Source: Deltaproteobacteria bacterium (GTDB taxonomy: Bacteria > SAR324 > NAC60-12). Taken from it: a stretch of 64,000 nucleotides of DNA. This document shows, piece after piece, positions 1-64,000 of this stretch. How positions within the stretch are numbered: the first letter of the stretch is position 1; each line of letters opens with the position of its first letter. The notes beneath the pieces are model-generated. The model had not been told where the DNA came from and did not search any database. It saw only the letters and a program-made list of their open reading frames with translations. Location: positions 10,603 through 74,602 of the forward strand of contig JABGPG010000136.1 in assembly GCA_018645085.1 (NCBI GenBank). Reading direction: 5' to 3'. Both the position numbers and the translations under genes were made by a program.

Positions 1-1
1 T

Positions 2-370
2 GTACTCGCGTTTTTTGAAGTACCAAATTCACCAACGATGCAGAAAGATCCGAATACTCCGGAATGGTTGCAGCATATTGCTTTTGAAGTGGAGGACATG
101 GCATCCCTGCTCTCCGCCAAGGCTCGTCTTGAGGCAGAGGGACTGGGTGTGTTGGGTCCGGTTGATCATACCATCTTCAAATCAATTTACTTTTTTGATC
201 CCAGTGGCCATCGGCTGGAACTTGCCGTAAACACTGCAAAACCCGGAATGTTGGAAGAACTGCATGAAGTTGCTCCGGCCATGATCGAAGAATGGGACCG
301 GACTAAGAAAGCTCCAAAACATGCCGCATGGCTTCATGATGGTACATTCGCAACAACAGAGGAAAAATAA
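2..370 (+). CDS. VOC (glyoxalase/bleomycin-resistance/ring-cleaving dioxygenase) family protein, C-terminal part; N-terminus lies outside the window
   Basis: The frame is open from base 2 with no upstream stop. The translation (HIAFEVED...SIYFFDPSGHRLEL) has the beta-alpha-beta-beta-beta VOC-fold signature. It sits directly upstream of FAH and GST-zeta genes. Confidence 0.5.
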   Translation, partial: VLAFFEVPNSPTMQKDPNTPEWLQHIAFEVEDMASLLSAKARLEAEGLGVLGPVDHTIFKSIYFFDPSGHRLELAVNTAKPGMLEELHEVAPAMIEEWDRTKKAPKHAAWLHDGTFATTEEK

Positions 371-380
371 AAGGTAAAAA

Positions 381-1361
381 ATGAAATTGGCTTCACTTAA
401 AAACGGACGTGACGGCCGTTTAGTGGTTGTAAACAAAACCATGAACCGCTATACAACAGTTACTGAAATCGCACAGACTTTACAAAGTGCCTTAGACAAT
501 TGGTCAGTTTGTGAACCACGTTTGAGAGAAATATCACAAGCGCTTGAAGAAAATCAAATTGCGTCTGAAACTTTTGATCCAGCGCTCTGTGCCTCTCCAT
601 TGCCCAGAGCATATCACTGGGCGGACTGCAGTGCCTATGTGAATCATGTTGAACTGGTACGCAAAGCCCGTAACGCGGAAATTCCGGAAAGTTACTGGAG
701 TGACCCGCTGGTTTATCAAGGAGGCTCAGATGCTTTTTTGGATCCTCAGGAGCCGATTCAAATTGCGGATGAAGCCTGGGGGATTGATTTTGAGGCGGAG
801 GTTGCGGTGATTGTTGATGATGTCCCGATGGGAGTTTCAGAAGAGAATGCAGGGCAGCACATCCAGTTATTGATGTTGGTTAATGATGTTTCACTGCGTA
901 ATTTAATTCCGCAGGAATTGTCCAAGGGTTTCGGATTTTATCAATCTAAACCCTCCAGTGCTTTTTCTCCGCTGGCAGTAACACCAGATGCACTTGGCGA
1001 AGCATGGTCTGACGGAAAACTTCATTTGCCACTGCGTGTAACTCTCAATGACGAGTTGATCGGTCAACCAAATGCGGGTGTTGACATGACTTTTAATTTT
1101 CCGCGTTTGATCGCCCATGTTGCGAAGAGCCGGCCTTTGACTGCCGGAACGATTATCGGTTCCGGAACTGTCTCGAATGTTGACCGCTCCAGCGGTTCCT
1201 GTTGTCTCGCGGAAGTCAGAATGCTCGAAACTATTGCTGATGGAAAACCTAAAACCGAATTTATGAAATTTGATGACTGGGTTAGTATTGAAATGCGTGA
1301 TCCACAGGGGCAGTCCATTTTTGGAGAAATCAAACAACAGGTGAAACCTTATCGTGGTTAA
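381..1361 (+). CDS. Fumarylacetoacetate hydrolase (FAH) family hydrolase, possibly fumarylpyruvate/fumarylacetoacetate hydrolase
   Basis: 326 aa with the FAH C-terminal catalytic region (GFGFYQSKP...NFPRLIAHVAKSRPLTAGTIIGSGT). Its size and N-terminal extension fit COG0179-type FAH family proteins. Confidence 0.75.
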   Translation: MKLASLKNGRDGRLVVVNKTMNRYTTVTEIAQTLQSALDNWSVCEPRLREISQALEENQIASETFDPALCASPLPRAYHWADCSAYVNHVELVRKARNAEIPESYWSDPLVYQGGSDAFLDPQEPIQIADEAWGIDFEAEVAVIVDDVPMGVSEENAGQHIQLLMLVNDVSLRNLIPQELSKGFGFYQSKPSSAFSPLAVTPDALGEAWSDGKLHLPLRVTLNDELIGQPNAGVDMTFNFPRLIAHVAKSRPLTAGTIIGSGTVSNVDRSSGSCCLAEVRMLETIADGKPKTEFMKFDDWVSIEMRDPQGQSIFGEIKQQVKPYRG

Positions 1362-1388
1362 ATCCTTTAGATTACTCGAGTTAGCTTT

Positions 1389-2036
1389 ATGTTAAAATTA
1401 TACGGTTATTATCGATCTTCTGCGGCCTTTCGTGTACGTATTGCCTTGGAACTTAAAGCACTGGATTGGGAATCCATTCCTGTTAATTTGCGTTTAGGTG
1501 ATCAAAAACAGCAAAATTTTCAACAAAACAACCCACAGGGTTTGGTTCCGTTACTTGAGTCAAACGGACAATTTATCGCGCAATCTCTAGCGATTATCGA
1601 GTACCTTGAGGAACTGCATCCGGATCCTCAACTTTTACCATCAGGAATAACTGAGCGCGCGCAGGTTCGTGGCCTGGCGTACCAGATTGCAATGGAGATG
1701 CATCCATTAAATAATCTACGTGTGCTGAAGTATTTGGAAAAAGAGCTGGGTTTGAACGAAGACAAAAAAACGTATTGGTATCAGCACTGGATTGCGGAAG
1801 GCTTTAGCGCGTTTGAAAAAACTCTAAAAAGTTATGGTTCAGCAGGGCAATTCTGTTTTGGTGATTCACCTAGTCTGGCTGATGTCTGCCTGATTCCGCA
1901 GGTCTACAATGGTCTGCGTTTTAAGTGTGATCTCTCTGCTTATCCACTTATTCAATCCATTTGGGATCACTGTATTAAACTGGATGCCTTTAAAAGTGCG
2001 GCTCCGGAAAACCAGCCTGATGCCACAACAGCTTAG
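1389..2036 (+). CDS. maiA: Maleylacetoacetate/maleylpyruvate isomerase (GST zeta class)
   Basis: 215 aa. The N-terminal thioredoxin-like GST domain (MLKLYGYYRSSAAFRVRIAL...) is typical of zeta-class GST isomerases, and the gene is adjacent to FAH. Confidence 0.8.
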   Translation: MLKLYGYYRSSAAFRVRIALELKALDWESIPVNLRLGDQKQQNFQQNNPQGLVPLLESNGQFIAQSLAIIEYLEELHPDPQLLPSGITERAQVRGLAYQIAMEMHPLNNLRVLKYLEKELGLNEDKKTYWYQHWIAEGFSAFEKTLKSYGSAGQFCFGDSPSLADVCLIPQVYNGLRFKCDLSAYPLIQSIWDHCIKLDAFKSAAPENQPDATTA

Positions 2037-2167
2037 TTCAACAGCTAGCACAGTGTCTAGCACATAATGGTAAAATTTTTTGCTGTCGCTGTACTAAACT
2101 CCATTTGAACAAATACCGCTCAAATAAAAGTATTTTTTGAGATTATGCCATTGATACCTGTATTATT

Positions 2168-3796
2168 ATGAAGCGCTCTTTTCCTATGATTTCACTGCCC
2201 CGTACTCTTCACGGGCGGATGTTGCTGTTGATGTCGCTTTTGCTGGGTGTACTGATCAGCATTACCTGGCTACTAGTTTCTGTACTCGTTTCCTCAATTC
2301 TGGAAGAATACATAGGACGTAATGCCTTGAATGTCTCAAAGGCAGTTTCGCTTACTACAGAAATTCAGCAAGGTTTACTCAAGCAAAATTCTACCGAGAT
2401 TCAGCAATATGCAGAATCCGTAAGAAAAGCAACCGGTGCAAAATTTGTGGTGGTTGGAGACCATAAAGGCAAACGCTACAGTCACCCTGTGCCGGAAAGG
2501 ATCGGCAAGTTCATGGTCGGCGGTGATAATGCACGCGCGCTTGAAGGAGGAGAGGCTTATATCTCAAAAGCGGTGGGTACACTTGGGCCTTCGATGCGTG
2601 GGAAAGTTCCGGTATTTGATGATGCAGGAAAAGTGATTGGCGTTGTTTCTGTAGGTTATTTACAGGAAACTGTTGAGGAAGTAACCGCGGATTATCTGCA
2701 GCGAATTTTGCTATGGGTTTTTATTTTATTTTTATTAGGCGGTCTTGGCACATGGCTAATTGCACGGGACGTTAAAATGTCAATCTTTGGGCTTGAACCT
2801 GCTGAAATTGCAACATTGTTCAAGGAACGTAATGCGATCCTGGATTCCATCCGTGAAGGTGTTGTTGCGATCAACGATGAAGGTCGAGTAACCATGCTCG
2901 ATCACGAAGCAGCCAAAATTTTGGATATCAAACCGGAATCAGGAATCGGCACACCTATTGAGTCAATTTTACCGCAGACAAGAATGCTGGAAGTCCTGGA
3001 AAGCGGTGAAGCACAATTTGATCAGGAAATGATGATTGGTGATATTGAAGTTGTGGTTAACCGTGTTCCTATCTGGCAAAATGAACGTGTCACAGGAGTT
3101 GTTTCCAGCATCCGCCGTAAACAGGAAATTGACCGGATGGCACAAGAACTGACGCAAATTCAGGAGTATTCAGAAGCCCTGCGCACACAGACTCACGAAT
3201 ATTCGAACAAACTGCACACGCTTGCCGGTCTGATTCAACTCGGATCACACAAGGAAGCGCTCGATTTGATCGGACGTGAAACTTCCGGATATCAGGAATT
3301 GCTTGGCACATTAGCAGAGACAGTTCCGGAACCGTTATTGTCCGCCATAATCCTTGGGAAATATAACCGCGCGCAGGAATTGAGGATAAATTTTAAACTT
3401 GATCCGGAAAGCCGGATGATTGATTTTCCTGAGAATATCAGTCGCGAAAAAATAGTTACTATCCTGGGTAATTTGCTGGAAAATGCGATTGAAGCGGCAA
3501 AGGAGAATCCTTCCGGAGAACCCATGGTGCAGCTTTCAATGACTGATTTCGGCAATGATCTGATTTTCGAGGTAGAAGATTCAGGTAGCGGAATCGAAGT
3601 TGAGTCGGTTGATTTATTACTGAAGCACGGCTTTACTACCAAATCCGGAGCAGGACGCGGAATTGGACTTTCTCTGGTTCAGCAAAATTTGGAATATCTA
3701 GGAGGTCATTTGACGGTAGTCCGGAGTTCAATCGGGGGGATGCGTTTCACAATTTATATTCCCAAACATCCTAATTCAGCTGGAGAAACAGGATGA
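2168..3796 (+). CDS. Sensor histidine kinase, CitA/DcuS family (periplasmic sensing domain, two TM segments, PAS, kinase core)
   Basis: 542 aa. Two TM helices flank a roughly 140 aa periplasmic domain. This is followed by a PAS-like region, a DcuS/CitA-type dimerisation/His region and an HATPase_c domain (GRGIGLSLV). It overlaps the response regulator gene by 4 nt. Confidence 0.8.
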   Translation: MKRSFPMISLPRTLHGRMLLLMSLLLGVLISITWLLVSVLVSSILEEYIGRNALNVSKAVSLTTEIQQGLLKQNSTEIQQYAESVRKATGAKFVVVGDHKGKRYSHPVPERIGKFMVGGDNARALEGGEAYISKAVGTLGPSMRGKVPVFDDAGKVIGVVSVGYLQETVEEVTADYLQRILLWVFILFLLGGLGTWLIARDVKMSIFGLEPAEIATLFKERNAILDSIREGVVAINDEGRVTMLDHEAAKILDIKPESGIGTPIESILPQTRMLEVLESGEAQFDQEMMIGDIEVVVNRVPIWQNERVTGVVSSIRRKQEIDRMAQELTQIQEYSEALRTQTHEYSNKLHTLAGLIQLGSHKEALDLIGRETSGYQELLGTLAETVPEPLLSAIILGKYNRAQELRINFKLDPESRMIDFPENISREKIVTILGNLLENAIEAAKENPSGEPMVQLSMTDFGNDLIFEVEDSGSGIEVESVDLLLKHGFTTKSGAGRGIGLSLVQQNLEYLGGHLTVVRSSIGGMRFTIYIPKHPNSAGETG

Positions 3797-4482
3797 ACCT
3801 GCGTGTTTTGATCATAGACGATGATGAGCGGATTGCGGAAATTCACCGACGTTACGTTGAAAAAACGGATGGTTTTGAAGTTGTTGGTATTGCCAATACT
3901 CTTGAGGATGCTCAACTGCAGTTGGATGTTCTTGAACCGGATTTGTTACTGCTTGATATTTTCTTTCCGGAAGGAAACGGATTGGAATTTCTAAAACAAA
4001 CGAGGCTCCACCGTAAACAGGTCGATGTGATTCCAATCACTGCGGCGAAAGAAGTCCATTTGTTCAATGAAGCCCTGCATGGAGGGGTTTTTGATTATAT
4101 TCTCAAACCAGTTGTTTTGTCACGTTTTCAAACCACTCTGCAGCGTTATAGACAAACAAAAAATCAGCTTTCAAATATCGATCAGCTTGATCAGCACGAC
4201 GTTGACAGAGCACTGCACGCAGGCAGCAGTGACTTGCATGAATCAGCGGAATTACCTAAAGGAATTGACGGGCTCACTTTAGAAAAGGTGCAGCAGGTCT
4301 TCAGCACCAGACAGAATTCCAGCTTAACTTCCGAAGAAGTGGCTTCACTAATTGGAGCAAGCAGAACCACTGTACGGCGTTATCTTGAATTTTTAGTTTC
4401 CCAAACTATGCTGGATGTTGATGTGAATTATGGAGGAGTTGGACGTCCGGAACGTCGTTACTTCCTGAGGAGAACTCATTAA
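3793..4482 (+). CDS. Response regulator, CitB/DcuR family
   Basis: 229 aa. N-terminal receiver domain (LIIDDDERIAEI...LLLLDIFFPEGNG) plus C-terminal HTH. Translationally coupled to the kinase. Confidence 0.8.
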   Translation: MNLRVLIIDDDERIAEIHRRYVEKTDGFEVVGIANTLEDAQLQLDVLEPDLLLLDIFFPEGNGLEFLKQTRLHRKQVDVIPITAAKEVHLFNEALHGGVFDYILKPVVLSRFQTTLQRYRQTKNQLSNIDQLDQHDVDRALHAGSSDLHESAELPKGIDGLTLEKVQQVFSTRQNSSLTSEEVASLIGASRTTVRRYLEFLVSQTMLDVDVNYGGVGRPERRYFLRRTH

Positions 4483-4616
4483 AACTGAAAGTGATTAGTC
4501 ATTTCGCGAGAATAGTGAAGTATAGCACATTAGAACTTTGTTTAAGAAAGACCGATCAAGTAGTAGTTAAAATTTCTGTAAAACCTTTAAAATATGACAG
4601 TCCTTTAAAAAGTCTG

Positions 4617-4663
4617 AAGACCAAAAATTATCATTTTGAATTGACACGGTTTTCGGTCTTTTT
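4617..4663 (+). terminator. Putative intrinsic terminator after the two-component operon
   Basis: Imperfect hairpin AAGACCAAAA...UUUUCGGUCUU followed by a UUU run, 135 nt downstream of the regulator stop. Confidence 0.3.
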
Positions 4664-4699
4664 ACAGATTCATCAAAGATAAGAATTAAGAGCTATTTT

Positions 4700-6214
4700 A
4701 TGTCCAACCCGCTTTATGAAACTCTGTTCGGAAAATACGCCGGACATTCGACCACATTCCTTTATCTGCCTGATGGAAAAACGATCAGCCATGATTCTTT
4801 TATCCGTATGGCTGGACGTTCTGCAAATGCACTCAGAGAAATGGGACTTGCTGTCGGTGACCGTGTGGCAGTACAGGTTGACAAATGTGCTGAAGCACTT
4901 GCAGTTTATGCGGCTTGTGTTCAATCCGGCCTGGTTTACCTGCCGCTTAATGCCGCCTACACACCGGCTGAAGTCTCATATTTTATTGAAGACAGCGGTG
5001 CAAAACTATTTATCTGTCAAGGCTCCAAAGAAGATGAACTTGTTGCTGTTGCCGAAAAATCTGGGGCACTGCTGGAAACATTGAATGCTGACGGTACAGG
5101 GTCATTTACTGAATTAACTCGGAATAAGGACGATACATTTAAAACCGCAGAACGTGACGGAGAGGATCTTGTGGCGCTGCTCTATACCTCAGGCACAACG
5201 GGACGTTCCAAGGGTGCGATGCTGAGTCAGAACAATTTACTTTCAAATGCTGAGACTCTAGTCGAGCTTTGGCAATTTACGGAGAGAGACGTTCTGTTGC
5301 ATGCTCTACCTATCTTTCACACCCATGGATTATTTGTAGCAACTAATGTGACACTTGCGGCAGGCGGTTCTATGATCTTCATACCGAAATTTGATTTAGA
5401 CTCGATCATCGAAAATCTTCCAAACGCAACCACGATGATGGGCGTCCCAACTTTTTATACAAGGCTTTTGAATGATTCACGCTTCAACAAAGATCTAACT
5501 CAGCACATGCGGCTTTTCGTCTCTGGAAGCGCTCCGTTGTTGGCCGAAACGCATGTTCAATTTGAAGCACGGACAGGCCACCGAATTCTTGAGCGTTACG
5601 GAATGACTGAAACAAACATGAATACCTCAAATCCATATGACGGTGAACGCCGTGCCGGAACGGTTGGTTTTCCGCTGCCGGGAATTGAAATTAAGATTAC
5701 TGACTCGAAAACCGGTGAGGCACTAGCAGATGGTGAAATTGGTGAGATTGAAGTACGAGGACCAAATGTATTCAGCGGTTATTGGCAAATGCCGGAAAAA
5801 ACCGCGGAAGAACTTCGTAAGGATGGTTTCTTTATCACTGGTGATCTAGGTACGATTGACAGCGACGGTTACCTCCACATTTCCGGACGCAACAAAGACG
5901 TGATCATTTCCGGCGGATATAATATCTACCCCAAAGAAATTGAAATGTTACTCGATGAGCAACCCGGTATTATGGAAAGTGCGGTGATAGGTTTAGCACA
6001 TCCGGATTTGGGAGAAGCAGTTGCCGGTATTTTGGTGGCTGAAAAAGGTGAGACGCCGGATCTTGACGAGTTAGCGAAAGCAATCAGCGCATCTCTTGCG
6101 AAGTACAAACAACCCCGAAAACTACTAGTCATCCCTGAACTTCCGAGAAATACTATGGCTAAAGTACAGAAAAATATCTTAAGGCAAGAGTATAAAGATG
6201 TATTCAAGCAGTGA
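4700..6214 (+). CDS. matB: Malonyl-CoA synthetase (AMP-forming acyl-CoA ligase, MatB type)
   Basis: 504 aa, near-colinear with rhizobial MatB, including LYTSGTTGRSKGAML, HALPIFHTHGLFVATNVTL, ERYGMTETNMNTSNPYDG, GDLG...DGY and ISGGYNIYPKEIE motifs. Confidence 0.8.
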   Translation: MSNPLYETLFGKYAGHSTTFLYLPDGKTISHDSFIRMAGRSANALREMGLAVGDRVAVQVDKCAEALAVYAACVQSGLVYLPLNAAYTPAEVSYFIEDSGAKLFICQGSKEDELVAVAEKSGALLETLNADGTGSFTELTRNKDDTFKTAERDGEDLVALLYTSGTTGRSKGAMLSQNNLLSNAETLVELWQFTERDVLLHALPIFHTHGLFVATNVTLAAGGSMIFIPKFDLDSIIENLPNATTMMGVPTFYTRLLNDSRFNKDLTQHMRLFVSGSAPLLAETHVQFEARTGHRILERYGMTETNMNTSNPYDGERRAGTVGFPLPGIEIKITDSKTGEALADGEIGEIEVRGPNVFSGYWQMPEKTAEELRKDGFFITGDLGTIDSDGYLHISGRNKDVIISGGYNIYPKEIEMLLDEQPGIMESAVIGLAHPDLGEAVAGILVAEKGETPDLDELAKAISASLAKYKQPRKLLVIPELPRNTMAKVQKNILRQEYKDVFKQ

Positions 6215-6472
6215 GATTCATGCTCAAATCATATTCACTATTATGCGGCATAAAATTCTCAGTCCAGACTTAGAGGTTTTCTGGACAAACTGTTGATAAT
6301 TTGACGCTATTACTAACATAACAGACAACATCCTCATTGCCTCTTAATAACCATAAAAACCGCACATTCTTTTGTGCAGGACACACGTATCTTACAGGAA
6401 GTAAAAAATAACGACTTCATTTGCAGATGTATTTTTAAGGGCTGATAACTACTGAGAGTTTCCAGATAATGG

Positions 6473-6501
6473 TTGACATTCCTGAAAAAATGATTGATAA
6501 T
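6473..6501 (+). promoter_or_regulatory. Candidate sigma-70 promoter (TTGACA-17-GATAAT) for the XRE regulator gene
   Basis: Consensus -35 hexamer at 6473-6478, 17 nt spacer, -10 GATAAT at 6496-6501. Located about 130 nt upstream of the ATG at 6632. Confidence 0.35.
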
Positions 6502-6631
6502 TCAAGGCATATTATTAAATATGCGGTACTTCAGCTTAGTAAAAAATCGCATCAGCTAGAAAGAAAAGCAGTAGAAGCTAAAAATATAATTCTTGTGCTG
6601 CAAACAAAAGAATAACGAAAAAGAGTGTGAA

Positions 6632-7066
6632 ATGGAATTTGGCGAACAAATGACACAATGGCGGGAGGAATCCGGTTTAACTCGCAAAGAGTTTGCCCGA
6701 AAACTCAGTGTTTCACTGACTGCTGTAAAAAATTGGGAAACTGGACACTCAACTCCTAAATTGACGAAATACAGTGAGATTGCGAAAGTATTAGCGATTG
6801 ATGTGCGGCAAATGGGTTTGGATAATGACCTGGATCTGGAACGTATCGGTGATCGTATCAAATATGCACGTTTACTGAGAGGCATGTCGATAGAAGCATT
6901 TGCCTACGAACATGGCTTTGCAATTCAAACTGTAAAAAGCTGGGAATCGCATGCTGCAGAGGTCACAGAAGCCTCTTTGGAGCGTATTTCGCGTGCGTTG
7001 AAAATTCCTTCTCCATTCTTTGAAATGAAGAATGATCCTCACCAGGAATTAGCCGACCTCAAATAA
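6632..7066 (+). CDS. XRE-family transcriptional regulator with two tandem HTH_3 domains
   Basis: Two repeats of the helix-turn-helix cro/C1 signature (LTRKEFARKLSVSLTAVKNWETG and MSIEAFAYEHGFAIQTVKSWE). Start placed at MEFGEQ rather than the upstream Cys-rich ATG. Confidence 0.6.
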   Translation: MEFGEQMTQWREESGLTRKEFARKLSVSLTAVKNWETGHSTPKLTKYSEIAKVLAIDVRQMGLDNDLDLERIGDRIKYARLLRGMSIEAFAYEHGFAIQTVKSWESHAAEVTEASLERISRALKIPSPFFEMKNDPHQELADLK

Positions 7067-7100
7067 TCAACGGGTTTCCATTTTTTGGCAAACCCGGGAT

Positions 7101-8360
7101 TTAGTTAATAGTCCTTGTTAAAGCAGCTTTAAATACTGGATTATTACTGTCCATCTTCAGGGCGGTTTCGTAGTGTTTTCTTGCTTGCGAAATTTCCCCA
7201 GCTGCTTCAAAAGCTAAACCAAGGTTGTGCTCATCCTCTGCTGTACGTTCGTTTAAAGCTAGCAGAAAAGCAACAGCCTCCTGGTAGGCATTCCCCCTGA
7301 TCAAATTAACCGCAACACTGTTACCATCCTGTACAAGTAATTCTGCCCTTTCTTGATAAGGACTGATTTGTTTGACGTATTGTCGTGCAACTTGTCGTCC
7401 GAGTCTGATTTTCAGCTCCAGTGTAGTTTGCGGAACCTTTGCATTATTTCTCAGGTTAAATCCTCTGGCAAAATATTCAGTTGGGTTTGTAAAGGATAAT
7501 CCTGCACGGTCAATTATTGAAAGAAGTGACTCAGAAGAATCTTCATCAGACTGATAATTATTTATAATTGAGTCCTTTATCTTTAGCGGTAAATGCGAAG
7601 TTACGACTGAACCACCCCATTTCCGGACAAAGTAAGTTCGAAAACTTTGTGAAGGAACTACTTCACTGCCGTCATTTTTTCGGAGCAGTGAAAATTCAAC
7701 TTCCAGCGCGGCTATTTGCTCCACATAAGGTGTTGCTATCACAAATCCTGTTCCGGATGATTCTGCACCCATTGAAACAACTCCTGCCAGCAAAGATTGT
7801 TCGAGCGTGGCGCCTTTGTTTTTCACATTTGTAAAATATGAAAGACCCTCCTCTGATTCAATAATAATTTCCGCATATTTAACTTTTCCATGTAGGACTG
7901 CAATTTCGGACTGATCTGGAAGTGCTACGCTAAATCCTGCTTCCTTTCCGGTTGTGTTTATCAACTGATATGGTGACTGAAGTGAAAGTTCATGTAGCAA
8001 AGCGGCTCTCAGCAAATCAGCTGTGAGGTGCCCCTGTTCATTTGTTGAATTGAATTCGGAAATGGCTGGTTTTAATAATTTTTCTGTTCCGCTAAAAATT
8101 CGCTTGGATTCGGATGTTGCGTCACTTGGAAATTTGATTTGTCCTGATACAGTTTGAAAATTGCCAACCTCAATGTAGTTTATATTTTCAACAATCTGCA
8201 GCGGTGGACGCTCAATTTGAAAACTGACTTTTGGTGCACAGGCCGTGAATAAAAATGCAGAAAGGCAGAAAAGTAGAAAAACGCTGAGCTTTACTTCAGC
8301 GAAGGCTTTCCGTATTTCGGAAGAGGATACGAAATAAATATTTGAGAAGATAAGTTTCAT
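7101..8360 (-). CDS. Lipoprotein, paralog 1 of a tandem family; C-terminal TPR-like motif
   Basis: Signal peptide with lipobox (LFTAC). The C-terminus (NLGLAFEAAGEISQARKHYETALKMD) is TPR-like. It shares the internal block ISPYQERAELLVQDG with the two upstream paralogs. Confidence 0.6.
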   Translation of the reverse strand: MKLIFSNIYFVSSSEIRKAFAEVKLSVFLLFCLSAFLFTACAPKVSFQIERPPLQIVENINYIEVGNFQTVSGQIKFPSDATSESKRIFSGTEKLLKPAISEFNSTNEQGHLTADLLRAALLHELSLQSPYQLINTTGKEAGFSVALPDQSEIAVLHGKVKYAEIIIESEEGLSYFTNVKNKGATLEQSLLAGVVSMGAESSGTGFVIATPYVEQIAALEVEFSLLRKNDGSEVVPSQSFRTYFVRKWGGSVVTSHLPLKIKDSIINNYQSDEDSSESLLSIIDRAGLSFTNPTEYFARGFNLRNNAKVPQTTLELKIRLGRQVARQYVKQISPYQERAELLVQDGNSVAVNLIRGNAYQEAVAFLLALNERTAEDEHNLGLAFEAAGEISQARKHYETALKMDSNNPVFKAALTRTIN

Positions 8361-8401
8361 TAAATCATTCTTAGAATAATATACATAAAATCGGCAGCAG
8401 A

Positions 8402-9553
8402 CTAACGTGATTCAAGCTGTCGCTGTAGTTGAGGGTGTTCACGCCGAAGTCTTTCAATGCGTCCAAGTCCCTGGGCAAAAAGCAGGTTTTCCGGTTCAGC
8501 CTGCCAGGCCTCTCTGTAAGTCGTCTGGGCAAGTCCAAAATCTCCAATTGCTTCAAAGCAAAGTCCAAGGTTATAAAGATCATTTGGATCAGGATTTTCA
8601 GCAGTTGCCTGCTGCAGTTGAGCTATTGCTAAATCGTAAGCACCGGCTTCAATCAAAATTTTCGCATTTGGGAAGCTGCCCTCAGCAACAGGGTAGCTGA
8701 CAACTTTTTCTGTGACGGCAACTCGACGGACAAATCCGCTCGCAATTGAAAGTGCCATATCCGCAATTATTTGCTCAAAAGAAGGTAGGACATCTGCAGA
8801 GCTTTCAATGCTGTCAGTCATTGAGCTTTTCGATGGGGACAAAACTGAGGTGAAACTGTCAGCAATTTGCTGAAAACTTTCTCCGCTCCTTCCGCCAATC
8901 CGTTGAGAGTAAGTTCTAGTCTCAAAAGTTGTTGCGACCACTTCAGTCGGCAGCAAACGGGTCATCTTAATCTCAAGTCCTAATGTCCCGCTCGTTGATT
9001 TGTAAGGCCACCAAACTACTTGATCAACTGTCAGATTAAGGCCGAGACTGTTTCTGGAACGAGGAGGCCGAAAATATTCCAGACTTTCTTTGCTTAAGTC
9101 AACTCCATCTGTACGTTCAATTTCAAGCCAGAGTTTACCATTGATAACTGCGTCAACATTTTTAGTTTTGTAACCGCGTACTGAAACCAACTGTTGAAGC
9201 GCCTCGTCATTTGCCAGCTCCTCAAATTCATCACTAAAAATAACCTTGAAGTACGGAGTTGCGGTTAATAAATTTATCACCCTTGCTCTTACTGAACGGC
9301 TGATGGATTTTTGCTGTTCCTCATTCAGTAAAACAGGATGAGTTTGCCAGACGCCGTTTCGTTCGGTTTTATATTTCAGCATTATCCGGCCTATCTCAAA
9401 TCCTCCTACTGCTACATTTTTTATTTTCCGCGTATTAATTTCTGCAGGTGAGCGGACAGTAAGTGTCGCTTTAGCACAACCTGAAATTAAAATCACGGAG
9501 ATCAGCAATATCAACAATAAATGATTAAAGATATAGTTATTCAAAAATTTCAT
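8402..9553 (-). CDS. Lipoprotein, paralog 2 of the tandem family; C-terminal TPR-like motif
   Basis: Lipobox LISGC and C-terminal YNLGLCFEAIGDFGLAQTTYREA. Homologous to the flanking paralogs. KNVAVGGFEIG resembles the KxxAVxPF segment of LpoB/CsgG-like lipoproteins (tentative). Confidence 0.6.
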   Translation of the reverse strand: MKFLNNYIFNHLLLILLISVILISGCAKATLTVRSPAEINTRKIKNVAVGGFEIGRIMLKYKTERNGVWQTHPVLLNEEQQKSISRSVRARVINLLTATPYFKVIFSDEFEELANDEALQQLVSVRGYKTKNVDAVINGKLWLEIERTDGVDLSKESLEYFRPPRSRNSLGLNLTVDQVVWWPYKSTSGTLGLEIKMTRLLPTEVVATTFETRTYSQRIGGRSGESFQQIADSFTSVLSPSKSSMTDSIESSADVLPSFEQIIADMALSIASGFVRRVAVTEKVVSYPVAEGSFPNAKILIEAGAYDLAIAQLQQATAENPDPNDLYNLGLCFEAIGDFGLAQTTYREAWQAEPENLLFAQGLGRIERLRREHPQLQRQLESR

Positions 9554-9565
9554 TTTTGTCTTTTT

Positions 9566-10864
9566 CTATTTTTGAGTTTGTCTAGCCAATGTTTTAGTTT
9601 CAGCAAGATAACGCCGGATCCGGCCAACTCCTTGTGCATAAAGTTTTATGCCCGGACTTTTCTCGAGTGCAGTAATGTAAAATCTACGTGCATCCTCGTA
9701 ATCTTCCGGGCTTAAAGCTCCTGCTTCATAAGCCAAACCTAAATTATACCAATCTTGAGATTCTCTTTTTTCAGCCGGAATTGCCTCGATGAGCTTCCGG
9801 ACTTTTTGTGATTTTCCTTCTTTGAGCAAATTCCCTGCTTTTGCTCTACCGCCTTCTGCAACCTCGGCTTCAACCATTTGCTTGTATGGAGAAATTGTGC
9901 GGATGAATGATTCCAAAGTGCGCTTCACTAATTGCTGAATCACCTTCCTTTTTTCTTTGGGAGGGAGATCGTAAATATCCGGAATGGCTAATCCTTTTGG
10001 TCCATAGAAAATTTGTTTTGGATTACTGCGTGAAGCTAAAGCAAGCTGGCGGCTAGGTATTGGGAAAATAGGAATTCTAGTGATACTGAGCAGGCTGCCT
10101 AAAGTCAGAGAAATGAGGTGGCTTTCTTTGATGTTACGGTAGGAATCTTTTTCGATAATACTGCGGCCGAAACTGGCTGAATCTGCACGTATTGCCAGAG
10201 TTTCCCTGCTTAAGCCAATCATGTTAAAACTGAAATTAGCCTGAGCAAAAAGTGAAATATTTTTGTAATCGTAAATCCGCACAACCTGGTTTTTAGGTGG
10301 AATAACGTTATTTAAACCTGCGAGCGAAAATGCGGATGAAAGTACCAGCTCCGCCGCATTACTGGCAAAAGTTCCTCTACGGCAAACATATCCACGCCAT
10401 TTATCTAAAGTAATTGCTTCATTTGTAATTGCTGCTGCTCCAGCTGAGGACAGTCTCCCGCTGATTCCACCTGTGCAGGTGGCAAGGTCAGTAAACTGTC
10501 CGTGGTCCACCTCCCCGCCGCTGATGACTTCTCCCTGAATTATCGCAACAGTTTCCTTTTCTGAATCAAACTGGCTGCCGTCTAAAGTATTCACTACACT
10601 GACTTTGAAACGTCCGAAACGATTGAGTTCATCCGCCAGTTGTTGAAGGACTTGATTTTTAATGCCAAGTTTATCATTTGTTTCATCCACCAGATCTGCG
10701 CGGATAAACACTTTTTTTACGTCACGAGGAATGGTAATTCTGGAAGGCCGCTGCACTTCAAACTGTGAAACATTAAGTCTGGTACAGGCAGAGACAAGTA
10801 TTGAGGCACACAGGCATAATAAAAGAGTAAAAGATTTCTTGGAAGATAATTTTGTTTTTTTCAT
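9566..10864 (-). CDS. Lipoprotein, paralog 3 of the tandem family; C-terminal TPR-like motif
   Basis: Lipobox LVSAC, C-terminal WYNLGLAYEAG...RFYITALEKSP and shared block ISPYKQMVEAEVAEG. There is an 8 bp gap to the upstream DUF2851 gene. Confidence 0.6.
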   Translation of the reverse strand: MKKTKLSSKKSFTLLLCLCASILVSACTRLNVSQFEVQRPSRITIPRDVKKVFIRADLVDETNDKLGIKNQVLQQLADELNRFGRFKVSVVNTLDGSQFDSEKETVAIIQGEVISGGEVDHGQFTDLATCTGGISGRLSSAGAAAITNEAITLDKWRGYVCRRGTFASNAAELVLSSAFSLAGLNNVIPPKNQVVRIYDYKNISLFAQANFSFNMIGLSRETLAIRADSASFGRSIIEKDSYRNIKESHLISLTLGSLLSITRIPIFPIPSRQLALASRSNPKQIFYGPKGLAIPDIYDLPPKEKRKVIQQLVKRTLESFIRTISPYKQMVEAEVAEGGRAKAGNLLKEGKSQKVRKLIEAIPAEKRESQDWYNLGLAYEAGALSPEDYEDARRFYITALEKSPGIKLYAQGVGRIRRYLAETKTLARQTQK

Positions 10865-10872
10865 GTCTGCAT

Positions 10873-12285
10873 TCAGCCTGCTAAAAGTCCGGGTAATTCA
10901 CAGCGTACACAACCTTGATGAAAGTTGCGGCAAAAATCATGTTGAATTTGTATCAAACCCTGCCGATTTCCAAAAGTGTTCAGCTTCAGTTTAGGTGATT
11001 TAGGCAATTCAGAAAACCATAATCGTTTTTCCATGAAACGTGTTTTGCTGTTTGATGCCTCTGCGGGTAAAATCATAAATAAGCGATAAAGCAGTTTTTC
11101 CAGTTCCGGTTCATTTTCGTATCTTGCATAGGCCAGGAAGAATGGTAAAACGGCATTTGCCCAAAGAATTATTTGACGATCCTTGCCTACAAGCTGAGAT
11201 GAGTATGTCTGCTTTGATTTCCCTAAAACAAGATGCTTCTGCCAGACTTCCCAATCCGGAGTTGAAAATAGTTTTTCAGTTTCAGACAGTGCCTGCCGCC
11301 GCAATTCTTTTTCATCTGCAAACTGACTCAGCTTACGGAACACCAGCAACCAGCGTTTGAGCAAACCCTCATTTGCTACACAGTATAAATGATGGAACAT
11401 GCCGAGCAGCCGTCTCTCCGGAGTATTTTGTGGACGGTAAGCTTGTGAAAATTTTTGGGAAACTTGAGGTTGTTCAGGAAGTTCCTGCCAGGCAGTTTTC
11501 CACTGTAGGAATTCATGGCGTACAGACGGATCAGCAATTGTATGTTCTGTGGAAAATAATCCACATGCACCAAACCAGCGTGAAAGAACGAGCGTCCGTG
11601 TTGTCCGCTGAGACTGCCTGAACAAAGGTCGGAGTTCACTAAACTGATATTGTTTTGCAAGTTCTTCAAAAACCTGGGCAAACGGTGAATAACCTAATGA
11701 TTTGAACAACAACTGAAAAAGCAATTCTTCAGAATTCTGTTCATTCCAGCGCTTTAGCAACAGCTGCATTTTCTCCTGGATTCGCTGCTCTGCAGCATGA
11801 CCAATGATTTTTTTCAGCGTTTTCGCACCATGTTCAACCGCCGTCACTCCGCAACGTCCGGGAAGTTCTCCGAAAAATTTTAAGTCCGCCCGGGCTTCCG
11901 TTTCTGAGGTAGATGGTGTTTTGTTGATAACAGAAGCTAATTCCAGCTCCGGAATTTCACAGTTATCCTCACGTTGAATTAACCGTTTTCCACTGTTGTA
12001 AAGAACGACGTGTAAAACCACGGAATTGTAGACCGGATTTTTTTCGTGTTGATGTGCATACCATCCGGAAGAATCGACATGAATTTCCACTGCACCAAAA
12101 AGCGTATGTTCACCAATTTGTAGTCGTGCTTCCTTGAAGTCAGGTCCGCTTCCGGAATTGTGCCAGCCCGCAAACTCAATTTTTACTGCCTTACCGCAAA
12201 CTGTACGTAGCTTTTCCTTTGCAAAATCCTGCTCTGCCCAGATTTGCTGGATTGCCATTTCTGGAATCGAGAGCTTGTTTAACAT
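10873..12285 (-). CDS. DUF2851 family protein
   Basis: 470 aa. The N-terminal block (WAEQDF...GKAVKIEFAGWHNSGSGPDFKEARLQIGEHTLFGAVEIHVDSSGWYAHQH) is the hallmark of DUF2851. It is the first gene of the four-gene minus-strand operon. Confidence 0.6.
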   Translation of the reverse strand: MLNKLSIPEMAIQQIWAEQDFAKEKLRTVCGKAVKIEFAGWHNSGSGPDFKEARLQIGEHTLFGAVEIHVDSSGWYAHQHEKNPVYNSVVLHVVLYNSGKRLIQREDNCEIPELELASVINKTPSTSETEARADLKFFGELPGRCGVTAVEHGAKTLKKIIGHAAEQRIQEKMQLLLKRWNEQNSEELLFQLLFKSLGYSPFAQVFEELAKQYQFSELRPLFRQSQRTTRTLVLSRWFGACGLFSTEHTIADPSVRHEFLQWKTAWQELPEQPQVSQKFSQAYRPQNTPERRLLGMFHHLYCVANEGLLKRWLLVFRKLSQFADEKELRRQALSETEKLFSTPDWEVWQKHLVLGKSKQTYSSQLVGKDRQIILWANAVLPFFLAYARYENEPELEKLLYRLFMILPAEASNSKTRFMEKRLWFSELPKSPKLKLNTFGNRQGLIQIQHDFCRNFHQGCVRCELPGLLAG

Positions 12286-12295
12286 GAACCGTTAA

Positions 12296-12324
12296 TTGAC
12301 AAGATGAGAAAAAATACGTAAAAT
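12296..12324 (+). promoter_or_regulatory. Candidate sigma-70 promoter (TTGACA-17-TAAAAT) for trpBA
   Basis: Consensus -35 at 12296-12301, 17 nt spacer, -10 TAAAAT at 12319-12324. Located about 50 nt upstream of the trpB ATG. Confidence 0.4.
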
Positions 12325-12374
12325 CTTAACTTAAATCATAAACCAGATAGTCCAAAGATTCAATAAAGTCCAAG

Positions 12375-13616
12375 ATGCCCACTCAATCTATTAATCCTGA
12401 TGCTTCCGGTTATTACGGTGAATACGGAGGCATGTTCATTCCTGAAATATTACGTACTACTTTTGACGAGTTAATTGCTGCTTTTAACGAAGCCAAGTCC
12501 GACCCAGGTTTTTGGCAAAGTTATCTAGATGTAATGCAGAATTATTCGTGCCGTCCTACGCCGATTACACATCTGGAAAATTTCGCAGAAGTATTAGGCG
12601 GTAAGTTTGAGGTTTTTTGCAAACGGGAAGATTTAAACCATACAGGAGCACACAAAGCGAACAATTGTATGGGGCAGGGTTTGCTCGTACAACGCATGGG
12701 TAAAAAACGGGTAATTGCTGAAACAGGTGCAGGACAGCACGGAGTGGCCACCGCAACTATGGCTGCGAGAATGGGACTCGAATGCACAGTTTATATGGGT
12801 GCGGTTGATGTGGAACGTCAACGTCCAAATGTTTTCTGGATGGAACAACTGGGTGCGACTGTCGTTTCTGTTACTGAAGGTACGGCAACGCTTAAGGATG
12901 CCATCAATGCAGCGATGCGTGACTGGGCGGAAAGTATGGAGACCACACATTATGTTCTAGGCACGACCTGCGGTCCGCATCCTTTTCCGGAAATGGTGTC
13001 CTGGTTTCAGTCAATTATTGGTCAGGAATCACGTCAGCAAATGTTGAAAATAAATGGTAAATTACCTGACAAAATATATGCTTGTGTTGGGGGCGGTTCA
13101 AACGCCAGTGGAATTTTTCTACCGTTTCTGGAAGATAAAGATGTGGAACTGGTTGGTGTTGAAGCCGGAGGTCACGGACTTGATTCCGGACAGCACGCAG
13201 CACGTTTTTCCGGAGGCACAGTAGGAGTAGCGCAGGGATACAAAACATATTTTTTTCAGGACGACGAAGGACAAATGATGCACACGCATTCGATTGCGGC
13301 GGGGCTGGACTACATTGGAGTCAGTCCGATTCTGAGTCATCTTCACGATCAAAAGCGTATCCGTTTTACCGCGGCAACGGATGATGCGGTTATTTCTGCC
13401 ACCAAACTGCTGATCCGTACAGAAGGCATAATCCCGGCTTTGGAGAGCGGCCATGCTTTTGCTGCAGTAGTTGAAGAAGCTCCGGACATTCCGGATGGAA
13501 GCCAGGTATTGATCAACCTTTCCGGACGTGGTGACAAAGATATTTTCAATATTGCTGAGGCCATCGGTGATGAAAAATGGGATGAGTTTTTGAGAGCAAA
13601 AGCACAGAGAAAATGA
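12375..13616 (+). CDS. trpB: Tryptophan synthase beta chain
   Basis: 413 aa, colinear with TrpB1, including GEYGGMFIPE, HTGAHKANN, ETGAGQHGVATA, GGGSNA and SGRGDKD motifs. Confidence 0.9.
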   Translation: MPTQSINPDASGYYGEYGGMFIPEILRTTFDELIAAFNEAKSDPGFWQSYLDVMQNYSCRPTPITHLENFAEVLGGKFEVFCKREDLNHTGAHKANNCMGQGLLVQRMGKKRVIAETGAGQHGVATATMAARMGLECTVYMGAVDVERQRPNVFWMEQLGATVVSVTEGTATLKDAINAAMRDWAESMETTHYVLGTTCGPHPFPEMVSWFQSIIGQESRQQMLKINGKLPDKIYACVGGGSNASGIFLPFLEDKDVELVGVEAGGHGLDSGQHAARFSGGTVGVAQGYKTYFFQDDEGQMMHTHSIAAGLDYIGVSPILSHLHDQKRIRFTAATDDAVISATKLLIRTEGIIPALESGHAFAAVVEEAPDIPDGSQVLINLSGRGDKDIFNIAEAIGDEKWDEFLRAKAQRK

Positions 13617-13653
13617 GACAAATTCCGTTTGCTAATTTCAAATTTATAATTTC

Positions 13654-14463
13654 ATGAACCTGACAAAATATTTAAAAAACCGACTCGCTCCACTTTCCGG
13701 GGGAACTGAGGATTCGGAAACAAACCGCAAAATCCTGTTGATGACCCATGTCGTTGTGGGTTATCCATCTTTAGAAGCAAATTGGAAAATGCTGGAAGCG
13801 ATGGGTGAAGCTGATGTGGATTTGGTTGAACTGCAGATGCCTTTCAGCGAACCAAGCGCAGACGGGCCGCTTTTTGTCAAAGCAAATCAAGAGGCTCTCC
13901 GGAATGGTATACGCTGGAAAGATTATTTTGATTTGATGCAGCGTGCCAGTGAACGCTTTGATTTTCCGCTGTTGATGATGGGTTATTTCAATACGGCATT
14001 TGCCATGGGATTTGAAAATTACTGCGCAAATATCCGCAAAAATGGCGGTGAAGGTTTTATCATTCCGGATTTGCCACTGGAAGAATATGGTGATTTATTT
14101 GAACTCAGCAGGCAGCATGAGCTTGATCCGATCATGCTCTGTACTCCGACCAACACAGAGGAGCGACTACGTAAAATATGCAGTCATGGCAGCGGTTTTA
14201 TTTACTGCGTTGCCAGAAAAGGAGTTACTGGTAAAAACACGAAGTTGGACAAAAGCGCGGAAAAATTTTTAGAACAATGCCGTCTCTACACTGATCTGCC
14301 GCTGGCTTTGGGTTTTGGTTTGTCACAAGCAGAAGATTTACGCCAGTTACATGGTAAAGCGGAAATTGCAATCGTAGGTTCTGCTTTGCTGAAAACCTGG
14401 GAAGCAGAAGGTGAAATCGGTTATCGTAAACATTTGATGTCTTTGGCTGCTGCCAGAGAATGA
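13654..14463 (+). CDS. trpA: Tryptophan synthase alpha chain
   Basis: 269 aa TIM-barrel TrpA signature (ELQMPFSEPSADGPLF...) directly downstream of trpB. Confidence 0.85.
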   Translation: MNLTKYLKNRLAPLSGGTEDSETNRKILLMTHVVVGYPSLEANWKMLEAMGEADVDLVELQMPFSEPSADGPLFVKANQEALRNGIRWKDYFDLMQRASERFDFPLLMMGYFNTAFAMGFENYCANIRKNGGEGFIIPDLPLEEYGDLFELSRQHELDPIMLCTPTNTEERLRKICSHGSGFIYCVARKGVTGKNTKLDKSAEKFLEQCRLYTDLPLALGFGLSQAEDLRQLHGKAEIAIVGSALLKTWEAEGEIGYRKHLMSLAAARE

Positions 14464-14663
14464 TTTTAAAAACAATGTCTGTACAGATTAGTGACGCTGA
14501 GATCATTGCTTATGCGAACGCTGCAGCGGTTATGCTTAAAAAGCTGCTTAGTACTGATGAAGTAGCTGAACTATCGGCAGGTGAGCCGATGACGCACAAA
14601 TTGTTCCCGCTTATCTGGCCTGCAAATTTGGCATAAATATTTTTTTCCTCTACAGAAATACCC

Positions 14664-17441
14664 ATGTCTGTTCCTCAAGTTGAAACACCGATGATGCGTC
14701 AGTTCAATGCCATCAAACGGGAACATCCGGATAAACTCCTGTTTTACCGCATGGGTGATTTTTACGAAATGTTTGGAGATGACGCGATTGTAGGTGCAAA
14801 AGTTTTGCAAATTGCCCTGACTTCTCGGGATAAAAAAAAGTCATTACCGATGTGTGGTGTACCTTACCGTGCCTATGAACAATACTTAAACAAACTGACG
14901 GCTGCAGGTTACAAAGTGGCCATTTGTGAGCAAATGGAAGATCCTGCCAAAGCACAGGGTCTGGTAGCGCGGGATGTTGTCAGAGTTGTAACGCCCGGAA
15001 CTACAGTTTCACCTCAATTGATTGATCCGGATCGTAATCATTATTTACTGGCAATTAACGTGGTTTTGCGTTCACAATGTCTGGGCATTGCCTTTGCTGA
15101 TCTTTCTACAGGTGAGTTTGAAGTTGCAGAGTTTAATCTGCATGAAACTCACCGATTCTACGATTTCCTCGCACAACTGACACCGCAGGAAATTCTCCTC
15201 ACCCAAAGCCGTTCCGCAGCAGAATCTCTCTTTCTGGAGGAGCTGGTGCAGCGTATGACACAGTTGCTAGATAGGGAAAATACCTCAGAAGGAACATCGG
15301 CAGACTTGCTGAAAAAAGAAGCAGGTTTTCCGGACGGACAGGTTTTTCCATCAACAGGACTTTTTAATTTTATTGACCCATATTATTTTGATAAAGAAGC
15401 AACTGAGCGTAGTTTAAAAAAGCATTTTGAAACGCTGAATCTTTCCGGATTTGGAGTAGATGATTTAGCACATGGAATATCTGCCGCAGGCGCGTTATTA
15501 CGTTATTTGGAGGAAACTCAAAAATGTGACTTGAGTCATTTTACTGCTTTGCGGAGGCATTCTTTTGAAAAAACTATGCTGCTGGATGAAGCAACTGTTG
15601 CGAATCTTGAACTCTTTGAAAGTCAGTCCGGAGTTAGGAAACACACTCTATTTCATATACTTAATCATACTCAGACTCCAATGGGTGCACGCCTTTTCAG
15701 GCAGTGGCTGCGGCAGCCGTTGCTTGAGATTGAAGCAATAAATGAACGTTTTGACTGTATCGAAGAGTTCAGGGTTAATTTTATGCTCTGTGAAAAATTT
15801 CGTGAAAGTTTGAACGTGATTCAGGATCTACCGCGTATCATGGGGCGTATCAATTTGCCGGTGACAGGGATAAATGACCTTGTAGCCCTACGTGAATCAC
15901 TGGAACCTGTGCAGAAACTTCCACTCTATTTAGGGGAATTACAATCACCGTTGTTGAAAATAATTGCTGAAAAATTTGATCCGTTGACAGATTTGTTAAC
16001 TCTGCTGCATCAACATTTACTGGATGCACCTTCAGTTAAATTGAGAGAAGGTGGATTTATAGCAGCAGGAATTTCAGCAGAATTGGATGAACTGCGTGAC
16101 ATTTCGAGAAATTCAAAACAATTTCTCAATGAAATGCTGTTGGAGGAACGCGAGAAAACAGGAATAAGCTCCTTAAAAATAAGTTACAACAAAGTTTTTG
16201 GTTACTACCTTGAAGTCAGTAACGCTCATAAAACGTCAGTTCCTGAAAATTATATCCGTAAACAGACTCTGGTAAATGCTGAACGTTACATTACTGCCGA
16301 GCTCAAAGAATTTGAGGAAAAAATACTCACTGCAGAAGAGCGGATAGGTGAATTGGAGTATGAACTGTTTCAACAGTTAAAAACAGAGATCAATACACAC
16401 ACCAGACGTGTCCAGCAAACCGCACAGGATATCGCTGTCGCGGATACATTGGCAGGACTAGCTTATGTTGCAGAACACAATCACTACGTGCGGCCAGGTC
16501 TGCTTCCATTGCAGGCACCTAGAAAATTGTTTTTGAAAGATTGCCGACATCCTGTCATTGAACAAATTGACTTGGGTGAGGTTTTTGTGCCGAATGATTT
16601 AGATTTAGCAGAAACTAAATGCCGTATCATGTTGATCACAGGACCGAACATGGCAGGTAAATCGACCTACATGCGCCAAGTCGCCTTAAATGTACTGATG
16701 GCTCAATGTGGAAGTTTTGTTCCCGCAGCGAGCGCAGAACTGTCTGTGGTTGACCGTATTTTCACCCGTGTTGGAGCTTCTGATAATCTGACTCTTGGTC
16801 AAAGCACTTTTATGCTGGAAATGAATGAAGCAGCAGCAATTTTAAATAATGCCACGGACCGTAGTTTAATAATTCTGGATGAAATCGGCAGGGGGACTAG
16901 CACTTTTGACGGTATCAGCATTGCCTGGGCAATTGTTGAACATTTACAAAAATTGAATGCTCTTACACTTTGTGCAACACATTACCATGAATTGACTGCT
17001 CTTGCACAGGAATTGGACTCTGTTGAGAATTTCAGCGTACGTGTAGAAGAAGAAGGTGAACAAATCGTTTTCTTGCGTAAAATCGTTGCCGGAGAGGCAG
17101 ATAAAAGCTATGGAGTTCAAGTCGCAAGGTTGGCGGGACTGCCTAAAAGTGTAGTAAAACGCGCACTTGATGTGATGGAACAATTGGAAGAGACGTCAAT
17201 GGTCCACCATTTGCCTATACCTATAGATGAGGCAAAGAGAAAAAAAGATTTATTGACTGAGGTAAGTGATAAATCGAGTAGTTCATGGAATGTTTCTGCG
17301 GATGCAGATCCTCAATTGTCTTTGTTTCCTGAAGAATCCATCTATCTCGATGAATTGCGTACATTAAATTTGAATGAGATGACGCCTCTGCAGGCCTTAA
17401 ATTATCTTCATGAACTTACTGTTAGACTGCGGCAGGAGTGA
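14664..17441 (+). CDS. mutS: DNA mismatch repair protein MutS
   Basis: 925 aa with the mismatch-binding N-terminus (TPMMRQFNAIKREHPDKLLFYRMGDFYEMF) and Walker A (ITGPNMAGKST) in the ATPase domain. Confidence 0.9.
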   Translation: MSVPQVETPMMRQFNAIKREHPDKLLFYRMGDFYEMFGDDAIVGAKVLQIALTSRDKKKSLPMCGVPYRAYEQYLNKLTAAGYKVAICEQMEDPAKAQGLVARDVVRVVTPGTTVSPQLIDPDRNHYLLAINVVLRSQCLGIAFADLSTGEFEVAEFNLHETHRFYDFLAQLTPQEILLTQSRSAAESLFLEELVQRMTQLLDRENTSEGTSADLLKKEAGFPDGQVFPSTGLFNFIDPYYFDKEATERSLKKHFETLNLSGFGVDDLAHGISAAGALLRYLEETQKCDLSHFTALRRHSFEKTMLLDEATVANLELFESQSGVRKHTLFHILNHTQTPMGARLFRQWLRQPLLEIEAINERFDCIEEFRVNFMLCEKFRESLNVIQDLPRIMGRINLPVTGINDLVALRESLEPVQKLPLYLGELQSPLLKIIAEKFDPLTDLLTLLHQHLLDAPSVKLREGGFIAAGISAELDELRDISRNSKQFLNEMLLEEREKTGISSLKISYNKVFGYYLEVSNAHKTSVPENYIRKQTLVNAERYITAELKEFEEKILTAEERIGELEYELFQQLKTEINTHTRRVQQTAQDIAVADTLAGLAYVAEHNHYVRPGLLPLQAPRKLFLKDCRHPVIEQIDLGEVFVPNDLDLAETKCRIMLITGPNMAGKSTYMRQVALNVLMAQCGSFVPAASAELSVVDRIFTRVGASDNLTLGQSTFMLEMNEAAAILNNATDRSLIILDEIGRGTSTFDGISIAWAIVEHLQKLNALTLCATHYHELTALAQELDSVENFSVRVEEEGEQIVFLRKIVAGEADKSYGVQVARLAGLPKSVVKRALDVMEQLEETSMVHHLPIPIDEAKRKKDLLTEVSDKSSSSWNVSADADPQLSLFPEESIYLDELRTLNLNEMTPLQALNYLHELTVRLRQE

Positions 17442-17487
17442 GGAACTCCAGGCAGATAATTTTAAACAACATATTTGAATAACAAAA

Positions 17488-17985
17488 ATGAGAATTGCAG
17501 TTTACCCTACAAGTGCTAATCCTCCTACTTTTGGTCACGCAGATATTTTGGTGCGAACGAGCAAACAGTTTGATCATGTATATTGGTCTGCAGCCATGAA
17601 TGCTGAAAAACAATATATGTTTAGCGAAGAAGTACGACTGCAGATGATGAATGAATATGTGCAGCATTATCAGTTAAAAAATGTCTCTGTTGAAGCTTTT
17701 AAAGGCTCAACCATACGTTACGTACAGCAACGTAAAGCGCAAGTAATTGTGAAAGGTTTAAGAAGTCTGGAAGATTTTCAGGGCGAATTTCAGCAGGCAG
17801 TAGGTAACAAAGGTATTGACCAGGAAATTGAAACATTCTGTTTATTTGGCAAACCTGATCTTTTTGCTATTAGTTCGACTCTTGTACGTGAATTAGCATT
17901 TATGGGAGAGTCGATAGAAGCATACGTACTACCTTCAGTAGCAGAAATAGTTGCAAAAGTTATTCAAAATAATCCTAAAAATTAA
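17488..17985 (+). CDS. coaD: Phosphopantetheine adenylyltransferase-like nucleotidyltransferase
   Basis: 165 aa. T/HxGH-type motif (PPTFGHADIL), VKGLR and ISSTLVRE match the PPAT RGLR and ISSSLV(K/R)E positions. Divergent at the N-terminus. Confidence 0.6.
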   Translation: MRIAVYPTSANPPTFGHADILVRTSKQFDHVYWSAAMNAEKQYMFSEEVRLQMMNEYVQHYQLKNVSVEAFKGSTIRYVQQRKAQVIVKGLRSLEDFQGEFQQAVGNKGIDQEIETFCLFGKPDLFAISSTLVRELAFMGESIEAYVLPSVAEIVAKVIQNNPKN

Positions 17986-18004
17986 TCTAGAGAAAACCAA
18001 TTCA

Positions 18005-18661
18005 ATGAGTGTAATCAAACTACGTATAGACTATCTTTTTTTTGGTGGATTAGGTTTTGCTTTTCTACTGTCCATAATGACGGCGGATTTTCAGGATCCG
18101 ACAGTCTTTAATCAGTTATACCCCTCTGCAGGAATTAAAAACTGGATTGGCTTGATCGGCGCAATCACAGGAGGTTCTTTACTGGAAATTTTTGGCCCGT
18201 CAGTCTTATTGCTGCCATGGCTCTTTGTGCGTATATTTTTGCACCAACCACGTAGTGTTTCTGTTCTAGCAGGAACTTATTATGCGTTTGTACTCGTTTT
18301 TTTACTTTCGATATTTCATGAACTTGCTTTACAGTTTGCTCTGCTAGAATCAGTAAATTCAGCTTTTTTATGGCAAAATGGCTATGCAGCTAAATTAGCA
18401 GTAAAGTGGCTGGAGCAGTCGATGGATCTTGCTTTATGTTCAACTGCTCTGTCAGTTATGTTTATTATATCTTTAGTACGTATGTCCCAGCTGCTCTCAC
18501 CACTGCCTTTATTTTCGGCGGTATTGACAGGAATCCAAAACATACTCACACTGTTGGTCAACAAAATCAGCCCTCCTCCCGCACCGGAATTTCTACCTGC
18601 TGCAGATTTAGCTAATTTCAACGCACATTCACATCTTAAAGAAAATTCAACCGTATCATAA
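18005..18661 (+). CDS. Membrane protein resembling the FtsK N-terminal 4TM domain, without a translocase domain
   Basis: 4 predicted TM helices with an SIMTADFQDP...NWIGLIGA...GGSLLEIFG pattern like FtsK_4TM. The protein ends after about 220 aa with no motor domain. Confidence 0.35.
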   Translation: MSVIKLRIDYLFFGGLGFAFLLSIMTADFQDPTVFNQLYPSAGIKNWIGLIGAITGGSLLEIFGPSVLLLPWLFVRIFLHQPRSVSVLAGTYYAFVLVFLLSIFHELALQFALLESVNSAFLWQNGYAAKLAVKWLEQSMDLALCSTALSVMFIISLVRMSQLLSPLPLFSAVLTGIQNILTLLVNKISPPPAPEFLPAADLANFNAHSHLKENSTVS

Positions 18662-18816
18662 TTCTAATAGAGTGAGTAATCTTAATCCTGTGTTCTGCTA
18701 AACTTGCAGATCTTGATATTTTCGCAGGATCGAGTCAGTCTAAACTGATAACTCTGAATCCTATACCAAGTTTTTGCACAGCAGAAGTTTTAATCTTAAC
18801 AATAAACAGAGATAAC

Positions 18817-19035
18817 ATGCAGATTAAGATATATTACTGTGTGGTTTGAAACTACAAACCCAGCGCGGTCAGTTTGGCTGCGGAATTAAAAGAATCATTC
18901 GATGTTGAAACCGAACTTCTTTCAGGTGAAAGAGGAGATTTTGAAGTGCTTGTGAATGAAGAAAAAGTGTTTTCTAAGAAAAAACTGGCAAGATTCCCTG
19001 AGCCTGGAGAAATAACTCAACTAATCCGGCAGTGA
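18817..19035 (+). CDS. SelW/Rdx-family selenoprotein; in-frame UGA at 18847-18849 is read as selenocysteine (CVVU motif)
   Basis: ATG at 18817, then MQIKIYYCVV-TGA-NYKPSAVSLAAELKESFDVETELLSGERGDFEVLVNEEKVFSKKKLARFPEPGEITQLIRQ-stop. This is colinear with bacterial SelW (IxYCxxU...FEV.V.GELV.SKK..GRFPEP). Absent from the ORF track because the TGA splits it. Confidence 0.75.
18861..18880 (+). promoter_or_regulatory. Candidate bacterial SECIS stem-loop for the SelW-like gene
   Basis: CAGCGCGGUCAGUUUGGCUG starts 11 nt after the UGA. It can form a CAGC/GCUG stem extended by C-G and G-U pairs with a small apical loop containing GU. The fold is imperfect. Confidence 0.35.
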
Positions 19036-19071
19036 TTGTTCCTGAAAAACCTGTGCCGTCAGTGTCTCAAC

Positions 19072-19088
19072 CCGTAAAGGAGTTACGG
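19072..19088 (+). terminator. Hairpin CCGUAA-AGGAG-UUACGG (nested within a longer CUCAACCC/GGGUUGAG inverted repeat, 19066-19113) between convergent selW-like and rpsU
   Basis: Perfect 6 bp stem followed by an AUUUACACUUAAAUU tract. Located 37 nt after the selW-like stop. Confidence 0.3.
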
Positions 19089-19218
19089 ATTTACACTTAA
19101 ATTGAGGGTTGAGTTAATCAAATCAACCCATATTAATTAGTGTGTGATAATGTCTGGCGAAAAAAAGGCATGAAGGTCACTTAGTTAAAAACGACCTTTT
19201 GCAAATGCAGGAATAATC

Positions 19219-19437
19219 TTAGAAATCTGCTTTTAGCGCAGCTCGTATTTCGCGCTTGAGATCTTTGTTGCGTTGTTTTGCTGCTGCTTCACGCTTTAGA
19301 CGTTTTGCTAAAGATGGTTTGCAGTGATATTTACGTTTCTTTATTTCTTTAAAAAGTCCTTCTCTGATCAAGGTGCGCTTCAATTGCATCATTGACCGAC
19401 CGACGTTTCCGTCACGAACTTCTACTCTAATTGGCAT
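19219..19437 (-). CDS. rpsU: 30S ribosomal protein S21
   Basis: 72 aa basic protein MPIRVEVRDGN...LIREGLFKEIKKRKYHCKPSLAKRLKREAAAKQR, colinear with S21. Confidence 0.85.
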   Translation of the reverse strand: MPIRVEVRDGNVGRSMMQLKRTLIREGLFKEIKKRKYHCKPSLAKRLKREAAAKQRNKDLKREIRAALKADF

Positions 19438-19528
19438 GTATTACCTGTTTATGCAAAAAATAATTTGGTGATGATCTTATTAAAACTCCTTATTATGATG
19501 CACGCATCAGACAAAGGCAACATTATTT

Positions 19529-20236
19529 TTACTTTTTATTAGATTCTTCTTCAGGTGCAGGCAGAGCGGCGCGTTTTTTTAATTCAAGTAATTCAACATC
19601 TAAATCTGTAGAGTCATGTTCCAACTCTTCAAATTTACTTTCCAAACTATCTTTATCAGACTCAAGGCTTATTTCCTGATATGCTTCTGCACGGGCCTGC
19701 ATATTTTCCACTTTTTCTTCCATCCTCTCAATCGTTTCCATAGTTCCTGAAGTATCTCCAAGCCCCTCCATGGTTTGATATATTTTTTCCTGAGCTTCAG
19801 CCTGTTTTTGTTTAGCAGATAAGATCCCTTTCTTACGTTTTATCTCATCTATTTTATCTTCCATAGTCTGGTAACTGTTCCGGAGGGCTTCCGCATTGTG
19901 CCGGTGCATTTCCAGTTGTTTTTCAAAATCTACGGCCCGTCTGAGGTATTCTGATTTTCTTGTCAGGGCTTCTTTTGCTAAATCATCTTTTTCATTTTGT
20001 ACCGCGAGGATTGCCTTTTTCTCCCATTTATCTGCTTCTTTATGTTCCTTTTCAGTATCGCGTTCCAAACCTTTCTGTAAGGCTAATGCCTCAGTCATCT
20101 GCTGTTTCGCTTTTCTTTTTTGAACCTCGAGATCAGCAATCATTTGCTGAAGCATTTTTCCAGGATCTTCTGCTTTGTCCAGCAAGTCATTTGCATTTGA
20201 ACGAAACAGGTTGAATAAGCGCTGTATAATTCCCAT
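19529..20236 (-). CDS. pspA: PspA/IM30 family protein (phage shock protein A-like)
   Basis: 235 aa coiled-coil protein. The N-terminus MGIIQRLFNLFRSNANDLLDKAEDPGKMLQQMIADLE matches PspA [37 protein letters not shown]. Confidence 0.8.
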   Translation of the reverse strand: MGIIQRLFNLFRSNANDLLDKAEDPGKMLQQMIADLEVQKRKAKQQMTEALALQKGLERDTEKEHKEADKWEKKAILAVQNEKDDLAKEALTRKSEYLRRAVDFEKQLEMHRHNAEALRNSYQTMEDKIDEIKRKKGILSAKQKQAEAQEKIYQTMEGLGDTSGTMETIERMEEKVENMQARAEAYQEISLESDKDSLESKFEELEHDSTDLDVELLELKKRAALPAPEEESNKK

Positions 20237-20257
20237 AAGTATTACGGATTGATGAAT

Positions 20258-21952
20258 TTAGAAAAGTTGTTTGCGTTTGTTTGAGGGCAGGATATTGAGT
20301 GCTTCACGATACTTTGCGACTGTTCTGCGAGCGACTTTTATACCGCTTTGCCGCTCAAGAATATCTGCAATCTGCAGGTCAGTATAAGGTGATTTTAAGT
20401 CTTCTTTCTGTACCATTTGCATGATCATATCTTTGATACGTTTTGAAGAAACAGCATCTCCTCTACCTTGATCGATACCACTGGTGAAGAAATATTTTAG
20501 TTCAAATATTCCCTGAGGTGTATGTACATATTTGTTAGTGGTGATTCGACTGACGGTAGACTCATGTACGTCTATATCTTCTGCAACGTCCTTTAGTACA
20601 AGCGGGCGCAAGAAGTGGATACCGTGCTCAAAGAATTTCTTTTGAAAACGCAGAATACTTTTTGTCACACGGTAAATTGTTTTTTGTCTTTGTTCGATAC
20701 TTTTGAGCAACCATTGTCCTGCTTTGACTTTTTCTAAAATGTAATCTTTGGTGAGGCTGCCGTCATCCACCATCGTACTACTCAAATCCTTATAATAATT
20801 ACTGATTCGCAACCGAGGCATACCTGCGGAGTTTAACGCGACTTTATATTCATTGTCCTTTTGATAGATGTAGACATCAGGAATTATGTAATGGTGTGAG
20901 GGGTTTGGAATAAACTCACGTCCCGGTTTTGGTTCAAGGGACATGATCAGACGATAAGACTCGATCACTTGTTCAAGGTCCTGTTTCTGCCTTCGCGCTA
21001 TTTTTTTCAGATCCTTTGATTCCAACAAAGGCATGTCATGTTTGACAATACGAGAGCATAAGTTTTCGCTTTCACCTAAAATATCCAACTGGATCAAGAG
21101 GCATTCCTGCAAACTTCTTGCGCCTACTCCATTTGGATTAAATTGTTGAATTATTCCCAGAACATATTCCACGAATGAGCAAGCTGCTATAGAAACTTCA
21201 GGTTTTTTTGGCTCTTCTTCCAGAATTTCTTCGTATTCTTCAAAGTCAACAACATCAGTCTTTTTGTTTTTTTTCTTCTGGGTTGTTTTGCTTGTTTGAA
21301 ACCGGAGGTCCAGCAAATCAGCATCAATTTCCGGAAGTTCAGGCAACTCTCCGTTTTTGACACTCTGGTTGATTTGATCGTACAAATCACGCTGTGATTC
21401 CAAAAGTTCACGTACACTAGTTACTAGAAAACCATCATCATCAATGTTGCCGATTAAGAAGGCACCAGTTCTATATTCCAGTGGAGAAAGTTCCTGCATG
21501 TCTAACTGCCAGACAAGGTGATCAGCCAGGGATTCTGTTTGTGCTGCAGTGGCCTCCAGAGAAGGGCTATCCTCGTCATCAGAAGCTATATTATAGCGTC
21601 TTTCCTGGTAACCACCGAATTGTTCGACCTGTTCTATATACTGCTGCCAGTCAATCTCATCCTGATCATTATTTTTATCTTCATTCTCACGGGCAGTTTC
21701 GAAATCTTCCGTATCTGCTACTACTTCCGGACTTTCAGGGTTTTCGGCTGTTTCAGCAGAATCGTCTGTTTTGTTGGGAAAGGTGTCCATGTCTATACCC
21801 TCCTCAAGAACTGGATTTTCGATTAGAGTTTGTTCAATTAACTCTTCCAGTTCTGTTCGTGACAATTGCAAAAGTTTGATAGCCTGCTGCAACTGTGGGG
21901 TCATGATCAGCTGCTGGCTCATCTTCATTTGCATTTTCATCTGCATTGCCAT
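20258..21952 (-). CDS. rpoN: RNA polymerase sigma-54 factor
   Basis: 564 aa with N-terminal Gln/Leu-rich region I (MTPQLQQAIKLLQLSRTELEE), core-binding domain, and C-terminal HTH and RpoN box (ARRTVAKYREALNI). Confidence 0.9.
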   Translation of the reverse strand: MAMQMKMQMKMSQQLIMTPQLQQAIKLLQLSRTELEELIEQTLIENPVLEEGIDMDTFPNKTDDSAETAENPESPEVVADTEDFETARENEDKNNDQDEIDWQQYIEQVEQFGGYQERRYNIASDDEDSPSLEATAAQTESLADHLVWQLDMQELSPLEYRTGAFLIGNIDDDGFLVTSVRELLESQRDLYDQINQSVKNGELPELPEIDADLLDLRFQTSKTTQKKKNKKTDVVDFEEYEEILEEEPKKPEVSIAACSFVEYVLGIIQQFNPNGVGARSLQECLLIQLDILGESENLCSRIVKHDMPLLESKDLKKIARRQKQDLEQVIESYRLIMSLEPKPGREFIPNPSHHYIIPDVYIYQKDNEYKVALNSAGMPRLRISNYYKDLSSTMVDDGSLTKDYILEKVKAGQWLLKSIEQRQKTIYRVTKSILRFQKKFFEHGIHFLRPLVLKDVAEDIDVHESTVSRITTNKYVHTPQGIFELKYFFTSGIDQGRGDAVSSKRIKDMIMQMVQKEDLKSPYTDLQIADILERQSGIKVARRTVAKYREALNILPSNKRKQLF

Positions 21953-22068
21953 GAATCCTCGCTATCCTAATTTCACGTTTGAGAGAAGTATTTTCAAAAG
22001 ATACTTTTTGTGGATGTTATTAATTTGCTTGCTAATAGTTTCGCTCCAAATTGAAGTAAAAGTCAAAC

Positions 22069-22797
22069 CTACATCGAGAAAGACTTGCCGAGGTAAACTT
22101 TTCGTGCCTGATCATTTTCGACCAATTCATCCGGAGTACCGCCAACCAGCAACTCTCCTTCGTTCATAATATAACCATAATCGATTATACCGAATGTTTC
22201 TCTGACATTATGGTCAGTGATCAGAATACCTATATTACGTTTCGCCAACTGCTGGACAATGGTTTGAATATCTGCGACCGCAATTGGATCAACACCTGCA
22301 AATGGTTCATCGAGCAGCATGATTGCCGGCTCCAATACCAGTGCACGGGCTATTTCTGCACGTCGACTTTCTCCTCCGGATAGAGCATAACCTTTTATTT
22401 TTCGCACGTGCTGTATACCAAGTTCATTCAGCAGTGAATCCAGACGTTCCCGTTTTTCCGTACGGCTCAACGGCAGCATTTCAAGGACTGCATTCAGGTT
22501 TTCTTCAACAGTTAGTTTTCTGAAAATGGATCGTTCCTGAGAAAGATATCCAAGTCCGGCTTTTGCACGGCGGTGCATGGGATAATTGGTAATATCCTGA
22601 CCGTCTAAAAGGATAGTTCCTTCGTCAGGACGCTGCACACCAACTATCATATAAAATGTGGTGGTTTTACCTGCTCCGTTAGGTCCAAGCAAACCAACTA
22701 CCTGACCTTGTGCTACTTCAAGTGAGATGCCTTTGACCGCATGTCTGCCCTTGTAAGACTTTTTAAGATGAGTGGCCACTAATTTACTTGTGCTCAA
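22069..22797 (-). CDS. lptB: LPS export ABC transporter ATP-binding protein LptB
   Basis: 242 aa. Walker A GPNGAGKTTTF, ABC signature LSGGESRRAEIARAL, Walker B LLDEPFAGVD. Immediately upstream of rpoN as in the conserved lptB-rpoN arrangement. Confidence 0.85.
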   Translation of the reverse strand: MSTSKLVATHLKKSYKGRHAVKGISLEVAQGQVVGLLGPNGAGKTTTFYMIVGVQRPDEGTILLDGQDITNYPMHRRAKAGLGYLSQERSIFRKLTVEENLNAVLEMLPLSRTEKRERLDSLLNELGIQHVRKIKGYALSGGESRRAEIARALVLEPAIMLLDEPFAGVDPIAVADIQTIVQQLAKRNIGILITDHNVRETFGIIDYGYIMNEGELLVGGTPDELVENDQARKVYLGKSFSM

Positions 22798-22896
22798 ACG
22801 AAGTCCCCTACTAACTCTGAATTGACAAAAATTTAAATTATTTGTATAATATTTTCTGCTTTAGTTAATTTTTGATTGTAGCAGAAAGAGAACAAT

Positions 22897-23241
22897 ATGC
22901 CAATCTATGAATATCTCTGTAAAAGTTGCGGACACGAGTTTGAGGAAGTGCAGAAGTTCAGTGACCCTTCACTGGATGAATGTCCTGATTGTGGAAAAAA
23001 CACTGCAGAACGTCAAGTATCGATGAGCTCATTTCACCTTAAAGGTGGTGGTTGGTACAAAGATGGTTATTCCAGTAATAAATCAGAGTCCGAAAAATCC
23101 GACAATGATAAAAGTTCTTCAAAAAAGAAGGAAACGTCAACTTCAGAAAAGTCGTCGACAGAAAAGTTGAGTAAAACGGAAAAGAAAGATTCAACTTCGA
23201 ACAAAAATTCCAAAAATACCAGCAAAGAAAAAGCCGCCTAA
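22897..23241 (+). CDS. FmdB-family zinc-ribbon protein with a Ser/Lys/Glu-rich low-complexity tail
   Basis: MPIYEYLCKSCGHEFEE...CPDCG has the CxxC-x17-CxxC FmdB signature. The C-terminal 60 aa are low complexity. Confidence 0.6.
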   Translation: MPIYEYLCKSCGHEFEEVQKFSDPSLDECPDCGKNTAERQVSMSSFHLKGGGWYKDGYSSNKSESEKSDNDKSSSKKKETSTSEKSSTEKLSKTEKKDSTSNKNSKNTSKEKAA

Positions 23242-23279
23242 TCTTATCTCTGCTACTTCCTTTAGCGTAATTCCTGCTC

Positions 23280-23957
23280 ATGCAATTGTTTTTCCGGCAT
23301 ACTTTAATATTAGTCTGGAAAGATGTGCTGATTGATTTACGACGCAAGGATAACTTATTGTCAATCCTGTTATTCTCTATTCTGACATTACTGGTTTTTC
23401 AATTTGCACTGGGCGAGGAACCTGAAGTGTTCCTGTTGGCACTTCCGGGGGTTATCTGGATTGTGTTTTTGATGAGTGGAGTACTCGGACTTGGGAAATC
23501 ATATGTACAGGAAACGGAAACAGGCTGCATGGGTGGTTTGTTAACTGCTCCTGTAGACCGCAGTGTGTTGTTTTTAGGTAAAATGCTGGCAAACACTGTT
23601 TTCCTTTTGCTGTCTCAAATGCTGTTTATACCATTATGTCTTTTTCTATTTGAGATAGAGGTACGGAACTGGCTGGAGTTGTTGCTAGTTTTACTTTTTG
23701 GAACAGTAGGATTCAGTTCATTAGGCACCTTGCTGACAGCAATGACGGCAACTGTGCGTGGGAAAGAAATGCTGTTGCCAATTTTGATTTTCCCGTTGAT
23801 GGTTCCAAGTCTTTTGTGTGTTGTCCGGCTCACGGATTTTCTTTTTTTTGGATCTCATCCTGAAGAAGTCTGGTCCTGGTGGAAATTACTGTTGAGTTTT
23901 GACGTGGTTCTCTTCACTCTCTCATTGCTTGGCTTTGAGTTTGTTGTAGAGGAATAG
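23280..23957 (+). CDS. ccmB: Heme exporter permease CcmB (cytochrome c maturation system I)
   Basis: 225 aa, 6 TM. The PGVIWIVFLMSGVLGLGKSYVQETETGCMGGL block parallels E. coli CcmB PGIIWVAALLSSLLALERLFRDDLQDGSLEQL. Confidence 0.65.
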   Translation: MQLFFRHTLILVWKDVLIDLRRKDNLLSILLFSILTLLVFQFALGEEPEVFLLALPGVIWIVFLMSGVLGLGKSYVQETETGCMGGLLTAPVDRSVLFLGKMLANTVFLLLSQMLFIPLCLFLFEIEVRNWLELLLVLLFGTVGFSSLGTLLTAMTATVRGKEMLLPILIFPLMVPSLLCVVRLTDFLFFGSHPEEVWSWWKLLLSFDVVLFTLSLLGFEFVVEE

Positions 23958-24031
23958 TGAAATTACACATAAAATCTCTTGCATTTTTTCACTGTCCAGC
24001 TAGAATAAAAAGCCTTAATTACTGGTTGTTT

Positions 24032-24106
24032 TGGGGCGTAGCCAAGTGGTAAGGCATCGGGTTTTGATCCCGTGATTCGCAGGTTCGATCCCTGCCGCCC
24101 CAGCCA
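24032..24106 (+). tRNA. tRNA-Gln (anticodon UUG), encoded CCA end
   Basis: Cloverleaf folded by hand: acceptor stem UGGGGCG/CGCCCCA, D-arm GCC-AAGUGGUAA-GGC, anticodon stem CGGG/CCCG with loop UUUUGAU (U33, UUG, A37), T-arm GCAGG-UUCGAUC-CCUGC, discriminator G, CCA. Confidence 0.8.
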
Positions 24107-24177
24107 GTAAATCAGCTCAGTGCATCTGTTTTCTTCTCTTTCAGTCCACCCTGCATTGGGAAAATCCCTCCTGACAC

Positions 24178-24990
24178 ATGACTGAAATATCCCATCTCAA
24201 ATATATACAATGGCGTCCGATTGGTGTCTGTGATACAGGTACAGGAAAGGAACGCAAGGCCAAGATGTTTTCCAGATTTGATCTGGCCTGCGTGACTGCT
24301 CCGGAAGTTAAACGAGAAAACTGGCGCGAGCATCCTAAAGTCATGGAACTTATTCAGCGCTATGCACACGATGTGGCCGAGCTTTCAAGTTTAACTAAAG
24401 GCATGCAAGCACCGGAAATTGCTGAAATTAAGCTCGTTGGTGCCGTCCTTGGTCATGATAAAACACCGAACCTGAATCTGGAATCGGCAGACGGTAAAGT
24501 TCAGTTTTTTCAGGTTAGTTTCAAAGATGCAAAAACAAAAAAATCTCCCAAAAAATGGAAAAAATGGCTGAAATGGATTTTAATCTCAATGGTTACATTT
24601 TTAGTGATGATTTTGATATTAATGCTGATAAACCGATTGTCATTGTTATCTTTAAAAAACAATAAGTCGTCTGCTTCAGCCTGCAGTTCTAGCAGACAGA
24701 GTGCTGCATATACTGCAGATTTAGCTGAGATTCGAAAATCTCTGTTGACAGAATTAAATCGTCTTCCGGCATGGTTAACTTTTAAAGAAGCTCGTGTACA
24801 TTGTACAGGAGGTAGAATGGGGGTCAAGCAACACGAACAGCGTTTACTACAGTGTTTGTTGACAGTCCGTAACCGCACCAAAAATATTCCGGTTGCTGCC
24901 AGGCCGAATCTCAATCAAATAGAAGCTTGTGCTGTTACTCTCTGCAAACGAAAACTTCCACATTTAGCTTCATCGTGCAAAAGATTGTAA
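24178..24990 (+). CDS. Hypothetical membrane protein (true start probably at an internal Met)
   Basis: Open frame with one strongly hydrophobic helix (WILISMVTFLVMILILMLI) and basic flanks. No recognisable family. Confidence 0.3.
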   Translation: MTEISHLKYIQWRPIGVCDTGTGKERKAKMFSRFDLACVTAPEVKRENWREHPKVMELIQRYAHDVAELSSLTKGMQAPEIAEIKLVGAVLGHDKTPNLNLESADGKVQFFQVSFKDAKTKKSPKKWKKWLKWILISMVTFLVMILILMLINRLSLLSLKNNKSSASACSSSRQSAAYTADLAEIRKSLLTELNRLPAWLTFKEARVHCTGGRMGVKQHEQRLLQCLLTVRNRTKNIPVAARPNLNQIEACAVTLCKRKLPHLASSCKRL

Positions 24991-25010
24991 TCAGCAAAAA
25001 TCATTTATTG

Positions 25011-25039
25011 TTGACAGAAAAACAAACTAAGCATAGAAT
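25011..25039 (+). promoter_or_regulatory. Candidate sigma-70 promoter (TTGACA-17-TAGAAT) for the MaoC/CoA-transferase operon
   Basis: Consensus -35 at 25011-25016, 17 nt spacer, -10 TAGAAT at 25034-25039. Located about 90 nt upstream of the first ATG. Confidence 0.45.
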
Positions 25040-25129
25040 TTTTTTAGCACTTTGTATTAAACTGCAACCAGAAGCTTTCCACAGAGAAAGATAAAAAAGC
25101 AAAAACTACGCTAAGCAGATCCATAAAAA

Positions 25130-25573
25130 ATGATCGATAAAAAACACATAGGTTACAATTTTCCGCCTGTTACTATACCTGTTGAAGAAGGGCGCTTAAA
25201 ATTTTTAGCAAAATCACTTGGAGAAACCAAGGCAATTTATACAGATCCGGATGCAGCAAAAGCAGCAGGATATCCTGGCTTGTTGGCTCCTCCAACCTTC
25301 CCGTTCATGCTGGAAATTGATGCCTTAGATTTGGTGGATTTTATGAGTGTTCTTGGAGAAACGCTGGAAAAATTACTGCACGGTGAAGAAAATTTCAACT
25401 ACTATGCGCCAATTTACGCCGGTGACAGTATAACTGTTCGTAAAAGAATCACCGATATTATTGATAAAAAAGGAGGCGCTTTGCAATTCGTGATTTCAGA
25501 CAATACTTTCACAAATCAGCACGGTAAAATTGTCGCTGAAACGAGAACCAATTATGTTTTCAGGCATCAATAA
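25130..25573 (+). CDS. MaoC-like dehydratase, N-terminal-type hot-dog subunit
   Basis: 147 aa hot-dog fold (PPTFPFMLEIDALD...NYYAPIYAGDSITVRKRI) of the MaoC_dehydrat_N type, which pairs with a catalytic MaoC subunit. Confidence 0.65.
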   Translation: MIDKKHIGYNFPPVTIPVEEGRLKFLAKSLGETKAIYTDPDAAKAAGYPGLLAPPTFPFMLEIDALDLVDFMSVLGETLEKLLHGEENFNYYAPIYAGDSITVRKRITDIIDKKGGALQFVISDNTFTNQHGKIVAETRTNYVFRHQ

Positions 25574-25579
25574 AATATC

Positions 25580-25996
25580 ATGACTCAACCAACATACGAC
25601 TCTTTAAAAGTAGGGGACGAAATTCCCACGCTGACAACTCCTTCAGTTTCCCGGCACACTCTTGCACTTTATTGCGGTGCTTCCGGAGACCATAATCCAA
25701 TTCATGTTGATCTTGATTTCGCAAAAAAATCAGGACTGGATGACGTGATCGCACATGGAATGCTATCCGCGGGTTATCTCGCCCAAATGCTCACTAACTG
25801 GGTTCCTCAATCTGCTCTCAGAAGCTTTAATAACCGTTTCACCGCAATGACTCAAATAGGTGACACTGTGTCCTGCAGCGGAAAAATTGTTGAGAAATTT
25901 GAGAAAGATGATGAAAAATTTGTGCGTCTTGAACTTTACTCAAATACACCGCAGGCACAGACAATCGTCGCTGAAGCAGTGCTTGTCTTAGCATAA
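25580..25996 (+). CDS. MaoC-like (R)-specific enoyl-CoA hydratase/dehydratase catalytic subunit
   Basis: 138 aa with the catalytic hot-dog motif (DHNPIHVDLDFAKKSGLDDVIAHGML). It begins 6 nt after the N-type subunit. Confidence 0.7.
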   Translation: MTQPTYDSLKVGDEIPTLTTPSVSRHTLALYCGASGDHNPIHVDLDFAKKSGLDDVIAHGMLSAGYLAQMLTNWVPQSALRSFNNRFTAMTQIGDTVSCSGKIVEKFEKDDEKFVRLELYSNTPQAQTIVAEAVLVLA

Positions 25997-25997
25997 A

Positions 25998-27194
25998 ATG
26001 TCCGCTCCACTTTCCTCAATAAAAATTCTCGACTTTTCGACTTTGCTGCCGGGTCCTTATGCATCAATGATGCTGGCGGATTTAGGTGCAGAAGTATTAA
26101 GGATAGAATCACCCACACGTCCGGATTTAGTGAGAATGCTGCCGCCACGAGTTAAAGGCGGTTCTGCGACTCATGGGACACTGAATCGTTCAAAACACTC
26201 TCTGGCTTTAAACCTGAAAAAACCTGAGGCAGTTAAAATTGTTCAACAATTGGTTAGCAAATATGATATTGTTTTGGAACAATTCCGACCGGGAGTAATG
26301 AAACGGCTCGGGCTGGATTATGATGAACTCCGCAAACACAATCCTGCACTAATCTTTTGTTCACTAACAGGTTACGGGCAAACAGGACCTTACCGAAACC
26401 GTGCAGGTCACGATCTAAATTATCTCGCCATTTCCGGAGTCAGTAATTATAGTCGCCGAAAAAATGAATCCCCTGTACCGCTGGGAATCCAGGTTGCAGA
26501 TGTCGCTGGTGGTTCATATCATTCTGTAATGGGTATTTTAGCCGCAGTGATACACCGTCAGCAGACTGGAGAAGGACAAGCGCTTGATATAAGTATGTCA
26601 GACGCAATGTTCAGTATGAATATATTCGAAGGCGCAAATTGGCTCGCTGGTGCGCCTGAAGCTCAACCGGAATCGACTTGGCTCAACGGTGGGACGTTTT
26701 ATGATTATTATCAAACCAGGGATGAACGTTGGATTTCAGTGAGCAGTTTAGAACCTCAATTTTTTAGCGCTTTGCTGAATGCAATGGAACTTCCGGAAAC
26801 TTTGCTGCAAACCGCTTTTGATGATGCAGAAGCTCAAACACAGTTAAAGAAGATACTCCAAAAAAGATTTTTGGAACGACCATGGTCTGAATGGGAAACA
26901 GTTTTTGCAGACATTGATGCATGTGTTGAATTGGTGTTGGAGTTTCCAGAGGCAATGGAACATCAGCATTTTAAGGATCGAGAAATGATTACCGAGGTAC
27001 CTGATTCAGATGGAGCACTGCATAAACAAATTGCATCACCATTTAAGTTTTCTACATGCAAAGCAGAGTATCGTCACGTTGGTGCTGAACTTGGTGAACA
27101 AACTGAGATGGTCTTGAAAGATCTAGGCTATACTGAACAACAATTCGAAAAACTAAAAAATGATGGTGTTTGTGCAGACAATAAAACCAGTTAA
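25998..27194 (+). CDS. Family III CoA-transferase (CaiB/BaiF/Frc family)
   Basis: 398 aa. N-terminus IKILDFSTLLPGPYASMMLADLGAEVLRIESP and GYGQTGPYRNRAGHDLNYLAISG are diagnostic of the family. It begins 1 nt after the preceding stop. Confidence 0.8.
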   Translation: MSAPLSSIKILDFSTLLPGPYASMMLADLGAEVLRIESPTRPDLVRMLPPRVKGGSATHGTLNRSKHSLALNLKKPEAVKIVQQLVSKYDIVLEQFRPGVMKRLGLDYDELRKHNPALIFCSLTGYGQTGPYRNRAGHDLNYLAISGVSNYSRRKNESPVPLGIQVADVAGGSYHSVMGILAAVIHRQQTGEGQALDISMSDAMFSMNIFEGANWLAGAPEAQPESTWLNGGTFYDYYQTRDERWISVSSLEPQFFSALLNAMELPETLLQTAFDDAEAQTQLKKILQKRFLERPWSEWETVFADIDACVELVLEFPEAMEHQHFKDREMITEVPDSDGALHKQIASPFKFSTCKAEYRHVGAELGEQTEMVLKDLGYTEQQFEKLKNDGVCADNKTS

Positions 27195-27205
27195 TTGGAG
27201 AATTT

Positions 27206-28756
27206 ATGCCAACTAAGCATGAAATGACTTCAGTTACAGGCAAGCTGAATATACGTTACATTTTTGGGATGAAGCTCCGTAACTTCAGACAAGAAAAAGA
27301 TTATGGCCTGAAGGAACTTGCAGCACTGACAGGATTATCTGCGTCTTATATTAATGAAATTGAAAAAGGTAAAAAATATCCTAAAGCAGAAAAGATAATG
27401 ATGCTGGCAGATGGATTAGGTGTTGCTTATGACGACCTGGTCTCAATCAGTATGACAGGTCGGCTTGGTCAAATCTCAGAATTATTTTTTTCATCATCAG
27501 TATTGGGATCCTTTCCTTTTCAACTTTTTGGAATCACATTTGAAAATGTGATGGAGCTTTTTACGGCATCACCGAAGAAAGCCGCCGCGCTCATCAGTAC
27601 ATTAATGGAGATTTCAAGAGCGTATGACATGAATGTTGAGCAGTTCTTTTTAGCATCTTTACGGGCTTTTCAGGAAATGCACAACAACTACTTTGAGGAG
27701 TATGAAGAGTTGGCAGAAGAGTTTGCACGCAAACAGAAATGGAAACGTTTTCCGCCGCCCACCCGTGAAGAACTGATAGACACCCTCAGTAAGGTTCACG
27801 GAGTTGAAGCGAGAGTTGCGGATTTTTCAAGATATCCTGAACTGTCCGGGCAACGTTTTATTTTTCTACCAGGCAAGCCTCCGCAGTTATTGTTAAACGG
27901 TCAACTCACTCCCTCCCAGCATGTCTATTCAATGGCTTTACAAATCGGCTATTCTGAGTTGAAAATCCGCAAGCGTCTCCGTACTTCTCCCTGGAAAAAA
28001 TTCGATAGTTTCGACCATGTTATGGACAATTTCAGGGCTTCTTATTTTGCAGGTGCTTTGATGATAAATCGTTTTCAGGCAAAGGAAGAAGTTCAGGAAT
28101 TATTTCAGTCAGAAACATGGGATGGTGACGCTATTTTAAAGTTACTCAAACGTCATGAAGTTACTCCGGAAACATTTCTGCACCGTCTCAGTCAGATTCT
28201 TCCCGGACTGTTCAAAATAACGGAGCTGCATTATTTGCGTTTTGAGCATCAGATTGGGAAAAATGATATTCAACTGACCAAGGAATTGAACATGCCTAGA
28301 ACTTTAGTGCCGAGCGGTGTCCGTTTAAATGAGCACTATTGTCGACGTTGGTTACCGGTGTCTTTACTCAAAGATTTGGAAGAAGAACAGACTAAGCAGA
28401 AACCTGAAAAAATAATAATTCGTGCGCAGAGAGCACAGTTTATGGAAAGTGGAGACGAGGTGCTTTTTATTTCCATTGGACGACCATTGCGTTTAAAAAC
28501 AAAAATGAACCGCTGTGTCTCGCTTGGATTGAGGGTTGATAAAGCTCTGAAAGGAAAAGTTAAATTTTTAAATGATCCAAAAATCCCTGTAATGGAAGTT
28601 AATCAAACCTGTGAGCGCTGTCCCCTCGATGAGAGTCAGTGTTCAGTCAGGACTGCTCCGCACAATGTATACACAAGGGAAAAGAAAGAAGAACTATTAA
28701 ATCAAAGACTGGGAAATCTTGTCACCGATTATCGTGAAAAAAATCTTAAAATTTAA
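27206..28756 (+). CDS. ScfR/RamB/PrpR-like regulator (XRE HTH + ImmA-like/DUF955 + DUF2083 architecture)
   Basis: 516 aa. N-terminal HTH_XRE (LKELAALTGLSASYINEIEKGKKYP) and a long C-terminal domain of the size and organisation of short-chain fatty acyl-CoA regulators. Last gene of the acyl-CoA operon. Confidence 0.55.
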   Translation: MPTKHEMTSVTGKLNIRYIFGMKLRNFRQEKDYGLKELAALTGLSASYINEIEKGKKYPKAEKIMMLADGLGVAYDDLVSISMTGRLGQISELFFSSSVLGSFPFQLFGITFENVMELFTASPKKAAALISTLMEISRAYDMNVEQFFLASLRAFQEMHNNYFEEYEELAEEFARKQKWKRFPPPTREELIDTLSKVHGVEARVADFSRYPELSGQRFIFLPGKPPQLLLNGQLTPSQHVYSMALQIGYSELKIRKRLRTSPWKKFDSFDHVMDNFRASYFAGALMINRFQAKEEVQELFQSETWDGDAILKLLKRHEVTPETFLHRLSQILPGLFKITELHYLRFEHQIGKNDIQLTKELNMPRTLVPSGVRLNEHYCRRWLPVSLLKDLEEEQTKQKPEKIIIRAQRAQFMESGDEVLFISIGRPLRLKTKMNRCVSLGLRVDKALKGKVKFLNDPKIPVMEVNQTCERCPLDESQCSVRTAPHNVYTREKKEELLNQRLGNLVTDYREKNLKI

Positions 28757-28760
28757 AATA

Positions 28761-29510
28761 CTAAAGCGGAAAAAAGTAATTAAGATAGATCGTGTGTAAT
28801 TGACTTTGCTTCAAAAAAGGATTAGAAGCAGAATCAGAGAGGAAAGCTAACTGTTGGCCCAGCGAAAAACGATAATATATTAATAAATTGGAAGTGACGA
28901 AATAGGACACTCCGGTTTCTATAGCAAGAGCGATTTCATCTTCATAAGCATCATTACTGTCAGTTCCCGCAAAACGGGTTTTAGTAAACTGCAGCCCTGT
29001 ACCATAGTGCAAGTATAAGTCACGGCTGATTTTCGGGTATTGTATGTACCAGAAATTATTTTGGATTACCTCAAGTTTTTCTCCGGATTCTGCTAGATAA
29101 CTAAAAGATTCCGAGTGTTCAACAATCGAAATTTGCCTTTCATATTCTACTACCTGCTCATCCCAAAAATATCCCAAATTAAAGCCGATTCCGTTTGCAG
29201 TACCGTCTGAATCCGAAATACTGACTGTATCTGCTACTTGAAGCTTCACCCTACGGAATCCTACGCCAAAATAGAATCCGATTCCTTGAGCAGAAGTTCC
29301 GGAGACAAAAAAATCGGGTTCCTGAGTTGCAGTCCGTGCCTCTAAACTACGCTCTTCCATTTCACTTTGCTCAAGAGGAAGCTGTTCCTGTGCGTGAATT
29401 TCTACTGCAAAAAAAATTAAACAGCATAAAATCAACATGAACAGGACAGACTGGTGAATTGCAGTCTTCCTCAAGTTTTTTAAAGTAGATGGGCAACTAT
29501 TGTTTTTCAT
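28761..29510 (-). CDS. Putative outer-membrane beta-barrel protein
   Basis: Signal peptide (…FFAVEIHA/QEQ), alternating amphipathic beta-strand pattern, aromatic-rich C-terminus. Immediately downstream of lptD. Confidence 0.4.
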   Translation of the reverse strand: MKNNSCPSTLKNLRKTAIHQSVLFMLILCCLIFFAVEIHAQEQLPLEQSEMEERSLEARTATQEPDFFVSGTSAQGIGFYFGVGFRRVKLQVADTVSISDSDGTANGIGFNLGYFWDEQVVEYERQISIVEHSESFSYLAESGEKLEVIQNNFWYIQYPKISRDLYLHYGTGLQFTKTRFAGTDSNDAYEDEIALAIETGVSYFVTSNLLIYYRFSLGQQLAFLSDSASNPFLKQSQLHTIYLNYFFPL

Positions 29511-29514
29511 CTAA

Positions 29515-32169
29515 TCAATCCAAATCCGGTAAAATTTGTTCTGGAAGCGAAATGCCGCCCAGGTTAATGTAGGCATAGAGTGTACGGTCAATATATTCCT
29601 GTTCACGTCCGCTGTTTGAAACGGTTGTGCCGACATTTTCTGTGAGCGCAAGACGGATGTTCCAGCAGTCAGGCCGGTAATCCAGAGTGAGAGCGCTCGA
29701 ACTTAGACGCCGCCGAAAGGTATAACTGTCTGCATCTAAATTGACTGTTCCGGAAAATCCGAAAGCCAGTTTGTCACTTGCTTCAAAGCTGTTGCTGAAA
29801 CCAAATGTGTTAGCTGCCGCAACATCATTACCAAAAGGTGTTTGATAAGCTTCTTCGTTATTACGGAAATTCACCGATGCTTTGTTATGCGTACTCAAGC
29901 CTACACTTACTGCTGCAGAATATTCTACAACGCGTTTCTGCTGATGGTGATAACGATTGAACAGGTTTATTGAAAATGCGCTGCTGGGTGTAAAAATCAA
30001 GTTAGTACGCAAAGGTAACAAAGGTTGATCTGACTCAGTCTCATCACCTTTAACAGCAGGTCCGACAGGTTGAAAAAACGGATCTTTTTTGAAAAAATCA
30101 TAATGCTGGACAAAGTTCAAACTGGCGAGATTCCGGCTTTTTCCTTCACGTGTTTGACCACCGACCTGACTATTCAGCAGAGGAATTACTCCTTTTTCGA
30201 CATATCCGAGGATGGTGTTTTTTTGCTGAGTAGTTAATTTGTCACCAGTTAACCGAGCTAACTGCTCTGTAAATAATTTCTCAGAAGCAAATTCCTGTCC
30301 CAGAATCAGTGCTAATTTACGAATCAGCACAGGATCCAACTGATTCCTTCTCATTCTGTCCAATGAAAGAGATGTTAATTTAACACTTCGTTCAAAGAAA
30401 CGTCGTTTGACGAGCAGCACATTATCCAAGCGTAATGTCGCCAGTCTACGTGTAGAAACTGTTCCTCCAAAAGGAACTCCGGAAGTGGATGTTTGCCGGA
30501 CATCTTCGATGTAATCATATTGCAGGCGTGGTTTTATCAAGTGCTTGAAACGGCTGTAAATTCCGGAATCTGTCTTAAATGTCCTGGACAAAGTTGTGTT
30601 GATTTCCGCTTTACCGTCCAAAATATTGAAACCGTACGCATCTTCACTTCCAGACACATCCGGATCACGAACTTTGTAACTGGAAATCTTTTTCCCAACA
30701 TTAAAGCTGGCGTTAAAATGTTGGAAAAGCGGAAATTGAAAATTAAGTCTGGGAGTGACGCTTGCACCTTCACCATTGTATCCCTGTACTCTGTAATAGC
30801 GCACAGCAGATCCACTCAAGGAACTGCTCAAAGTTGATTTTCCGGAACGCCATAAAGAGTCACTAAATTGAAATGAAAGCGCTGGTAAATATTGAACTTG
30901 AGTGAGGTCAATTGCTCGGTTTAGGATAGCTAATTCACTGAAGGTACGTGTCTGAGTTGCAGAAAGTGTGATACTGCCTTTTGAAAACTGCCGGTTGATA
31001 TTTGCGGAAATCTGCTGTGCGGTATTAGGGCTTGTACTAACAACCAGTTCGTATTCCTTTTGAAACTGACTGTCACTGTAAACCAGCGCAGAGGCAATCA
31101 ATCGGCTTTGTACGTCTAACTGTTGATTGTGATTAAATTCAAATTTAAAACGTTGCGGATTTAAATCTGCAACTGCTAGCTCTTCGGAACTTAAACTTCC
31201 AGATTCATTTTCAGGATCACGCGGGTCACGTTCAAAAAATTGCTGGTATTTTATTTCACCCCGCATTCCCTCTTTCCAGGCATATTGATAATCCAAACGG
31301 AATCCTGGTCCGCGTCGTTCCACCCAGTCATATGTGAGTGTTAAATCTTGCTCCGGATCAATATTCCAAAAATACGGAATTCCTAAGCGGTAACCAAGGT
31401 CAAATTTTCTCAGACTACTGCGGACTATGAGATATTCCGGAGGAAGGAATCCTGATTGACGACGTTTTACAGTCGGCCAGGCAAGATACGGAAAGTAAAA
31501 AACAGGAACCCCACCGACTCTTAAAGTAGAACTGCTTGATGATGAGAAATTTTGTGAATAATAATTAACTTCACTACCAGTTATCTGCCATGCTGGAGAT
31601 TTCGGATTACAAGTTGTGAATGTACATGTTTTGGCAGTATATTCGTTTTTACCTACTCTGCGGACTTCTTTCGCGGTCATGTATGCTTTGCTTGAAGCAT
31701 CATAAAAAATGGTATTGATGAAAATTCCGGTGCCGTCTTTTATGTTTATTTCCAACTCATCCATCACTGCGATAATTTCCCCTTCTGTTACTCTGACATA
31801 ACCTTTTGCAGTTAATGTGTTTTTTTCGGGATGGTAAAGTATTTCCGTACTTTCCACAGAAATTCCTTCCCATTCAACCTTTGCATTGCGGTAAAGATAT
31901 GTTCCTGCTTCCGGATTATGTAAGTACGATTGTGTCTGAATCGAAAGTTGCGGAATATCCAATCCATCTTGCGCGGAGACTTGAACAGGTATAAAAACAA
32001 GTAAGGCCAGTATCCAAAAAGTAAGACTTGTAAAAGAACTCAAAATGCGAAAAAAGCGCCTCGAGTCTGTGTTGGAACCGGAATGTTGCTGGATTGAATA
32101 TTTTTTAGTCAATGAACGCAAGGGAATCATAATTGGCGGGAAGCGACAAAACATAAAACTGGCAGGCAA
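29515..32169 (-). CDS. lptD: LPS-assembly outer membrane protein LptD (OstA); annotated N-terminus probably too long
   Basis: 884 aa with the OstA N-terminal jellyroll (LTAKGYVRVTEGEIIAVMDELEINIKDGTG) and a large C-terminal beta-barrel. The signal peptide (LALLVFIPVQVSA/QD) starts about 40 codons after the first ATG. Confidence 0.85.
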   Translation of the reverse strand: MPASFMFCRFPPIMIPLRSLTKKYSIQQHSGSNTDSRRFFRILSSFTSLTFWILALLVFIPVQVSAQDGLDIPQLSIQTQSYLHNPEAGTYLYRNAKVEWEGISVESTEILYHPEKNTLTAKGYVRVTEGEIIAVMDELEINIKDGTGIFINTIFYDASSKAYMTAKEVRRVGKNEYTAKTCTFTTCNPKSPAWQITGSEVNYYSQNFSSSSSSTLRVGGVPVFYFPYLAWPTVKRRQSGFLPPEYLIVRSSLRKFDLGYRLGIPYFWNIDPEQDLTLTYDWVERRGPGFRLDYQYAWKEGMRGEIKYQQFFERDPRDPENESGSLSSEELAVADLNPQRFKFEFNHNQQLDVQSRLIASALVYSDSQFQKEYELVVSTSPNTAQQISANINRQFSKGSITLSATQTRTFSELAILNRAIDLTQVQYLPALSFQFSDSLWRSGKSTLSSSLSGSAVRYYRVQGYNGEGASVTPRLNFQFPLFQHFNASFNVGKKISSYKVRDPDVSGSEDAYGFNILDGKAEINTTLSRTFKTDSGIYSRFKHLIKPRLQYDYIEDVRQTSTSGVPFGGTVSTRRLATLRLDNVLLVKRRFFERSVKLTSLSLDRMRRNQLDPVLIRKLALILGQEFASEKLFTEQLARLTGDKLTTQQKNTILGYVEKGVIPLLNSQVGGQTREGKSRNLASLNFVQHYDFFKKDPFFQPVGPAVKGDETESDQPLLPLRTNLIFTPSSAFSINLFNRYHHQQKRVVEYSAAVSVGLSTHNKASVNFRNNEEAYQTPFGNDVAAANTFGFSNSFEASDKLAFGFSGTVNLDADSYTFRRRLSSSALTLDYRPDCWNIRLALTENVGTTVSNSGREQEYIDRTLYAYINLGGISLPEQILPDLD

Positions 32170-32421
32170 AAATTAACCTCAACCTCTGAGGGTGTTAAAA
32201 CCCTTGCTCCAATCTCACGAAAAACGAAGTAATTGCTGTACTTTAGCTGAAATGTACTAACACATGCAAACTTATTGCATCTCCAGAACAATGTCTGACA
32301 ACTTTTGCTAAATCCAGAATGCATTCTTTTTCAAATCAGATGGATTTTACTGAATTGTCATGGTATTCTGAGCAAGTCTGCTAAAGATCAATTTTATAAC
32401 AAGCTGCAAGTGGTGCAAATA

Positions 32422-33063
32422 ATGAATTTTGCTAAAATATTATTACTGACAATTTATTTTTTCTTTGGAAGTTTAGTTCTTCAGGTAGAGGAACTAAAGG
32501 CGCAGGATGGTTTTTTAGAAACAGAATCAATACGTCAGAAACTTTTCAGCAGGATGGATGACAGGAAAAAATCAAAACCGTTACGTACAATCAGTGAAAA
32601 TATCTTGATCGGTGTATTTAGCAGAGTTACTGATTCAGAAAGTGTCTGGATACGTATCGAAAGCCGTTCTGAATTTCGTAAATGGACATTCAAATTATCA
32701 AAGCAGAATCTGAATTTACCGCGTCAGGAAGTACGTGTCTGGCTAAAATACGTGTCACCAAAGCTGTCCATCAGTCACGGTAAGGAATACAATGAATGGT
32801 TCCGCAAAAAGGCTGCGTTTGAAATGCAGAAGATCTTCTACAACAGGCAGGTGAGGATCAATTATGATTTCTCCGAACGATTATACAGACTGGACGGAAT
32901 GGTCTGGACCGGTGACACAAATATCAATGTTTGGCTGGTCCGGAATGGTTGGTCATTTTATCTGCTGGAAACTGAACCGCCGCCTGAGCATGAAGACCTG
33001 CTGGCTGCAGAAAATGAAGCAAAACAACGACAAGTTGGTCTCTGGAAAGCAGAGTTGCAGTAG
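32422..33063 (+). CDS. Thermonuclease (SNase-like) family secreted nuclease
   Basis: Signal peptide MNFAKILLLTIYFFFGSLVLQ and SNase-like core (RLDGMVWTGDTNINVWLVRNGWS). The start was moved to the internal Met that precedes the signal peptide. Confidence 0.6.
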   Translation: MNFAKILLLTIYFFFGSLVLQVEELKAQDGFLETESIRQKLFSRMDDRKKSKPLRTISENILIGVFSRVTDSESVWIRIESRSEFRKWTFKLSKQNLNLPRQEVRVWLKYVSPKLSISHGKEYNEWFRKKAAFEMQKIFYNRQVRINYDFSERLYRLDGMVWTGDTNINVWLVRNGWSFYLLETEPPPEHEDLLAAENEAKQRQVGLWKAELQ

Positions 33064-33112
33064 TTGTTTTACAGGATTTTAAAGCATTTATAGTCACCTG
33101 CTAAACATATTA

Positions 33113-33904
33113 TTCAAACTTGTGCCGTTTCCAGCGGTATGGACTGTCGACGATTACTCCCGGTTGAGTTGCTGTTTCAAGTACTGCCAGACAATCACGG
33201 AAAATTTGTTTTTGCTGGGGTCGGTTAAATGCTTCTCCCATGGCGTGACCAAAAGGATATTTCAAGTGATATGTGCGTGGAGGTTTTACGGACTCAGTTA
33301 CTTTGCGGACAATTGAAATTCCTACAGTAGAAATTCCTTGTCGTTCGATTTCACGTTGGATCAGACCGACCGTCTGATTGCAGAGGCCTCAGGCCGGTAC
33401 CAACAGAGCAATGTCAACTTGCTGCTGTTTAATTTCTTGGGCCGCTTCAACAGCACTTTCCTGAATTAATGTTGTCAGGTGAGGTTCTTCGATGTGTCCC
33501 ATAAAGCTGTAATGATAAGGGCTTGACGCTCCTACTAGACCTTCCGCCTGAAGCTCACGTAAGACCTCAAAAGGCAGGATCAAATTTGGATCACGGTCTG
33601 CATCACGGTGGTCATAATATTTGTGGGAAATGGTTAAATCTTCCGCAGAAACGTCATGGGGGATTCTCCGGAATGAACTATCGCCCTGCGGATCGTTTAA
33701 ATCAAAGCCTTCTTCCGTTTTCAAGAGAATACCGCCGGTTGTAAAGAGCGCTATTTTACAGGCAGAGATGGGTTTATTGAGTTTTGTCCAGGGTACACGA
33801 TCAAAAAGCACTGCTTCGTAACTTTGTGCCCAAAAATTTTTCACTATGGGAATCCGAAATAACATAACCCATAATTTGTCCAGTAGAGTTTCTTTATCCA
33901 TCAA
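33113..33904 (-). CDS. PrdB/GrdB-family (D-proline/glycine/betaine reductase protein B-like) selenoprotein, stand-alone; UGA at 33389-33391 is read as selenocysteine (UGSC motif)
   Basis: The listed ORF 33389..33904 ends in TGA. Reading through gives 92 further sense codons to a TAA at 33110-33112. The junction ...ALLVPA-U-GSCNQTVGLIQREIERQGISTVGISIV... parallels ...TSTUGTCTRCGATMVKEIERTGIPVV... of reductase B selenoproteins. Upstream, LILPFEVLRELQAEGLVG parallels MPLDVLRELEKEGVIG. Confidence 0.75.
33360..33378 (-). promoter_or_regulatory. SECIS stem-loop for the PrdB/GrdB-like selenoprotein
   Basis: On the mRNA, AUCAGAC-GGUCG-GUCUGAU forms a perfect 7 bp stem with a 5 nt G-rich loop. It begins 10 nt after the UGA, the canonical bacterial SECIS position. 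Confidence 0.65.
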
Positions 33905-33925
33905 CGTTTTTAGAGAGTAAGTGGA

Positions 33926-34618
33926 GTGTCAGTCAAAGATAATTTAGCGCTAGTTCAGCAGCAGATAACGCAAGCTGCAATTCAGTCCGGTCGTACACCT
34001 GAAGAGATTCAATTAATTGCAGTCAGTAAAACTAAACCTATTGCACTGATTAAAGAGGCTTTGGCGGCCAAACAAACCGCATTTGGCGAAAACCGTATAC
34101 AGGAGGCACTGGGTAAAATAGAAGTGCTGAGCAACTCTCCTGAGGTAGAATGGCATTTGATAGGTCATTTACAAAAAAACAAAGTTAAGTTTTGCCCCGG
34201 AAAATTCCAGTGGATTCACTCTCTTGAGTCTATCGAATTGGCGGAAAAATTAGAAGCCCGTTGTGCTTTTGCAAAAGAGAAAATAAATGTGCTGATCCAA
34301 GTCAATCTTTCCCGTGAAGAGAGTAAATCCGGTCTGCAGGAATGGGATGATATTTCACGTCTTGCAGAATCCATTTCTGCCGGACAGTGGCTGAAGTTCC
34401 GTGGACTGATGACAATTCCTGCTCCAAATCTAGGAGAACTAAAAACCCGTAAAATATATGAGCAAATCCGCATGTGGCGTGATAAATTGCGGAACGAATT
34501 GGATTCAGCTGAAATTACTGAACTTTCAATGGGAATGACAGCGGATTATCATTGGGCTATTCAGGAAGGTGCAACCATGATTCGCGTTGGCACCGCTATT
34601 TTTGGCTCGAGGGATTAG
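33926..34618 (+). CDS. yggS: YggS-family pyridoxal phosphate homeostasis protein
   Basis: 230 aa with the alanine racemase N-terminal-like fold. Contains VSKTKP (PLP lysine) and HLIGHLQKNKVK motifs. Confidence 0.8.
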   Translation: MSVKDNLALVQQQITQAAIQSGRTPEEIQLIAVSKTKPIALIKEALAAKQTAFGENRIQEALGKIEVLSNSPEVEWHLIGHLQKNKVKFCPGKFQWIHSLESIELAEKLEARCAFAKEKINVLIQVNLSREESKSGLQEWDDISRLAESISAGQWLKFRGLMTIPAPNLGELKTRKIYEQIRMWRDKLRNELDSAEITELSMGMTADYHWAIQEGATMIRVGTAIFGSRD

Positions 34619-34633
34619 CGGGAACAGTTATTT

Positions 34634-34825
34634 TCACGAACCGTGTTGCAGGGTGTATTGTATGTTTTCCAGCAGTTTGCGTTTGCTGAGATAAAAACAC
34701 CAGCTACGACGTGCTTGTTTCCACGTAAGTATCACCAACACAGTCAGCAATATAGCAAGGATTGGAAAAGCAAGTAATTGATAATCGATAATTAATTTGA
34801 CGAACTCGTTTGTCTGAATGTTCAT
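34634..34825 (-). CDS. Small hypothetical membrane protein
   Basis: 63 aa with one hydrophobic helix (LLAFPILAILLTVLVILTW). Weak support. Confidence 0.2.
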   Translation of the reverse strand: MNIQTNEFVKLIIDYQLLAFPILAILLTVLVILTWKQARRSWCFYLSKRKLLENIQYTLQHGS

Positions 34826-34859
34826 GTGGAATTATGGTTCCTGAAGCATGTTCAATATA

Positions 34860-36026
34860 TTAAGCAGGATCTACCCATTTTCCCTGCTCCTGAATCAGCT
34901 CGATTAAACGTTCCACAGCTTGTGCTGAAGGAATGTTACGTTCAACGCATGTTTGTCCGTGATAGAGGCTGATTTTTCCAGGGCCAGCTCCAACGTAGCC
35001 AAAATCAGCATCTGCCATTTCTCCCGGACCATTGACTACGCAACCCATGATTGCAATTTTGACTCCTTTGAGATGTGAAGTGCGTGCTTTAATTTGCGAG
35101 GTTGTACTTTCCAGATCAAAAAATGTGCGTCCGCAAGATGGGCAGGAGATAAAATCTGTGTTATATATTCTGGCTCGTGTTGACTGAAGAATGGACTGTG
35201 CCACCGGAATTTCGTTTTCTGAAGCTTCGGTGAGTGAAACCCTGATAGTGTCTCCTAGACCGTCACAAAGCAAAGTACCAATTCCAACCGCACTTTTTAT
35301 CCGTCCGTCGAGTTCATTGCCTGCTTCCGTGACTCCCAAATGCAGTGGATAATACATGTCCTCTGCGTCCATAGCTTGTACAAGCTGCCGATAGGACTGA
35401 ATCATCACCAGCGGATTTGAAGATTTCATTGACAGCACAGTCTGCTCAAAGTCATGTTTTCGCAGTATACGTAAGTATTCAAGAGCGGATTCAACCATAC
35501 CTGCCGAGGTATCACCAAAACGGTTCATTACACGGTCTGAAAGTGATCCGTGGTTGGTGCCGATTCTTAACGCACAGCCATATTTTTTCAGGTTTTTAAT
35601 CAACGGGAGCATTTTTTCCTCAACACGTGCCAATTCTTCCTGATACTGCTGATCGGTGTATTCACGGATTTCAAATTTCTTCCGGTCAACAAAATTACCT
35701 GGATTGATACGTACTTTTTCTACGAACTCACAAACGTTAATCGCCAATTTAGGATTAAAATGAATATCTGCAACCAGCGGTCGTTTTATTCCGCGCTTCT
35801 CCATTTCAACACGGATTGCAGGCAGACTGTCTACTGATTTTTGATTAGGAACAGTCAAACGGATGATTTCACAATCAACTGCATCCAAACGGGAAATTTC
35901 TGCAATACATGCCGCAACATCGGTGGTGTCGGATGTCAGCATTGACTGAATCCGAATTGGCTCAGTGCTTCCAATCTTGAGGGTACCAATTGAAACTGTG
36001 TTGGTTTGACGTCTTTTGGGGAGCAA
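34860..36026 (-). CDS. ispG: 4-hydroxy-3-methylbut-2-en-1-yl diphosphate synthase (flavodoxin)
   Basis: 388 aa GcpE, with the TIM-barrel N-domain and C-terminal 4Fe-4S domain carrying the conserved Cys (ISCPSCGRT...GCVVNGPGE). Confidence 0.9.
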   Translation of the reverse strand: MLPKRRQTNTVSIGTLKIGSTEPIRIQSMLTSDTTDVAACIAEISRLDAVDCEIIRLTVPNQKSVDSLPAIRVEMEKRGIKRPLVADIHFNPKLAINVCEFVEKVRINPGNFVDRKKFEIREYTDQQYQEELARVEEKMLPLIKNLKKYGCALRIGTNHGSLSDRVMNRFGDTSAGMVESALEYLRILRKHDFEQTVLSMKSSNPLVMIQSYRQLVQAMDAEDMYYPLHLGVTEAGNELDGRIKSAVGIGTLLCDGLGDTIRVSLTEASENEIPVAQSILQSTRARIYNTDFISCPSCGRTFFDLESTTSQIKARTSHLKGVKIAIMGCVVNGPGEMADADFGYVGAGPGKISLYHGQTCVERNIPSAQAVERLIELIQEQGKWVDPA

Positions 36027-36095
36027 ATTAAGTTTTTTGTTGAGGTTAAAGGTTATGGTGATTGAAGAAGAAAATCTCCCGTACTTAATATATTT

Positions 36096-37433
36096 TTAAA
36101 TCCTGTCGAAAACTGAACCGTGTCCTGGTAGAAACAAACGTTCGTAAAAGCGGTTTGCATATTGATCGGTCATGCCTGCAATGAAATCACAAATGATTCT
36201 TTTTTGTTGCAGATCACTTTTTGCCTCTTTCCATAAAAGTTGAAAAGATGAAGGTAAAAGCATTTCTGGTTCAGCCGAAAGTGCGTCAAAAAGTGACAGC
36301 ACAATTTTACGTCCCTTGAAAGTTGCAGCCTGTACAGTATTGAGCTGAATTACATGCCGCGAGACTGTTTCTTTAAGTGCTTTTAAGAAACGTTGCGGTT
36401 CTTCCGGCAGGATTACATTCCAGCCCAAAAGCGGTTCTTCAAATTCATCATTCAGTTTTAATTCAGCAGAAGAAATCAACGCATGAACCAACGCACCAAC
36501 TCCCTGTCTCCGGCTGTAACCGGAATTGTCTGTGCGGGTGAAAAGCATAGTTTCTATTTGCAGGAGATTATTTTTCTCAGCCCATTTTGGATCCAGTTGC
36601 TGGGCTACTTCCTGCCAGTGTTCACGCGTTAGTAAGCGTAAAACAATTCCATCTTCAAAATCATGAACCCCATAAGCAATATCATCTGCCAGGTTCATCA
36701 GAGAGGTGTCAAGAGCTTTATGTAAAGAACGCCCGTGGCTCTGTGTAGTTGGACGAGTATATTCGCAGAAGTGCAGTTGATCCGTATTTGAAAGTGGAGC
36801 TAAAATCCAGTTGAACACTTCCTGTTCTGTATCGAGAAAACACTTCGGTGGTTTCCAGGTCTGTTGAAAATTCAAATTGACGGATTTATCAGTTGCATCA
36901 GGAGGAGAGGTTTTACACAAGTTTGCATACGGAACAGGATATTTCAACACACCCAGCAAAGTTCTGCGGGTTAAATCTAAGCCATTCTCCGGAGAGTGTG
37001 ATTCCAGCAGGGTTAGAATCCGTAATGTCTGTCCGTTTCCTTCAAATCCTCCATAGTCCGCCATCGCGCAATTGAGCGCAGTTTCCCCACCGTGTCCAAA
37101 GGGCGGATGTCCCAAATCATGAGCCAGACCTGTCGTTTCTATCTGCTCCAGTCGTGGAAGTAAATCATATAATTCCGGAAATTTCTTTTGCAAATTCAAA
37201 ACAAGTCCACGACCAATCTGCGCAACTTCCATTGAATGTGTCAGGCGTGTGCGATGAAAATCACCCTCAAGAACTCCAAGAATTTGTGTTTTAGCCTGTA
37301 ATCTTCTGAAAGCAGAAGAATGAATTACACGTGCCCGGTCGCGCTCATATTCTTCACGATGATCTTCCTGCCGTTGTACTCCTGCAGGAGCACGGCGTAC
37401 TTTCCATTTGTTCATTTTAAGTTGTAAGCACAA
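36096..37433 (-). CDS. dgt: dGTP triphosphohydrolase-like HD-domain protein
   Basis: 445 aa. The HD motif region (RTRLTHSMEVAQIGRGL...HDLGHPPFGHGGE) is typical of dGTPases. Confidence 0.85.
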   Translation of the reverse strand: MCLQLKMNKWKVRRAPAGVQRQEDHREEYERDRARVIHSSAFRRLQAKTQILGVLEGDFHRTRLTHSMEVAQIGRGLVLNLQKKFPELYDLLPRLEQIETTGLAHDLGHPPFGHGGETALNCAMADYGGFEGNGQTLRILTLLESHSPENGLDLTRRTLLGVLKYPVPYANLCKTSPPDATDKSVNLNFQQTWKPPKCFLDTEQEVFNWILAPLSNTDQLHFCEYTRPTTQSHGRSLHKALDTSLMNLADDIAYGVHDFEDGIVLRLLTREHWQEVAQQLDPKWAEKNNLLQIETMLFTRTDNSGYSRRQGVGALVHALISSAELKLNDEFEEPLLGWNVILPEEPQRFLKALKETVSRHVIQLNTVQAATFKGRKIVLSLFDALSAEPEMLLPSSFQLLWKEAKSDLQQKRIICDFIAGMTDQYANRFYERLFLPGHGSVFDRI

Positions 37434-37692
37434 CGGTGAGAATTAAATTCTTCTGCTGAACTCTTCAGCGTAATTACTGTAAATTCTAACTTATTTAGAA
37501 AATATATTCACGGATAAAAAGTGCTTCCTCGACAGGATTCTTTGCTTGATAAATTTAATTTCAAAATGAAGCCAGCGCTAATTTCTTCAAATCACTTGAA
37601 AATTTCAACTATTAGCTTAAAATTAAAGGGTTTAATCACTAAAAACAATTAAGGTTTAACTGTAATAATAAATTAGCGAAGGAGAACAAAGT

Positions 37693-37914
37693 TTGAGTGA
37701 AGATAAACTAGAAGTTGAAGGGACAGTTGTCGAGTCCTCCAAAGGTATTTTTCGGGTAAAGCTGGAAAATGATCACATCGTAATTGGTCATTTATCCGGA
37801 AAAATGAAAATGTACAAGATTCGTGTACTTCCAGGAGATACAGTCACAATTGAACTTTCTCCCTATGACCTGAAACGCGGAAGAATAGTGCGGCGGGAAA
37901 AAGTTGAACATTGA
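37693..37914 (+). CDS. infA: Translation initiation factor IF-1 (TTG start)
   Basis: 73 aa S1-like OB fold. [61 protein letters not shown] is colinear with IF-1. Confidence 0.85.
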
Positions 37915-38013
37915 GAATAAACTCAGCATAGAAGTTTCATTTAAAATGATGAAAATTGCTTTGTTCCATCCAGTGTACTACTGCTTAACGCAGGATTCAA
38001 AGCTGGTTCTTGG

Positions 38014-39768
38014 ATGAATATCTTTGAACAAACTATCTGTGATTTGACCGCCAGTGCACTGAACTCAGCGGATGAATCAACAAGCTGGGAACCGTCTGTG
38101 CTCATCGAACTGGTTGAGCAACCTCCTAATCCTGAAATGGGCGACTATGCCCTGCCTTGCTTCAGCTTTGCCAAAAGCCTGCGGCGCTCCCCTGAAAAAA
38201 TTGCTGAGGAATTAGCGGAAAAACTACAATCCTGTCTAAGTCCGGAATCAACAGTCACCGCAATTCAGGCGACTGGAGCATATCTGAATTTTACCGTCTC
38301 TGCGGTCGCGATGGCTGAAGCAGTGCTGCCCGATATTTTCAATGGTAATTATTTCAAGGAAGCTTCCAAAATTGCTCTTGAACGAGTGATGATAGAATAT
38401 TCTCAACCTAATACCCATAAAGGCTTCCATGTGGGGCATATGCGCAATGTTGCGCTTGGGGACAGTCTTACACGGATTTATAAATATAACGGTTATGATG
38501 TAGTCGGAGTGAACTACATAGGTGATGTTGGCGCACACATCGCAAAATGCTTATGGTATTTCCGTAATCACAATACTGAAACGCCTCCGCAACATTTTCG
38601 TGGAGAATGGTTAGGCGAGTTGTACTCTCAAGCAGTAAAAAAACTGGACGAAGCTGAAGGTGAGGAGAAAATTAAATTTCAGCAGGAGGTAAGTCACATT
38701 CTGCAAAAACTTGAAGCTAAAGATAAAGCATTCACGGAAGAATGGGAAATGACACGTGAGTGGTCAATGCAGGATTTTCATGAGATATATGAATGGCTTG
38801 ACGTTAATTTCGATCACATATTTTATGAATCAGAGGTTGATGAAGCAGGCAGAAAAATTGTAATTGAGGGCGAAGAGAAAGGTACATTTGAACGTTCAGA
38901 AGGTGCAATAGGGATTAATCTTGAGGCAGAGGATCTCGGATTTTTTATGCTGTTGAAATCAGATGGGAATACACTCTATGCGACCAAAGATCTTGCGCTG
39001 GCACAGCGTAAATTTGACAAGTTTGGTGTAAAACGTTCTATTTATGTCGTAGGTGCAGAGCAGACTCTGCATTTTAAACAAGTTTTTGCGACTCTCAAAC
39101 GGATGGGCTATTCTCAGGTTAAGCAGTGTTTCCATTTGCCGTATGCGCTGGTCATGCTTCCAGAGGGAAAAATGAGTTCCCGTGCAGGAAATGTAATTCT
39201 GTTTTCGCAATTACGCAAAGAAATTATTGAAAGCATCCAATCCGCTCATCTGGCAGAACACACGCATGATTGGAGTCAGCAGGAGTTGGACGAAACGGCA
39301 CAAAAAATTGCTGTTGCTGCTATCAAGTACGGAATGCTCAATCAGGATTCTAACAAACAGATTGTGTTTTCCATGAAGGACTGGCTGATTTCAGAAGGTG
39401 ATACAGGAACCTATCTGGTTTATGCATACGTTCGTATCAGAAGTATAGGAAGGCAGATTTCGCGTGAAGTCAGTACCGATGTGGATTATTCACTTTTGAC
39501 GCACGCCAACGAAAAAAAATTGCTGCGTCAGTTACTCGATTTCAACCGCACTGTTTTAAACTCCGGAGAACAATACCGTCCGTCGCTGCTGGCGAGAATG
39601 CTCTTTGAATTTTCCAAAGATTTCAGTAGAGCCTACAATACCTGTTCGGTAAAGCATGCAGAAACTGAACAGTTGCAGGCTGCGAGGTTGCTCTTATTTC
39701 ATTGTGTTGCCGAAACTCTCCTGCAGGGTCTTCATCTCCTTGGAATCACTCCACCTGAACGGATGTAA
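38014..39768 (+). CDS. argS: Arginine--tRNA ligase
   Basis: 584 aa class I aaRS with an HIGH-type motif (HVGHMRNVALGD), a KMSK-like motif (KMSSRAG) and a C-terminal DALR anticodon-binding domain. Confidence 0.9.
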   Translation: MNIFEQTICDLTASALNSADESTSWEPSVLIELVEQPPNPEMGDYALPCFSFAKSLRRSPEKIAEELAEKLQSCLSPESTVTAIQATGAYLNFTVSAVAMAEAVLPDIFNGNYFKEASKIALERVMIEYSQPNTHKGFHVGHMRNVALGDSLTRIYKYNGYDVVGVNYIGDVGAHIAKCLWYFRNHNTETPPQHFRGEWLGELYSQAVKKLDEAEGEEKIKFQQEVSHILQKLEAKDKAFTEEWEMTREWSMQDFHEIYEWLDVNFDHIFYESEVDEAGRKIVIEGEEKGTFERSEGAIGINLEAEDLGFFMLLKSDGNTLYATKDLALAQRKFDKFGVKRSIYVVGAEQTLHFKQVFATLKRMGYSQVKQCFHLPYALVMLPEGKMSSRAGNVILFSQLRKEIIESIQSAHLAEHTHDWSQQELDETAQKIAVAAIKYGMLNQDSNKQIVFSMKDWLISEGDTGTYLVYAYVRIRSIGRQISREVSTDVDYSLLTHANEKKLLRQLLDFNRTVLNSGEQYRPSLLARMLFEFSKDFSRAYNTCSVKHAETEQLQAARLLLFHCVAETLLQGLHLLGITPPERM

Positions 39769-39872
39769 AGCGGCAAAAATTCTTTGTGGATTTCAGCCTG
39801 TAAATTTGAAAAAACACAGGAACATTCTTCCTCCTATCTTTGCTTTTCCAGATTTTAGCTAAGACAAAAGAT

Positions 39873-40280
39873 ATGCGCACCTTGTTGTTGATTTTAATTT
39901 TTTGTTTTAGTTTTTCTGTGGAAGCAGCTGCAGATTATTTTAAATGGGAAATTCTTTTTGCAGCAAAAGGTTTTGGTACAGAGTACGAAACAATTCCGCT
40001 TGCTGCAGCAGGAAAAGTAGAATTTGCGGATAAAAATATTGAGTGCAGAATCGAGAGTTTCTGGACACGTATGGAAGCAGATTTGTTGCTTGAGGGAAAG
40101 ACTTTAGTCTGCGTAAACGGAGATAAAGAGAATTCTGTGAGTGTGGTTTGCAGAGACAATCACCTTAACCGCAAATACAATTTGCTTAAAGAGCTTTATC
40201 CTGCCGCAAAAGCTGGTTTCCGGCTTTTTCCAAAAATGGGCAGTGGTTCTCCATATTTGGAACTGCGTTGTTATTTTTGA
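39873..40280 (+). CDS. Hypothetical secreted protein
   Basis: Signal peptide MRTLLLILIFCFSFSVEA/AAD. No family recognised. Start moved to the Met preceding the signal peptide. Confidence 0.35.
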   Translation: MRTLLLILIFCFSFSVEAAADYFKWEILFAAKGFGTEYETIPLAAAGKVEFADKNIECRIESFWTRMEADLLLEGKTLVCVNGDKENSVSVVCRDNHLNRKYNLLKELYPAAKAGFRLFPKMGSGSPYLELRCYF

Positions 40281-40288
40281 TTAATTTG

Positions 40289-40984
40289 TTAAGGCAAAGC
40301 TTTTAAAAGAGTCTGCACGGTTTCGAAAGATTTTTTTGCGGCAGTATTGAGGAATCCGTAAGAAAGTTTTTCTCCATTTGCTCCAGCTAAATCACTGAGG
40401 CAACGTACCACAATTGCCGGAATTCCAAATTGCTCAGCAACCTGTGCAACTGCTCCTCCTTCCATTTCAATTGCCTGTGCGCCAAATTGTGCAAACAAAG
40501 CTTTTCGTGTTTCTCCGCACTGCAGGAAAACATCTCCGGTCAGGATAGTACCCATTCTTACTCCCGGAAGCGCTGCTTTGATTATTTTCTTTATTTCCGG
40601 ATCAAGGCTAAACTCCGCAGAATTTTCAGGAGTTCCCATTGGAATACTTCCCGCACGGTAAACCTGTAACTGACCATCGTTCAGTGCTCCGTAATCGTAT
40701 TGAATTAATGACTCTCCAACCACTACATCTCCAATTTCCAATTCCGGATCAATTCCACCTGCTACTCCGGAAAAAACAAGCAATTCGCAGTCAAACTGCT
40801 GTATCAGTAAAGTTGAAACCAACGCTGCATTAACTTTCCCAAGACCGCATTCGACCACAATCAGCTCATGACTTTCTTCTTTTTTGCTGTAAAAAGTTCG
40901 ACCGCCGAGCTTTCGAGCAGAATTTGGCGGCAAATCAAAATATTTTATTTCTTTAGGAATAGCGCAGAGAATTCCAATCTTCAT
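40289..40984 (-). CDS. MTA/SAH nucleosidase family protein (MtnN/Pfs or futalosine hydrolase MqnB-like)
   Basis: 231 aa PNP_UDP_1 fold (MKIGILCAIPKEI...VECGLGKVNAA...IEMEGGAVAQVA). Confidence 0.7.
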   Translation of the reverse strand: MKIGILCAIPKEIKYFDLPPNSARKLGGRTFYSKKEESHELIVVECGLGKVNAALVSTLLIQQFDCELLVFSGVAGGIDPELEIGDVVVGESLIQYDYGALNDGQLQVYRAGSIPMGTPENSAEFSLDPEIKKIIKAALPGVRMGTILTGDVFLQCGETRKALFAQFGAQAIEMEGGAVAQVAEQFGIPAIVVRCLSDLAGANGEKLSYGFLNTAAKKSFETVQTLLKALP

Positions 40985-41005
40985 AGGGATAATTTAACAA
41001 GAAAA

Positions 41006-41197
41006 TTAATCAAAGTATTTTTTACAAATAGCCGGAAAATCCCGTTTTGTACACCAGTCATAAAACTTGCCGTTTCCGGTTGCACAAGAAGCGGTGACAA
41101 AAATCAGTAACAAAATTGCCATCCACAAATTCAAAAAACGACGGAAAAATGTGAGCTGAACTGCTGAATAATTGCTGCAATGAAAGTTGAATGACAT
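41006..41197 (-). CDS. Possible small lipoprotein/membrane peptide
   Basis: 63 aa with LLLIFVTASCATG resembling a signal peptide plus lipobox. Fills the gap between the MurG-like and nucleosidase genes. Weak. Confidence 0.2.
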   Translation of the reverse strand: MSFNFHCSNYSAVQLTFFRRFLNLWMAILLLIFVTASCATGNGKFYDWCTKRDFPAICKKYFD

Positions 41198-41199
41198 GT

Positions 41200-42321
41200 T
41201 CAGCCTTTTCTGCTCAACTCAAAAACCAACTTCGCAAAATCTTTTGTTCCTTCGTCCGGAAGTAGTTTGTGGAGCTTTTTACCCATTTCTCCAGGGACAC
41301 GATTCTCAAAAAAATTATTCCACCAGTTAATTCCTTCAGTTGCTAAAACTTGCTGGGAAACATATTCTGCTGCGCCTTTTTCTTTGATCAGCAAAGCATT
41401 TTCTTCCTGATGTGTTCCAGGAAGCGGAATGAGCACTGTGTCTTTTTGCAGAACAGCAAGTTCTCCAAGAATCCCCATGCCTGCTCTTGTCAGCACTATT
41501 TCGCTTTTAGCAAGCAAGTCCCCCATACCTTCGTGGACAATTTCCAGTGGGTGATAATGCTGATGAGAAAAAGTTGATGCTTCCTGTTCCAAATTAATCG
41601 TTGATCCGGAACCGGTTAGATGAACAACCTGAAAATTATTCAGCAAGTGTTTTAACAACGGAAAAACCGCACGATTTAAGCCAACTGCTCCCTGACCGCC
41701 CCCTGTGATAAGAATGAGCGGGAGTTCCGGATGCAGATCAAAACGCTCATTCGCGAGTTCTGCATTTGCGGAAAAAATTTCCTGACGTACAACAGGACCA
41801 ATTGTCTGTTTCAAAGCAATTGAAGGAAACTGCTTTGCAGTTTGTTCAAAATAAGCAACAAGTGCCTTACTGACTGGAGCCATCAAACGGTTGGCAAGTC
41901 CGGGTCGTACATCCATTTGCAGGATTACATGCGGAATTCTTAAGATCCATGCTGCGTAAGCTACAGGTACGCTCACAAAACTTCCTGCGGATACAATGAC
42001 TTGCGGTCGGAAAATCAGCAAAAGCACCAAACCCATTATTCCTCCACCTAAAATAAACAAAGGATCGATGAAATTATGCCAACTCCAGTAACGTCTCAGT
42101 TTTCCGGATGGAATTGCGACAAATGGAATTTCTGTTTGTTCTACCATTTTACGTTCCGGACCGTTTTTGCTGCCGAGAAATAGAAAGTGAGAGTCTGGTT
42201 TTTGTTGACTTATTTCTTCTGCTAAAGCCAGTAAAGGTAAAGTAGGACCTCCCGATCCTCCACCTGTGAATAAAACTCTAACAGGTTTTTCACTCAATAT
42301 TTGAGACTCATTTTCGGTCAT
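41200..42321 (-). CDS. MurG-family (GT28) glycosyltransferase
   Basis: 373 aa colinear with MurG: FTGGGSGGP (cf. GGTGGH), GGGQGAVGLN, VLTRAGMGILGELAVL...IPLP. The active-site His is replaced (GGP). Not located in a dcw cluster. Confidence 0.6.
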   Translation of the reverse strand: MTENESQILSEKPVRVLFTGGGSGGPTLPLLALAEEISQQKPDSHFLFLGSKNGPERKMVEQTEIPFVAIPSGKLRRYWSWHNFIDPLFILGGGIMGLVLLLIFRPQVIVSAGSFVSVPVAYAAWILRIPHVILQMDVRPGLANRLMAPVSKALVAYFEQTAKQFPSIALKQTIGPVVRQEIFSANAELANERFDLHPELPLILITGGGQGAVGLNRAVFPLLKHLLNNFQVVHLTGSGSTINLEQEASTFSHQHYHPLEIVHEGMGDLLAKSEIVLTRAGMGILGELAVLQKDTVLIPLPGTHQEENALLIKEKGAAEYVSQQVLATEGINWWNNFFENRVPGEMGKKLHKLLPDEGTKDFAKLVFELSRKG

Positions 42322-43157
42322 TTGAAGTTCCGGGAATCAACGAGCAATTGTGCCTTCTTCAATTCCGTCTGCAGAATTCCACTTACCTCTACTGCATCAT
42401 TGCTAAAAATCCATTCTACTCCACGGTTAATTTCACGAAAAAGATTATTTTTTGACTTAGGATAGCCAACACCTATTTTTTGTCCACAATCCAGATGTTG
42501 TTTTACAATCTTTTTATGAAGCAGCAGATAATGTCCACCTAGACCTGCATATTCTTCATTCAAGGAAATTTTGCTCAAGTATTTTGCGTTAAAGACGGCT
42601 ACCGGAAGTTTCGCTGAACTGTCGACAAAATTAACCAGCATGAACATTTCCGGAGCAAGAGAAAGTAGATGAAAATCTTTCCGAGGTTCCAGTGTAGCGA
42701 AGAGCTCTTTGAGAATCCTGTTCTGCTCTTCCGGTTGAGGATAATGTTCTTCTTTGGCCTCCACCATCAAGTGCAGTTTTCCGCCGTAACGTAGCAGTAC
42801 TTCTTCCAAAGTTGGCATCTGTGGACAGTGCTGCTTTAATTCTGCTAATGTTGTTTCAGCAATCCGGAGATTTGAACCGAACAATCTCTGTAAATCCGGA
42901 TCATGAGCAACTACAGGGTGCAAATCTTTTGTCCAGCGAAAATCCAGTTCAATCCCCCAAATACCTGCAGTTTCGAGTGCAAGATCAAATGCGGATAAAG
43001 TATTCTCAAACACCGATATATTGTCATGTTGTCCACGGTGAGAAATGATTTTGCAATTAGCCAGATTCTCCAATGTTGGAGCTTGCTGCGGCACAACTGC
43101 AAAGATCGAATCACAGATCTGCATCAAACGGGATTCCAGCCAAGATGGTAGTTCCAT
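42318..43157 (-). CDS. Glycerophosphodiester phosphodiesterase family protein
   Basis: 279 aa GDPD fold (ISHRGQHDN...ENTLSAF...GIELDFRWTKDLHPVVAHD). Confidence 0.75.
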   Translation of the reverse strand: MELPSWLESRLMQICDSIFAVVPQQAPTLENLANCKIISHRGQHDNISVFENTLSAFDLALETAGIWGIELDFRWTKDLHPVVAHDPDLQRLFGSNLRIAETTLAELKQHCPQMPTLEEVLLRYGGKLHLMVEAKEEHYPQPEEQNRILKELFATLEPRKDFHLLSLAPEMFMLVNFVDSSAKLPVAVFNAKYLSKISLNEEYAGLGGHYLLLHKKIVKQHLDCGQKIGVGYPKSKNNLFREINRGVEWIFSNDAVEVSGILQTELKKAQLLVDSRNFK

Positions 43158-43215
43158 TTTTTTTGGGAATTATGGTTTTAAAAAAAATATTCTGCCAAAA
43201 AGGTGTTCAAACAAA

Positions 43216-45429
43216 CTAAGCTTCTTGAGATGGTTCTTCCCATATCTGTTTTACAAATTTAAGCGGTCTCAATTTTTCGACTATTTTGTGGAAAACAGGC
43301 CAGGTTATAGCTTCAAGTTTGATACGTATATCTGCATTGTTTTTATTATTTTCCGCAGATTCGGAATTGATAATAGCAACACCTGCATCTTTTATTATTT
43401 TAGTTATCTGAAAAAGAATTCCTTTACCATCAATGACATGTAAATGAATGATGTGTGAACGGGATATTTTTTTTGAGATATTCCAGGAAACATCGATCGG
43501 TATTATTTTGGACTGAGCCAGCTTTTTATTGTTAATTTTATTTGGACAGTCTGCGAGGTGAATTTCAATTTCCTTGTCATCATGAATGAAACCTGAAATT
43601 TTATCACCTGGAATAGGGAAACAGCAGCTTGCGAGTTTGATTAAGGGGTTTTGCACATCATCGATCAAAAATATATTTTTATCTCCTCCAAATATATTCC
43701 CCCAAAATTCAGGGTTTATCATCTCTTTCAAACGACCGGTACTTTCAAAATGAAGTAATTTGTACTTTCTAAGAAACTGTTGCAAAGGCCGTTTTTGCAA
43801 GCCGATTTCCTGAAAAAATTTATTGGCGGACAATTTTTCTGCTTTCAGTGCGGACTTAACCGGTGTGGATTTAATCCACTTATCCACACTCAGTTCTTCA
43901 CCTTTTTCTCTTAATTTACGCTCCAGCAGTGTACGTCCGGAATTTCTGGCGTTTATAACTTTTTGTTGTTCTACTGCTCTTTTTATTTGGGAACGGCTTT
44001 TTGCGGTTTTGACCTGTTTAAGCCATTCCTCTTTCGGATGAACTCCGGGGTCAGTGATAATTTGCAGAGCTTCACCTGTAAACAACTGGCGTTCCCGCGG
44101 AACCCTTTTTTTAGTTGTTCCTACCGAAGAAGGATTCACCAGAGCACCGATGCAGTGGTTGCCAAGTTCCGTGTGTATACCATAAGCAAAATCCAGTACA
44201 GTTGCCCCTTGTGGAAAAACAAGCATGTCTCCTTTGGGACTGTATATTTGTACTTGGTCAGACTGCACATAGCTCATGACATCGAGCATACGAACGTCTT
44301 TGTCACCGGCCATCTGATCAAGCTGGCTGAGATAAATACGATAATAGTCGGCAAGTTCGGTTGGACTTCCACTCCAATGAGCCATGATTCCATACTGATT
44401 TTTTGTCAGCATTTCTTCAGAAACAATTTCGATTAATGTTTGCTCACCTTCAATTCTTAACTCAGTCTGTATGCCTTCATAACCATTCCAGAGAGGATTG
44501 CTGATATAATCTCTAATTTTCAGCGGGATAACATAATAATTTGTATGAATTATGCCGAGTGCCTGAAAACAATCTAAGCTTTTTTTAACTACAATCCTGA
44601 AACCTTCTAAGATATGATCGATCGGTCCGCTTTCATGAATACGAGAGGTAGGATGAACATAAAGCGGTTCGACATTATGATAAACTAAATTTTGTTTTTC
44701 TAAATTATTTTGTAAAGATTCTTGCATGGCCTTAATCGTTGAAATGCGATCTTTTTTCAATTCATCAATTTCAAGCAATGTTTTCTGATATCTCTTTGGA
44801 TAAAGTAATTTAAAACAAAGTTCGGTGTGTTCTTGACATATTTGAGTTAATCCCAGTCGTTCCGCAATCGGTACATAGATATTAAGCGTTTCCAGACTGA
44901 TCCGGCGTTGTTTATTACGAGGCATGGCGTCCATGTCTCTCATATTGTCGAGCCGGTCAAAGAGTTTGATAAACAATGCGCGTACATCCTGCACCATTGT
45001 TTTCAACATCCGCTGATATGTGGCGTCTAAATTGTCCGCGCTTAAATTTTTAGGACTTTCGGGTTTTTTAATTTTAGTTAATCCAGTGACAATATCTGCA
45101 TACCAGGAGCCATAACGCTCGTGGATATCGTCGTGAGTTATGGAAGTATCTTCAATGATATCATGTAGAAGTGCAGCAACAACTGTCGGAGCATCCAGTC
45201 CTGCTCTGCAGATATAACTTGCAACACGCAGCGGGTGAATGATGAACGGTTGTCCGGATTTACGCTTCTGGTTTTCATGATATTGCCGGATGTCTGAGAT
45301 GGCTTGATCGAGCAGTTCCGAATCCTTGCGGGTACCATATTCCTGCACATAGCTGCGGATTTGTTGATCCAAATCCGTAATCAGAGCTTTGTCATTTGCT
45401 GAAATAGTTGTCTGTTTGCTACCCGACAT
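43216..45429 (-). CDS. spoT: Bifunctional (p)ppGpp synthetase/hydrolase, RelA/SpoT family
   Basis: 737 aa with HD hydrolase domain (HPLRVASYI...LLHDIIEDT), synthetase domain, TGS and C-terminal ACT-like domain. Confidence 0.9.
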   Translation of the reverse strand: MSGSKQTTISANDKALITDLDQQIRSYVQEYGTRKDSELLDQAISDIRQYHENQKRKSGQPFIIHPLRVASYICRAGLDAPTVVAALLHDIIEDTSITHDDIHERYGSWYADIVTGLTKIKKPESPKNLSADNLDATYQRMLKTMVQDVRALFIKLFDRLDNMRDMDAMPRNKQRRISLETLNIYVPIAERLGLTQICQEHTELCFKLLYPKRYQKTLLEIDELKKDRISTIKAMQESLQNNLEKQNLVYHNVEPLYVHPTSRIHESGPIDHILEGFRIVVKKSLDCFQALGIIHTNYYVIPLKIRDYISNPLWNGYEGIQTELRIEGEQTLIEIVSEEMLTKNQYGIMAHWSGSPTELADYYRIYLSQLDQMAGDKDVRMLDVMSYVQSDQVQIYSPKGDMLVFPQGATVLDFAYGIHTELGNHCIGALVNPSSVGTTKKRVPRERQLFTGEALQIITDPGVHPKEEWLKQVKTAKSRSQIKRAVEQQKVINARNSGRTLLERKLREKGEELSVDKWIKSTPVKSALKAEKLSANKFFQEIGLQKRPLQQFLRKYKLLHFESTGRLKEMINPEFWGNIFGGDKNIFLIDDVQNPLIKLASCCFPIPGDKISGFIHDDKEIEIHLADCPNKINNKKLAQSKIIPIDVSWNISKKISRSHIIHLHVIDGKGILFQITKIIKDAGVAIINSESAENNKNNADIRIKLEAITWPVFHKIVEKLRPLKFVKQIWEEPSQEA

Positions 45430-45449
45430 TTTAGTTTTAAGACTATAAA

Positions 45450-46106
45450 TTATTGTGGTTGAAAGCTTCTTGTTTGCTCATTACCGCTACAGTAACGTAA
45501 TGTGGACTCCCTGCGGACAGGTTTCCAGCCGACTTCAAAATGCTGTCCCCACAAAGATTCCCTTATTTCCCGGAAGAGCTCAAAACTCTTCGGATCAACC
45601 CAGAAAAAGAAATAGTTTTCTTCCGGAGGATATTTTTTCATCAAACTTTGCAGCAAGCCATCGTGCTGAGAAAGTTGATGCCACCATTGACCTGCTCCAG
45701 GCGAAGCTAAAAATTCCAGACAGTGGGCGTGACCGCTGCCCGTTGTAAGTTTAATTGAGTATTGATTAAGACTGATTTGTTTTGGTAAAGCTTCCTTGCC
45801 TGAAAGGTACTTTTTTAAATTTTGATAAACTAATGCGCGATCCAGATATAAGATACGGTCATCCCTCAGTAAAAATAAAAGGTTGTTTTTCTGAGAAGAA
45901 TGCGACCATGGAATTTTTATTTTTTCAATATTTTCAAATGGTTGTTCTTTTTCAGGCACTTGTTCACTTTTTTCTAAGAGTGAGAACATTGCCATGAAAA
46001 CCGCCAGAATAACCAAGATTCCTACATTGTTCGAGACAATGTCAACCAGAGAGTCCAAGTTTAACAAACCCGGCAAATCACCTAAATATCCCCTTTTTTT
46101 GCGCAT
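45450..46106 (-). CDS. Hypothetical membrane-anchored protein
   Basis: 218 aa with an N-terminal TM helix (VGILVILAVFMAMFSLL). Co-oriented between the TPR gene and spoT. Confidence 0.3.
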   Translation of the reverse strand: MRKKRGYLGDLPGLLNLDSLVDIVSNNVGILVILAVFMAMFSLLEKSEQVPEKEQPFENIEKIKIPWSHSSQKNNLLFLLRDDRILYLDRALVYQNLKKYLSGKEALPKQISLNQYSIKLTTGSGHAHCLEFLASPGAGQWWHQLSQHDGLLQSLMKKYPPEENYFFFWVDPKSFELFREIRESLWGQHFEVGWKPVRRESTLRYCSGNEQTRSFQPQ

Positions 46107-47896
46107 TAATTATCATCTTGCTGGGATTCTTCTTTTTTCTTACTTTGCTGGAAGGCTTCACGAGCTTCTGCTTTCTCTTTTTCATGGAGAGAATGCTGAT
46201 ATTTAACAAACCAGTCAGATACTTTTTCCGCTAAATCCGGACGTTTAATACGGACACAGAGATCCACCAGTTTTTTTAAGGTGCTGTTTTGCGGATCAAG
46301 CTTGATGGCTTCTTCATAATAACGGACTGCGCTTTTGTATTTACCGTTTTTTTCTGCTTCTTCCGCCTGACTAATTTTTCCCTGAACTTCTGCTTGAATC
46401 TCTTTATTTTGATAACTTTTCAGCATCTGCTCCAATTCAAAAGCTCTATTTTCATTTTCCAGCAAATGATTGATGTTGATAGCTTTGTGCAGCAATTTTT
46501 TACTGACAGCAATGCTGAGTGCTTTGTCAATTACCACCGCAGCACTTTTTGGGTCGTTCTTTTTAAGGTAATTTTCTGATGCAGTCAGATATGCAGTATG
46601 TACGGTTTTGATTCCTTCACGTGCTTCTTTATTCTGCCGGTTTATCCGTAAAATACGTCTATATATTTCAAAGGCTTCATCCCAGGATTTATTGTCTATA
46701 TTCAGTTTGGCGATACGAATCAGCAATTCCTGTGATGTGATTTCAGGAACAAGCGGTTCATAAATCTCAAGAGCTTTTTTGGTTCGGTTTTCTTCAAAAA
46801 GTTTGTCTGCATCCTTCAGACAGGCATCGATATGATAGTTACCCTGAGATCGTTCAAGAAGTTTGAAAGTAGTAAAAAAGCTGACACGTGATTGTTGAAT
46901 CATTCCTTTACGCTTATACAGGAGACCCAGGTTTACATTACTGTAGCGGTGATTTGGATTGCGTGCGAGAATGCTTTGAAATGTTTTAATTGCATTCTCG
47001 ATATCGTCTTCAAGTGAAATTGCAAGTACCAGAAAACAACGTAAATCCACATTTTCTTTTTCCCGCATCAGCAAACGTTTGAATACATTCTTAGCAATTA
47101 TTCCTTCCATTGTCTGTAAACAATGGATGCCTAATGTGAAACAGGCTTTGCTCTCTTCTTCACTTTCTGCCTCTAAATTGGAAATGATGTAATTAAAAGT
47201 CTGCTCTGAATCAATGCTGTTTCCCTCAGCTTCTATTCCTTCTTCATCTGCCTTCTTGTCTGTAGCTTCTACGTTATTTGTGTCTTCTTTATCCTTCTTA
47301 TCTGCAGACTCATTTGAATCTGCTTTAACCTCTGTTACATCCTCAGTCTGCTGTTCACTTTCTTGATCCGTTTCTGGAGTAAAATGTTGTTGTATCTCAA
47401 CTAAATATCCCAACTCCTCTTGAATATCAGGCAGGACAAAGTCAGTCAATTTTTCAAGTTCTGCAATTGCAGATACTGCATTGCCGTCCGCAATTTCTAT
47501 TTTTGCGTTTGCTGCAGCAAGATTATAACTCGCGTTTTTAAAATTAGGATCATGCTTCAGACAAAGTTTGTACATGTTTTTTGCATGATTCCAATCATGT
47601 TTTTTACGATATGTGTTACCCAGCAGATTAGCCAATTCTACGTTTTTAGGATCCATTTTCAGGACATTAACACCTAAACTTATTATACCGTCAGGATTAC
47701 CTCCGCCCTGCATTTCCTGAAATAGTTTAGTAACAGTTTCAGCAGCAAGTTTAGGGTCAAGCTCCAAGGCTTTGTTAAACTCAACTGCTGCCCAGTCGTA
47801 AAAGTTTTTTTCCAGTAAACTTTTACCGCGTTCAAGAATTGAATTTAACTCTTTGTTTGGATCGTCCGTGCTGAAAAATTTTTCAAGTATTTTCAT
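46106..47896 (-). CDS. TPR-repeat protein with an acidic central segment
   Basis: 596 aa with multiple TPR-like A/Y/L periodicities (AAVEFNKALELDPK; AKNMYKLCLKHDPNF; AFEIYRRILRINRQN) and a central Asp/Glu-rich insert. Confidence 0.6.
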   Translation of the reverse strand: MKILEKFFSTDDPNKELNSILERGKSLLEKNFYDWAAVEFNKALELDPKLAAETVTKLFQEMQGGGNPDGIISLGVNVLKMDPKNVELANLLGNTYRKKHDWNHAKNMYKLCLKHDPNFKNASYNLAAANAKIEIADGNAVSAIAELEKLTDFVLPDIQEELGYLVEIQQHFTPETDQESEQQTEDVTEVKADSNESADKKDKEDTNNVEATDKKADEEGIEAEGNSIDSEQTFNYIISNLEAESEEESKACFTLGIHCLQTMEGIIAKNVFKRLLMREKENVDLRCFLVLAISLEDDIENAIKTFQSILARNPNHRYSNVNLGLLYKRKGMIQQSRVSFFTTFKLLERSQGNYHIDACLKDADKLFEENRTKKALEIYEPLVPEITSQELLIRIAKLNIDNKSWDEAFEIYRRILRINRQNKEAREGIKTVHTAYLTASENYLKKNDPKSAAVVIDKALSIAVSKKLLHKAININHLLENENRAFELEQMLKSYQNKEIQAEVQGKISQAEEAEKNGKYKSAVRYYEEAIKLDPQNSTLKKLVDLCVRIKRPDLAEKVSDWFVKYQHSLHEKEKAEAREAFQQSKKKEESQQDDN

Positions 47897-48161
47897 GGAT
47901 CTGCTGCTAACCGACTATTCATGTGACTTGGACTGCTGACTTTGGATGTGCTGACAAGTTCAAACATCATCATAACTGATGGTGATCTTATTGTAAATTC
48001 GAGTTTTTAGAAAAAGTTCATCTTAAACAATGATTTGATCATTTTGAAAAAAGTAGTAAATTAGGTAGTCATGAATGATTTTTAGTGTTTTGGTTCTGAA
48101 TATTAAATTGCTGATTAATTCATTGTTTATCAGAAAAGACTTGCTAAAATCAGGCCTGATG

Positions 48162-48177
48162 TGGCATCTATTGTGCA
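48162..48177 (+). promoter_or_regulatory. Candidate sigma-54 (-24/-12) promoter TGGCAT-N5-TGTGCA upstream of the FliN-like gene
   Basis: GG at 48163-48164 and GC at 48174-48175 with the canonical 10 nt spacing. It sits about 120 nt upstream of the ATG at 48299 and overlaps the tandem direct repeat TATTGTGCAGAA. Confidence 0.4.
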
Positions 48178-48298
48178 GAATATTGTGCAGAAATATGTTA
48201 ATCTGGTAAATTCTGAAGTATTTTTCCTTTTGGGTACGGTACTTTAAAGCTAAAATGAAACTGTTTCAAGTGAATTGAAACATCAAAACTGAGGAATA

Positions 48299-49756
48299 AT
48301 GGCAGAAGTATCTGATGATTTTGAAATCAAACTGTCAGCAGAAGACAGTCCGGATGACATTTTAAATGATCAAGGAGATATAGAATTGTTTGAAGAAGAT
48401 CACAGCAGTGATGAGCCTTTAGCTGGGCTGGATGATACAGATTTGGATGATGTCCTCGCCGATCCTGATGATCTGGATGAAGGTGAGATAGACCTGGGCA
48501 TGGATGAGATTGGTGATCTTGTGGAAGACTTAAAGCTGGACGTTGCTGAGGATGATGCTGATGCTGATGCTTCAATTGAAGTAGAAGCGGATATGGTTTT
48601 TGATGAGGAAGAAACAGAAGATGAGACTAATGATTCAGTAGAAAGTTTGCTCGATGAACTTGGAGATGACGATAGCGGAGAACTGAGTCTTACTGATGAT
48701 TCTGCAGATTTAGAAGAAATTGATGAACTTGATTTAGCAGAAAGTTTAGAGTCAGACGCAGAACCAGTTTCTGCTGAACTGGAATCCGCAGAAGAAGCTG
48801 AGGAAAGTTCCGGAGATGACTCAGTAGACTCCGATTCTTCAGATGTTTTGGATATGCTGCATGATCCTGAAATTTCGGATGAAAGTACCGATGAAGATGC
48901 TGAAGATATGGAACTTGGCATGGATACTCTTGACGACACCAAGGATGACGATTTAACTGATCTTGGTCTTGATGATGTAGAGACTGCGGAATCCAGTGAT
49001 GAAGAAATTGCTGTTGAAGATGCTGCTGATGAAACAGAGGAAGTGGATGTTCAGGAAGCAACAACAGAAGATGAAATAACTGATCTTGGTCTTGATGATG
49101 TTGAGACTGCGGAATCCAGCGATGAAGAAATTGCTGTTGAAGATGCTGTTGATGAAACAGAGGAAGTGGATGTTACGGAAGCAACAACTGAAGATGAAAT
49201 AACTGATCTTGGGCTTGATGATGTTGAGACTGCTGAGGCAGAACCTGAGGCGGACGAGTTAGTAACAGAAACAGCTGAGGTAGAACTTGAAGCGGATGAG
49301 TCTGCAGTTGAAACAGCTGAGCTAGAGCCCGAAGCAGAGGTCATTCCTGCATTGGAAACAACAACCGATACTCAAGATGAGCTTGAGGAAACAAGTGATG
49401 AGATAGAAGAAATTGAAATCGATGAACCAGAAATTGAAGTTCAAGAAACACCTGCAATTGATATAGTGGAGAGTGAAATGCCAATTGAATCAGAGGCAGC
49501 AGAGAAAATAGCGGCCCCTTTAGGCTCAGACATGCTGTTAAATTTCAACCATGAAGTGGTGGTCGAAATAGCGAGGACAAGTCTTACCGGCGAAGAAATC
49601 ACACAGATCACTTACGGCAGCATTATTGAACTTGATAAAGTTGCAGGAGAACCGGTGAATTTGGTCCTTGATGGTAAAACAATTGCTCTTGGGGAAGTAG
49701 TTCAAATTAATAATGAAAAACTGGGCATACGTATTGTAGGCGTTATTCAGGACTAA
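48299..49756 (+). CDS. FliN/SpoA-domain protein with a roughly 400 aa highly acidic repetitive N-terminal region
   Basis: The C-terminal about 75 aa (EITQITYGSIIELDKVAGEPVNLVLDGKTIALGEVVQINNEKLGIRIVGVI) matches the FliN/YscQ SpoA domain. The N-terminus is more than 45% Asp/Glu and contains 41 aa tandem repeats. Confidence 0.55.
   Translation: MAEVSDDFEIKLSAEDSPDDILNDQGDIELFEEDHSSDEPLAGLDDTDLDDVLADPDDLDEGEIDLGMDEIGDLVEDLKLDVAEDDADADASIEVEADMVFDEEETEDETNDSVESLLDELGDDDSGELSLTDDSADLEEIDELDLAESLESDAEPVSAELESAEEAEESSGDDSVDSDSSDVLDMLHDPEISDESTDEDAEDMELGMDTLDDTKDDDLTDLGLDDVETAESSDEEIAVEDAADETEEVDVQEATTEDEITDLGLDDVETAESSDEEIAVEDAVDETEEVDVTEATTEDEITDLGLDDVETAEAEPEADELVTETAEVELEADESAVETAELEPEAEVIPALETTTDTQDELEETSDEIEEIEIDEPEIEVQETPAIDIVESEMPIESEAAEKIAAPLGSDMLLNFNHEVVVEIARTSLTGEEITQITYGSIIELDKVAGEPVNLVLDGKTIALGEVVQINNEKLGIRIVGVIQD
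48956..49240 (+). repeat. Intragenic tandem repeat, 123 bp unit x about 2.3, near-identical copies
   Basis: Units start at 48956, 49079 and 49202 (ACTGATCTTGG(T/G)CTTGATGATGT...). Each encodes TDLGLDDVETAESSDEEIAVEDA(A/V)DETEEVDV(Q/T)EATTEDEI. Confidence 0.8.
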
Positions 49757-49764
49757 TTGAAATT

Positions 49765-50706
49765 ATGCTGCACCAAACAGACATCCCCGTAAAACCTTAT
49801 GAGCTGGCTGAAGCTCAATTTAATACAGGACGATTCCACATAATGGACATTGTCTTTCGCAGATGGGCAACTCTCTTACAAGAGACGCTTTATGCGAAAA
49901 TGGGCATGATGTTAGAAGTCTCCACTGAAAATGTGGTAAAGCTGCGTTTTGAAAAATTTTTAGATTCTGTTGAGAAACAACCAATCTATATTTTTGAAAC
50001 TCTCAACCATAGTCGTGGACTTTTACTTGTAGATAAGTCTTTTTTTGATTTAGCACTTAACAGTAAAGCAGAGCCGACTGCAGAAAAATTGTCACTGGTT
50101 CAGATGATGAAAGAAAACCAGCAGACGCTGCTTAAATTGGTAAGTACTCTGATTGATGATTTTGAAAAAAGCTGGCTCAATATTGCAGAAATTGAACTAA
50201 ATCTGAATCGTGTTACCATCTATCCCCGCCGGGCAAATGTGATGTTGCCTTACGAATATTGTTTGGCAGGAAGTGTTCAGCTTAGTCTTGACGGTGTTCA
50301 AACAAGTATCCAGTTATGCCTGCCTTATGCTGCTCTTGTGTCTGTGCTTAGACCGCTTGAAAAGAAGAAAATTATTGAACCTGAATCTATGGCTTATTAC
50401 TTTCCTCAAGTGAAAGAACATTTCAAGTCTTTGCTGGAAAAGACTGAGTATTCGGTTGTTGCTGAACTTGGTAAAGCTGATTTGAGAGAAGTAAAAGGAA
50501 AGTTGGAAAAAGGTCAGGTGCTGCCTTTATTGAATAAAGACGGCCTCGTTACAATCCGGATTAACGGTACTCCAGCATTACAAGGTTCTACAGGGGAATC
50601 CTCAGGGAATTATTCTGTTCAGGTTATACGAGGTACTGAAGACAAAAAACCCTCAGCAATTCAACCAAAAAGAGAATTCAAACAAGTAACGTGGCCAACT
50701 CAGTAA
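49765..50706 (+). CDS. FliM-like protein (CheC-like middle domain + C-terminal SpoA domain) lacking the N-terminal CheY-binding peptide
   Basis: 313 aa. MGMMLEVSTENVVKLRFEKFLDSVEKQPIYIFETLNHSRGLLLVDKSFFDLAL resembles the FliM middle domain. The C-terminal VLPLLNKDGLVTIRINGTPALQG is SpoA-like. No LSQxEIDALL motif. Confidence 0.5.
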   Translation: MLHQTDIPVKPYELAEAQFNTGRFHIMDIVFRRWATLLQETLYAKMGMMLEVSTENVVKLRFEKFLDSVEKQPIYIFETLNHSRGLLLVDKSFFDLALNSKAEPTAEKLSLVQMMKENQQTLLKLVSTLIDDFEKSWLNIAEIELNLNRVTIYPRRANVMLPYEYCLAGSVQLSLDGVQTSIQLCLPYAALVSVLRPLEKKKIIEPESMAYYFPQVKEHFKSLLEKTEYSVVAELGKADLREVKGKLEKGQVLPLLNKDGLVTIRINGTPALQGSTGESSGNYSVQVIRGTEDKKPSAIQPKREFKQVTWPTQ

Positions 50707-52055
50707 GTATCGTTTTTTAATACTGTAGTAAGCCATTTGTCCGGATTCTCTCCGCACTCGCGGAAAAGCTCCAAAGTCTCATCTGCAGGAGTAAGCCCCC
50801 CCTTCGTGTACTGCTCAAAATAAGGCAACAGCCAATTCTCATCTGCTGATCCAAGTGCCTCTAAGGCTTTTTCTACAATGAGTCTACCAGTCTTTGCAAA
50901 GTTTGTTCGATTGACTTCAGAGTGTAGAGCATCCTTTGCTACAGCTTTTTTATAAATCTTGAACTCTTCTTTCGGCAAATCCATCAAGATTGATTGTACA
51001 GCAGCAAAAGCAGTTTCATTATAAAGTAATGCACCAATCAATGCCGGAACTGCGAGTGAATATTGCGGAGCCACGCTGTCAATAACTCTCACTTCCAGAA
51101 TGTTTTTTATTCTGATGTCCGGAAAAAGCATGCCCAGATGTTCTTCCCAGTCATCCATGTCCATTATTAAGTCCGGATGTTTAGCATCTAACAATTGTTG
51201 AAAGCTAAAATCCGTCGTCAGGATCCCCTCTCCATCACGTTTTAAATGATAAGGCGCCGCCTTTAAGGCCCATTCTATGTAGTCCTCCAGACGAAAACCA
51301 GTATTTAAAAAAGCTTCCGGTAGTCCGGAACGTGAATTATCGGTATGCTCCCAAATATGTGAGCGATAAGATAGATAACCACTGGAACTGCCTTCAATTA
51401 GCGGACTGTTGGCAAATATTGCTGTTAAAAAAGGTGAAAGGCGGTTTAGAAAAACAAATTTCCTCTCCATATCTTCTATGGAAGCATAATCAATGCTGAC
51501 CTGTACACCGGTGGAGGCTTTCATCATCCACTGTCCAAGAGAACCTGTATTCAGCATGTGAGGGAACATAATCCGATAACGGCTCTTCGGGAAAAAGGGC
51601 AACTCTTCCAAAGAATGCAGTGGCTGTACCCCCTGAAATAAAAGCCTTCCGCCAAAACCTGAAACGGCTTCTTCCAGCAGCTTTAAGTAGGTCTGCAGAG
51701 AATTATGTGCTTCTAAAAGAGAATTTCTGGGTGCATCTGAAAGCTCAATTTGTCCTCCTGGTTCAATCGTGATTTTTGAACCGGACGGACTCGTAAGTGC
51801 CAGCAGCATGTCTTTTTCAAAAACTTTTTCGAGCGGATCAGCAGAGTCTTTTGTAAGTTCTACTAAATTTTCTAAAACACTGAAAACTCCGGAATCACCA
51901 TCAACAGGTAAAGGGCGGAAACCATCTTCCGAATTATCCTCGTCAGGAATAAAAACGAAATTTTCGTACTCCATGCCGATTAATTGTTTGTCGGGAGTAC
52001 CGGATTCTTTACGGCAATATCCTAGAAAGAGGGATTTTAGGTCGTTATGAGTCAT
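50700..52055 (-). CDS. Glutamate--cysteine ligase family protein (GCS2/plant-type GshA-like carboxylate-amine ligase)
   Basis: 451 aa. N-terminal IGMEYENFVF resembles the (R)IGTEHEKFGF block of plant-type GCL. Overall length fits. Assignment is from memory and uncertain. Confidence 0.45.
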   Translation of the reverse strand: MTHNDLKSLFLGYCRKESGTPDKQLIGMEYENFVFIPDEDNSEDGFRPLPVDGDSGVFSVLENLVELTKDSADPLEKVFEKDMLLALTSPSGSKITIEPGGQIELSDAPRNSLLEAHNSLQTYLKLLEEAVSGFGGRLLFQGVQPLHSLEELPFFPKSRYRIMFPHMLNTGSLGQWMMKASTGVQVSIDYASIEDMERKFVFLNRLSPFLTAIFANSPLIEGSSSGYLSYRSHIWEHTDNSRSGLPEAFLNTGFRLEDYIEWALKAAPYHLKRDGEGILTTDFSFQQLLDAKHPDLIMDMDDWEEHLGMLFPDIRIKNILEVRVIDSVAPQYSLAVPALIGALLYNETAFAAVQSILMDLPKEEFKIYKKAVAKDALHSEVNRTNFAKTGRLIVEKALEALGSADENWLLPYFEQYTKGGLTPADETLELFRECGENPDKWLTTVLKNDTY

Positions 52056-52117
52056 GTCTGTATTATTGCCTAAGCGGAATGTTGAAAAAAGAATTGCCAG
52101 CAGCTAAAAGAAAATTA

Positions 52118-52750
52118 TTAAAGGAGACCATTAATCATGCTTTTACTGATGGAGGCGATCCAGCTAAATGCGCTGAAGCCTGGTAAAAACATACTAAGCA
52201 CGACCAAAGCTATTAAGACCTGGGAGCCATAGCGGTAATTCCAGTGCTGAAATCGTATTTTTATGTTAACTGGTAAAAAATGAGGTAAAACTGAATTTCC
52301 ATCAAGTGGTCCAAGCGGGATCAGGTTGAACAGGCAAAGATTAAAATTGATGAAAATAAACAGATATAAGAGTTCCAGCATTGGAACTCCTGCAAGTGTC
52401 GATAAATTGTTTTTTGCTAAAAAGCTAAATAAAAATGCTGCTCCTACACCCAATATTAAATTCATCAAAGGTCCTGCGGAAGCAACGTAAAAATCTGCAT
52501 TACGTACGCGGTAGTTATTTGGATTAACTGGAACAGGCTTGGCATAGCCAAATCCTGCAACTAAGACCATTAAACTGCCGAACAAGTCCAAATGCACAAA
52601 TGGATTGAGGGACATTCTGCCTGCGTTTTTTGCCGTGTCGTCTCCACAAAGATGGGCTACATACGCGTGACCGAACTCATGGAAGGTTAAAGCAAAGATT
52701 AAACTGAAAATCAGAATGACCAATACTTGCGGCGGAAGACTAAACAACAC
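52118..52750 (-). CDS. Site-2 protease family (peptidase M50) membrane metalloprotease
   Basis: 210 aa, multi-TM, HExxH (HEFGHAYVAH) and downstream NLIPLGPLDG motif. Confidence 0.7.
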   Translation of the reverse strand: MLFSLPPQVLVILIFSLIFALTFHEFGHAYVAHLCGDDTAKNAGRMSLNPFVHLDLFGSLMVLVAGFGYAKPVPVNPNNYRVRNADFYVASAGPLMNLILGVGAAFLFSFLAKNNLSTLAGVPMLELLYLFIFINFNLCLFNLIPLGPLDGNSVLPHFLPVNIKIRFQHWNYRYGSQVLIALVVLSMFLPGFSAFSWIASISKSMINGLL

Positions 52751-53045
52751 TGTAGTTTTTTTCAGTAGAAATGAGTTATCGCTAGTAAAAATTTATTTTA
52801 ACTATTTATTCTATCAGAAAGCTAAAGATCTCCAAAAGACAAAACTTCAACCGTAATTATTTTTTCACTTAATCCATTGCTCTGGATTAGCGGTTAACAT
52901 GCTAATAATAACAGTCGCAGAATAGTTGAATTTCATACAAAATAAGCTTTACTTTTTATGCTGATAACGATATTATACGTATATTCTAATATTTAGATGT
53001 TCGCTAAAAATTATGTAGTCACACAAAACAGACTGGCGAACAAAA

Positions 53046-53192
53046 ACACCCCCGTAAAAGCCTGCAAGTGCATCAGGGCAATCTTGGTTTTCAACTCCTC
53101 CCTATAAAAAGTTGAATCTTTCATGTACCAGGAAAATCGATGCAGACAAAGGTCGGAAGATGTCTGATAACTGTTAAGGCTGACGGGGGTGA
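53046..53192. ncRNA. Candidate structured RNA element of unknown class in a 590 bp intergenic region
   Basis: ACACCCCCGUAAAAGCC at the 5' side can pair with GGCUGACGGGGGUG about 125 nt downstream. This encloses at least two local hairpins (UUCAACU...AGUUGAA; CAGACA...UGUCUG). Strand not determined. Confidence 0.25.
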
Positions 53193-53337
53193 TACCTCAC
53201 TTGATTTTAAGATCCTCAAATAATTCCACATTACATAAGTATTTTAATATCTTTTACTGTTTAAGCCCTGTAGAATCTAGGGCTGTTGTAAGATAGCTTT
53301 ATTTTCTATAACTGTTGCTTAATATGGGTCAACCACG

Positions 53338-53940
53338 ATGTATAGTTGTTTTTTTGATGTAGATGGAGTTTTGCTGGACTTTGAAGGCGGATTCACTAAG
53401 ACAGTCAAAGATTATTTTAAATTAGAGGTTGCAGAGGATTTTGTTTCAAAGAGTTTCTGGTTTGCAGATTTACTGACGAAGGAGCAGGTCATGGAAGGCT
53501 GGGATTATTTTCTTCACAGTACTGAATTTGAACAACTGGAACCACTGGTAGATCCGGAACAATTCAACGCAGCATTCGGGGCATATCCTGTGCATTTTAT
53601 CACCAACATTCCATTGGATTGTCTTGAGCGAAGAGAAAAAAATCTAAGAAACGCAGGATTCAACTTTGATTCTGCGCATTGTGCCGGCTTTATAGATTAT
53701 GACGGTTATTCAACACAGACCAAAGCAGATGTTATTCAGGAACTGCATCAAGAAGAAAAGACTGTTATGTTTGTGGACGATCATCCTGATAACTGTCTCA
53801 ACGTTCGGGAATCTTTCCCTGAAGCAGAAATCTGGTTGATGTCACGGCCATTTAATGATGATTTCGATCACCCGGAAATACGCAGGGCCAAGGATTGGGC
53901 TGAAGTTCTTGATCACTCCAGTAATACTGCCACCCGCTAA
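53338..53940 (+). CDS. HAD-superfamily hydrolase-like protein
   Basis: Motif I FFDVDGVL near the N-terminus and motif IV FVDDHPDN. 200 aa. Confidence 0.5.
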   Translation: MYSCFFDVDGVLLDFEGGFTKTVKDYFKLEVAEDFVSKSFWFADLLTKEQVMEGWDYFLHSTEFEQLEPLVDPEQFNAAFGAYPVHFITNIPLDCLERREKNLRNAGFNFDSAHCAGFIDYDGYSTQTKADVIQELHQEEKTVMFVDDHPDNCLNVRESFPEAEIWLMSRPFNDDFDHPEIRRAKDWAEVLDHSSNTATR

Positions 53941-54017
53941 TTTTGCTCGCCTAGACCATCTGAATTTACAGATACAGTAAACCGTTCTTTCGGTGCTGGT
54001 TTTAAGTTGACTCTGAT

Positions 54018-54965
54018 GTGTCCATGTCTCTCAAAAAATTTATCCTAAATCAGTTTGGCTTGGCATTGATAATTATGCTGGTGCTTAGGCCTGCCGTTTT
54101 TGCACAGGAAGAAACTGCTGCCGCATCAACAGGTGGTAGAGATGCCGTCTGGCGGATTGGATTTTGGGAGGTACTGCAACAAACGTTCAGTGACGATGAC
54201 AGTCATCCGTTTTATCAAATGACTGGTACCGACAGGTTCAGAGGAGGTAAGGGTTTTTTTGGACCTACTTTTTTAGATCCCGGCAGCAGTAGTTTTCTTC
54301 CAAATGTTTATAATAAAAATGAAGATGGTCACGCTGGTCAGGACGGTACTTTGACCAAGTTATTCAGTAATATCCCTTTGCTGAATGGGCTCCCTACTTT
54401 TTCTTTGGAATATATTCAGCCGACTGATTATGTCGTCGGTATCGGCTTAAGCTTTGCCTACACCAATATTTGGCTGGATGACACACAAGTCAGGGCAGCC
54501 ACCATGGGAGCAGATCCGGATTATGCAACCCCTCTTTTACGGATGGCTTCTCATTTCTACATGTTTTCCGCCTCAATCCATCCTTTCGGAGTACCTAAAA
54601 CAGACGATCTGGATATTTTCTTTGGTTTAGGACTCTCAAGAGTCGAAAGCACTTTGAAATCAGGTATTCGGGAAAATCCAACTATTTATGAATATACGGC
54701 TACCATTCAGACTCAACTCAGCAGTTCGGCCGGCACCTTACCTTTTCGACGTATGGGAATTGCTTCAGGAGGTGATAGTTTTGGCTTTATGCTGGAATTC
54801 CTGTTTCCGGGAAACAGTGAAATAATTGATAATCCATTTGCAACAAATACGATCATCGACTCTACAATCTACGACTCAACGTACAATGACCGTGGCGATG
54901 CATTGCCTTCAAAAGTCGGGATGCCGGGAGGAATTACACGTGTTTCATGGACGTATTCATTTTAG
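54018..54965 (+). CDS. Hypothetical secreted/outer-membrane protein
   Basis: Signal peptide (LRPAVFA/QEE). Gly/aromatic-rich sequence with the C-terminal ...SWTYSF typical of beta-barrel OMPs. Confidence 0.35.
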   Translation: MSMSLKKFILNQFGLALIIMLVLRPAVFAQEETAAASTGGRDAVWRIGFWEVLQQTFSDDDSHPFYQMTGTDRFRGGKGFFGPTFLDPGSSSFLPNVYNKNEDGHAGQDGTLTKLFSNIPLLNGLPTFSLEYIQPTDYVVGIGLSFAYTNIWLDDTQVRAATMGADPDYATPLLRMASHFYMFSASIHPFGVPKTDDLDIFFGLGLSRVESTLKSGIRENPTIYEYTATIQTQLSSSAGTLPFRRMGIASGGDSFGFMLEFLFPGNSEIIDNPFATNTIIDSTIYDSTYNDRGDALPSKVGMPGGITRVSWTYSF

Positions 54966-56278
54966 CTAGTGTTTCCATTTTCCAGGATCTGCATAATCTC
55001 TCCTACCAAATAAAAAGATCCTGCAACGACAACAGGTTTTTCATCAGTAAGTAAAGCAGATTCTAAGGCTTCTTCTGCAGATGAACTATGTTTTATTTCC
55101 GGAGAATGTTCGAAATTTCCGCACTCAATTATAAAGTTTTCCAACTCTTCCGGAGTTGCACTTCTTGGCGAAGGCACAGGAGTGAAAATGAGAGTATCCG
55201 CTTTCTCACACAATTCTTTCAAAGGTATTCGCAGAGCGGAATCCAATTTGTCTGCAGCCATGCCCAAAATCAGCGTACAGGGAACAAGTTTGTTTGTAGT
55301 GAGGAATTCTACCAGCGCAGTCAATGCATCAAAATTATGGCCTCCGTCAAACAGCATTGTTTTAAAATATTTTCCATGTTTCCGCCAAAATACATTCTGC
55401 TGCAAATCGAGACGTCCGCGCATTTTCACCTTTTTAGCGCTTGCTAACCACTTTTGTTTTTCCGAATTATTTCCATTAAAAAGCACCTGCATTGCGCATA
55501 AACTTGTTTGAATACAAGCCATCCGAGGTTTTGAATAGGATTCAGCTGATAATTGCTTGTCCGGAAAATAGCCGTCGAAAACCTCATCCACAAAATAACA
55601 AGGCACCTTCGATTTTCGGAACTGTTCGCTCAGCCACGGTTTTAATTCAGCATCCTGCTCCGCAACTATTACAGGTACATCCGGACGTGTGATACCAATT
55701 TTTTCTGCTGCGATTTCCTGCAAACTATTGCCGAGAACTTCCTGATGATCAAGGCCAACTCTAGTCAAAACACATAATTCTTTTGTTGTCACATTGGTTG
55801 AATCCGCCAGACCTCCTAATCCTGTTTCCAGCACAACCCACTCCATCTTTTCGGTCATGAAGGTCAGGAATGCAATTGCGGTTAATACATCAAAATAGGA
55901 AAGGTATGGGTTGCCCTTGTAGCCTCGTGCAATCTTCAGCACCAAGGATGCACTTTGTGTAAAGGTGCTTTTAGCTACAGAATTTCCGTTAAGAGTTATA
56001 CGTTCTCTAATGTCAGTCAGATGCGGTGAAGTATAACAACCTGCGGCAAATCCCTGTTCGCTCAATAAATGGCTGATGATTGTCGCACTTAAACCTTTAC
56101 CGTTGGTTCCGGCAATGTGGATTATCTTATAATTTTCCTGGGGATTTCCTAAGTCTTTCAGTAAAAGCCGGATTCCATCCAGTTTACTGAGGTCACGTGG
56201 CTGTGCAGTGATTTCGTAACTGCCCCAACTTTCCATTTCCGAAAGTACTTCTAAATAATCTTTGTCAGAGGGAGACAT
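54962..56278 (-). CDS. folC: Bifunctional folylpolyglutamate synthase/dihydrofolate synthase
   Basis: 438 aa Mur-ligase family. P-loop HIAGTNGKGLSATI and C-terminal Mur ligase domain. Confidence 0.8.
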   Translation of the reverse strand: MSPSDKDYLEVLSEMESWGSYEITAQPRDLSKLDGIRLLLKDLGNPQENYKIIHIAGTNGKGLSATIISHLLSEQGFAAGCYTSPHLTDIRERITLNGNSVAKSTFTQSASLVLKIARGYKGNPYLSYFDVLTAIAFLTFMTEKMEWVVLETGLGGLADSTNVTTKELCVLTRVGLDHQEVLGNSLQEIAAEKIGITRPDVPVIVAEQDAELKPWLSEQFRKSKVPCYFVDEVFDGYFPDKQLSAESYSKPRMACIQTSLCAMQVLFNGNNSEKQKWLASAKKVKMRGRLDLQQNVFWRKHGKYFKTMLFDGGHNFDALTALVEFLTTNKLVPCTLILGMAADKLDSALRIPLKELCEKADTLIFTPVPSPRSATPEELENFIIECGNFEHSPEIKHSSSAEEALESALLTDEKPVVVAGSFYLVGEIMQILENGNTS

Positions 56279-56408
56279 TTATTTTTTTTGGGAAGAAAGC
56301 AGAAAGGGTCTCTGCTAAAGCCGGGAGGGAGAACTGTTTCCCCGTCTATGCTAAAAAACGGGGAAAATGGTTTTCTGTAAATTTTGCTAAATCAATTTAG
56401 AAACAGAT

Positions 56409-57260
56409 TTATTTGAGGTACTTAAAAAACTCGCTATCTGCATCCATCAACAGTGTAGTACCTTCCTGCAGGCTGTTACGATAAACATCATGTGAACGCA
56501 GGAACTTAAAGAAATCGGTGTCTTTCTGGTAGGCGTCAGCATATATTTTTGTAGCGTTTGCATCTGCTTTACCACGTGTTTCTTCGTTAATCTTTTTTGC
56601 TTCAGCAATAATTTCGACACGCTCTCTGTCTGCATCAGATCGTATTCTCAGCGAAGCTTCATCGCCTTGAGAACGGTATAGTTTTGCTTGTCGTCTTCGT
56701 TCGGCGTTCATACGTCCAAAGACAGCCTGACTGTTTTGTTCAGGCAGATCGGCACGTTTTATACGTACATCAAGAATCTCAATACCAAAGTTCTTTGCAT
56801 TTTCTCTGGAACGTAAAGTAATGGCCTCACGGATTTCCTTGCGGTTACCTGAAACGATTTCCACCAGTGTGTGCTGTCCAAGCACCTCACGAGTCTGTGA
56901 GTAGATAATGTCATCGAGACGTGCATGTGCTCCTGCAGTTGTACGTACTGTTTCATAAAATTTAAGCGGGTCCATCACACGCCACTTTGAATAGGTATCA
57001 ACTTTCATTTCTTTTTTGTCTTTAGTGAAGACTGCACCTGGATCTGCATCATAATCCTGCAGACGATTCTCCATAAAAATGATACGAGTTACAAATGGCA
57101 CCTTGAAATTGAGCCCCGGCTCCATGACAATATCAACAGGGTCACCTAATAAAATTTCAATCGCATATTGAGTCTTGTCCACAATATATGTGCTCAAGTA
57201 AATGGAACCAACAACGAGGAGGAGGAGAATCCCTCCAAAATTTGATAGCTTTGCTGACAT
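56409..57260 (-). CDS. hflC: SPFH/band-7 protein, HflC-like protease modulator
   Basis: 283 aa. N-terminal TM, SPFH domain and a C-terminal block (DTDFFKFLRSHDVYRNSL...DADSEFFKYLK) colinear with E. coli HflC (DPDFYAFIRSLRAYENSF...SPDSDFFRYMK). Confidence 0.7.
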   Translation of the reverse strand: MSAKLSNFGGILLLLVVGSIYLSTYIVDKTQYAIEILLGDPVDIVMEPGLNFKVPFVTRIIFMENRLQDYDADPGAVFTKDKKEMKVDTYSKWRVMDPLKFYETVRTTAGAHARLDDIIYSQTREVLGQHTLVEIVSGNRKEIREAITLRSRENAKNFGIEILDVRIKRADLPEQNSQAVFGRMNAERRRQAKLYRSQGDEASLRIRSDADRERVEIIAEAKKINEETRGKADANATKIYADAYQKDTDFFKFLRSHDVYRNSLQEGTTLLMDADSEFFKYLK

Positions 57261-57423
57261 AAAAAATTACCTGGTGATTAAATGAGGATTTAGCAGTCGA
57301 CATCCTAATTGGACTAAATGTACACGTCAACTTTTTTCTACGCTTAATTGTCGATAATATACGTATTCTTGTCAAGTTGAAATAGTTCACCGAGCCTCTG
57401 GCTCCGTTATTTATAAAAGTATT

Positions 57424-57687
57424 ATGTTTAAGTTGAAAACACCTAGTCTGCAGGAACAAATCCTGGCTCTGGCAATGCGTCAAATCGAGAAATTGTTGAA
57501 AGAAATGCAGAATGACGGTAAGGATTTATCTCATTTAAAACTTAAGAAATTTCAAAAAACACACCACATTGACTGCAAATGCAAATTGTGTGAAGTTGCC
57601 AAAATCAAAAATGATCCGCGATTACGAGGACTTAGCGAAGACGGTTTCAAAGTTTATGTAAATGGCGATAAAAAGAGTTCTCAATGA
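57424..57687 (+). CDS. Hypothetical small protein
   Basis: 87 aa, Lys-rich with a CKCKLCE cysteine cluster. Overlaps the prmA start by 4 nt (coupled). Confidence 0.25.
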   Translation: MFKLKTPSLQEQILALAMRQIEKLLKEMQNDGKDLSHLKLKKFQKTHHIDCKCKLCEVAKIKNDPRLRGLSEDGFKVYVNGDKKSSQ

Positions 57688-58589
57688 AACAGACTAATTC
57701 CTCAATTGCGCAAACATATTTTGAAATCTGCTGTACTTTGCCTCTAGAGACTGAAGAACTATGGAGCTGGTTTTGTTTTGAAAAAGGCGCGCTTGGTGTA
57801 GAAACAATGACGGAATCTCCAACTGAGTTGACTCTCAGGATTTTCTTTGAACATGAACCTGCAGGAGGAGCACAGAAATTAGTTGATGATTTTTGCTGCG
57901 AAACTGCTACAGAAGCAAAAATTAACATCACTGAAGAAGCTAACCGACCTGTTGAAAATTGGCAGGCAAATTGGCGTGAACATTTTCGACCGGTGAAGGT
58001 TGGGCAGTCTCTGATAATTCTGCCTGCCTGGGAAACCGGCTTTGAACTTGATGGCCGACATCCGGTTTGGATTGACCCCGGACAGGGTTTTGGTACAGGA
58101 CATCATCTCTCAACTGCATTAGCACTTGAAATGCTTGAGCAATATCTTTTAAATACGGATACTTTGCCGGAAAGCATGCTGGATATCGGCATTGGTTCCG
58201 GAATCCTGGCGATTGCCGCCTGCCGTCTCGGTATACAAAAAGTGCGAGGTGTTGATCTTGAGTCTGAAGCAGTCGCGGAAGTTGAGCGAAACAGTGAGCT
58301 GAACGGACTTACTGGAAGGATCAAGGCCGTGGTTGGTCAACCATCTGCGTTGATAAAACCTGCGCCGCTAGTTATCAGTAATATGCTCCTGCGTGAATTG
58401 CAGGATGTCCGCTTTGAACTGCTAAGACTGACTAGTCCAGGTGGTACTTTGATTTGCAGCGGACTCCTCGGAGAGCAGGCTGATGAACTAAGCAGCTCAA
58501 TAACGCAGTTGGGTTTTGAGTATTGTTCAACCTTAGAACGTGAAAACTGGCGCGCAGTTCAGTTTAAACGTCTGGAGAAAAAAAGTTGA
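57684..58589 (+). CDS. prmA: Ribosomal protein L11 methyltransferase
   Basis: 301 aa. SAM-MTase motif DIGIGSGILAIAA and the PrmA-specific N-terminal region (SLIILPAWE...IDPGQGFGTGHH). Confidence 0.85.
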   Translation: MKQTNSSIAQTYFEICCTLPLETEELWSWFCFEKGALGVETMTESPTELTLRIFFEHEPAGGAQKLVDDFCCETATEAKINITEEANRPVENWQANWREHFRPVKVGQSLIILPAWETGFELDGRHPVWIDPGQGFGTGHHLSTALALEMLEQYLLNTDTLPESMLDIGIGSGILAIAACRLGIQKVRGVDLESEAVAEVERNSELNGLTGRIKAVVGQPSALIKPAPLVISNMLLRELQDVRFELLRLTSPGGTLICSGLLGEQADELSSSITQLGFEYCSTLERENWRAVQFKRLEKKS

Positions 58590-58754
58590 CGAAGCATGAA
58601 AAAATCCTCTAACAAAGTTATTAAAAGCAAAGTGAGAAAACTTTCATTAGTTAGGGCAATTGATGTTTGACTCTTTGAATGCAGACTGAGTAAAATAGAA
58701 CAGTCTTGCTAATCAAATTATAATAGTGAAACCCTGCATTTAACTGAAATTCAC

Positions 58755-59264
58755 ATGATACCTGTTCTCATATACTTATTGGCTATAGTACTGGCCAACA
58801 TGATTATACTTTGGTTTGGGCCTCAGGCCGCAGTCCTGACTGCATTTTTATTTATAGGTCTTGATCTGACTTTACGTGACAAACTGCATGATCAATGGCA
58901 CGGTAAACAATTGTGGTGGAAAATGCTGGCCTTGATTTGCGGAGGTTCGGCAATTTCAATCGCACTCAATTGGGATGCTTTGCCAATCGCATTGGCCAGT
59001 GCAACAGCCTTTTTAGCGGCCGGTATTGGAGACTCGCTGGTATATGCAGGATTACGCAAAAAACGTTTCATGATCAGAGCAAATGGTTCAAATGTGGCCG
59101 GTAGTGCGATTGATTCAATTGTTTTTCCGACTCTGGCTTTTGGGGTGTTCATGCCTGAAATCGTGCTAGGACAGTTTGTTGCGAAATTCGTCGGAGGCTT
59201 TTTATGGTCGCTTGTTCTGCAAAAGTTTTTTAGCAAAGACGAAGCAGAAATTCAATCTGCCTGA
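58755..59264 (+). CDS. VUT/YhhQ-family (DUF165) membrane transporter-like protein
   Basis: 169 aa, 5 TM, with GDSLVYAG...AIDSIVFPTLAFG resembling queuosine-precursor transporter family members. Shorter than typical. Confidence 0.5.
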   Translation: MIPVLIYLLAIVLANMIILWFGPQAAVLTAFLFIGLDLTLRDKLHDQWHGKQLWWKMLALICGGSAISIALNWDALPIALASATAFLAAGIGDSLVYAGLRKKRFMIRANGSNVAGSAIDSIVFPTLAFGVFMPEIVLGQFVAKFVGGFLWSLVLQKFFSKDEAEIQSA

Positions 59265-59273
59265 AAGTAAATC

Positions 59274-59648
59274 ATGACAAAAGAATCACTCGAACGTGCC
59301 TTAACTACATCGCTCACTCTTATGCTGGGTTTAGCAACGCTGGACCTTGCCTTGTTCATCTGGGCTGGAACGGCAGTGGTGACAGTTATTGCTCATGCAA
59401 TGTCGCTCTGGCTTTTTTTACGTTACCGTTTAGTTTTTGATCTGGTAAAACTTCTTGAGACTTCCGCTCTTTTGGTTGATTTGTACTTGATCAACATGTA
59501 CGGATACGCAGTAGTTTCCCCGGTTGCAACTCTTTTTGCTATCATTTATATTTCTCTCAATAAAGATTATCACCTCACTAAACTCAAAAACGATCTCGAT
59601 AAAGTGTTGGCTTCAAAACAGAAAGATGTTGAAAATGATGAAAAATGA
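59274..59648 (+). CDS. Hypothetical small membrane protein
   Basis: 124 aa, 3 predicted TM helices. No family recognised. Confidence 0.3.
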   Translation: MTKESLERALTTSLTLMLGLATLDLALFIWAGTAVVTVIAHAMSLWLFLRYRLVFDLVKLLETSALLVDLYLINMYGYAVVSPVATLFAIIYISLNKDYHLTKLKNDLDKVLASKQKDVENDEK

Positions 59649-59670
59649 AAAGAGAAGTAATCTATCTTAA

Positions 59671-60858
59671 ATGATGAATAATAATTCTGAAATAGCGGTT
59701 GTTGGTTTTGCCTCAGTAGGTCACACTCTCTGTCACTTACTCACCCTGCTTTTTCCCACTGTTCTTCTTGTTTTAGAAGTAGAAATGGATTTAAGCTTTA
59801 AGGAATTGGCTGCACTAGCTGTTCCAGCGGCATTTCTGTTTGGTGCTGGAGCTTTACCTGCAGGATGGCTTGGTGACAGATGGAGTAAAACCAGACTGTT
59901 AGAAATATATTTTTACGGAACAGGAGCTTTTACGATTCTAACGGGATTTGCAGAAACACCAATGATGCTGGCCTTTGGACTGGCCGGGATTGGATTATTT
60001 GCTTCAATCTACCATCCTGTAGGAATGTCATGGTTGGTTTCCAGGACATCCAAAACCGGTACTGCCCTTGGTTTTAACGGTCTGTTCGGAAGTTTAGGCT
60101 TTGTCCTCGCTCCACTTGTTGCAGGATCATTGACTGGATTGTGGAGTTGGCGCTTTGCGTTCATTGTTCCGGGAATTGTCTGTTTAATTGTCGGAATTCT
60201 TTTCAGTATTGCTTTGCGTACTTTTCTGGACGATACACAAAAGCCTGTGCAAAAAGCAGCTTATGAATCGAGTTCTACGAAAAACATTTGGATGACTTTT
60301 GGTTTGATGGGTACTGCACTTTTGCTCACAGGCATTTTTCACCAAATTGTACAGTTTTCACTACCTAAAGATTTTGACCTGCGTGTTCTCTTTACTTCAG
60401 GCTCACTGCTTGGTACAGGCTCGATGGTGGCACTGGTTTATGCTGCGGGAGCAATGGGGCAACTTCTGTGCGGCCGCCTGGCTGACCGTTATTCTGAGCG
60501 TCAACTGTATTTTGCTTTATTTTTATTCACTGTGCCAGCAGTCGCTTTGGCCAGTCAGCTTACAGAAATACCATTGGTTTTGAGCATGATGCTGGTCGTG
60601 TTTTTGAGTACAGGCGCACTTCCGGTAGAAAACACGTTACTTGTTCGATATGCTCCAAGTCATCGGCATGGGCTGGTTTTCGGCAGTAAATTTTTGTTAG
60701 GCTTTGGTTTTAGTGCATCAGGAATTTATTTGTCCGGCTGGATTTATGAACTCAGCGGAAGTTTCATTTGGCTTTACGGACTCTTGGTTTTGCTCGCGCT
60801 CGCAGTTGCTGTGATAGCATTTTTCCTCCCTGCGCAGCGTGTTCTTCAAACTGCCTGA
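59671..60858 (+). CDS. MFS transporter
   Basis: 395 aa, 10-12 TM. MFS motif A-like (GWLGDRWSKTRLL; GRLADRYSERQL) in the loop 2-3 and loop 8-9 positions. Confidence 0.7.
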   Translation: MMNNNSEIAVVGFASVGHTLCHLLTLLFPTVLLVLEVEMDLSFKELAALAVPAAFLFGAGALPAGWLGDRWSKTRLLEIYFYGTGAFTILTGFAETPMMLAFGLAGIGLFASIYHPVGMSWLVSRTSKTGTALGFNGLFGSLGFVLAPLVAGSLTGLWSWRFAFIVPGIVCLIVGILFSIALRTFLDDTQKPVQKAAYESSSTKNIWMTFGLMGTALLLTGIFHQIVQFSLPKDFDLRVLFTSGSLLGTGSMVALVYAAGAMGQLLCGRLADRYSERQLYFALFLFTVPAVALASQLTEIPLVLSMMLVVFLSTGALPVENTLLVRYAPSHRHGLVFGSKFLLGFGFSASGIYLSGWIYELSGSFIWLYGLLVLLALAVAVIAFFLPAQRVLQTA

Positions 60859-60887
60859 CAGAAACCCCAAACATTACTTTCGGTATT

Positions 60888-61658
60888 TTGAGTCAACTAA
60901 TTAACGCTAAAAAACTGGAATCAGTTTGGCATGGACCTCCTCCTGAAGCAGCGCCAACCCTCGTCTTTTTGCATGAGGGTCTGGGCTGTGTTTCACTCTG
61001 GAAAGACTTTCCGCAAAAACTAGCAGACAAAACCGGTTGCGGTGCTTTGGTCTTCAGCAGGCTGGGTTACGGAAAATCCGCTTCGTGCGAACTTCCACGT
61101 GCACTGGATTTCATGCATCATGAAGCCCTGAGTGAACTTCCGGAAATTTTATCGCAGTATAAAATCCGTAAATATATTTTGGTAGGACATTCCGACGGTG
61201 CTTCGATTGCGTTAATTCATGCAGCTGAAAATTCTGCTCAAAACCTGCTTGGTATTGTCAATGAAGCACCGCACGTTTTTTGTGAACAACTGACTACGGA
61301 TTCCATCCAAAAAGTACAGCAATTATTTCTGTCCGGAAATCTGCGGGAACGTTTGGAGAAACATCACGGTGCAAATGTTGATTGCGCTTTCCACGGTTGG
61401 GCTGATGTTTGGCTTCATCCGGACTTTTCTGCCTGGAACATAGAAGAGTGTCTGCCGAAAATACGGGTTCCGCAATTAATTGTTCAGGGAAATGACGACG
61501 AATACGGTACTTCGGCACAAGTCGAAGCCATTGTCCGTCAAGCAGGCAGTAGTGTGGAAACATGTTTTCTGGACAACTGCGGACATTCTCCGCATCGAGA
61601 TCAGGAAATTCAAACTTTGGAAAGCATGTCTAAATTCGTCCGGAACTTGCTTGTTTGA
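60888..61658 (+). CDS. Alpha/beta-hydrolase fold protein (TTG start inferred)
   Basis: The frame is open from 60768 but overlaps the MFS gene, and the first in-frame ATG is far downstream. A TTG at 60888 gives a 256 aa protein with PTLVFLHEGLG (oxyanion HG), GHSDGAS nucleophile elbow and a C-terminal GHSPH histidine. Confidence 0.55.
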   Translation: MSQLINAKKLESVWHGPPPEAAPTLVFLHEGLGCVSLWKDFPQKLADKTGCGALVFSRLGYGKSASCELPRALDFMHHEALSELPEILSQYKIRKYILVGHSDGASIALIHAAENSAQNLLGIVNEAPHVFCEQLTTDSIQKVQQLFLSGNLRERLEKHHGANVDCAFHGWADVWLHPDFSAWNIEECLPKIRVPQLIVQGNDDEYGTSAQVEAIVRQAGSSVETCFLDNCGHSPHRDQEIQTLESMSKFVRNLLV

Positions 61659-61800
61659 ACTAATACGCCGCTCCTAATCAGCCAAATCACTTGCATTTTA
61701 GCAGTGCAGGCTTTAATGTTAGCGGATATATTTTAGCTCCGGAATGCTGTTTTTACAAAAATGAATCCGGAAATAATTACCATAAAGCCAATTTTCAATT

Positions 61801-62259
61801 ATGCCTACCGTACTTTTGCTCAATGGACCTAATCTTAATTTGCTTGGTAGTCGTGAACCTGAAATTTATGGTTCAACGACTTTGACAGATGTTGAAGAGC
61901 AAGTCTCAACTGCACTTCGTGAACGTAAAATTGAGTGTGAAACTTTTCAGTCAAATTCTGAAGGAGAATTAATTGATTGGTTGCATCAGCAGCGTGATGC
62001 GGATTTTTTGCTTTTAAATCCTGGTGCCTTGACTCACACTAGTGTCGGGCTGAGGGATGCAGTGCTTGCTATTGAAATTCCTTTTCTGGAAATCCACCTT
62101 TCAAATGTGCATCAGCGTGAAGAATTTCGGCACCACTCTTATTTTTCCGATATCGCGATTGGGGTACTGGTTGGGCTTGGAGTAAAAGGTTATTTGCTGG
62201 CGACTCAGTTTGCAGCGGATTATCTTGAGCAAAAATCAATCTCTGCAGCCAATGCTTGA
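61801..62259 (+). CDS. aroQ: Type II 3-dehydroquinate dehydratase
   Basis: 152 aa. LLLNGPNLNLLGSREPEIYG, NPGALTHTS and EIHLSNVHQRE are AroQ signatures. Confidence 0.85.
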   Translation: MPTVLLLNGPNLNLLGSREPEIYGSTTLTDVEEQVSTALRERKIECETFQSNSEGELIDWLHQQRDADFLLLNPGALTHTSVGLRDAVLAIEIPFLEIHLSNVHQREEFRHHSYFSDIAIGVLVGLGVKGYLLATQFAADYLEQKSISAANA

Positions 62260-63335
62260 TTCTCAATGATCAGCAGCCTGCTTCTCAGAATTATTTGCTC
62301 GTTATGAGACTTTCTTCCACAACTTTTATTTTATTTTTCAACGTTTTGCTCGCAGGCACTGTCTCATTTATGGCAGGCTCGCTGCTCAGTACGTGGCTTC
62401 ATCATCAAGTCTTGTCTATTCCTGTTTTGTCTCCCAGAACATTCCAAATCGAAACTGCTAAACTGCCGGTCGATTCCGGAAAAGCACAAAAAGAATTTGC
62501 AGTAATTTTGGAACGCAATATCTTTAATGCGCAAAAAACGGAAATCGAATTGCCGCCAACTCTTCCTGAAGAGGAAATTATTATTGAGGAAACCACGGAT
62601 GGTGAAACAGTTGAACACACACGTTTAGCAATCGCACTTGCAGGTACCATGATTTACGGAGAGCAGAATTCATTTGCTTTTATCAGTAAAAAAGATAGTT
62701 TAAACAAATATTTGATTTATGGAATAGGTGAATGTTTTCACGCAAAAACAATTAAGCGTGACGAAGAATGTGCAGAAGAAAGCGTAAAAGTGTTGAAAAT
62801 CAAGGATCGCTGGGTTTTGATTCTTTATCAAGGTGAAAAACAAGCTTTGTGGATGGTCAGCGGGGATACTTCAGGAAAGTCGGCGCTAACTGCTACTCAA
62901 CCAAAAAAGGCAAAAGGCCAAACTGCTTCTGTACAGCAAACTGCTGCGATCGTTGTACCGCCACAGAAAAATGTTGTTGCAGAAAAAGCCATTATTCCTG
63001 CTTCTACTACTGACACAGGAAATACTTATCATTTTCAGCGGGTGTGGGTTGATGAACAACTGGCAAATTTCCAGCAACTGCTGAATGATGCGAGGGTTGT
63101 TCCGACCACAAAAGATGACAAACCTTATTTCATGTTTCAGTACATTAAAGAAGAAAGTATCTATGAAAAATTGGGACTGAAAAAAAATGACATCATTTTA
63201 GAAATAAACGGATTTGTTGTTGATTCAGTTGGAAAAGCACTCAAGTTATTGGAAGTTCTTCAATCAGAACGTGAGATTTCCCTCAAGGTGGAAAGGGAGG
63301 GTAATGCGGTACAATTCCATTACTACATTGATTGA
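62256..63335 (+). CDS. Membrane protein with C-terminal PDZ domain (type II secretion GspC-like)
   Basis: 359 aa. An N-terminal TM helix, a central region and a C-terminal PDZ-like fold (LGLKKNDIILEINGFVVDSVGKALKLL) follow the GspC architecture. No other gsp genes are adjacent. Confidence 0.35.
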   Translation: MILNDQQPASQNYLLVMRLSSTTFILFFNVLLAGTVSFMAGSLLSTWLHHQVLSIPVLSPRTFQIETAKLPVDSGKAQKEFAVILERNIFNAQKTEIELPPTLPEEEIIIEETTDGETVEHTRLAIALAGTMIYGEQNSFAFISKKDSLNKYLIYGIGECFHAKTIKRDEECAEESVKVLKIKDRWVLILYQGEKQALWMVSGDTSGKSALTATQPKKAKGQTASVQQTAAIVVPPQKNVVAEKAIIPASTTDTGNTYHFQRVWVDEQLANFQQLLNDARVVPTTKDDKPYFMFQYIKEESIYEKLGLKKNDIILEINGFVVDSVGKALKLLEVLQSEREISLKVEREGNAVQFHYYID

Positions 63336-63377
63336 GCGTGCTAACTGCTAATCGCTAACAAATGGGTATCTTGCAGA

Positions 63378-64000
63378 ATGTTGTTCAAATGGTACAAAAC
63401 CGGTTTACTCGAATTTGCAACACTGCTGGCTGCACTGCTTTGGATTTTCTCCCGTTATCAACACACCCTTAATCAGCTTCACCCTGAATGGATCTTGCTG
63501 GCAGTTGTCTTAGCTGTTTTTTGGTGCCTGCGGCATAACTTATATCTTCCCTTTTTTTTACTTCTTTTGATTGCAGCAATTCTCCTGCACCAATGGTTAG
63601 TTGTGCTTCCCTCAAGTGTGAACTGGCTGAAGCAGGAAATTTCAGCGGAATCAACAATTATGCTCAACGGCAGGATTCAGCAACGAATCCTCAAAGAAGA
63701 TACTGTCCGTCTGCAACTGAGTTCAGTGGAACTGAGCAAAGGCGAAAAAAAGCTGCATCTTCCGGAAGCAGTTTTATACTTTCCAAAAAAACGTCGCAGA
63801 ATTTATAATTTTTATCGTGGACGTCATTTACAGGTCATCGGCCAATTGAGTGAAGTCAGCATTGATAAGAATCGTTTGAATTTAGGTTTTGCAGATTTTC
63901 GTTATCGTAACGCCATTTATCCGCAATCCGAACTCTTCCGCAAAAGAAACAGTTGGGTACGGCAATTAACAGACAGGGCGGAGTTTCACCTTTCCAGTCA
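63378..64000 (+). CDS. ComEC/Rec2-family protein, N-terminal part (runs off the window)
   Basis: About 207 codons open from ATG 63378 to the window end. It has N-terminal TM helices followed by a DUF4131-like OB segment (VLYFPKKRRRIYNFYRGRHLQVIGQLSEVSIDKNRLNLGFADFRYRNAIYPQ). Not in the ORF track because no stop is reached. Confidence 0.5.
   Translation, partial: MLFKWYKTGLLEFATLLAALLWIFSRYQHTLNQLHPEWILLAVVLAVFWCLRHNLYLPFFLLLLIAAILLHQWLVVLPSSVNWLKQEISAESTIMLNGRIQQRILKEDTVRLQLSSVELSKGEKKLHLPEAVLYFPKKRRRIYNFYRGRHLQVIGQLSEVSIDKNRLNLGFADFRYRNAIYPQSELFRKRNSWVRQLTDRAEFHLSS

Follow-up and report, generated by a model that had tools for sequence, protein, structure and literature searches.

A conserved cassette of three related, predicted TPR-bearing lipoproteins in SAR324 bacteria that is independent of the neighboring DUF2851 gene

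The window analyzed here is a 64,000-nucleotide stretch of a Deltaproteobacteria bacterium contig (JABGPG010000136.1:10603-74602, assembly GCA_018645085.1). An earlier note on this DNA described four genes in the same orientation on the minus strand, a DUF2851 gene followed by three lipoprotein genes, and ORF calling reproduced exactly these four ORFs and their intergenic gaps of 8, 12 and 41 nt. The lipoproteins are referred to below as P1, P2 and P3, and together as the trio. In window coordinates, the features of the locus are:

6593..7066, plus strand: gene for an Xre-type HTH protein of 157 aa, facing P3 (convergent), Pfam HTH_3 match at 1.2e-17
7071..7096, no strand: inverted repeat CGGGTTT(CC)-ATTTTTT-(GGC)AAACCCG, read directly from the sequence
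7101..8360, minus strand: P3 lipoprotein, last trio gene, ORF of 419 aa
8402..9553, minus strand: P2 lipoprotein, middle trio gene, ORF of 383 aa
9566..10864, minus strand: P1 lipoprotein, first trio gene, ORF of 432 aa
10873..12285, minus strand: DUF2851 gene, 470 aa, in marine SAR324 apparently transcribed together with the trio downstream of it
12286..12374, no strand: 89-nt spacer separating the divergent DUF2851 and trpB genes

A consensus scan of the region between DUF2851 and trpB returned promoter-like sites facing either way, at 12363-12335 on the minus and at 12296-12324 on the plus strand. A natural deletion within DUF2851 in one marine lineage (L009, see below) spares this intergenic region as well as codons 1-10 of the gene, which is consistent with the trio being driven from there. 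Trio expression may thus start in this region, and DUF2851 would then sit between promoter and trio in marine SAR324. At the other end, the inverted repeat lies in the 34 nt that separate the P3 stop (7101) from the convergent stop of the HTH gene (7066), and is likely a bidirectional terminator ending the operon; it was not called by the consensus terminator scan. Another terminator-like hairpin, at 8301-8282, falls within the signal-peptide coding region of P3, and was dismissed as a chance occurrence since two such sites were found in the region against 6.1 expected.

P1 begins with a signal peptide and the lipobox LVSAC (Cys27, codon ~10784-10786), P2 carries LISGC (Cys26, codon ~9476-9478), and P3 carries LFTAC (Cys41, codon ~8238-8240), preceded by an unusually long n-region of 24 aa. 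Inspection of the N-terminus and the DNA showed that the first ATG of P3 is its sole in-frame ATG/GTG/TTG start. VSAC, ISGC and FTAC agree with the lipobox pattern of the PROSITE PS51257 type, which predicts cleavage and localization. The three lipobox cysteines, proposed previously from the window alone, are conserved across orthologs: they are invariant in alignments A1 and A2, and kept in nearly all listed orthologs of all three families. Further downstream, P1 has a divergent N-domain with invariant Cys130 and Cys161, a helix-strand block (residues ~302-333) and a TPR (residues ~341-405, ~9650-9844); its alignment comprises 28 sequences with a mean column identity of 77%. P2 consists of an alpha/beta N-domain (~27-222), a low-confidence linker (223-256), a helix-strand block (259-288) and a TPR (~295-372, ~8438-8671), and the TPR of P3 spans residues ~350-415 (~7116-7313). 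The helix-strand block is present in all three proteins. The letters ISPY, given in the earlier note for a block common to the three, occur only in P1 and P3, P2 having VAVTEK in their place.

The motif (Y/W/H)NLGL(A/C)(F/Y)EA was found in P1, P2 and P3, and D-x-Y-N-L-G-L-x-x-E-A, near-invariant among 43 diverse family members, represents the canonical consensus of TPR helix A. The family profiles matched consensus-TPR structures (E 3e-12 for P1 and 2.9e-37 for P2/P3), P2 scored above the Pfam cutoffs for TPR_19 (26.0 bits, cutoff 25) and TPR_14 (23.6 bits, cutoff 23.5), and TPR_2 matched 36 of the 43 members. In the P2 model, residues 295-372 form paired helices on which CTPR (1na3) superposes at an rmsd of 1.0. 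What had been called a TPR-like motif is by these matches a canonical TPR unit, confirming that the C-termini of the trio carry a short TPR of 2-3 repeats.

BLASTP between the paralogs aligned the C-terminal ~100-125 aa (E 2e-12, 8e-9 and 1e-7), and enriched-profile hhalign gave full-length alignments at 99.7-99.9%; P2 and P3 aligned at 98-99.9% over 328-336 columns, and the C-terminal homology of P1 to P2/P3 reached 97-98%. With the N-domains alone, hhalign gave E 4.6e-7 for P2-P3 and 6.6e-5 for P1-P3, and a non-significant 0.025 for P1-P2, compared to 0.08-0.39 for reversed-sequence controls (0.39 for P1-P3). The three proteins therefore align above background and are true paralogs. Homology between P2 and P3 extends along the whole protein; P1 has its C-terminal ~120 aa strongly in common with the other two and its N-domain weakly, the N-domain relationship being moderately supported. 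The description of the trio as 'triplicated in tandem' holds for a tandem family aligning well above chance, but the wording suggests a recent event, whereas the paralogs are old: the duplication is ancient, and each paralog forms an orthologous lineage conserved in its own right.

The order P1>P2>P3 is kept in five diverged loci (L013, L014, L015, L016/17 and L018/19; 26-61% identity, going down to 26-44%), in which each gene best fits its own paralog profile and the gaps range from -19 to +46 nt, including 4-nt stop/start overlaps. The trio is also intact, with the DUF2851 arrangement, in at least 7 marine SAR324 loci (71-91% identity). Orthologous, co-oriented genes in fixed order and with tight spacing were thus found in the window, 7 marine and 5 diverged loci. 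The dN/dS values were 0.12-0.14 for P1, 0.08-0.10 for P2 and 0.20-0.24 for P3, showing that each trio gene is under purifying selection; P2 is the slowest and P3 the fastest of the four genes. The family is very small, with matches in 66 of 1.84 billion cluster representatives, and is confined to SAR324, Lambdaproteobacteria and related unclassified MAGs. As the earlier note had it, no curated family covers the N-domains: Pfam has no model for them, and the family consensus sequences found nothing in Pfam. A lone weak DUF6340 match (P0400, E 0.004) was rejected, as it was not repeated among the 43 members. Literature searches on DUF2851/PF11013, SAR324 lipoproteins and CsgG-like TPR lipoproteins found no earlier description.

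To which fold the N-domain belongs was approached with AlphaFold models and Foldseek, with mixed outcome. The P2 model was moderate (pLDDT 67, pTM 0.45) and matched HpaA (E 6.7e-6), CsgG in its pre-pore and membrane forms (5e-5), PelC (1.4e-3), FlgT, the Vibrio LPHT ring and DUF330. The Foldseek probability was ~1.0 for each of these matches, but their TM-scores were 0.2-0.4, which is under the usual same-fold threshold. The P1 model was poor (pLDDT 55) and matched only LptE and PelC, not significantly; its confident part shows the same succession of elements, strand-strand-helix-strand-hairpin. CsgG, TolB_N and DUF330 belong to one Pfam clan (PMC3173608). The CsgG HMM (PF03783) did not match P1-P3, 40 diverse relatives or the consensus sequences, even at E<=1-10, and the LpoB, TolB_N and HpaA models matched no trio member at E<=1. 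A PDB sequence search with the N-domain profile returned nothing relevant. The suggestion that the KNVAVGGFEIG segment of P2 resembles an LpoB/CsgG-type strand agrees with the P2 matches and with a CsgG-domain gene found beside the trio in L013.

In L013, 299 nt separate this upstream gene from the trio; it encodes a 336-aa CsgG+TPR lipoprotein (PF03783, 25.3 bits, cutoff 20.8) with trio-like architecture and the same first strand, I-x-x-V-A-(I/V)-x-x-F-E. Its N-domain did not match those of the trio significantly in hhalign (E 0.018-0.6), a PDB sequence search with it was uninformative, and a metagenome search returned just two loci, 100% identical to the query. The Xre-HTH gene has orthologs of 80-83% identity in the same convergent place in the mid-distance relatives L015 and L016/L017, where the outer flanks differ, and is absent beside the trio in L013, L014 and L018. 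It may be a regulator tied to the trio, and we consider a functional link more plausible for this gene than for DUF2851. No conserved neighbor hinting at a substrate or pathway was found in the window and the L013, L014, L015, L016 and L018 contexts; the neighbors there are unrelated housekeeping genes, and csgA/B/E/F are absent.

Several known lipoprotein systems can be compared with the trio. CsgG (PF03783, TolB_N/CsgG/DUF330 clan) shares the lipobox anchor, is among the top Foldseek matches of the P2 alpha/beta domain, and is resembled by the K-x-V-A-V-x-x-F-type first strand that directly follows the lipid anchor in the trio. However, the trio lacks a sequence match to CsgG, its transmembrane-hairpin signature and curli partner genes, comprises three different paralogs where CsgG has a single homo-oligomeric subunit, and has a C-terminal TPR and an N-domain of ~270 aa with large insertions, versus roughly 210 in CsgG. 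The best structural match, HpaA of H. pylori (PDB 8t8d/2i9i), is a small outer-membrane-anchored alpha/beta lipoprotein, as is PelC (PDB 5t0z/5t10), the dodecameric lipoprotein of Pel export, whose ring sits beneath the outer membrane and whose partner PelB contains TPRs. TM-scores to HpaA and PelC are only 0.2-0.5, and neither has sequence similarity to the trio. The trio proteins carry their TPR on the same chain, and their genes have no pel or flagellar genes close by. The CsgG-like/DUF799 (GNA1162)/DUF4810 operons of Proteobacteria encode three outer-membrane lipoproteins with a CsgG-clan fold and of unknown function. They are likewise conserved three-lipoprotein units, but their proteins come from different families, whereas the trio consists of paralogs of one family, each bearing a TPR; no DUF799 or DUF4810 Pfam matches were seen in the trio.

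The unit of this locus is the trio P1-P2-P3 itself, and we give slightly better than even chances to the reading that it encodes a lineage-specific, hetero-oligomeric scaffold that is anchored in the outer membrane and has CsgG/TolB_N-type N-domains. Each protein would run from the lipobox cysteine through a CsgG/TolB_N-clan alpha/beta domain and the helix-strand block to the TPR. Export and lipidation of P1-P3 would be followed by sorting to the outer membrane, into its inner leaflet, given that position +2 after the cysteine holds T, S or A and never Asp; this criterion is the E. coli Lol rule and may not hold in SAR324. The three proteins may then assemble in fixed stoichiometry, with the alpha/beta domains oligomerizing beneath the outer membrane like CsgG, PelC, HpaA and the FlgT/FlgP lipoproteins, and with the TPR tails facing the periplasm and docking partner proteins. 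The outcome would be a periplasmic envelope scaffold specific to this lineage. A more elaborate version, in which the paralogs co-assemble in fixed stoichiometry (e.g., 3:3:3 or 4:4:4) in a heteromeric CsgG/PelC-like ring beneath or within the outer membrane, with inward TPR arms recruiting a machine for export or for the envelope that is specific to SAR324 and perhaps under the control of the neighboring Xre regulator, seems decidedly unlikely. To our knowledge, CsgG/PelC-type lipoprotein rings are homomeric in every characterized system.

The proteins could instead be three Lpo-like adaptors or activators that are co-expressed without forming a complex, each reaching its own periplasmic or inner-membrane partner through the TPR. 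LpoA, LpoB and LpoP are lineage-specific outer-membrane lipoprotein regulators of similar architecture, and the succession of alpha/beta domain, low-confidence linker (in P2) and TPR fits such a role, as do the different rates of the paralogs (dN/dS 0.24 for P3 versus 0.09 for P2). However, over deep divergence none of the three genes has been lost or moved, and their stop and start codons overlap, which is more typical of stoichiometric subunits, and PBP or cell-wall genes are not consistently adjacent, so we regard independent adaptors as unlikely.

A heteromeric CsgG-like secretion channel (e.g., a 3+3+3 nonamer) exporting an amyloid or polymer would account for the matches to both forms of CsgG and the true CsgG-domain+TPR gene in L013, and three paralogs would suit 9- or 12-fold rings. 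The P2 model also contains long beta-hairpins at 135-199. These were rejected as CsgG-type transmembrane hairpins by a sequence-pattern test, as conserved TDG/TSG turns interrupt the long strands and charged residues occur in both strand phases, so that the predicted hairpins have no lipid-facing stripe. Together with the missing Pfam CsgG match at E<=1 and the lack of csgA/B/E/F-like or polysaccharide genes in six distinct contexts, this makes an export channel very doubtful.

The DUF2851 gene matches PF11013 with E 4.5e-59 and 200.8 bits (cutoff 25) over profile positions 1-373 of 375. It is a full-length member with all invariant residues as in Thermomicrobium and Bacteroidota, including the motif GPDF..A..I..G..E.H..S.W..H.H..Y..V.LHV and a C-terminal C..C..C cluster that are common across phyla, and is ordinary except for its place ahead of the trio in marine SAR324. 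A PDB sequence search was uninformative. The protein has no signal peptide and is therefore taken to be cytoplasmic; it is probably a metal-dependent enzyme unrelated to the trio. The earlier note proposed a single coherent module made up of DUF2851 and the three lipoproteins, in line with their co-orientation, the mere 8 nt between DUF2851 and P1, where the consensus scan found no terminator-like site, and the recurrence of the arrangement in the marine loci. However, these loci are syntenic throughout the mutS-trpA-trpB...HTH neighborhood, so the adjacency adds no information. A contig search with the single DUF2851 protein returned SAR324-level relatives only, which bears on synteny and not on the coupling. 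Within 8 kb of the trio, a six-frame HMM search found no DUF2851 in the five diverged loci (L013-L018), a search that still picks up the Thermomicrobium and Bacteroidota DUF2851 at 1e-27. No trio-type lipoproteins lie near DUF2851 in Thermomicrobium, Parabacteroides, Prevotella and Akkermansia. In the widespread marine SAR324 lineage L009, DUF2851 has lost ~385 codons through a fixed in-frame deletion and is reduced to a remnant of 73-82 aa, while the trio is intact. The lack of co-occurrence that the note itself had named as evidence against a coupling is essentially what was found. DUF2851 is independent of the trio and not part of a conserved module; the four-gene module is largely refuted, and we consider it highly improbable.

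Least probable of all is a role as accessory disk proteins of a flagellar or pilus basal body (HpaA/FlgT/FlgP/PflA-like), as suggested by the HpaA, FlgT and Vibrio LPHT ring matches, a FlgK gene fragment ~7 kb from the trio in L014 and a weak, TPR-only likeness to PilW and Tgl, since the PilW/Tgl scores are far under the cutoffs and the genes flanking the trio in the window, L013, L015, L016 and L018 include none for flagella or pili.

Removing the guilt-by-association of DUF2851 with the envelope means that its function should not be sought there, and the natural deletion in an abundant ocean population indicates that the gene is dispensable in those cells. Few uncultured bacterial lineages of the dark ocean are as abundant as SAR324, yet we know of almost no work on its cell envelope. 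The trio cassette is a useful marker of the SAR324 clade and, being lineage-restricted, strictly conserved, under purifying selection and outside all curated families in its main domain, a concrete candidate for a lineage-specific envelope structure.

Four open reading frames, all on the minus strand, were found in the window exactly where the earlier note had placed them:

10873-12285, minus strand: DUF2851 gene, full-length match to PF11013 (E 4.5e-59)
9566-10864, minus strand: P1, lipoprotein of 432 aa, signal peptide ending in LVSAC
8402-9553, minus strand: P2, lipoprotein of 383 aa, signal peptide ending in LISGC
7101-8360, minus strand: P3, lipoprotein of 419 aa, signal peptide ending in LFTAC

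From DUF2851 to P3, the genes are separated by 8, 12 and 41 nt. Near-identical database proteins bear names that assign the source organism to the marine SAR324 cluster. The lipobox cysteine is invariant in the family alignments and kept in nearly all inspected orthologs of the three lipoprotein families. The C-terminal motif pointed out before corresponds to the canonical TPR helix-A consensus: P2 scores above two Pfam TPR cutoffs, a Pfam scan gave a TPR_2 match in 36 of 43 diverse family members, and the family profiles match consensus-TPR crystal structures (E 3e-12 and 2.9e-37). P3 has an unusually long n-region (8238-8360), with 24 aa ahead of the hydrophobic core; its first ATG is the sole in-frame ATG, GTG or TTG start, and the N-termini of orthologs vary widely in length. 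The GC-rich hairpin followed by a T-run inside this N-terminal coding stretch (8301-8282) is probably a chance occurrence.

BLASTP among P1, P2 and P3 aligned only the last 100-125 residues (E 2e-12 to 1e-7). In cross-species tblastn the P2-P3 alignment already extended to some 410 residues, the two family profiles matched with 98% probability over 328 columns, and when the profiles were enriched with distant orthologs, all three pairs aligned over their full length (99.7-99.9%). To stop the shared C-terminus from driving the result, we compared profiles of the N-domains only, using reversed sequences as controls (E 0.08-0.39). This gave E 4.6e-7 for P2-P3, E 6.6e-5 for P1-P3, and a non-significant E 0.025 for P1-P2. 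P2 and P3 are thus clear full-length paralogs, and P1 is a more divergent member, whose N-domain relationship is moderately supported. Just after the lipid anchor the likeness is visible by eye (SQFEVQRPS in P1, VSFQIERPP in P3). The observation of the earlier note was confirmed, and its reading of the three lipoproteins as one family is supported. No extra paralog was found elsewhere in the 64-kb window. In one 182-aa metagenomic protein from the search of representatives (P0381), the N-terminus is P1-like (67% identity to residues 14-116) and the middle segment P3-like (63% to residues 155-235); it is probably an assembly chimera of adjacent paralogs and not a real fusion.

An exhaustive profile search with the P2 and P3 N-domains returned only 66 matching cluster representatives out of 1.84 billion, among them distant proteins of two distinct kinds, P2-like (29-50% identity) and P3-like (26-48%); the named sources were Candidatus Lambdaproteobacteria and unclassified proteobacterial MAGs. 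Genomic context was fetched for five distant trio members, and at all five loci counterparts of P1, P2 and P3 follow one another in this order and share a strand; each is best matched by its own paralog profile, and the intergenic gaps are -19 to +46 nt. The upstream neighbours vary (polA, an RND efflux operon, an MMPL gene, a GST gene). At the distant locus L018, the trio is immediately preceded, on its own strand, by a 402-aa ORF (5381-6589) that matches neither Pfam nor the P1, P2, P3 or DUF2851 HMMs. The three orthologous lineages have stayed distinct and their gene order fixed, the stop codon of one gene often overlapping the start codon of the next, and dN/dS values of 0.08-0.24 indicate that each is under purifying selection.

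The earlier note had joined DUF2851 and the lipoproteins into one module, and this was not supported. We recovered nine SAR324 loci (71-91% identity), and in seven of these DUF2851 is followed by P1; the mutS-trpA-trpB...HTH region is syntenic throughout in all nine, and therefore this adjacency says little about coupling. At the five distant loci, a six-frame HMM search detected no DUF2851 within 8 kb of the trio, and the HMM is sensitive enough, since it picks up the Thermomicrobium and Bacteroidota members at about 1e-27. Conversely, no trio homolog was found near the DUF2851 genes of Thermomicrobium, Parabacteroides and Prevotella, and in Akkermansia the gene lies between a STAS-domain gene and a glutamate decarboxylase gene (PMC3861447). 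Finally, at the marine SAR324 locus L009, DUF2851 is reduced to a remnant beside intact P1-P3:

L009 7980-8228: DUF2851 remnant, 82-aa ORF, codons 1-10 fused with about the last 75, frame preserved

An assembly artefact is no explanation for the deletion: the remnant cluster holds 62 sequences of 73-82 aa, called as complete genes in NCBI, JGI, ENA and Tara Oceans data, and there are 197 members in the cluster of the neighbouring P1. The remnant, which retains the C-terminal C..C..C cluster, may persist for translational coupling, for promoter spacing or as a micro-protein. The deletion spares the intergenic promoter region and preserves the frame, which suggests that the trio is transcribed from the predicted promoter in front of DUF2851. 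The DUF2851 protein itself has no signal peptide. Because the trio occurs without DUF2851, DUF2851 without the trio, and the gene is deleted in L009, this adjacency is a feature of the marine SAR324 clade and not a functional module.

The DUF2851 protein contains an invariant GPDF...E.H...S.W..H.H...LHV motif and a C-terminal cysteine cluster. Comparison of the window gene (10873-12285) with L010-L012, covering SAR324, Thermomicrobium and Bacteroidota, gave as invariant G47, P48, D49, F50, E67, H69, W75, H78, H80 and H92, as well as C145, R284-P285-x-N287 and C452/C459/C462. These residues look like a metal or catalytic site, and, together with the missing signal peptide, the motif and cysteine cluster point to a cytoplasmic metal-dependent enzyme. 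Sequence searches found no relative in the PDB; the protein may resemble PD-(D/E)xK nucleases.

The window neighbours (FAA hydrolase, GST, Cache sensor kinase with DpiA-like regulator, acyl-CoA synthetase, trpBA, mutS, pspA, rpoN) gave no pathway clue, except for one gene convergent with P3:

6593-7066, plus strand: Xre-type HTH gene, 157 aa
L015 9264-9758; L016 9245-9733; L017 4069-4557: its orthologs at diverged trio loci

This gene adjoins P3 in two mid-distance lineages despite changed outer flanks on both sides, and is far more conserved than the trio (80-83% identity and dN/dS 0.06, versus 43-61% identity). It is absent at the three most distant loci. Its product is a candidate for a regulator devoted to the cassette. 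Elsewhere in the window, pspA (PspA/IM30), rpoN (sigma-54) and an ABC ATPase gene form a minus-strand cluster (19529-22797), the last being probably lptB by its position beside rpoN, and tRNA-Gln(ttg) (24032-24106) is the sole tRNA gene and sole Rfam match in the 64 kb.

Neither Pfam nor NCBIfam has a model for the N-domains of the window proteins, 40 diverse relatives or the family consensus sequences, and PDB sequence searches with the trio families matched only the TPR. A single P2-like protein (P0400, 349 aa) gave a sub-threshold DUF6340 match (E 0.004, 16.8 bits against a cutoff of 26.4) spanning the N-domain end and helix block, which was absent in 42 other members scanned. An AlphaFold2 model of P2, built from a joint P2 and P3 alignment and of moderate quality (pLDDT 67, pTM 0.45), shows four parts: an alpha/beta domain, then a linker modelled with low confidence (223-256), then the 'ISPY' block common to all three proteins, made of a helix and a strand (259-288), and finally a TPR of 2-3 repeats. 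Foldseek against the PDB matched HpaA of H. pylori (E 6.7e-6), many CsgG chains (from 5e-5), PelC, FlgT, the Vibrio LPHT ring and the DUF330 protein XCC0632, with probabilities of about 1.0 but TM-scores of just 0.2-0.4. Pfam groups CsgG, TolB_N and DUF330 in a single clan (PMC3173608). The P1 model was poor (pLDDT 55); its confident N-terminal part follows the element order of P2, and its fold search gave no significant match. At L013, from Candidatus Lambdaproteobacteria, a fourth lipoprotein gene lies ahead of the trio:

L013 4296-5306 (also L020, L021): CsgG+TPR lipoprotein gene, 336 aa, lipobox LVAGC, 299 nt upstream of the trio

Its product, named CsgG in UniRef, combines a Pfam CsgG domain (25.3 bits against a cutoff of 20.8) with a TPR behind it, and shares the first-strand motif and helix block with the trio. 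This is independent support for the fold class of the trio; the link is architectural and not demonstrated homology, since the N-domain gave no significant alignment with the trio profiles. The protein is possibly an ancestral-type relative of the family.

Purifying selection, three separate orthologous lineages, fixed order and overlapping stop and start codons are what one usually sees in genes for stoichiometric subunits of a single complex. That P1, P2 and P3 are instead independent Lpo-like adaptors seems unlikely. A heteromeric CsgG-like channel, a reading that the CsgG fold matches bring to mind, is improbable: judged by sequence pattern, the long hairpins modelled in P2 are unlike CsgG membrane hairpins, being broken at conserved turns and charged in both phases. 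Flagellar or pilus disk proteins, a reading that the FlgT and LPHT ring matches bring to mind, are very improbable. Taken with the lipoboxes, the fold class and a residue other than Asp at position +2 after the lipobox cysteine, these subunit-like features lead to a predicted outer-membrane scaffold. The lipid anchors would attach the three proteins to the outer membrane at its inner face, and there they would form a hetero-oligomeric scaffold in the periplasm, whose TPR tails would recruit partners. We found no literature on these proteins. Their building blocks, a lipoprotein with a CsgG/TolB_N-clan-like domain and a TPR, were already known; the novelty lies in a family that is narrow and uncurated, and that is organised as a fixed cassette of three paralogs confined to SAR324 and related lineages.

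Follow-up and report, generated by a model that had tools for sequence, protein, structure and literature searches.

A split MaoC hydratase and a racemase-type family III protein in a SAR324 operon with a probable accessory function in 2-methyl-branched acyl-CoA ester beta-oxidation

The window analyzed here, a 64,000-nt stretch of DNA from a SAR324 bacterium, carries on its forward strand four genes separated by gaps of only 6, 1, and 11 nt. They encode a 147-aa hot-dog subunit of the non-catalytic, HadA-like MaoC_N (FAS1_DH_region) type (maoN, 25130..25573), a 138-aa catalytic MaoC hot-dog subunit (maoC, 25580..25996), a 398-aa protein with the family III CoA-transferase fold that is probably of the alpha-methylacyl-CoA racemase type (25998..27194), and a 516-aa regulator of the ScfR/IsaR (PrpR/RamB) family (27206..28756), whose gene is equipped with a GGAG ribosome-binding site. 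A sigma-70-type promoter read from the sequence (25011..25039, forward strand) precedes maoN, with TTGACA at 25011-25016 and TAGAAT at 25034-25039 across a 17-nt spacer. Matching the consensus at 11 of 12 positions, it is the top sigma-70 match in the 5.7 kb scanned (23900-29600), and its −35 and −10 hexamers are recognizable upstream of the orthologous maoN in most SAR324 relatives, including relatives devoid of the regulator or the racemase gene. Thirty related SAR324 contigs show the same gene order, which places the gene set far beyond chance. The packing, the promoter, and the upstream flank are all as the first-pass annotation had described them, and the four genes form a real operon led by a strong promoter. 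Their arrangement after one promoter, with gaps of 1 and 11 nt, argues for co-transcription.

On the upstream side and the same strand, a tRNA-Gln (UUG) identified by ARAGORN (24032..24106) serves as an upstream landmark for the syntenic slot, followed by an open reading frame for a conserved 270-aa single-pass membrane protein (24178..24990). This protein, which has six invariant cysteines (C-terminal domain), precedes maoN in the examined SAR324 contigs whose upstream flank is present. It has no match in Pfam or NCBIfam profile searches and only 43 cluster representatives among 1.84 billion proteins, and its gene is probably a separate transcription unit.

The two hot-dog genes lie in the same frame, with a TAA and two codons between them, and a sequencing error at 25573-25580 had been raised as a possible cause of their separation. 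A single frameshifted gene can be ruled out: the split is maintained in all related loci, on more than 60 related contigs, with gaps that vary from 9 to 62 nt and a 4-nt overlap in one locus (L014). The pair is likewise encoded separately in Nanhaiella (L026). The maoN product matches PF13452 (FAS1_DH_region/MaoC_N; E 8.7e-39), reaches 54 bits against the NCBIfam HadA model (cut-off 180), and has HadA/HadC and the N-terminal region of ChsH1/ChsH2 as its top PDB matches. The maoC product matches PF01575 (MaoC_dehydratas; E 3.2e-23) and the HadB model at 78 bits (cut-off 203), and aligns with HadB through the Asp36/His41 motif of the latter. The hydratase motif GDxNPxH is intact in the maoC product (Asp37 and His42 in SGDHNPIH) and absent from the maoN product, in keeping with the proposed pairing of a MaoC_N-type with a catalytic MaoC subunit, which would assemble as a heterodimer. 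Matches of the pair to PF22622 (MFE-2_hydrat-2_N) and to the ChsH1/2 structures are weak but present.

The 398-aa protein was initially described as a CaiB/BaiF-type CoA-transferase, and its Pfam assignment is indeed PF02515 (CoA_transf_3; E 2.4e-97). Its NCBIfam matches are all transferases and all weak, missing every cut-off widely (187 bits against 750, 175 against 700, 173 against 504, and 115 against 413, the 175-bit match being succinyl-CoA:mesaconate CoA-transferase). Among solved relatives, the mycobacterial alpha-methylacyl-CoA racemase MCR ranks first (200.8 bits, E 2.7e-58), followed by Far (196.7) and, behind them, the transferase SUGCT (182.4). Catalysis by MCR relies on the His126/Glu241 pair and Asp156, together with Met188 (PMC8142540, PMC10967716). 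These residues are kept as His138, Glu252, Asp168, and Met200, along with Asp139, in the motifs AGHDLNY, VADVAGG, ISMSD, and SLEPQF; Ile stands at the position of MCR Asn152 (motif GIQVAD). Escherichia coli CaiB, Frc, and YfdE and human SUGCT instead have Tyr at MCR position 126 and Asn, Gln, or Gly at position 241.

The His and Glu of this racemase signature always co-occur across 80 compared sequences, and the pair is present in every homologue with at least 40% identity to the 398-aa protein. In a neighbor-joining tree the His/Glu set, including MCR and the 398-aa protein, forms one bipartition with a bootstrap of 80/100. Weighing against a racemase, the 398-aa protein shares only 36% identity with MCR, and its Kimura distances to MCR (1.33) and SUGCT (1.35) are nearly equal. 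The grouping that would have refuted the first-pass reading, one with Frc or CaiB, is not seen, but neither is one with the Ict/Mct-type transferases. The transferase assignment is not supported, in view of the His/Glu pair, the MCR clade, the missed cut-offs, and the beta-oxidation contexts described below; judged by its sequence, the protein is most likely an alpha-methylacyl-CoA racemase. Its subfamily, of about 393 aa, bears mostly the database name "CaiB/BaiF CoA transferase" and, to our knowledge, contains no characterized enzyme.

The neighborhoods of homologues point to fatty-acid beta-oxidation. In Oleispira, Colwellia, Motiliproteus, Amphritea, and other genera, racemase homologues of roughly 50-57% identity come after an AraC gene and a crotonase-thiolase-ACAD-SDR cluster, parts of which are common to about 13-15 of 42 homologue loci. 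The Nanhaiella locus assembles an acyl-CoA ligase, a racemase homologue, a thiolase of the Ltp/SCPx type that scores 645 bits on NCBIfam PRK08256 (cut-off 436), MaoC_N, MaoC, and an SDR, and L014 has SDR-MaoC_N-MaoC near a racemase homologue. MaoC_N relatives of 50-55% identity reside in SCPx-thiolase-MaoC_N-MaoC-SDR-ACAD-family III operons, whose family III protein, at about 31% identity to the 398-aa protein, still carries GHDLNY and (L/I)EPQF. Outside SAR324, racemase homologues are mostly not adjacent to a MaoC pair; MaoC pairs of the maoN-maoC subfamily nonetheless adjoin racemase-signature genes of two different subfamilies in unrelated lineages (L014, L026, L169, L170, L172, and L173).

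The regulator joins an N-terminal XRE HTH to DUF955/M78-like and GAF-like domains (Pfam HTH_3 and Peptidase_M78), and reaches the RamB model of NCBIfam with E 1.1e-13 and 50.6 bits (cut-off 700). PF09856 is not detected in it and occurs in only 3 of 21 relatives, and its similarity to PrpR goes undetected by phmmer or hmmsearch. The AF2 model (pLDDT 80.5) has M. tuberculosis PrpR as its top PDB fold match (6cyy/6cz6/6cyj, E 2e-11). Cys379 and the C-terminal Cys469-X2-Cys472-X6-Cys479, invariant in 21 homologues, form a putative [4Fe-4S] site by comparison with the PrpR cluster ligands (PMC6765138). The protein is a member of the PrpR/RamB (ScfR/IsaR) fold family, as its architecture had suggested at first pass. 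In four independent loci, homologues of 42-54% identity stand divergent to an isocitrate lyase gene, to which malate synthase or PrpD may be added, and every such locus contains the palindrome AAGCGAAAATTCGCT, the predicted operator of the subfamily. It differs from the ScfR-type box, TTTGCAAA. The search for regulator sites recommended earlier yielded no target: AAGCGAAAATTCGCT is not found upstream of maoN, and its 12-nt core has no occurrence with fewer than two mismatches in the window.

Gene content in the slot is variable. Across 60 SAR324 contigs in which it is readable, the racemase and regulator genes are both present in 30, the racemase is accompanied by a regulator remnant in 8, the racemase stands without the regulator in 12, only remnants survive in 2, and neither is found in 8. 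A contig 86% identical to the window at the nucleotide level (L107) displays a clean 2.44-kb deletion. SAR324 populations have thus deleted the racemase and regulator repeatedly while retaining maoN-maoC; the four genes are therefore not an obligate unit, and the hydratase must also function without the racemase.

We consider it probable that these genes constitute an operon accessory to the beta-oxidation of acyl-CoA esters that are 2-methyl-branched or bulky in some other way. The 398-aa protein would act as an epimerase of the alpha-methylacyl-CoA racemase type, in which Asp168 and the His138/Glu252′ pair interconvert (2R)- and (2S)-2-methylacyl-CoA via an enolate, so that both epimers would be open to stereospecific acyl-CoA dehydrogenases from other places in the genome. 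The resulting 2-enoyl-CoA would be hydrated by the MaoC_N-MaoC heterodimer, a predicted (R)-specific hydratase of the hydratase-2 type with Asp37 and His42 in its small subunit. Other loci would supply the dehydrogenase, thiolase, and acyl-CoA ligase; as no ACAD, SDR, thiolase, or crotonase gene occurs in the 64,000-nt window, completion of the pathway is assumed. The regulator, product of the presumably co-transcribed fourth gene, is likely to bind CoA or a short acyl-CoA beside a [4Fe-4S] cluster. Because isocitrate lyase and malate synthase loci are controlled by its nearest relatives, it most likely couples acetyl- and propionyl-CoA released by this catabolism to C2/C3 assimilation genes elsewhere, instead of controlling its own promoter. 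Possible substrates include a sterol, an isoprenoid acid, or an anteiso/methyl-branched acid.

The operon had previously been likened to itaconate, mesaconate, or methylsuccinate modules, in which a family III CoA-transferase activates the dicarboxylate, the MaoC pair hydrates an enoyl-CoA, and a lyase encoded elsewhere completes the route. MaoC-type hydratases do act on itaconyl- and mesaconyl-CoA, and the 398-aa protein shares with transferases its Pfam family, its weak NCBIfam matches, and a catalytic Asp. Against these stand the low scores, the His and Glu in place of Tyr and Asn, the clustering with MCR, the beta-oxidation neighborhoods of homologues, and a search of the operon's surroundings that turned up neither a lyase gene nor genes for dicarboxylate transport or related to succinyl-CoA, and we regard a dicarboxylate module as highly improbable. 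The lack of a lyase or dehydrogenase nearby, pointed out at first pass, is real but would leave no pathway gap, since the module would be accessory to beta-oxidation genes encoded elsewhere. Even less probable is a biosynthetic role for the MaoC pair as a HadAB-like (3R)-hydroxyacyl-ACP dehydratase in fatty-acid elongation. HadA/HadC and HadB are the top NCBIfam and PDB matches of the subunits, but at scores far under the equivalog cut-offs; no ACP, KAS, or reductase genes adjoin the operon, and relatives of the pair are embedded among ACAD, thiolase, SDR, and acyl-CoA ligase genes.

A more serious contender, though still unlikely, is that the slot holds no functional unit: the membrane protein and the MaoC pair would be a core with a role of its own, such as supplying (R)-3-hydroxyacyl-CoA or hydrating enoyl-CoA in general, and the racemase and RamB-like regulator independent accessory genes that arrived in a flexible slot and are being lost. 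The variable gene content, the L107 deletion, the association of regulator relatives with isocitrate lyase, the missing operator, and the scarcity of MaoC pairs beside racemase homologues elsewhere all fit such an arrangement. It is at odds with the recurrence of MaoC pairs beside racemase-signature genes of two subfamilies in unrelated lineages, and with the tight gaps behind one promoter. The branched-chain beta-oxidation reading that we favor would make the operon an ordinary accessory kit for methyl-branched fatty acid breakdown, not a new dicarboxylate pathway.

Several known systems provide points of comparison. The alpha-methylacyl-CoA racemases (M. tuberculosis MCR/Rv1143 and Far/Rv0855; human AMACR) have the family III fold in common with the 398-aa protein, and MCR further shares with it the catalytic residues and the clade; in other bacteria, homologues of the 398-aa protein are tied to beta-oxidation genes. 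The SAR324 protein differs in being some 35 residues longer (398 vs. 360 aa), in the Asn152-to-Ile replacement, and in its distinct subfamily; its racemase activity is a prediction. Family III CoA-transferases (Frc, YfdE, CaiB, SUGCT, and the Mct/Ict types) share the Pfam family, overall fold, and active-site Asp, but carry Tyr/Phe and Asn/Thr/Gln where the 398-aa protein has His and Glu, and fall on the opposite side of the bipartition. Mycobacterial HadAB likewise pairs a non-catalytic with a catalytic hot-dog subunit in two genes and supplies the closest solved structures, but the neighbors of pairs related to maoN-maoC speak for CoA-ester catabolism, not FAS-II. PrpR and RamB share with the regulator its domains and the four cysteines, one distal and three in a C-terminal triad, and RamB also the pairing with isocitrate lyase and malate synthase seen among the regulator's relatives; the SAR324 triad reads C-X2-C-X6-C instead of C-X2-C-X4-C, and the regulator gene is the 3′-terminal one of a hydratase/racemase operon rather than a neighbor of its presumed target. 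Peroxisomal beta-oxidation of pristanic and bile acids employs AMACR, the hydratase-2/SDR enzyme MFE-2, and the thiolase SCPx, and actinobacterial sterol side-chain degradation uses Mcr, the ChsH1-ChsH2 MaoC heterodimer, and Ltp. Both follow the logic proposed for the operon, in which a racemase works with a MaoC-type hydratase of (R) specificity. More complete bacterial versions (L026 and L173) also have an SDR, an ACAD, and a thiolase of the SCPx/Ltp type; the SAR324 operon retains just the racemase and the hydratase, the latter as separate small subunits with no DUF35 or aldolase partner.

Four forward-strand open reading frames, separated by gaps of 6, 1, and 11 nt, make up the operon: maoN (25130-25573, 147 aa; Pfam FAS1_DH_region/MaoC_N), maoC (25580-25996, 138 aa; MaoC_dehydratas), a family III gene (25998-27194, 398 aa; CoA_transf_3), and a regulator gene (27206-28756, 516 aa; HTH_3 and Peptidase_M78). 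They follow a TTGACA-17-TAGAAT promoter on the same strand (25011-25039), the top sigma-70 match (11/12) across the surrounding 5.7 kb, and a scan for terminators within and 3′ of the operon gave nothing convincing. Upstream, also on the forward strand, lie a tRNA-Gln (24032-24106) and, between it and the promoter, a 270-aa single-pass membrane protein (24178-24990). The four reading frames with their spacing, the promoter, and the upstream tRNA-Gln are all as the first-pass annotation had described them. On the reverse strand, a 249-aa protein without a family match (28761-29510) converges on the regulator, 4 nt from its stop codon, and is conserved together with an 884-aa protein (29515-32169) provisionally labeled LptD; gene calls for the SAR324 equivalents of the latter have no Pfam hit on record. 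The window derives from a SAR324 (Candidatus Lambdaproteobacteria) bacterium; its closest genome contigs belong to SAR324 MAGs, with protein identities of at most 93%, and metagenome contigs attain 98-100%.

The membrane protein has six invariant cysteines in its C-terminal domain, no Pfam or NCBIfam match, and just 43 cluster representatives in 1.84 billion proteins. In those SAR324 contigs that were examined and include the upstream flank, it lies ahead of the MaoC pair, even where the family III and regulator genes are missing; its single-sequence AF2 model (pLDDT 55) was too poor for a fold search.

The 398-aa protein scores 326.8 bits against PF02515 (cut-off 23.3), aligning residues 5-369 to profile positions 1-366. 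Its best solved relatives are the Mycobacterium tuberculosis alpha-methylacyl-CoA racemases MCR (E 2.7e-58; just 36% identity) and Far (E 4.7e-57), followed by SUGCT and formyl-CoA transferases. We know of no characterized member of its ~393-aa subfamily. In databases the homologues go variously by "CoA transferase," "carnitine dehydratase," or "alpha-methylacyl-CoA racemase," and these names were not counted as evidence. MCR catalysis employs Asp156 and a His126/Glu241 pair, the Glu241 of which is supplied by the second subunit, while Met188 stabilizes the enolate (PMC8142540, PMC10967716). In the window protein, His138 (AGHDLNY) and Glu252 (SLEPQF) correspond to the His126/Glu241 pair, and Asp168 and Met200 to Asp156 and Met188; since equivalents of the latter two occur in many transferases as well, they have no discriminating power. 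At the positions of this His and Glu, the four characterized transferases compared (E. coli CaiB, Frc, and YfdE, and human SUGCT, its sequence confirmed against PDB 9br6) have Tyr and a non-acidic residue, namely, Gly in CaiB, Gln in Frc, and Asn in both YfdE and SUGCT. Across 80 sequences, the His and Glu co-occur without exception, and no homologue of 40% identity or more lacks them; matches at ~30% identity mostly display Tyr or Phe together with Asn, Thr, or Ser.

A neighbor-joining tree, built with one characterized racemase and four characterized transferases as its reference set, separates the His/Glu sequences including MCR from SUGCT, YfdE, Frc, and CaiB in a single bipartition (bootstrap 80/100), which places the 398-aa protein with MCR and not with Frc or CaiB. 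No NCBIfam transferase equivalog cut-off was reached, the scores lying three- to four-fold below (187 vs 750 for SucGlut, 175 vs 700 for mesaconate, 173 vs 504 for Frc, 162 vs 522 for the YfdE type, and 115 vs 413 for CaiB). On all three counts, namely, the residue pair, the grouping, and the missed cut-offs, the catalytic CoA-transferase proposed in the first-pass annotation gives way to a racemase-type protein. The dicarboxylate pathway, which together with the transferase had been its central point, was not borne out either. An itaconate/mesaconate-type pathway was rejected because the transferase models stay below their cut-offs and the 64-kb window holds no lyase, acyl-CoA dehydrogenase (ACAD), SDR, or thiolase gene; nor does it hold an isocitrate lyase gene, and the sole other acyl-CoA gene within it encodes an AMP-binding ligase (4700-6214).

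The hydratase assignment fared better. The maoC product scores 82.1 bits against PF01575 (cut-off 27) and contains the hydratase-2 motif GDxNPxH, with its catalytic Asp and His, as SGDHNPIH at residues 35-42, where Asp37 and His42 align to Asp36 and His41 of HadB. The maoN product scores 133 bits against PF13452, and its 147-aa sequence is devoid of the motif; from sequence, it is predicted to be the HadA-like, non-catalytic partner of the 138-aa subunit in a heterodimer. The two genes share one reading frame, with a TAA and two codons between them, and the split is kept in every relative examined with gaps of varying length, which rules out both a sequencing artefact and a single, frameshifted MaoC gene. 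The expectation of a heterodimer-type MaoC hydratase was thus upheld by the intact motif in one subunit, its absence from the other, and the conserved split. As a separate observation, in a SAR324 MAG (locus L006, 9136-9569) MaoC_N aligns in two frames (residues 1-107 and 105-146), which suggests either that the gene is a frameshifted pseudogene or that the assembly is in error; this sole such case lies inside maoN.

Homologues of both components occur in more complete gene clusters elsewhere. Racemase homologues of ~50-57% identity in Oleispira, Colwellia, Motiliproteus, and Amphritea form the last gene of a crotonase-thiolase-acyl-CoA dehydrogenase-SDR cluster that adjoins an AraC gene on the opposite strand. 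The Oleispira locus (L027, 4784-11203), in which the SDR is HSD10-like, has a gene order that recurs in loci L018, L025, L028, and L053, among others. In databases, the terminal gene is annotated as CaiB/BaiF CoA-transferase or as carnitine dehydratase, and the racemase signature in its sequence suggests systematic mis-annotation. A Nanhaiella locus (L026) begins with an acyl-CoA ligase and continues with the racemase homologue, an Ltp/SCPx-type thiolase, MaoC_N, MaoC, and an SDR, and in another locus (L014) a racemase homologue adjoins an SDR-MaoC_N-MaoC operon whose MaoC_N and MaoC subunits are 81% and 76% identical to those of the window. A metagenome scan with the MaoC_N alignment returned non-SAR324 relatives at 50-55% identity, in operons that run SCPx-type thiolase-MaoC_N-MaoC-SDR-ACAD-family III-ABC ATPase-acyl-CoA ligase beside an opposite-strand AraC gene. 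The family III protein of these operons is only ~31% identical to that of the window and still carries GHDLNY and (L/I)EPQF, so that two racemase-type subfamilies recur beside the MaoC pair. We found no paper on the specific combination of racemase, MaoC, and SCPx.

The regulator is less readily placed. Sequence searches with the 516-aa protein went no further than the HTH and a weak M78/DUF955 domain; the RamB NCBIfam model was matched weakly (E 1e-13; 50.6 bits, where the cut-off is 700), and PF09856, the C-terminal domain of the ScfRs, was not detected in the protein and was found in just 3 of 21 relatives. Both single-sequence and 21-sequence profile searches of the PDB returned HTH domains alone, and it was at the fold level only that a relationship to PrpR emerged: with an AF2 model built on an alignment of 21 homologues (pLDDT 80.5), the top five Foldseek matches in the PDB were M. 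tuberculosis PrpR chains (E ~2e-11; target TM 0.63 over ~355 columns). Cys379 and Cys469-X2-Cys472-X6-Cys479 are invariant in the 21 homologues. The ScfR/RamB-like regulator of the first-pass annotation is thereby borne out in fold and architecture (HTH_3, Peptidase_M78, and the PrpR match), and the protein belongs to a divergent class. In four independent loci, which belong to other phyla and to a groundwater Lambdaproteobacterium, homologues at 42-54% identity form a divergent pair with isocitrate lyase (ICL), joined in some by malate synthase (MS) or PrpD; such pairing is the classic RamB arrangement (PMC10370305). Near the window regulator, no glyoxylate-shunt or methylcitrate-type gene was found within the 64 kb, and the linked acyl-CoA enzymes are of a different kind. 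The ICL-linked regulators add a deep-branching class to the PrpR/RamB family, with a testable predicted operator.

This candidate operator, proposed from sequence for the ICL-linked class, is the palindrome AAGCGAAAATTCGCT, which occurs in exact form once per ICL/MS-regulator intergenic region in the four independent loci from different phyla (L084, 7858-7872; L086, 7865-7879; L087, 7824-7838; L090, 5218-5232). Its 12-nt core has no other exact copy within each of these loci, where extra TTCGC half-sites were also seen near the palindrome. A search upstream of 25130, where the first-pass annotation had proposed a motif search to check the regulon, did not find the palindrome, and no site in the window comes closer than two mismatches to the core. 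Nor is it enriched there (6 matches at three or fewer mismatches, vs 9.7 expected). Across 872 kb of related SAR324 loci there is no exact core, and the sole site with one mismatch is at the far end of locus L009. The intergenic region upstream of maoN in the window contains no inverted repeat beyond 6-nt palindromes. In some relatives a GTTTGT...ACAAAC repeat surrounds the -35 element and is degenerate in the window; as similar sequence is found in lineages without the regulator, it does not constitute evidence for autoregulation. The window regulator is probably not an autoregulator of the maoN promoter, and given the near-invariance of HTH residues across the family, we infer that it recognizes a similar site elsewhere in the SAR324 genome.

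Several features elsewhere in the window merit mention. A likely selenoprotein gene lies at 33107-33904 (reverse strand), where a 171-aa GRDB-domain reading frame stops at a TGA (33389-33391) and stays open for 93 further codons (...LVPA-U-GLCNQ..., with a UxxC motif). Read through with Cys at the TGA, it scores 70.7 against a cut-off of 65.45 bits for the NCBIfam subfamily [quoted passage not shown] and its match to PrdB (residues 37-258) spans the TGA. Starting 11 nt past this codon is a 7-bp hairpin, with a folding energy no better than that of shuffled sequence, and public gene calls for the SAR324 relatives end at 170 aa. Three large consecutive reading frames of 419, 383, and 432 aa (7101-10864 and 10873-12285, reverse strand), without a Pfam match at E<=1e-5, adjoin a DUF2851 protein. 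A 485-aa protein with FliN as its sole domain, at the C terminus, and a 313-aa FliM-like protein after it lie at 48299-50706 (forward strand); the former is unusually long for a FliN-type switch component, and GC skew is strongly positive (0.27) over 48-50 kb.

The slot that houses the operon, between ccmB/tRNA-Gln and the 249-aa protein/lptD, is syntenic across SAR324, and its racemase-regulator portion (25998-28756 in the window) is polymorphic for presence and absence (loci L001-L013, L031, and L088-L168). It could be read in 60 SAR324 contigs, which are not independent genomes, so that the counts of its states are descriptive only: racemase with intact regulator in 30, racemase with an internally deleted regulator remnant in 8, racemase only in 12, remnants only in 2, and neither gene in the remaining 8. 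One sub-lineage (L008, L118, L123, L127, L130, L131, L133, and L136) shares a single internal regulator deletion. A locus 86% identical to the window in nucleotide sequence (L107) exhibits a clean 2.44-kb deletion corresponding to ~26088-28526. Deletions are found in lineages at ~92%, 82%, and 66% MaoC_N identity, indicating repeated losses, and the membrane protein and MaoC pair are kept wherever the contig covers them. This pattern shows that the hydratase is of use even where the racemase is gone, and that the operon's four genes do not make up an obligate unit. It is also the main argument for regarding the four genes as mere neighbors in a flexible slot with no functional unity, a reading that we consider unlikely. 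Rather probable, in our assessment, is that the operon encodes an accessory module, composed of a racemase and an (R)-hydratase, for the beta-oxidation of methyl-branched acyl-CoAs, with a co-transcribed regulator of the PrpR/RamB class: within complete operons for beta-oxidation, both racemase-type subfamilies recur next to such a MaoC pair. The lyase and dehydrogenase would be missing from the operon because it supplies an accessory pair, core beta-oxidation genes being reported in all SAR324 genomes (PMC9031357). Of the earlier interpretation, the MaoC heterodimer, the ScfR-type regulator, and the acyl-CoA module carry over into the accessory-module reading, and the CoA-transferase and dicarboxylate pathway do not.

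The ~393-aa "GIQ(V/I)AD" proteins, which occur widely among marine Gammaproteobacteria, Bacillota, Chloroflexota, and SAR324, may constitute an uncharacterized racemase/epimerase subfamily of family III, usually mis-annotated as CaiB/BaiF CoA-transferases, and may act on a substrate unlike those of MCR and the human racemase AMACR, for instance 2-substituted acyl-CoAs of marine-lipid origin, isoprenoid-derived or other. The SAR324 enzyme would form a dedicated pair with the heterodimeric (R)-hydratase. The 516-aa protein may in turn represent an undescribed class of iron-sulfur acyl-CoA regulators, marked by C-X2-C-X6-C and a AAGCGAAAATTCGCT operator, that would normally govern isocitrate lyase and whose rewiring in marine SAR324 would have brought it into a lipid-catabolic operon. 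That both proposals hold jointly, a new racemase/epimerase subfamily paired with an (R)-hydratase and a new iron-sulfur regulator class rewired in SAR324, is a tentative suggestion. The novelty is modest, comprising a widely mis-annotated racemase-like subfamily and a divergent, putatively iron-sulfur class of ICL-linked regulators, and these results refine current understanding and overturn none of it. In the dark ocean, few bacterial groups are more abundant than SAR324. Its probable racemase/(R)-hydratase kit for methyl-branched acyl-CoAs, lost in many of its lineages, helps predict which lipid fractions it can respire, candidates being acids derived from phytol, anteiso fatty acids, and the side chains of sterols or hopanoids. 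Metabolic reconstructions that count members of this large "CaiB/BaiF CoA transferase" subfamily as CoA-transferases are probably wrong, given its racemase pair.

The 398-aa window protein shares with MCR the catalytic His/Glu pair, Asp, and Met, but not Asn152, which hydrogen-bonds Asp156 in MCR (PMC10967716, Table 3) and is replaced by Ile in the window protein (GIQVAD), by Ile or Val in most subfamily members, and by other residues in a few. The MaoC subunits resemble HadAB, the (3R)-hydroxyacyl-ACP dehydratase, yet both fall far under its NCBIfam equivalog cut-offs (54.3 vs 180 for HadA and 77.8 vs 203 for HadB), indicating that the pair is not orthologous to the mycobacterial FAS-II dehydratase. 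PrpR binds CoA or short acyl-CoAs and ligates a [4Fe-4S] cluster through Cys363 and C-X2-C-X4-C (PMC6765138), an arrangement that the four invariant cysteines of the window regulator, a putative cluster site, follow with a spacing of X6 as opposed to the X4 of PrpR homologues. At the level of the pathway, the relatives' operons match the enzyme logic of two known systems, namely, peroxisomal pristanic- and bile-acid oxidation and mycobacterial sterol side-chain oxidation. Both of these employ a racemase, an (R)-hydratase, an (R)-specific dehydrogenase, and an SCPx/Ltp thiolase.

Follow-up and report, generated by a model that had tools for sequence, protein, structure and literature searches.

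A FliN-like/FliM-like gene pair of the SAR324 lineage, most likely a strongly derived flagellar switch

The genes for the flagellar switch proteins are usually arranged in the order fliM-fliN, and paralogous FliM/FliN pairs are rare outside dual-flagellar systems. SctQ proteins of non-flagellar type III secretion systems (T3SS) combine a FliM-like fold lacking the GGXG motif with SpoA domains. In FliM itself, GGXG of the middle domain contacts the EHPQR motif of FliG; in Escherichia coli FliN, a hydrophobic patch formed by V111, V112 and V113 is responsible for FliH binding, and the N-terminal region of canonical FliN is already disordered (PMC6700473). A precedent for a FliM fold uncoupled from FliG is provided by FliY of Thermotoga maritima, the middle domain of which has this fold and does not bind FliG (PMC7355467).

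Here we analyse a FliN-like/FliM-like gene pair located in a 64-kb window (the whole stretch of DNA under study) from the SAR324 lineage. In the dark ocean, SAR324 belongs to the most abundant lineages of bacteria; it lacks, to our knowledge, a well-studied representative in culture. In many marine SAR324 genomes, neither cheA nor cheW is present; one SAG, JCVI-SC AAA005 (L041), is reportedly motile and chemotactic. Flagellar genes of SAR324 have been described as 'scattered throughout the entire genome' (PMC4782131), and 23 of the 32 KEGG flagellar-assembly genes are present in the iSAG SCGC AAA240-J09 from Station ALOHA, which is 66% complete with 0% contamination and has a GC content of 41.5-42.6%, as in the window (PMC4749706). 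Furthermore, SAR324 flagellin has been detected at the peptide level (bioRxiv 10.1101/310524), and 'fliM' was scored as present in 24 of 24 SAR324 genomes (PMC9031357 supplement). According to a SAR324 metapangenome, 'cell motility' structures are found mostly above 200 m (PMC8364033).

The cassette and its genomic setting

The coordinates, lengths and 8-bp spacing of the two ORFs are exactly those given in an earlier, sequence-only reading of this DNA. The features of the locus are as follows (window positions):

46106-47896, minus strand: gene for a 596-aa TPR protein, divergent from the FliN-like gene, with an acidic insert
47968-48055, unstranded: conserved block 1 of the intergenic region that separates the FliN/FliM cassette from the divergent TPR operon
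48130-48176, plus strand: conserved intergenic block 2, TCAGAAAAGACTTGCTAAAATCAGGCC.GAT.TG.CAT.T.TTGTG, about 125-170 nt before the start codon
48291-48294, plus strand: Shine-Dalgarno-like GAGG, read from the sequence, 4 nt before the ATG at 48299
48299-49756, plus strand: FliN-like gene, 485 aa, a polyanionic disordered N-terminal region followed by a C-terminal SpoA domain
48299-49510, plus strand: acidic low-complexity region by composition, residues 1-404
48299-48364, plus strand: conserved island of the acidic region, residues 1-22
48488-48541, plus strand: conserved island, residues 64-81, IDLGMDEIGDLVEDLKLD
48587-48664, plus strand: conserved island, residues 97-122, DMVF...SVESLLDELG
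48836-48874, plus strand: conserved island, residues 180-192, SSDVLDMLHDPEI
48908-48940, plus strand: conserved island, residues 204-214, MELGMDTLDDT
48954-49233, plus strand: 123-bp (41-aa) tandem repeat, 2.3 copies at 95% identity
49232-49335, plus strand: degenerate 42-bp repeat, directly after the 123-bp repeat
49445-49483, plus strand: conserved island, residues 383-395
49538-49747, plus strand: SpoA (FliN C-terminal) domain, residues 414-483, PF01052 FliMN_C, E 1.8e-14, 53.8 bits
49765-50706, plus strand: FliM-like gene, 313 aa, starting 8 bp past the FliN-like stop
49813-50349, plus strand: FliM middle (CheC-like) domain, residues 17-195, PF02154, E 1.3e-11, 45.2 bits
50059-50088, plus strand: segment NSKAEPTAEK in place of the GGXG FliG-contact motif, from alignments
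50434-50631, plus strand: SpoA domain of the FliM-like protein, residues 224-289, PF01052, E 8e-7, 29.3 bits
50638-50703, plus strand: family-specific C-terminal tail (EDKKPSAIQPKREFKQVTWPTQ) with the invariant F305 and the motif F-x4-W-P
50700-52055, minus strand: GCS2 glutamate-cysteine-ligase-like gene, sharing 7 bp with the 3' end of the FliM-like gene

The identities previously assigned to the flanking genes, a TPR protein with an acidic insert and a glutamate-cysteine-ligase-like protein, are confirmed by ORF coordinates, Pfam and composition. The insert covers residues ~172-231 of the TPR protein (37% Asp/Glu), and the TPR gene shares 1 nt with the start of a gene for a 218-aa membrane protein (45450-46106), itself upstream of relA/spoT. 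An interaction of the TPR neighbour with the pair had been put forward for testing. The synteny of this neighbour is kept in the marine clade, whereas rsmG or other, unrelated genes take this position in distant clades. Because the linkage is confined to the marine clade, we reject the TPR protein as an obligate partner.

No homologues of fliG, flhA/B, motAB, che or T3SS-core genes are present in the window, as judged from Pfam matches of the large ORFs and from phmmer searches with 43 E. coli flagellar and chemotaxis proteins against all window ORFs of at least 60 aa, which returned a CitB/DpiA-type response regulator (3793-4482) as the sole match. The reported absence of fliG, flhA/B, motAB, che and sct genes from the 64 kb is thereby borne out. 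We also sought an ancestral flagellar neighbourhood in 10 genomic contexts with called genes and, by phmmer with the same 43 proteins, in 26 GTDB loci, and found none; the flanks of the related loci, up to 10 kb on each side (42 loci, 727 kb), contain no flagellar neighbours. The pair stands apart from flagellar and T3SS genes at this locus, as the earlier reading had it, and likewise in all related genomes sampled. That reading took isolation as a sign of repurposing; however, scattered flagellar genes are normal in SAR324 (PMC4782131), as in the iSAG with its 23 of 32 genes (PMC4749706), and isolation is therefore no evidence of repurposing. Of the grounds that the earlier reading named for its own refutation, a complete flagellar gene set elsewhere in a genome with no other fliM/fliN, the published SAR324 data supply half.

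The cassette was found in 26 species-level genomes of the SAR324 lineage, 25 of them with one locus and one MAG with two contigs; the GTDB species loci are assigned to SAR324, Lambdaproteobacteria or unclassified Deltaproteobacteria, and to no other taxa. The ORFs are intact in all 26 (22-100% identity), and the FliN-like gene directly precedes the FliM-like gene in 42 of 42 loci with upstream DNA. In databases, the FliM-like protein is named FliM by JGI, and mostly 'FliM/FliN family flagellar motor switch protein', in a few cases FliM, by NCBI. The pair is also encoded in the che-rich L041. Both genes are under purifying selection, with dN/dS of 0.03-0.11 for the FliN-like SpoA domain, 0.12-0.21 for the FliM-like gene and 0.27-0.54 for the acidic region.

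Two blocks stand out in the upstream intergenic alignment. Block 1 is near-invariant even though protein identity between the clades is only 55-67%, and it probably serves one or both of the divergent operons as promoter or operator. Block 2 contains the sigma-54-like element TGGCAT-N5-GTGCA (48162-48177), previously proposed as a promoter. We reject this assignment: the element has two mismatches, at which level the pattern occurs 34 times in the window versus 37.7 expected by chance, and the promoter is unsupported because the -24 GG reads GT in the sister clades L007/L008. No convincing sigma-28 element was seen by eye in the upstream alignment.

A FliN-type SpoA domain behind a polyanionic region

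The C-terminal ~75 aa of the FliN-like protein form a SpoA domain that aligns with residues 55-126 of E. coli FliN at 38% identity and 73% positives. V111 and V112 of the FliH-binding patch are kept as V467 and V468, the third patch position, V113, is Q469 here (Q, R, V or L in relatives), A93 is retained as A449, and L68 corresponds to I424. By sequence, this domain is as near to E. coli FliN as that of an ordinary orthologue, with the FliH-patch residues mostly retained. The TIGR02480 fliN model scores 55.2 bits, below the equivalog cutoff of 84.

The N-terminal region sets the protein apart. It comprises 404 aa here and 200-600 aa across the family, compared with ~50 aa in canonical FliN, and the whole protein measures 485 aa (289-695 aa in relatives) versus ~100-160 aa. 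Residues 1-404 contain 84 Asp and 93 Glu (43.8%), 4 Lys and no Arg, which amounts to a net charge of -173, and they match no Pfam domain; the acidic N-terminus of about 400 aa described earlier thus stands, with an Asp/Glu content slightly under the >45% then claimed. Across the family, Asp and Glu make up 22-44% (44% here) and Lys/Arg are near nil. Every FliN-like partner has a disordered acidic region of considerable length in which short islands are conserved; in the alignment, the six islands are kept in nine clade representatives, and the spacers between them vary. The family at large conserves this acidic N-terminus, which is no peculiarity of one strain and, since the N-terminal region of canonical FliN is disordered as well, represents an exaggeration of a known feature.

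Superimposed on this architecture are lineage-specific tandem repeats. The near-identical 41-aa repeats of the sequence-only reading were recovered as a 123-bp array, the copy number of which differs between near-identical strains: in L006 it is one unit shorter, in frame. L002, a scaffolded metagenome assembly, has a 103-bp insertion inside the repeat that breaks the frame, most likely an assembly artefact, as five sibling assemblies are intact. The repeat expansion with its strain-level changes, the L002 frameshift and the strong divergence from canonical FliM are what might be expected of functionless, decaying remnants of a lost flagellum undergoing runaway low-complexity expansion. This explanation is nevertheless highly improbable and was rejected on dN/dS and conservation: ORFs remain intact in 26 species-level genomes, the folded domains have dN/dS values of 0.03-0.21 and the acidic region, too, stays below 1, the islands are conserved, and F305 of the FliM-like tail is invariant.

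Among described proteins, FliY of Bacillus and Thermotoga also carries a long N-terminal extension ahead of a FliN-type SpoA domain. The top NCBIfam match of the FliN-like protein is FliY (NF005995), restricted to the C-terminal part (last ~150 model positions). FliY has a CheC-like phosphatase domain and an N-terminal CheY-binding peptide, whereas the extension here is low-complexity and acidic, and no peptide of that type was detected in it. Some of the islands, LGMDEIGDLV and VESLLDELG among them, are reminiscent of the FliM-N and CheZ-C peptides, and we considered a CheY-docking peptide relocated to the acidic region. It was rejected as unsupported: an HMM of the FliM-N peptide, built from 29 canonical FliM N-termini, was run on 29 partner proteins and on 50 shuffles of each with matched composition; the real proteins scored at most 0.1 bits and did not exceed the shuffles.

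A FliM homologue without the canonical contact motifs

Homology of the second protein to FliM runs along its entire length, taking in both the middle domain and the SpoA domain. The three Pfam domain calls in the pair exceed the gathering scores (27 for PF02154, 23.8 for PF01052), and the FliN-type SpoA and FliM-type middle/SpoA assignments of the earlier reading hold in both profile and fold searches. The family profile has Salmonella FliM as its best PDB match (E 3.4e-25; residues 6-300 collinear with 33-325) and matches FliM crystal and cryo-EM chains with E-values from 3e-25 to 1e-10; residues 9-289 align to positions 33-317 of the 320 in TIGR01397 fliM. The middle domain is modelled with pLDDT ~95 and resembles FliM middle-domain crystal structures with a TM score of ~0.8; the top Foldseek matches are FliM chains in solved C-rings, and the SpoA domain matches FliM C-terminal and FliN chains of such rings. 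The label CheC-like proved apt for the fold, which resembles CheC, CheX and FliY after FliM, and not for the profile, PF04509 giving no match at E<0.1.

The pair thus shares with the FliM/FliN system (Salmonella/E. coli, PDB 8umd) the domain order, collinearity from ~33 to ~325, the predicted fold and an adjoining FliN-type gene, but the FliM-like protein is only 19% identical to E. coli FliM, and its gene lies 3' rather than 5' of the fliN-like gene, outside any flagellar operon. Scores are correspondingly low: 81.7 bits for TIGR01397 versus an equivalog cutoff of 219.6, and, across the family, 36-50 bits for PF02154 versus 166-232 bits for canonical FliMs.

The divergence is pronounced at the known contact sites. 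The LSQxEIDALL CheY-P docking peptide is absent, the alignment beginning at canonical FliM residue ~33; its loss, reported earlier for this protein, is confirmed here and in all family representatives (0 of 23, versus at least 44 of 88 canonical-range FliMs). The GGXG motif is missing as well, which had gone unnoticed. The segment in its place varies in length and sequence over the family and is enlarged by a 37-aa insertion in the 351-aa clade; GGxG was recognized in 2 of 23 family members versus 72 of 88 canonical-range FliMs, the remaining 16 of which also lack a recognizable motif. Beyond the SpoA domain, a tail of ~22 aa is not found in the aligned canonical FliMs. F305 is invariant in 27 sequences, and F-x4-W-P occurs in 17 of 23 family members versus 1 of 88 canonical-range FliMs. 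Because of its low pLDDT in the predicted model, the tail is probably a disordered linear motif.

A FliM-like fold without GGXG joined to dimerizing SpoA domains also characterizes SctQ/SctQ-C (YscQ, Spa33, HrcQ), a cytoplasmic platform uncoupled from FliG. The pair might accordingly be the sorting platform of a non-flagellar T3SS, either injectisome-like or a relic export apparatus, and the FliN-like partner indeed has weak NCBIfam matches to SctQ/YscQ/CdsQ models (E 4e-8 to 9e-3) together with faint 'SepQ_C' Pfam flags. We find this improbable. Profile and fold match FliM at full length and far better than any SctQ, with YscQ-C and HrcQb recovered only at the SpoA domain (E>1e-3 in PDB profile and fold searches); FliN models score far above SctQ models (5e-15 versus 4e-8 or worse); and homologues of SctV/U/R/S/T/N/J/C occur in none of the 42 loci (727 kb of flanks). 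Two separate genes are present here rather than one with internal translation initiation, and injectisomes are not mentioned in those SAR324 papers that we checked for secretion or motility terms.

A flagellar switch or a separate scaffold

Given that SAR324 flagellar genes are scattered, with 23 of 32 found in a related single-cell genome, and that flagellin is expressed, we favour the interpretation of the pair as the lineage's own, strongly derived fliN and fliM, a two-gene operon among dispersed flagellar genes, at a probability of roughly 55%. The pair would then supply the lower part of the flagellar C-ring: the two SpoA domains would heterodimerize in the manner of FliM-C and FliN, build the base of the ring and dock the FliH/FliI export ATPase complex. 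In the absence of the CheY-P docking peptide from FliM, rotation is probably not switched by the classical CheY-P/FliM-N route, and with a variable segment replacing the GGXG loop, the FliM-FliG joint would be remodelled or formed by other residues. The polyanionic region, 200-600 aa per FliN-like subunit, would hang into the cytoplasm below the ring, where, speculatively, it may serve as a brush of charges or offer a platform for multivalent docking; the conserved basic-aromatic FliM tail may partner it or be another docking motif.

Several observations count against a flagellar role: the loss of both signature FliM motifs, the scores of both proteins far under the NCBIfam equivalog cutoffs, the insertion of one clade placed exactly at the FliG-contact loop, and the N-then-M gene order, the reverse of the usual one. 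The che-rich L041 would be expected to have a FliM with a CheY-P docking site, and 'cell motility' structures are mostly found above 200 m (PMC8364033), whereas the pair looks universal. Alternatively, the two proteins would be ancient paralogues repurposed beside an ordinary fliM/fliN, having lost the coupling to FliG and CheY and serving as a separate cytoplasmic scaffold or sorting platform, in which the giant polyanionic arms and the C-terminal tail would recruit other partners. Such an origin, advanced in the sequence-only reading as a switch-complex or sorting-platform module, is in our view the less likely reading. It is in line with the loss of both signature motifs, the gain of the conserved tail and of the islands, the very low FliM-HMM scores, the variable-length insert at the FliG-contact loop, the lack of flagellar neighbours in 42 loci, the presence of the pair in 24 of 24 and 26 of 26 genomes whatever their che content, the reported depth restriction of motility genes (PMC8364033) and the T. 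maritima FliY precedent (PMC7355467). On the other side, no second fliM/fliN was seen in the stretches covered; the SpoA domain of the partner is as similar to FliN as an orthologue would be and retains most residues of the FliH patch, as a working flagellar FliN needs; isolation carries little weight in a lineage with scattered flagellar genes (PMC4782131); and 16 of the 88 canonical-range FliMs are also devoid of a recognizable GGxG. The rarity of paralogous pairs outside dual-flagellar systems points the same way. Hence, of what the earlier reading proposed, the domains, the isolation and the missing peptide stand, whereas repurposing is not favoured over a highly derived flagellar pair. 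The stricter version, a phylum-wide, ancient FliM/FliN-derived cytoplasmic scaffold outside the flagellum and beside ordinary fliM/fliN, appears slightly more doubtful still. If true, it would constitute a novel type of SpoA-based assembly, uncoupled from FliG as well as from CheY, that carries, per subunit, an arm of about -170 charges with docking islands, plus the F-x4-W-P tail.

Collectively, these results suggest that the pair is most likely SAR324's own odd flagellar switch and not a brand-new machine. If it is a real C-ring component, SAR324 motors would be a natural experiment in which FliM operates without the classical CheY-P site and without the GGXG-EHPQR joint, and in which perhaps a hundred FliN subunits per ring each bear about -170 charges; such motors would be informative about the ways in which a switch, its FliG coupling and its export-gate docking can be rebuilt. 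As a paralogous module, the pair would instead be one of the rare instances in which C-ring parts took on a non-flagellar job, and 'fliM'-based motility predictions for SAR324 MAGs would need revising. The published statement that 'all SAR324 genomes encode flagellar motility' relies, in at least one study, on this 'fliM' call together with che genes (PMC9031357 supplement). Either way, the family has a signature useful for annotation: no N-terminal peptide, no GGXG, an F-x4-W-P tail and, immediately upstream, a FliN partner with an acidic disordered region.

Gene pair and its distribution across SAR324

Two adjacent open reading frames, encoding a FliN-like and a FliM-like protein and separated by 8 bp, were recovered at exactly the coordinates given in the sequence-only reading. 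Pfam profile searches likewise bore out the SpoA domain that it had assigned to the first protein and the FliM and SpoA domains assigned to the second, all above gathering score. The features of the pair are as follows:

48299-49756, + strand: FliN-like gene, 485 aa
4 nt 5' of its ATG: ribosome-binding site GAGG
48954-49233: tandem repeat of 123 bp (41 aa), 2.3 copies, 95% identity
FliN-like protein, residues 1-22: acidic-region island 1
FliN-like protein, acidic-region island 2: IDLGMDEIGDLVEDLKLD
FliN-like protein, acidic-region island 3: DMVF...SVESLLDELG
FliN-like protein, acidic-region island 4: SSDVLDMLHDPEI
FliN-like protein, acidic-region island 5: LELGMDxLDDT
FliN-like protein, acidic-region island 6: segment just before SpoA
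FliN-like protein, residues 414-483: FliN-type SpoA domain (PF01052), Pfam E 1.8e-14
49765-50706, + strand: FliM-like gene, 313 aa
FliM-like protein, residues 17-195: FliM domain (PF02154), Pfam E 1.3e-11
FliM-like protein, residues 224-289: SpoA domain, Pfam E 8e-7

NCBIfam assigned the proteins to the same families, with both far under the equivalog cutoffs (82 bits on the fliM model, cutoff 220; 55 bits on the fliN model, cutoff 84). The 3' end of the FliM-like gene is overlapped by 7 bp (50700-50706) by a convergent GCS2 (glutamate-cysteine ligase family 2) gene, and a terminator scan found no terminator-like site 3' of the pair. Nei-Gojobori dN/dS values between the window genes and six relatives were 0.12-0.21 for the FliM-like gene, 0.03-0.11 for the SpoA domain of its FliN-like partner and 0.27-0.54 for the acidic region of the latter. 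Judged by these values, both genes are working rather than relics; that the pair is a pseudogene is a poorly supported reading with a negligible chance of being correct.

Public records named 'SAR324 cluster bacterium' contain proteins that match the FliM-like protein exactly or at 53-92% identity, and exact copies are found on ocean metagenome contigs (35-85 kb) whose gene order is unchanged. When 1.84 billion representative proteins were searched exhaustively with HMMER, only 285 matched (E<=1e-3); these grade from a short-N family (305-333 aa, 20-100% identical, aligned from their own residues 2-18) to canonical FliMs, in which the alignment begins at residues 30-50. Named short-N members belong to SAR324, to 'Candidatus Lambdaproteobacteria', the aquifer branch of the SAR324 lineage, or to unclassified 'Deltaproteobacteria'. 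All 26 loci detected when each GTDB species was scanned through one genome reside in SAR324, Lambdaproteobacteria or unclassified Deltaproteobacteria genomes, with a single locus per genome except for one MAG with two contigs. Complete or near-complete SAR324 carriers of the pair include FRAM18_bin343 (CAJJCY01, 843-kb contig), GCA_902561915.1, GCA_001627845.1 and JCVI-SC AAA005 (AGAU01). At each of 42 loci analyzed (727 kb), the gene directly upstream of the FliM-like gene ends in a FliN-type SpoA domain, and the order is invariant, opposite to the usual flagellar order, fliM-fliN.

Other proteins among the search matches deserve a comment. Three metagenomic proteins, P0157 (601 aa), P0222 (555 aa) and P0226 (615 aa), are natural FliM-FliG fusions. 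In each, a FliM domain of strongly canonical type, which scores 205-232 bits and begins at residues 11-28, shares its chain with FliG middle domains; P0157 and P0226 also contain FliG C-terminal domains. P0240 (2986 aa), in which 12 separate stretches match the SpoA part of the FliM-like query (about residues 264-293), may be a tandem SpoA-repeat protein.

Properties of the two proteins

By descent and fold, the second protein is a FliM. A profile built from 27 family members matches Salmonella FliM (PDB 8umd_C) with E 3.4e-25, profile positions 6-300 being collinear with FliM 33-325. The AlphaFold2 model (mean pLDDT 81, about 95 over the middle domain) retrieved full-length FliM of solved C-rings as the top fold matches, followed by FliM middle domains (TM about 0.8) and, after these, FliY, CheC and CheX. 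SctQ-type proteins match the 27-member profile through the SpoA domain only (E>1e-3), and identification of the protein as an injectisome SctQ is poorly supported and very unlikely.

By function-defining motifs, in contrast, the alignments suggest that the protein is not a FliM. The CheY-P docking peptide, LSQ[DE]E[IV]DALL, and FGGxG, which contacts the EHPQR motif of FliG (PMC6700473), are both present in 8/8 aligned canonical FliMs. None of the 11 aligned family members carries the docking peptide, and only one keeps a GG-rich remnant in place of GGXG, a site that in this family is a variable segment with a 37-aa insertion in the 351-aa clade. In a wider census, the N-terminal motif, whose absence from the window protein had already been noticed in the sequence-only reading, was found in 0/23 family members versus at least 44 of the 88 canonical-range FliMs, and GGxG in 2/23 versus 72/88. 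The family also has a C-terminal tail of ~22 residues with an invariant Phe and an F-x4-W-P pattern (17/23 members versus 1/88 canonical-range FliMs), and scores 36-50 bits on PF02154 versus 166-232 bits for canonical FliMs. Homology places the pair in the FliM and FliN families, but it lacks two function-defining FliM features and lies below both equivalog thresholds.

The partner SpoA domain looks, from its sequence, like that of a working FliN. It is 38% identical and 73% similar to residues 55-126 of E. coli FliN (E 2e-15), an ordinary level of conservation for orthologues, unlike the 19% identity of the FliM pair. Equivalents of the FliH-binding V111 and V112 (roles of FliN residues from PMC6700473) are retained as V467 and V468, and A93 is conserved, whereas V113 is replaced by Gln and L68 by Ile.

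The giant acidic N-terminus described in the sequence-only reading was confirmed, although its Asp/Glu content, put at more than 45%, had been slightly overstated: residues 1-404 comprise 84 Asp, 93 Glu, 4 Lys and 0 Arg (43.8% Asp/Glu; net charge -173). The near-identical 41-aa repeats were recovered as the 123-bp tandem. A long acidic region is a family-wide trait: in seven relatives its length is 204-461 aa, with 22-44% Asp/Glu and 0-4% Lys/Arg. Whole FliN-like proteins of relatives are 289-695 aa long. A comparison of nine clade representatives shows six short conserved islands, separated by hypervariable, repeat-prone spacers. Copy number of the 123-bp repeat differs even among near-identical strains; in one related locus (L006, about 9326-9426) the repeat is short by one unit with the frame kept. 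In another, from one scaffolded assembly (L002, 9186-9289), a 103-bp insertion within the repeat breaks the frame, most simply an assembly artefact; owing to the broken frame, gene callers split the FliN-like ORF and call a spurious antisense gene. Relocation of the CheY-docking peptide into the acidic region, as in FliY, was tested and not supported.

Genomic neighbourhood and intergenic region

The window otherwise carries housekeeping genes (mutS, trpA/B, rpoN, argS, relA/spoT, ispG and so on). Pfam scans, as well as phmmer searches with 43 E. coli flagellar and chemotaxis proteins against every window ORF of at least 60 aa, were negative for flagellar, chemotaxis and type III secretion genes, in agreement with the reported isolation of the pair in the 64 kb. 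Nor did phmmer detect a flagellar neighbour at any of the 42 loci (727 kb), and no lineage keeps one. Three types of neighbourhood were observed: (i) in the marine clade, relA/spoT, a probable 218-aa membrane protein, a TPR protein, the pair, GCS2 and an M50 peptidase; (ii) in three distant lineages, rsmG adjoining the pair; and (iii) unrelated neighbours. In type (ii), seen in L014, L015 and L016 (20-26% identity; at about 7.1-8.4 kb of each), the cassette lies divergently beside rsmG (gidB); this second conserved synteny has no relation to that of the marine clade.

The TPR protein, earlier proposed as a partner, is only a clade-specific neighbour: the trio of TPR, 218-aa and relA/spoT genes keeps its synteny with the cassette across the whole marine clade, and loses it outside that clade. 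The 596-aa TPR protein has an insert of 37% D/E at residues ~172-231, and its gene overlaps by 1 nt the start of the gene for the 218-aa protein (both genes within 45450-47896, - strand), the latter gene lying directly upstream of relA/spoT; the 218-aa protein matches no Pfam family and has an N-terminal hydrophobic stretch that is probably membrane-spanning. Elsewhere in the window, three consecutive ORFs (7101-10864, - strand; 419, 383 and 432 aa) with at most weak TPR matches lie beside a DUF2851 gene, and an 884-aa ORF with a TTG start (29515-32169, - strand) has no Pfam family at E<=1e-5.

Within the 400 bp that separate the cassette from the divergent TPR operon lie two strongly conserved blocks (47968-48055 and 48130-48176), nearly invariant among clades with proteins only 55-67% identical, which are likely regulatory sites. 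A 12-bp x2 tandem, TATTGTGCAGAA (48169-48192), is present in the window and absent from sister clades. The sigma-54-like element TGGCAT-N5-GTGCA (48162-48177) falls inside the second block, but its reading as a promoter is not supported: two-mismatch matches in the window are at chance level (34 vs 37.7 expected), and the essential -24 GG is GT in sister clades.

Flagella in SAR324 and the nature of the pair

The JCVI-SC AAA005 SAG, which carries the pair (L041), is reportedly 'aerobic, motile and chemotaxic'. SAR324 clade 2B is reported to possess half of the motility genes. Flagellar assembly genes are over-represented in SAR324 bins yet 'scattered throughout the entire genome' (PMC4782131). 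A position outside any flagellar cluster, taken in the sequence-only reading as a sign of repurposing, is thus normal in this phylum and no argument for it. The improved single-cell genome SCGC AAA240-J09 (Station ALOHA, 770 m; 66% complete, 0% estimated contamination), with a GC content of 41.5-42.6%, like the window, encodes 23/32 KEGG flagellar-assembly genes (PMC4749706), and SAR324 flagellin peptides were 'frequently detected' in deep-sea metaproteomes (bioRxiv 10.1101/310524). Collectively, the SAR324 lineage appears flagellated. Because, to our knowledge, every flagellum requires FliM/FliN-type proteins, and the partner SpoA domain is FliN-like, we favour, at a probability of roughly 0.55, the reading that the operon is SAR324's own strongly derived fliN-fliM.

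In the main rival, a sharpened form of the repurposing idea, the two genes would be ancient paralogues, no longer coupled to FliG or CheY, that act apart from the flagellum, with canonical fliM/fliN elsewhere. Loss of both FliM motifs, the insertion in the loop that contacts FliG, the gain of a conserved tail and of conserved islands, the occurrence of the pair in a genome rich in che genes, in which the FliM would be expected to dock CheY, and the depth-restricted motility structures reported in the SAR324 pangenome (PMC8364033) all speak for it. However, such paralogues are rare, the FliN domain is orthologue-like, and an obvious GGxG is also missing in 16/88 canonical-range FliMs; we regard this alternative as doubtful, if still worth entertaining.

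If the pair is the derived fliN-fliM, the motor would work without classical CheY-P/FliM-N input, which fits the lack of cheA and cheW in many marine SAR324 genomes, and the FliM-FliG joint would have been rebuilt. The C-ring base would bear a dense polyanionic fringe with conserved docking islands, which might act as an electrostatic or entropic brush or else recruit export or regulatory factors in a multivalent manner, perhaps jointly with the basic-aromatic tail of FliM.

In either case, the switch pair seen here is a real FliM/FliN variant, well conserved, not described so far and diagnostic of the SAR324 phylum; it would become substantially more interesting if canonical fliM/fliN coexist with it. 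One carrier, 'Deltaproteobacteria bacterium TL4' (L035/L013; GCA_051382335.1; 39% identity), may be a cultured SAR324 relative, its record having no MAG label, and if so would permit direct genetics on the cassette; we found no paper mentioning TL4 jointly with SAR324. Flagellar motility genes have been described as 'found in all genomes' of SAR324 on the basis of che genes and a single flagellar marker, 'fliM', scored 24/24 (PMC9031357, supplementary table 2). This marker is probably the divergent, motif-less SAR324 family, so that motility of SAR324 inferred from it alone may be unsafe.
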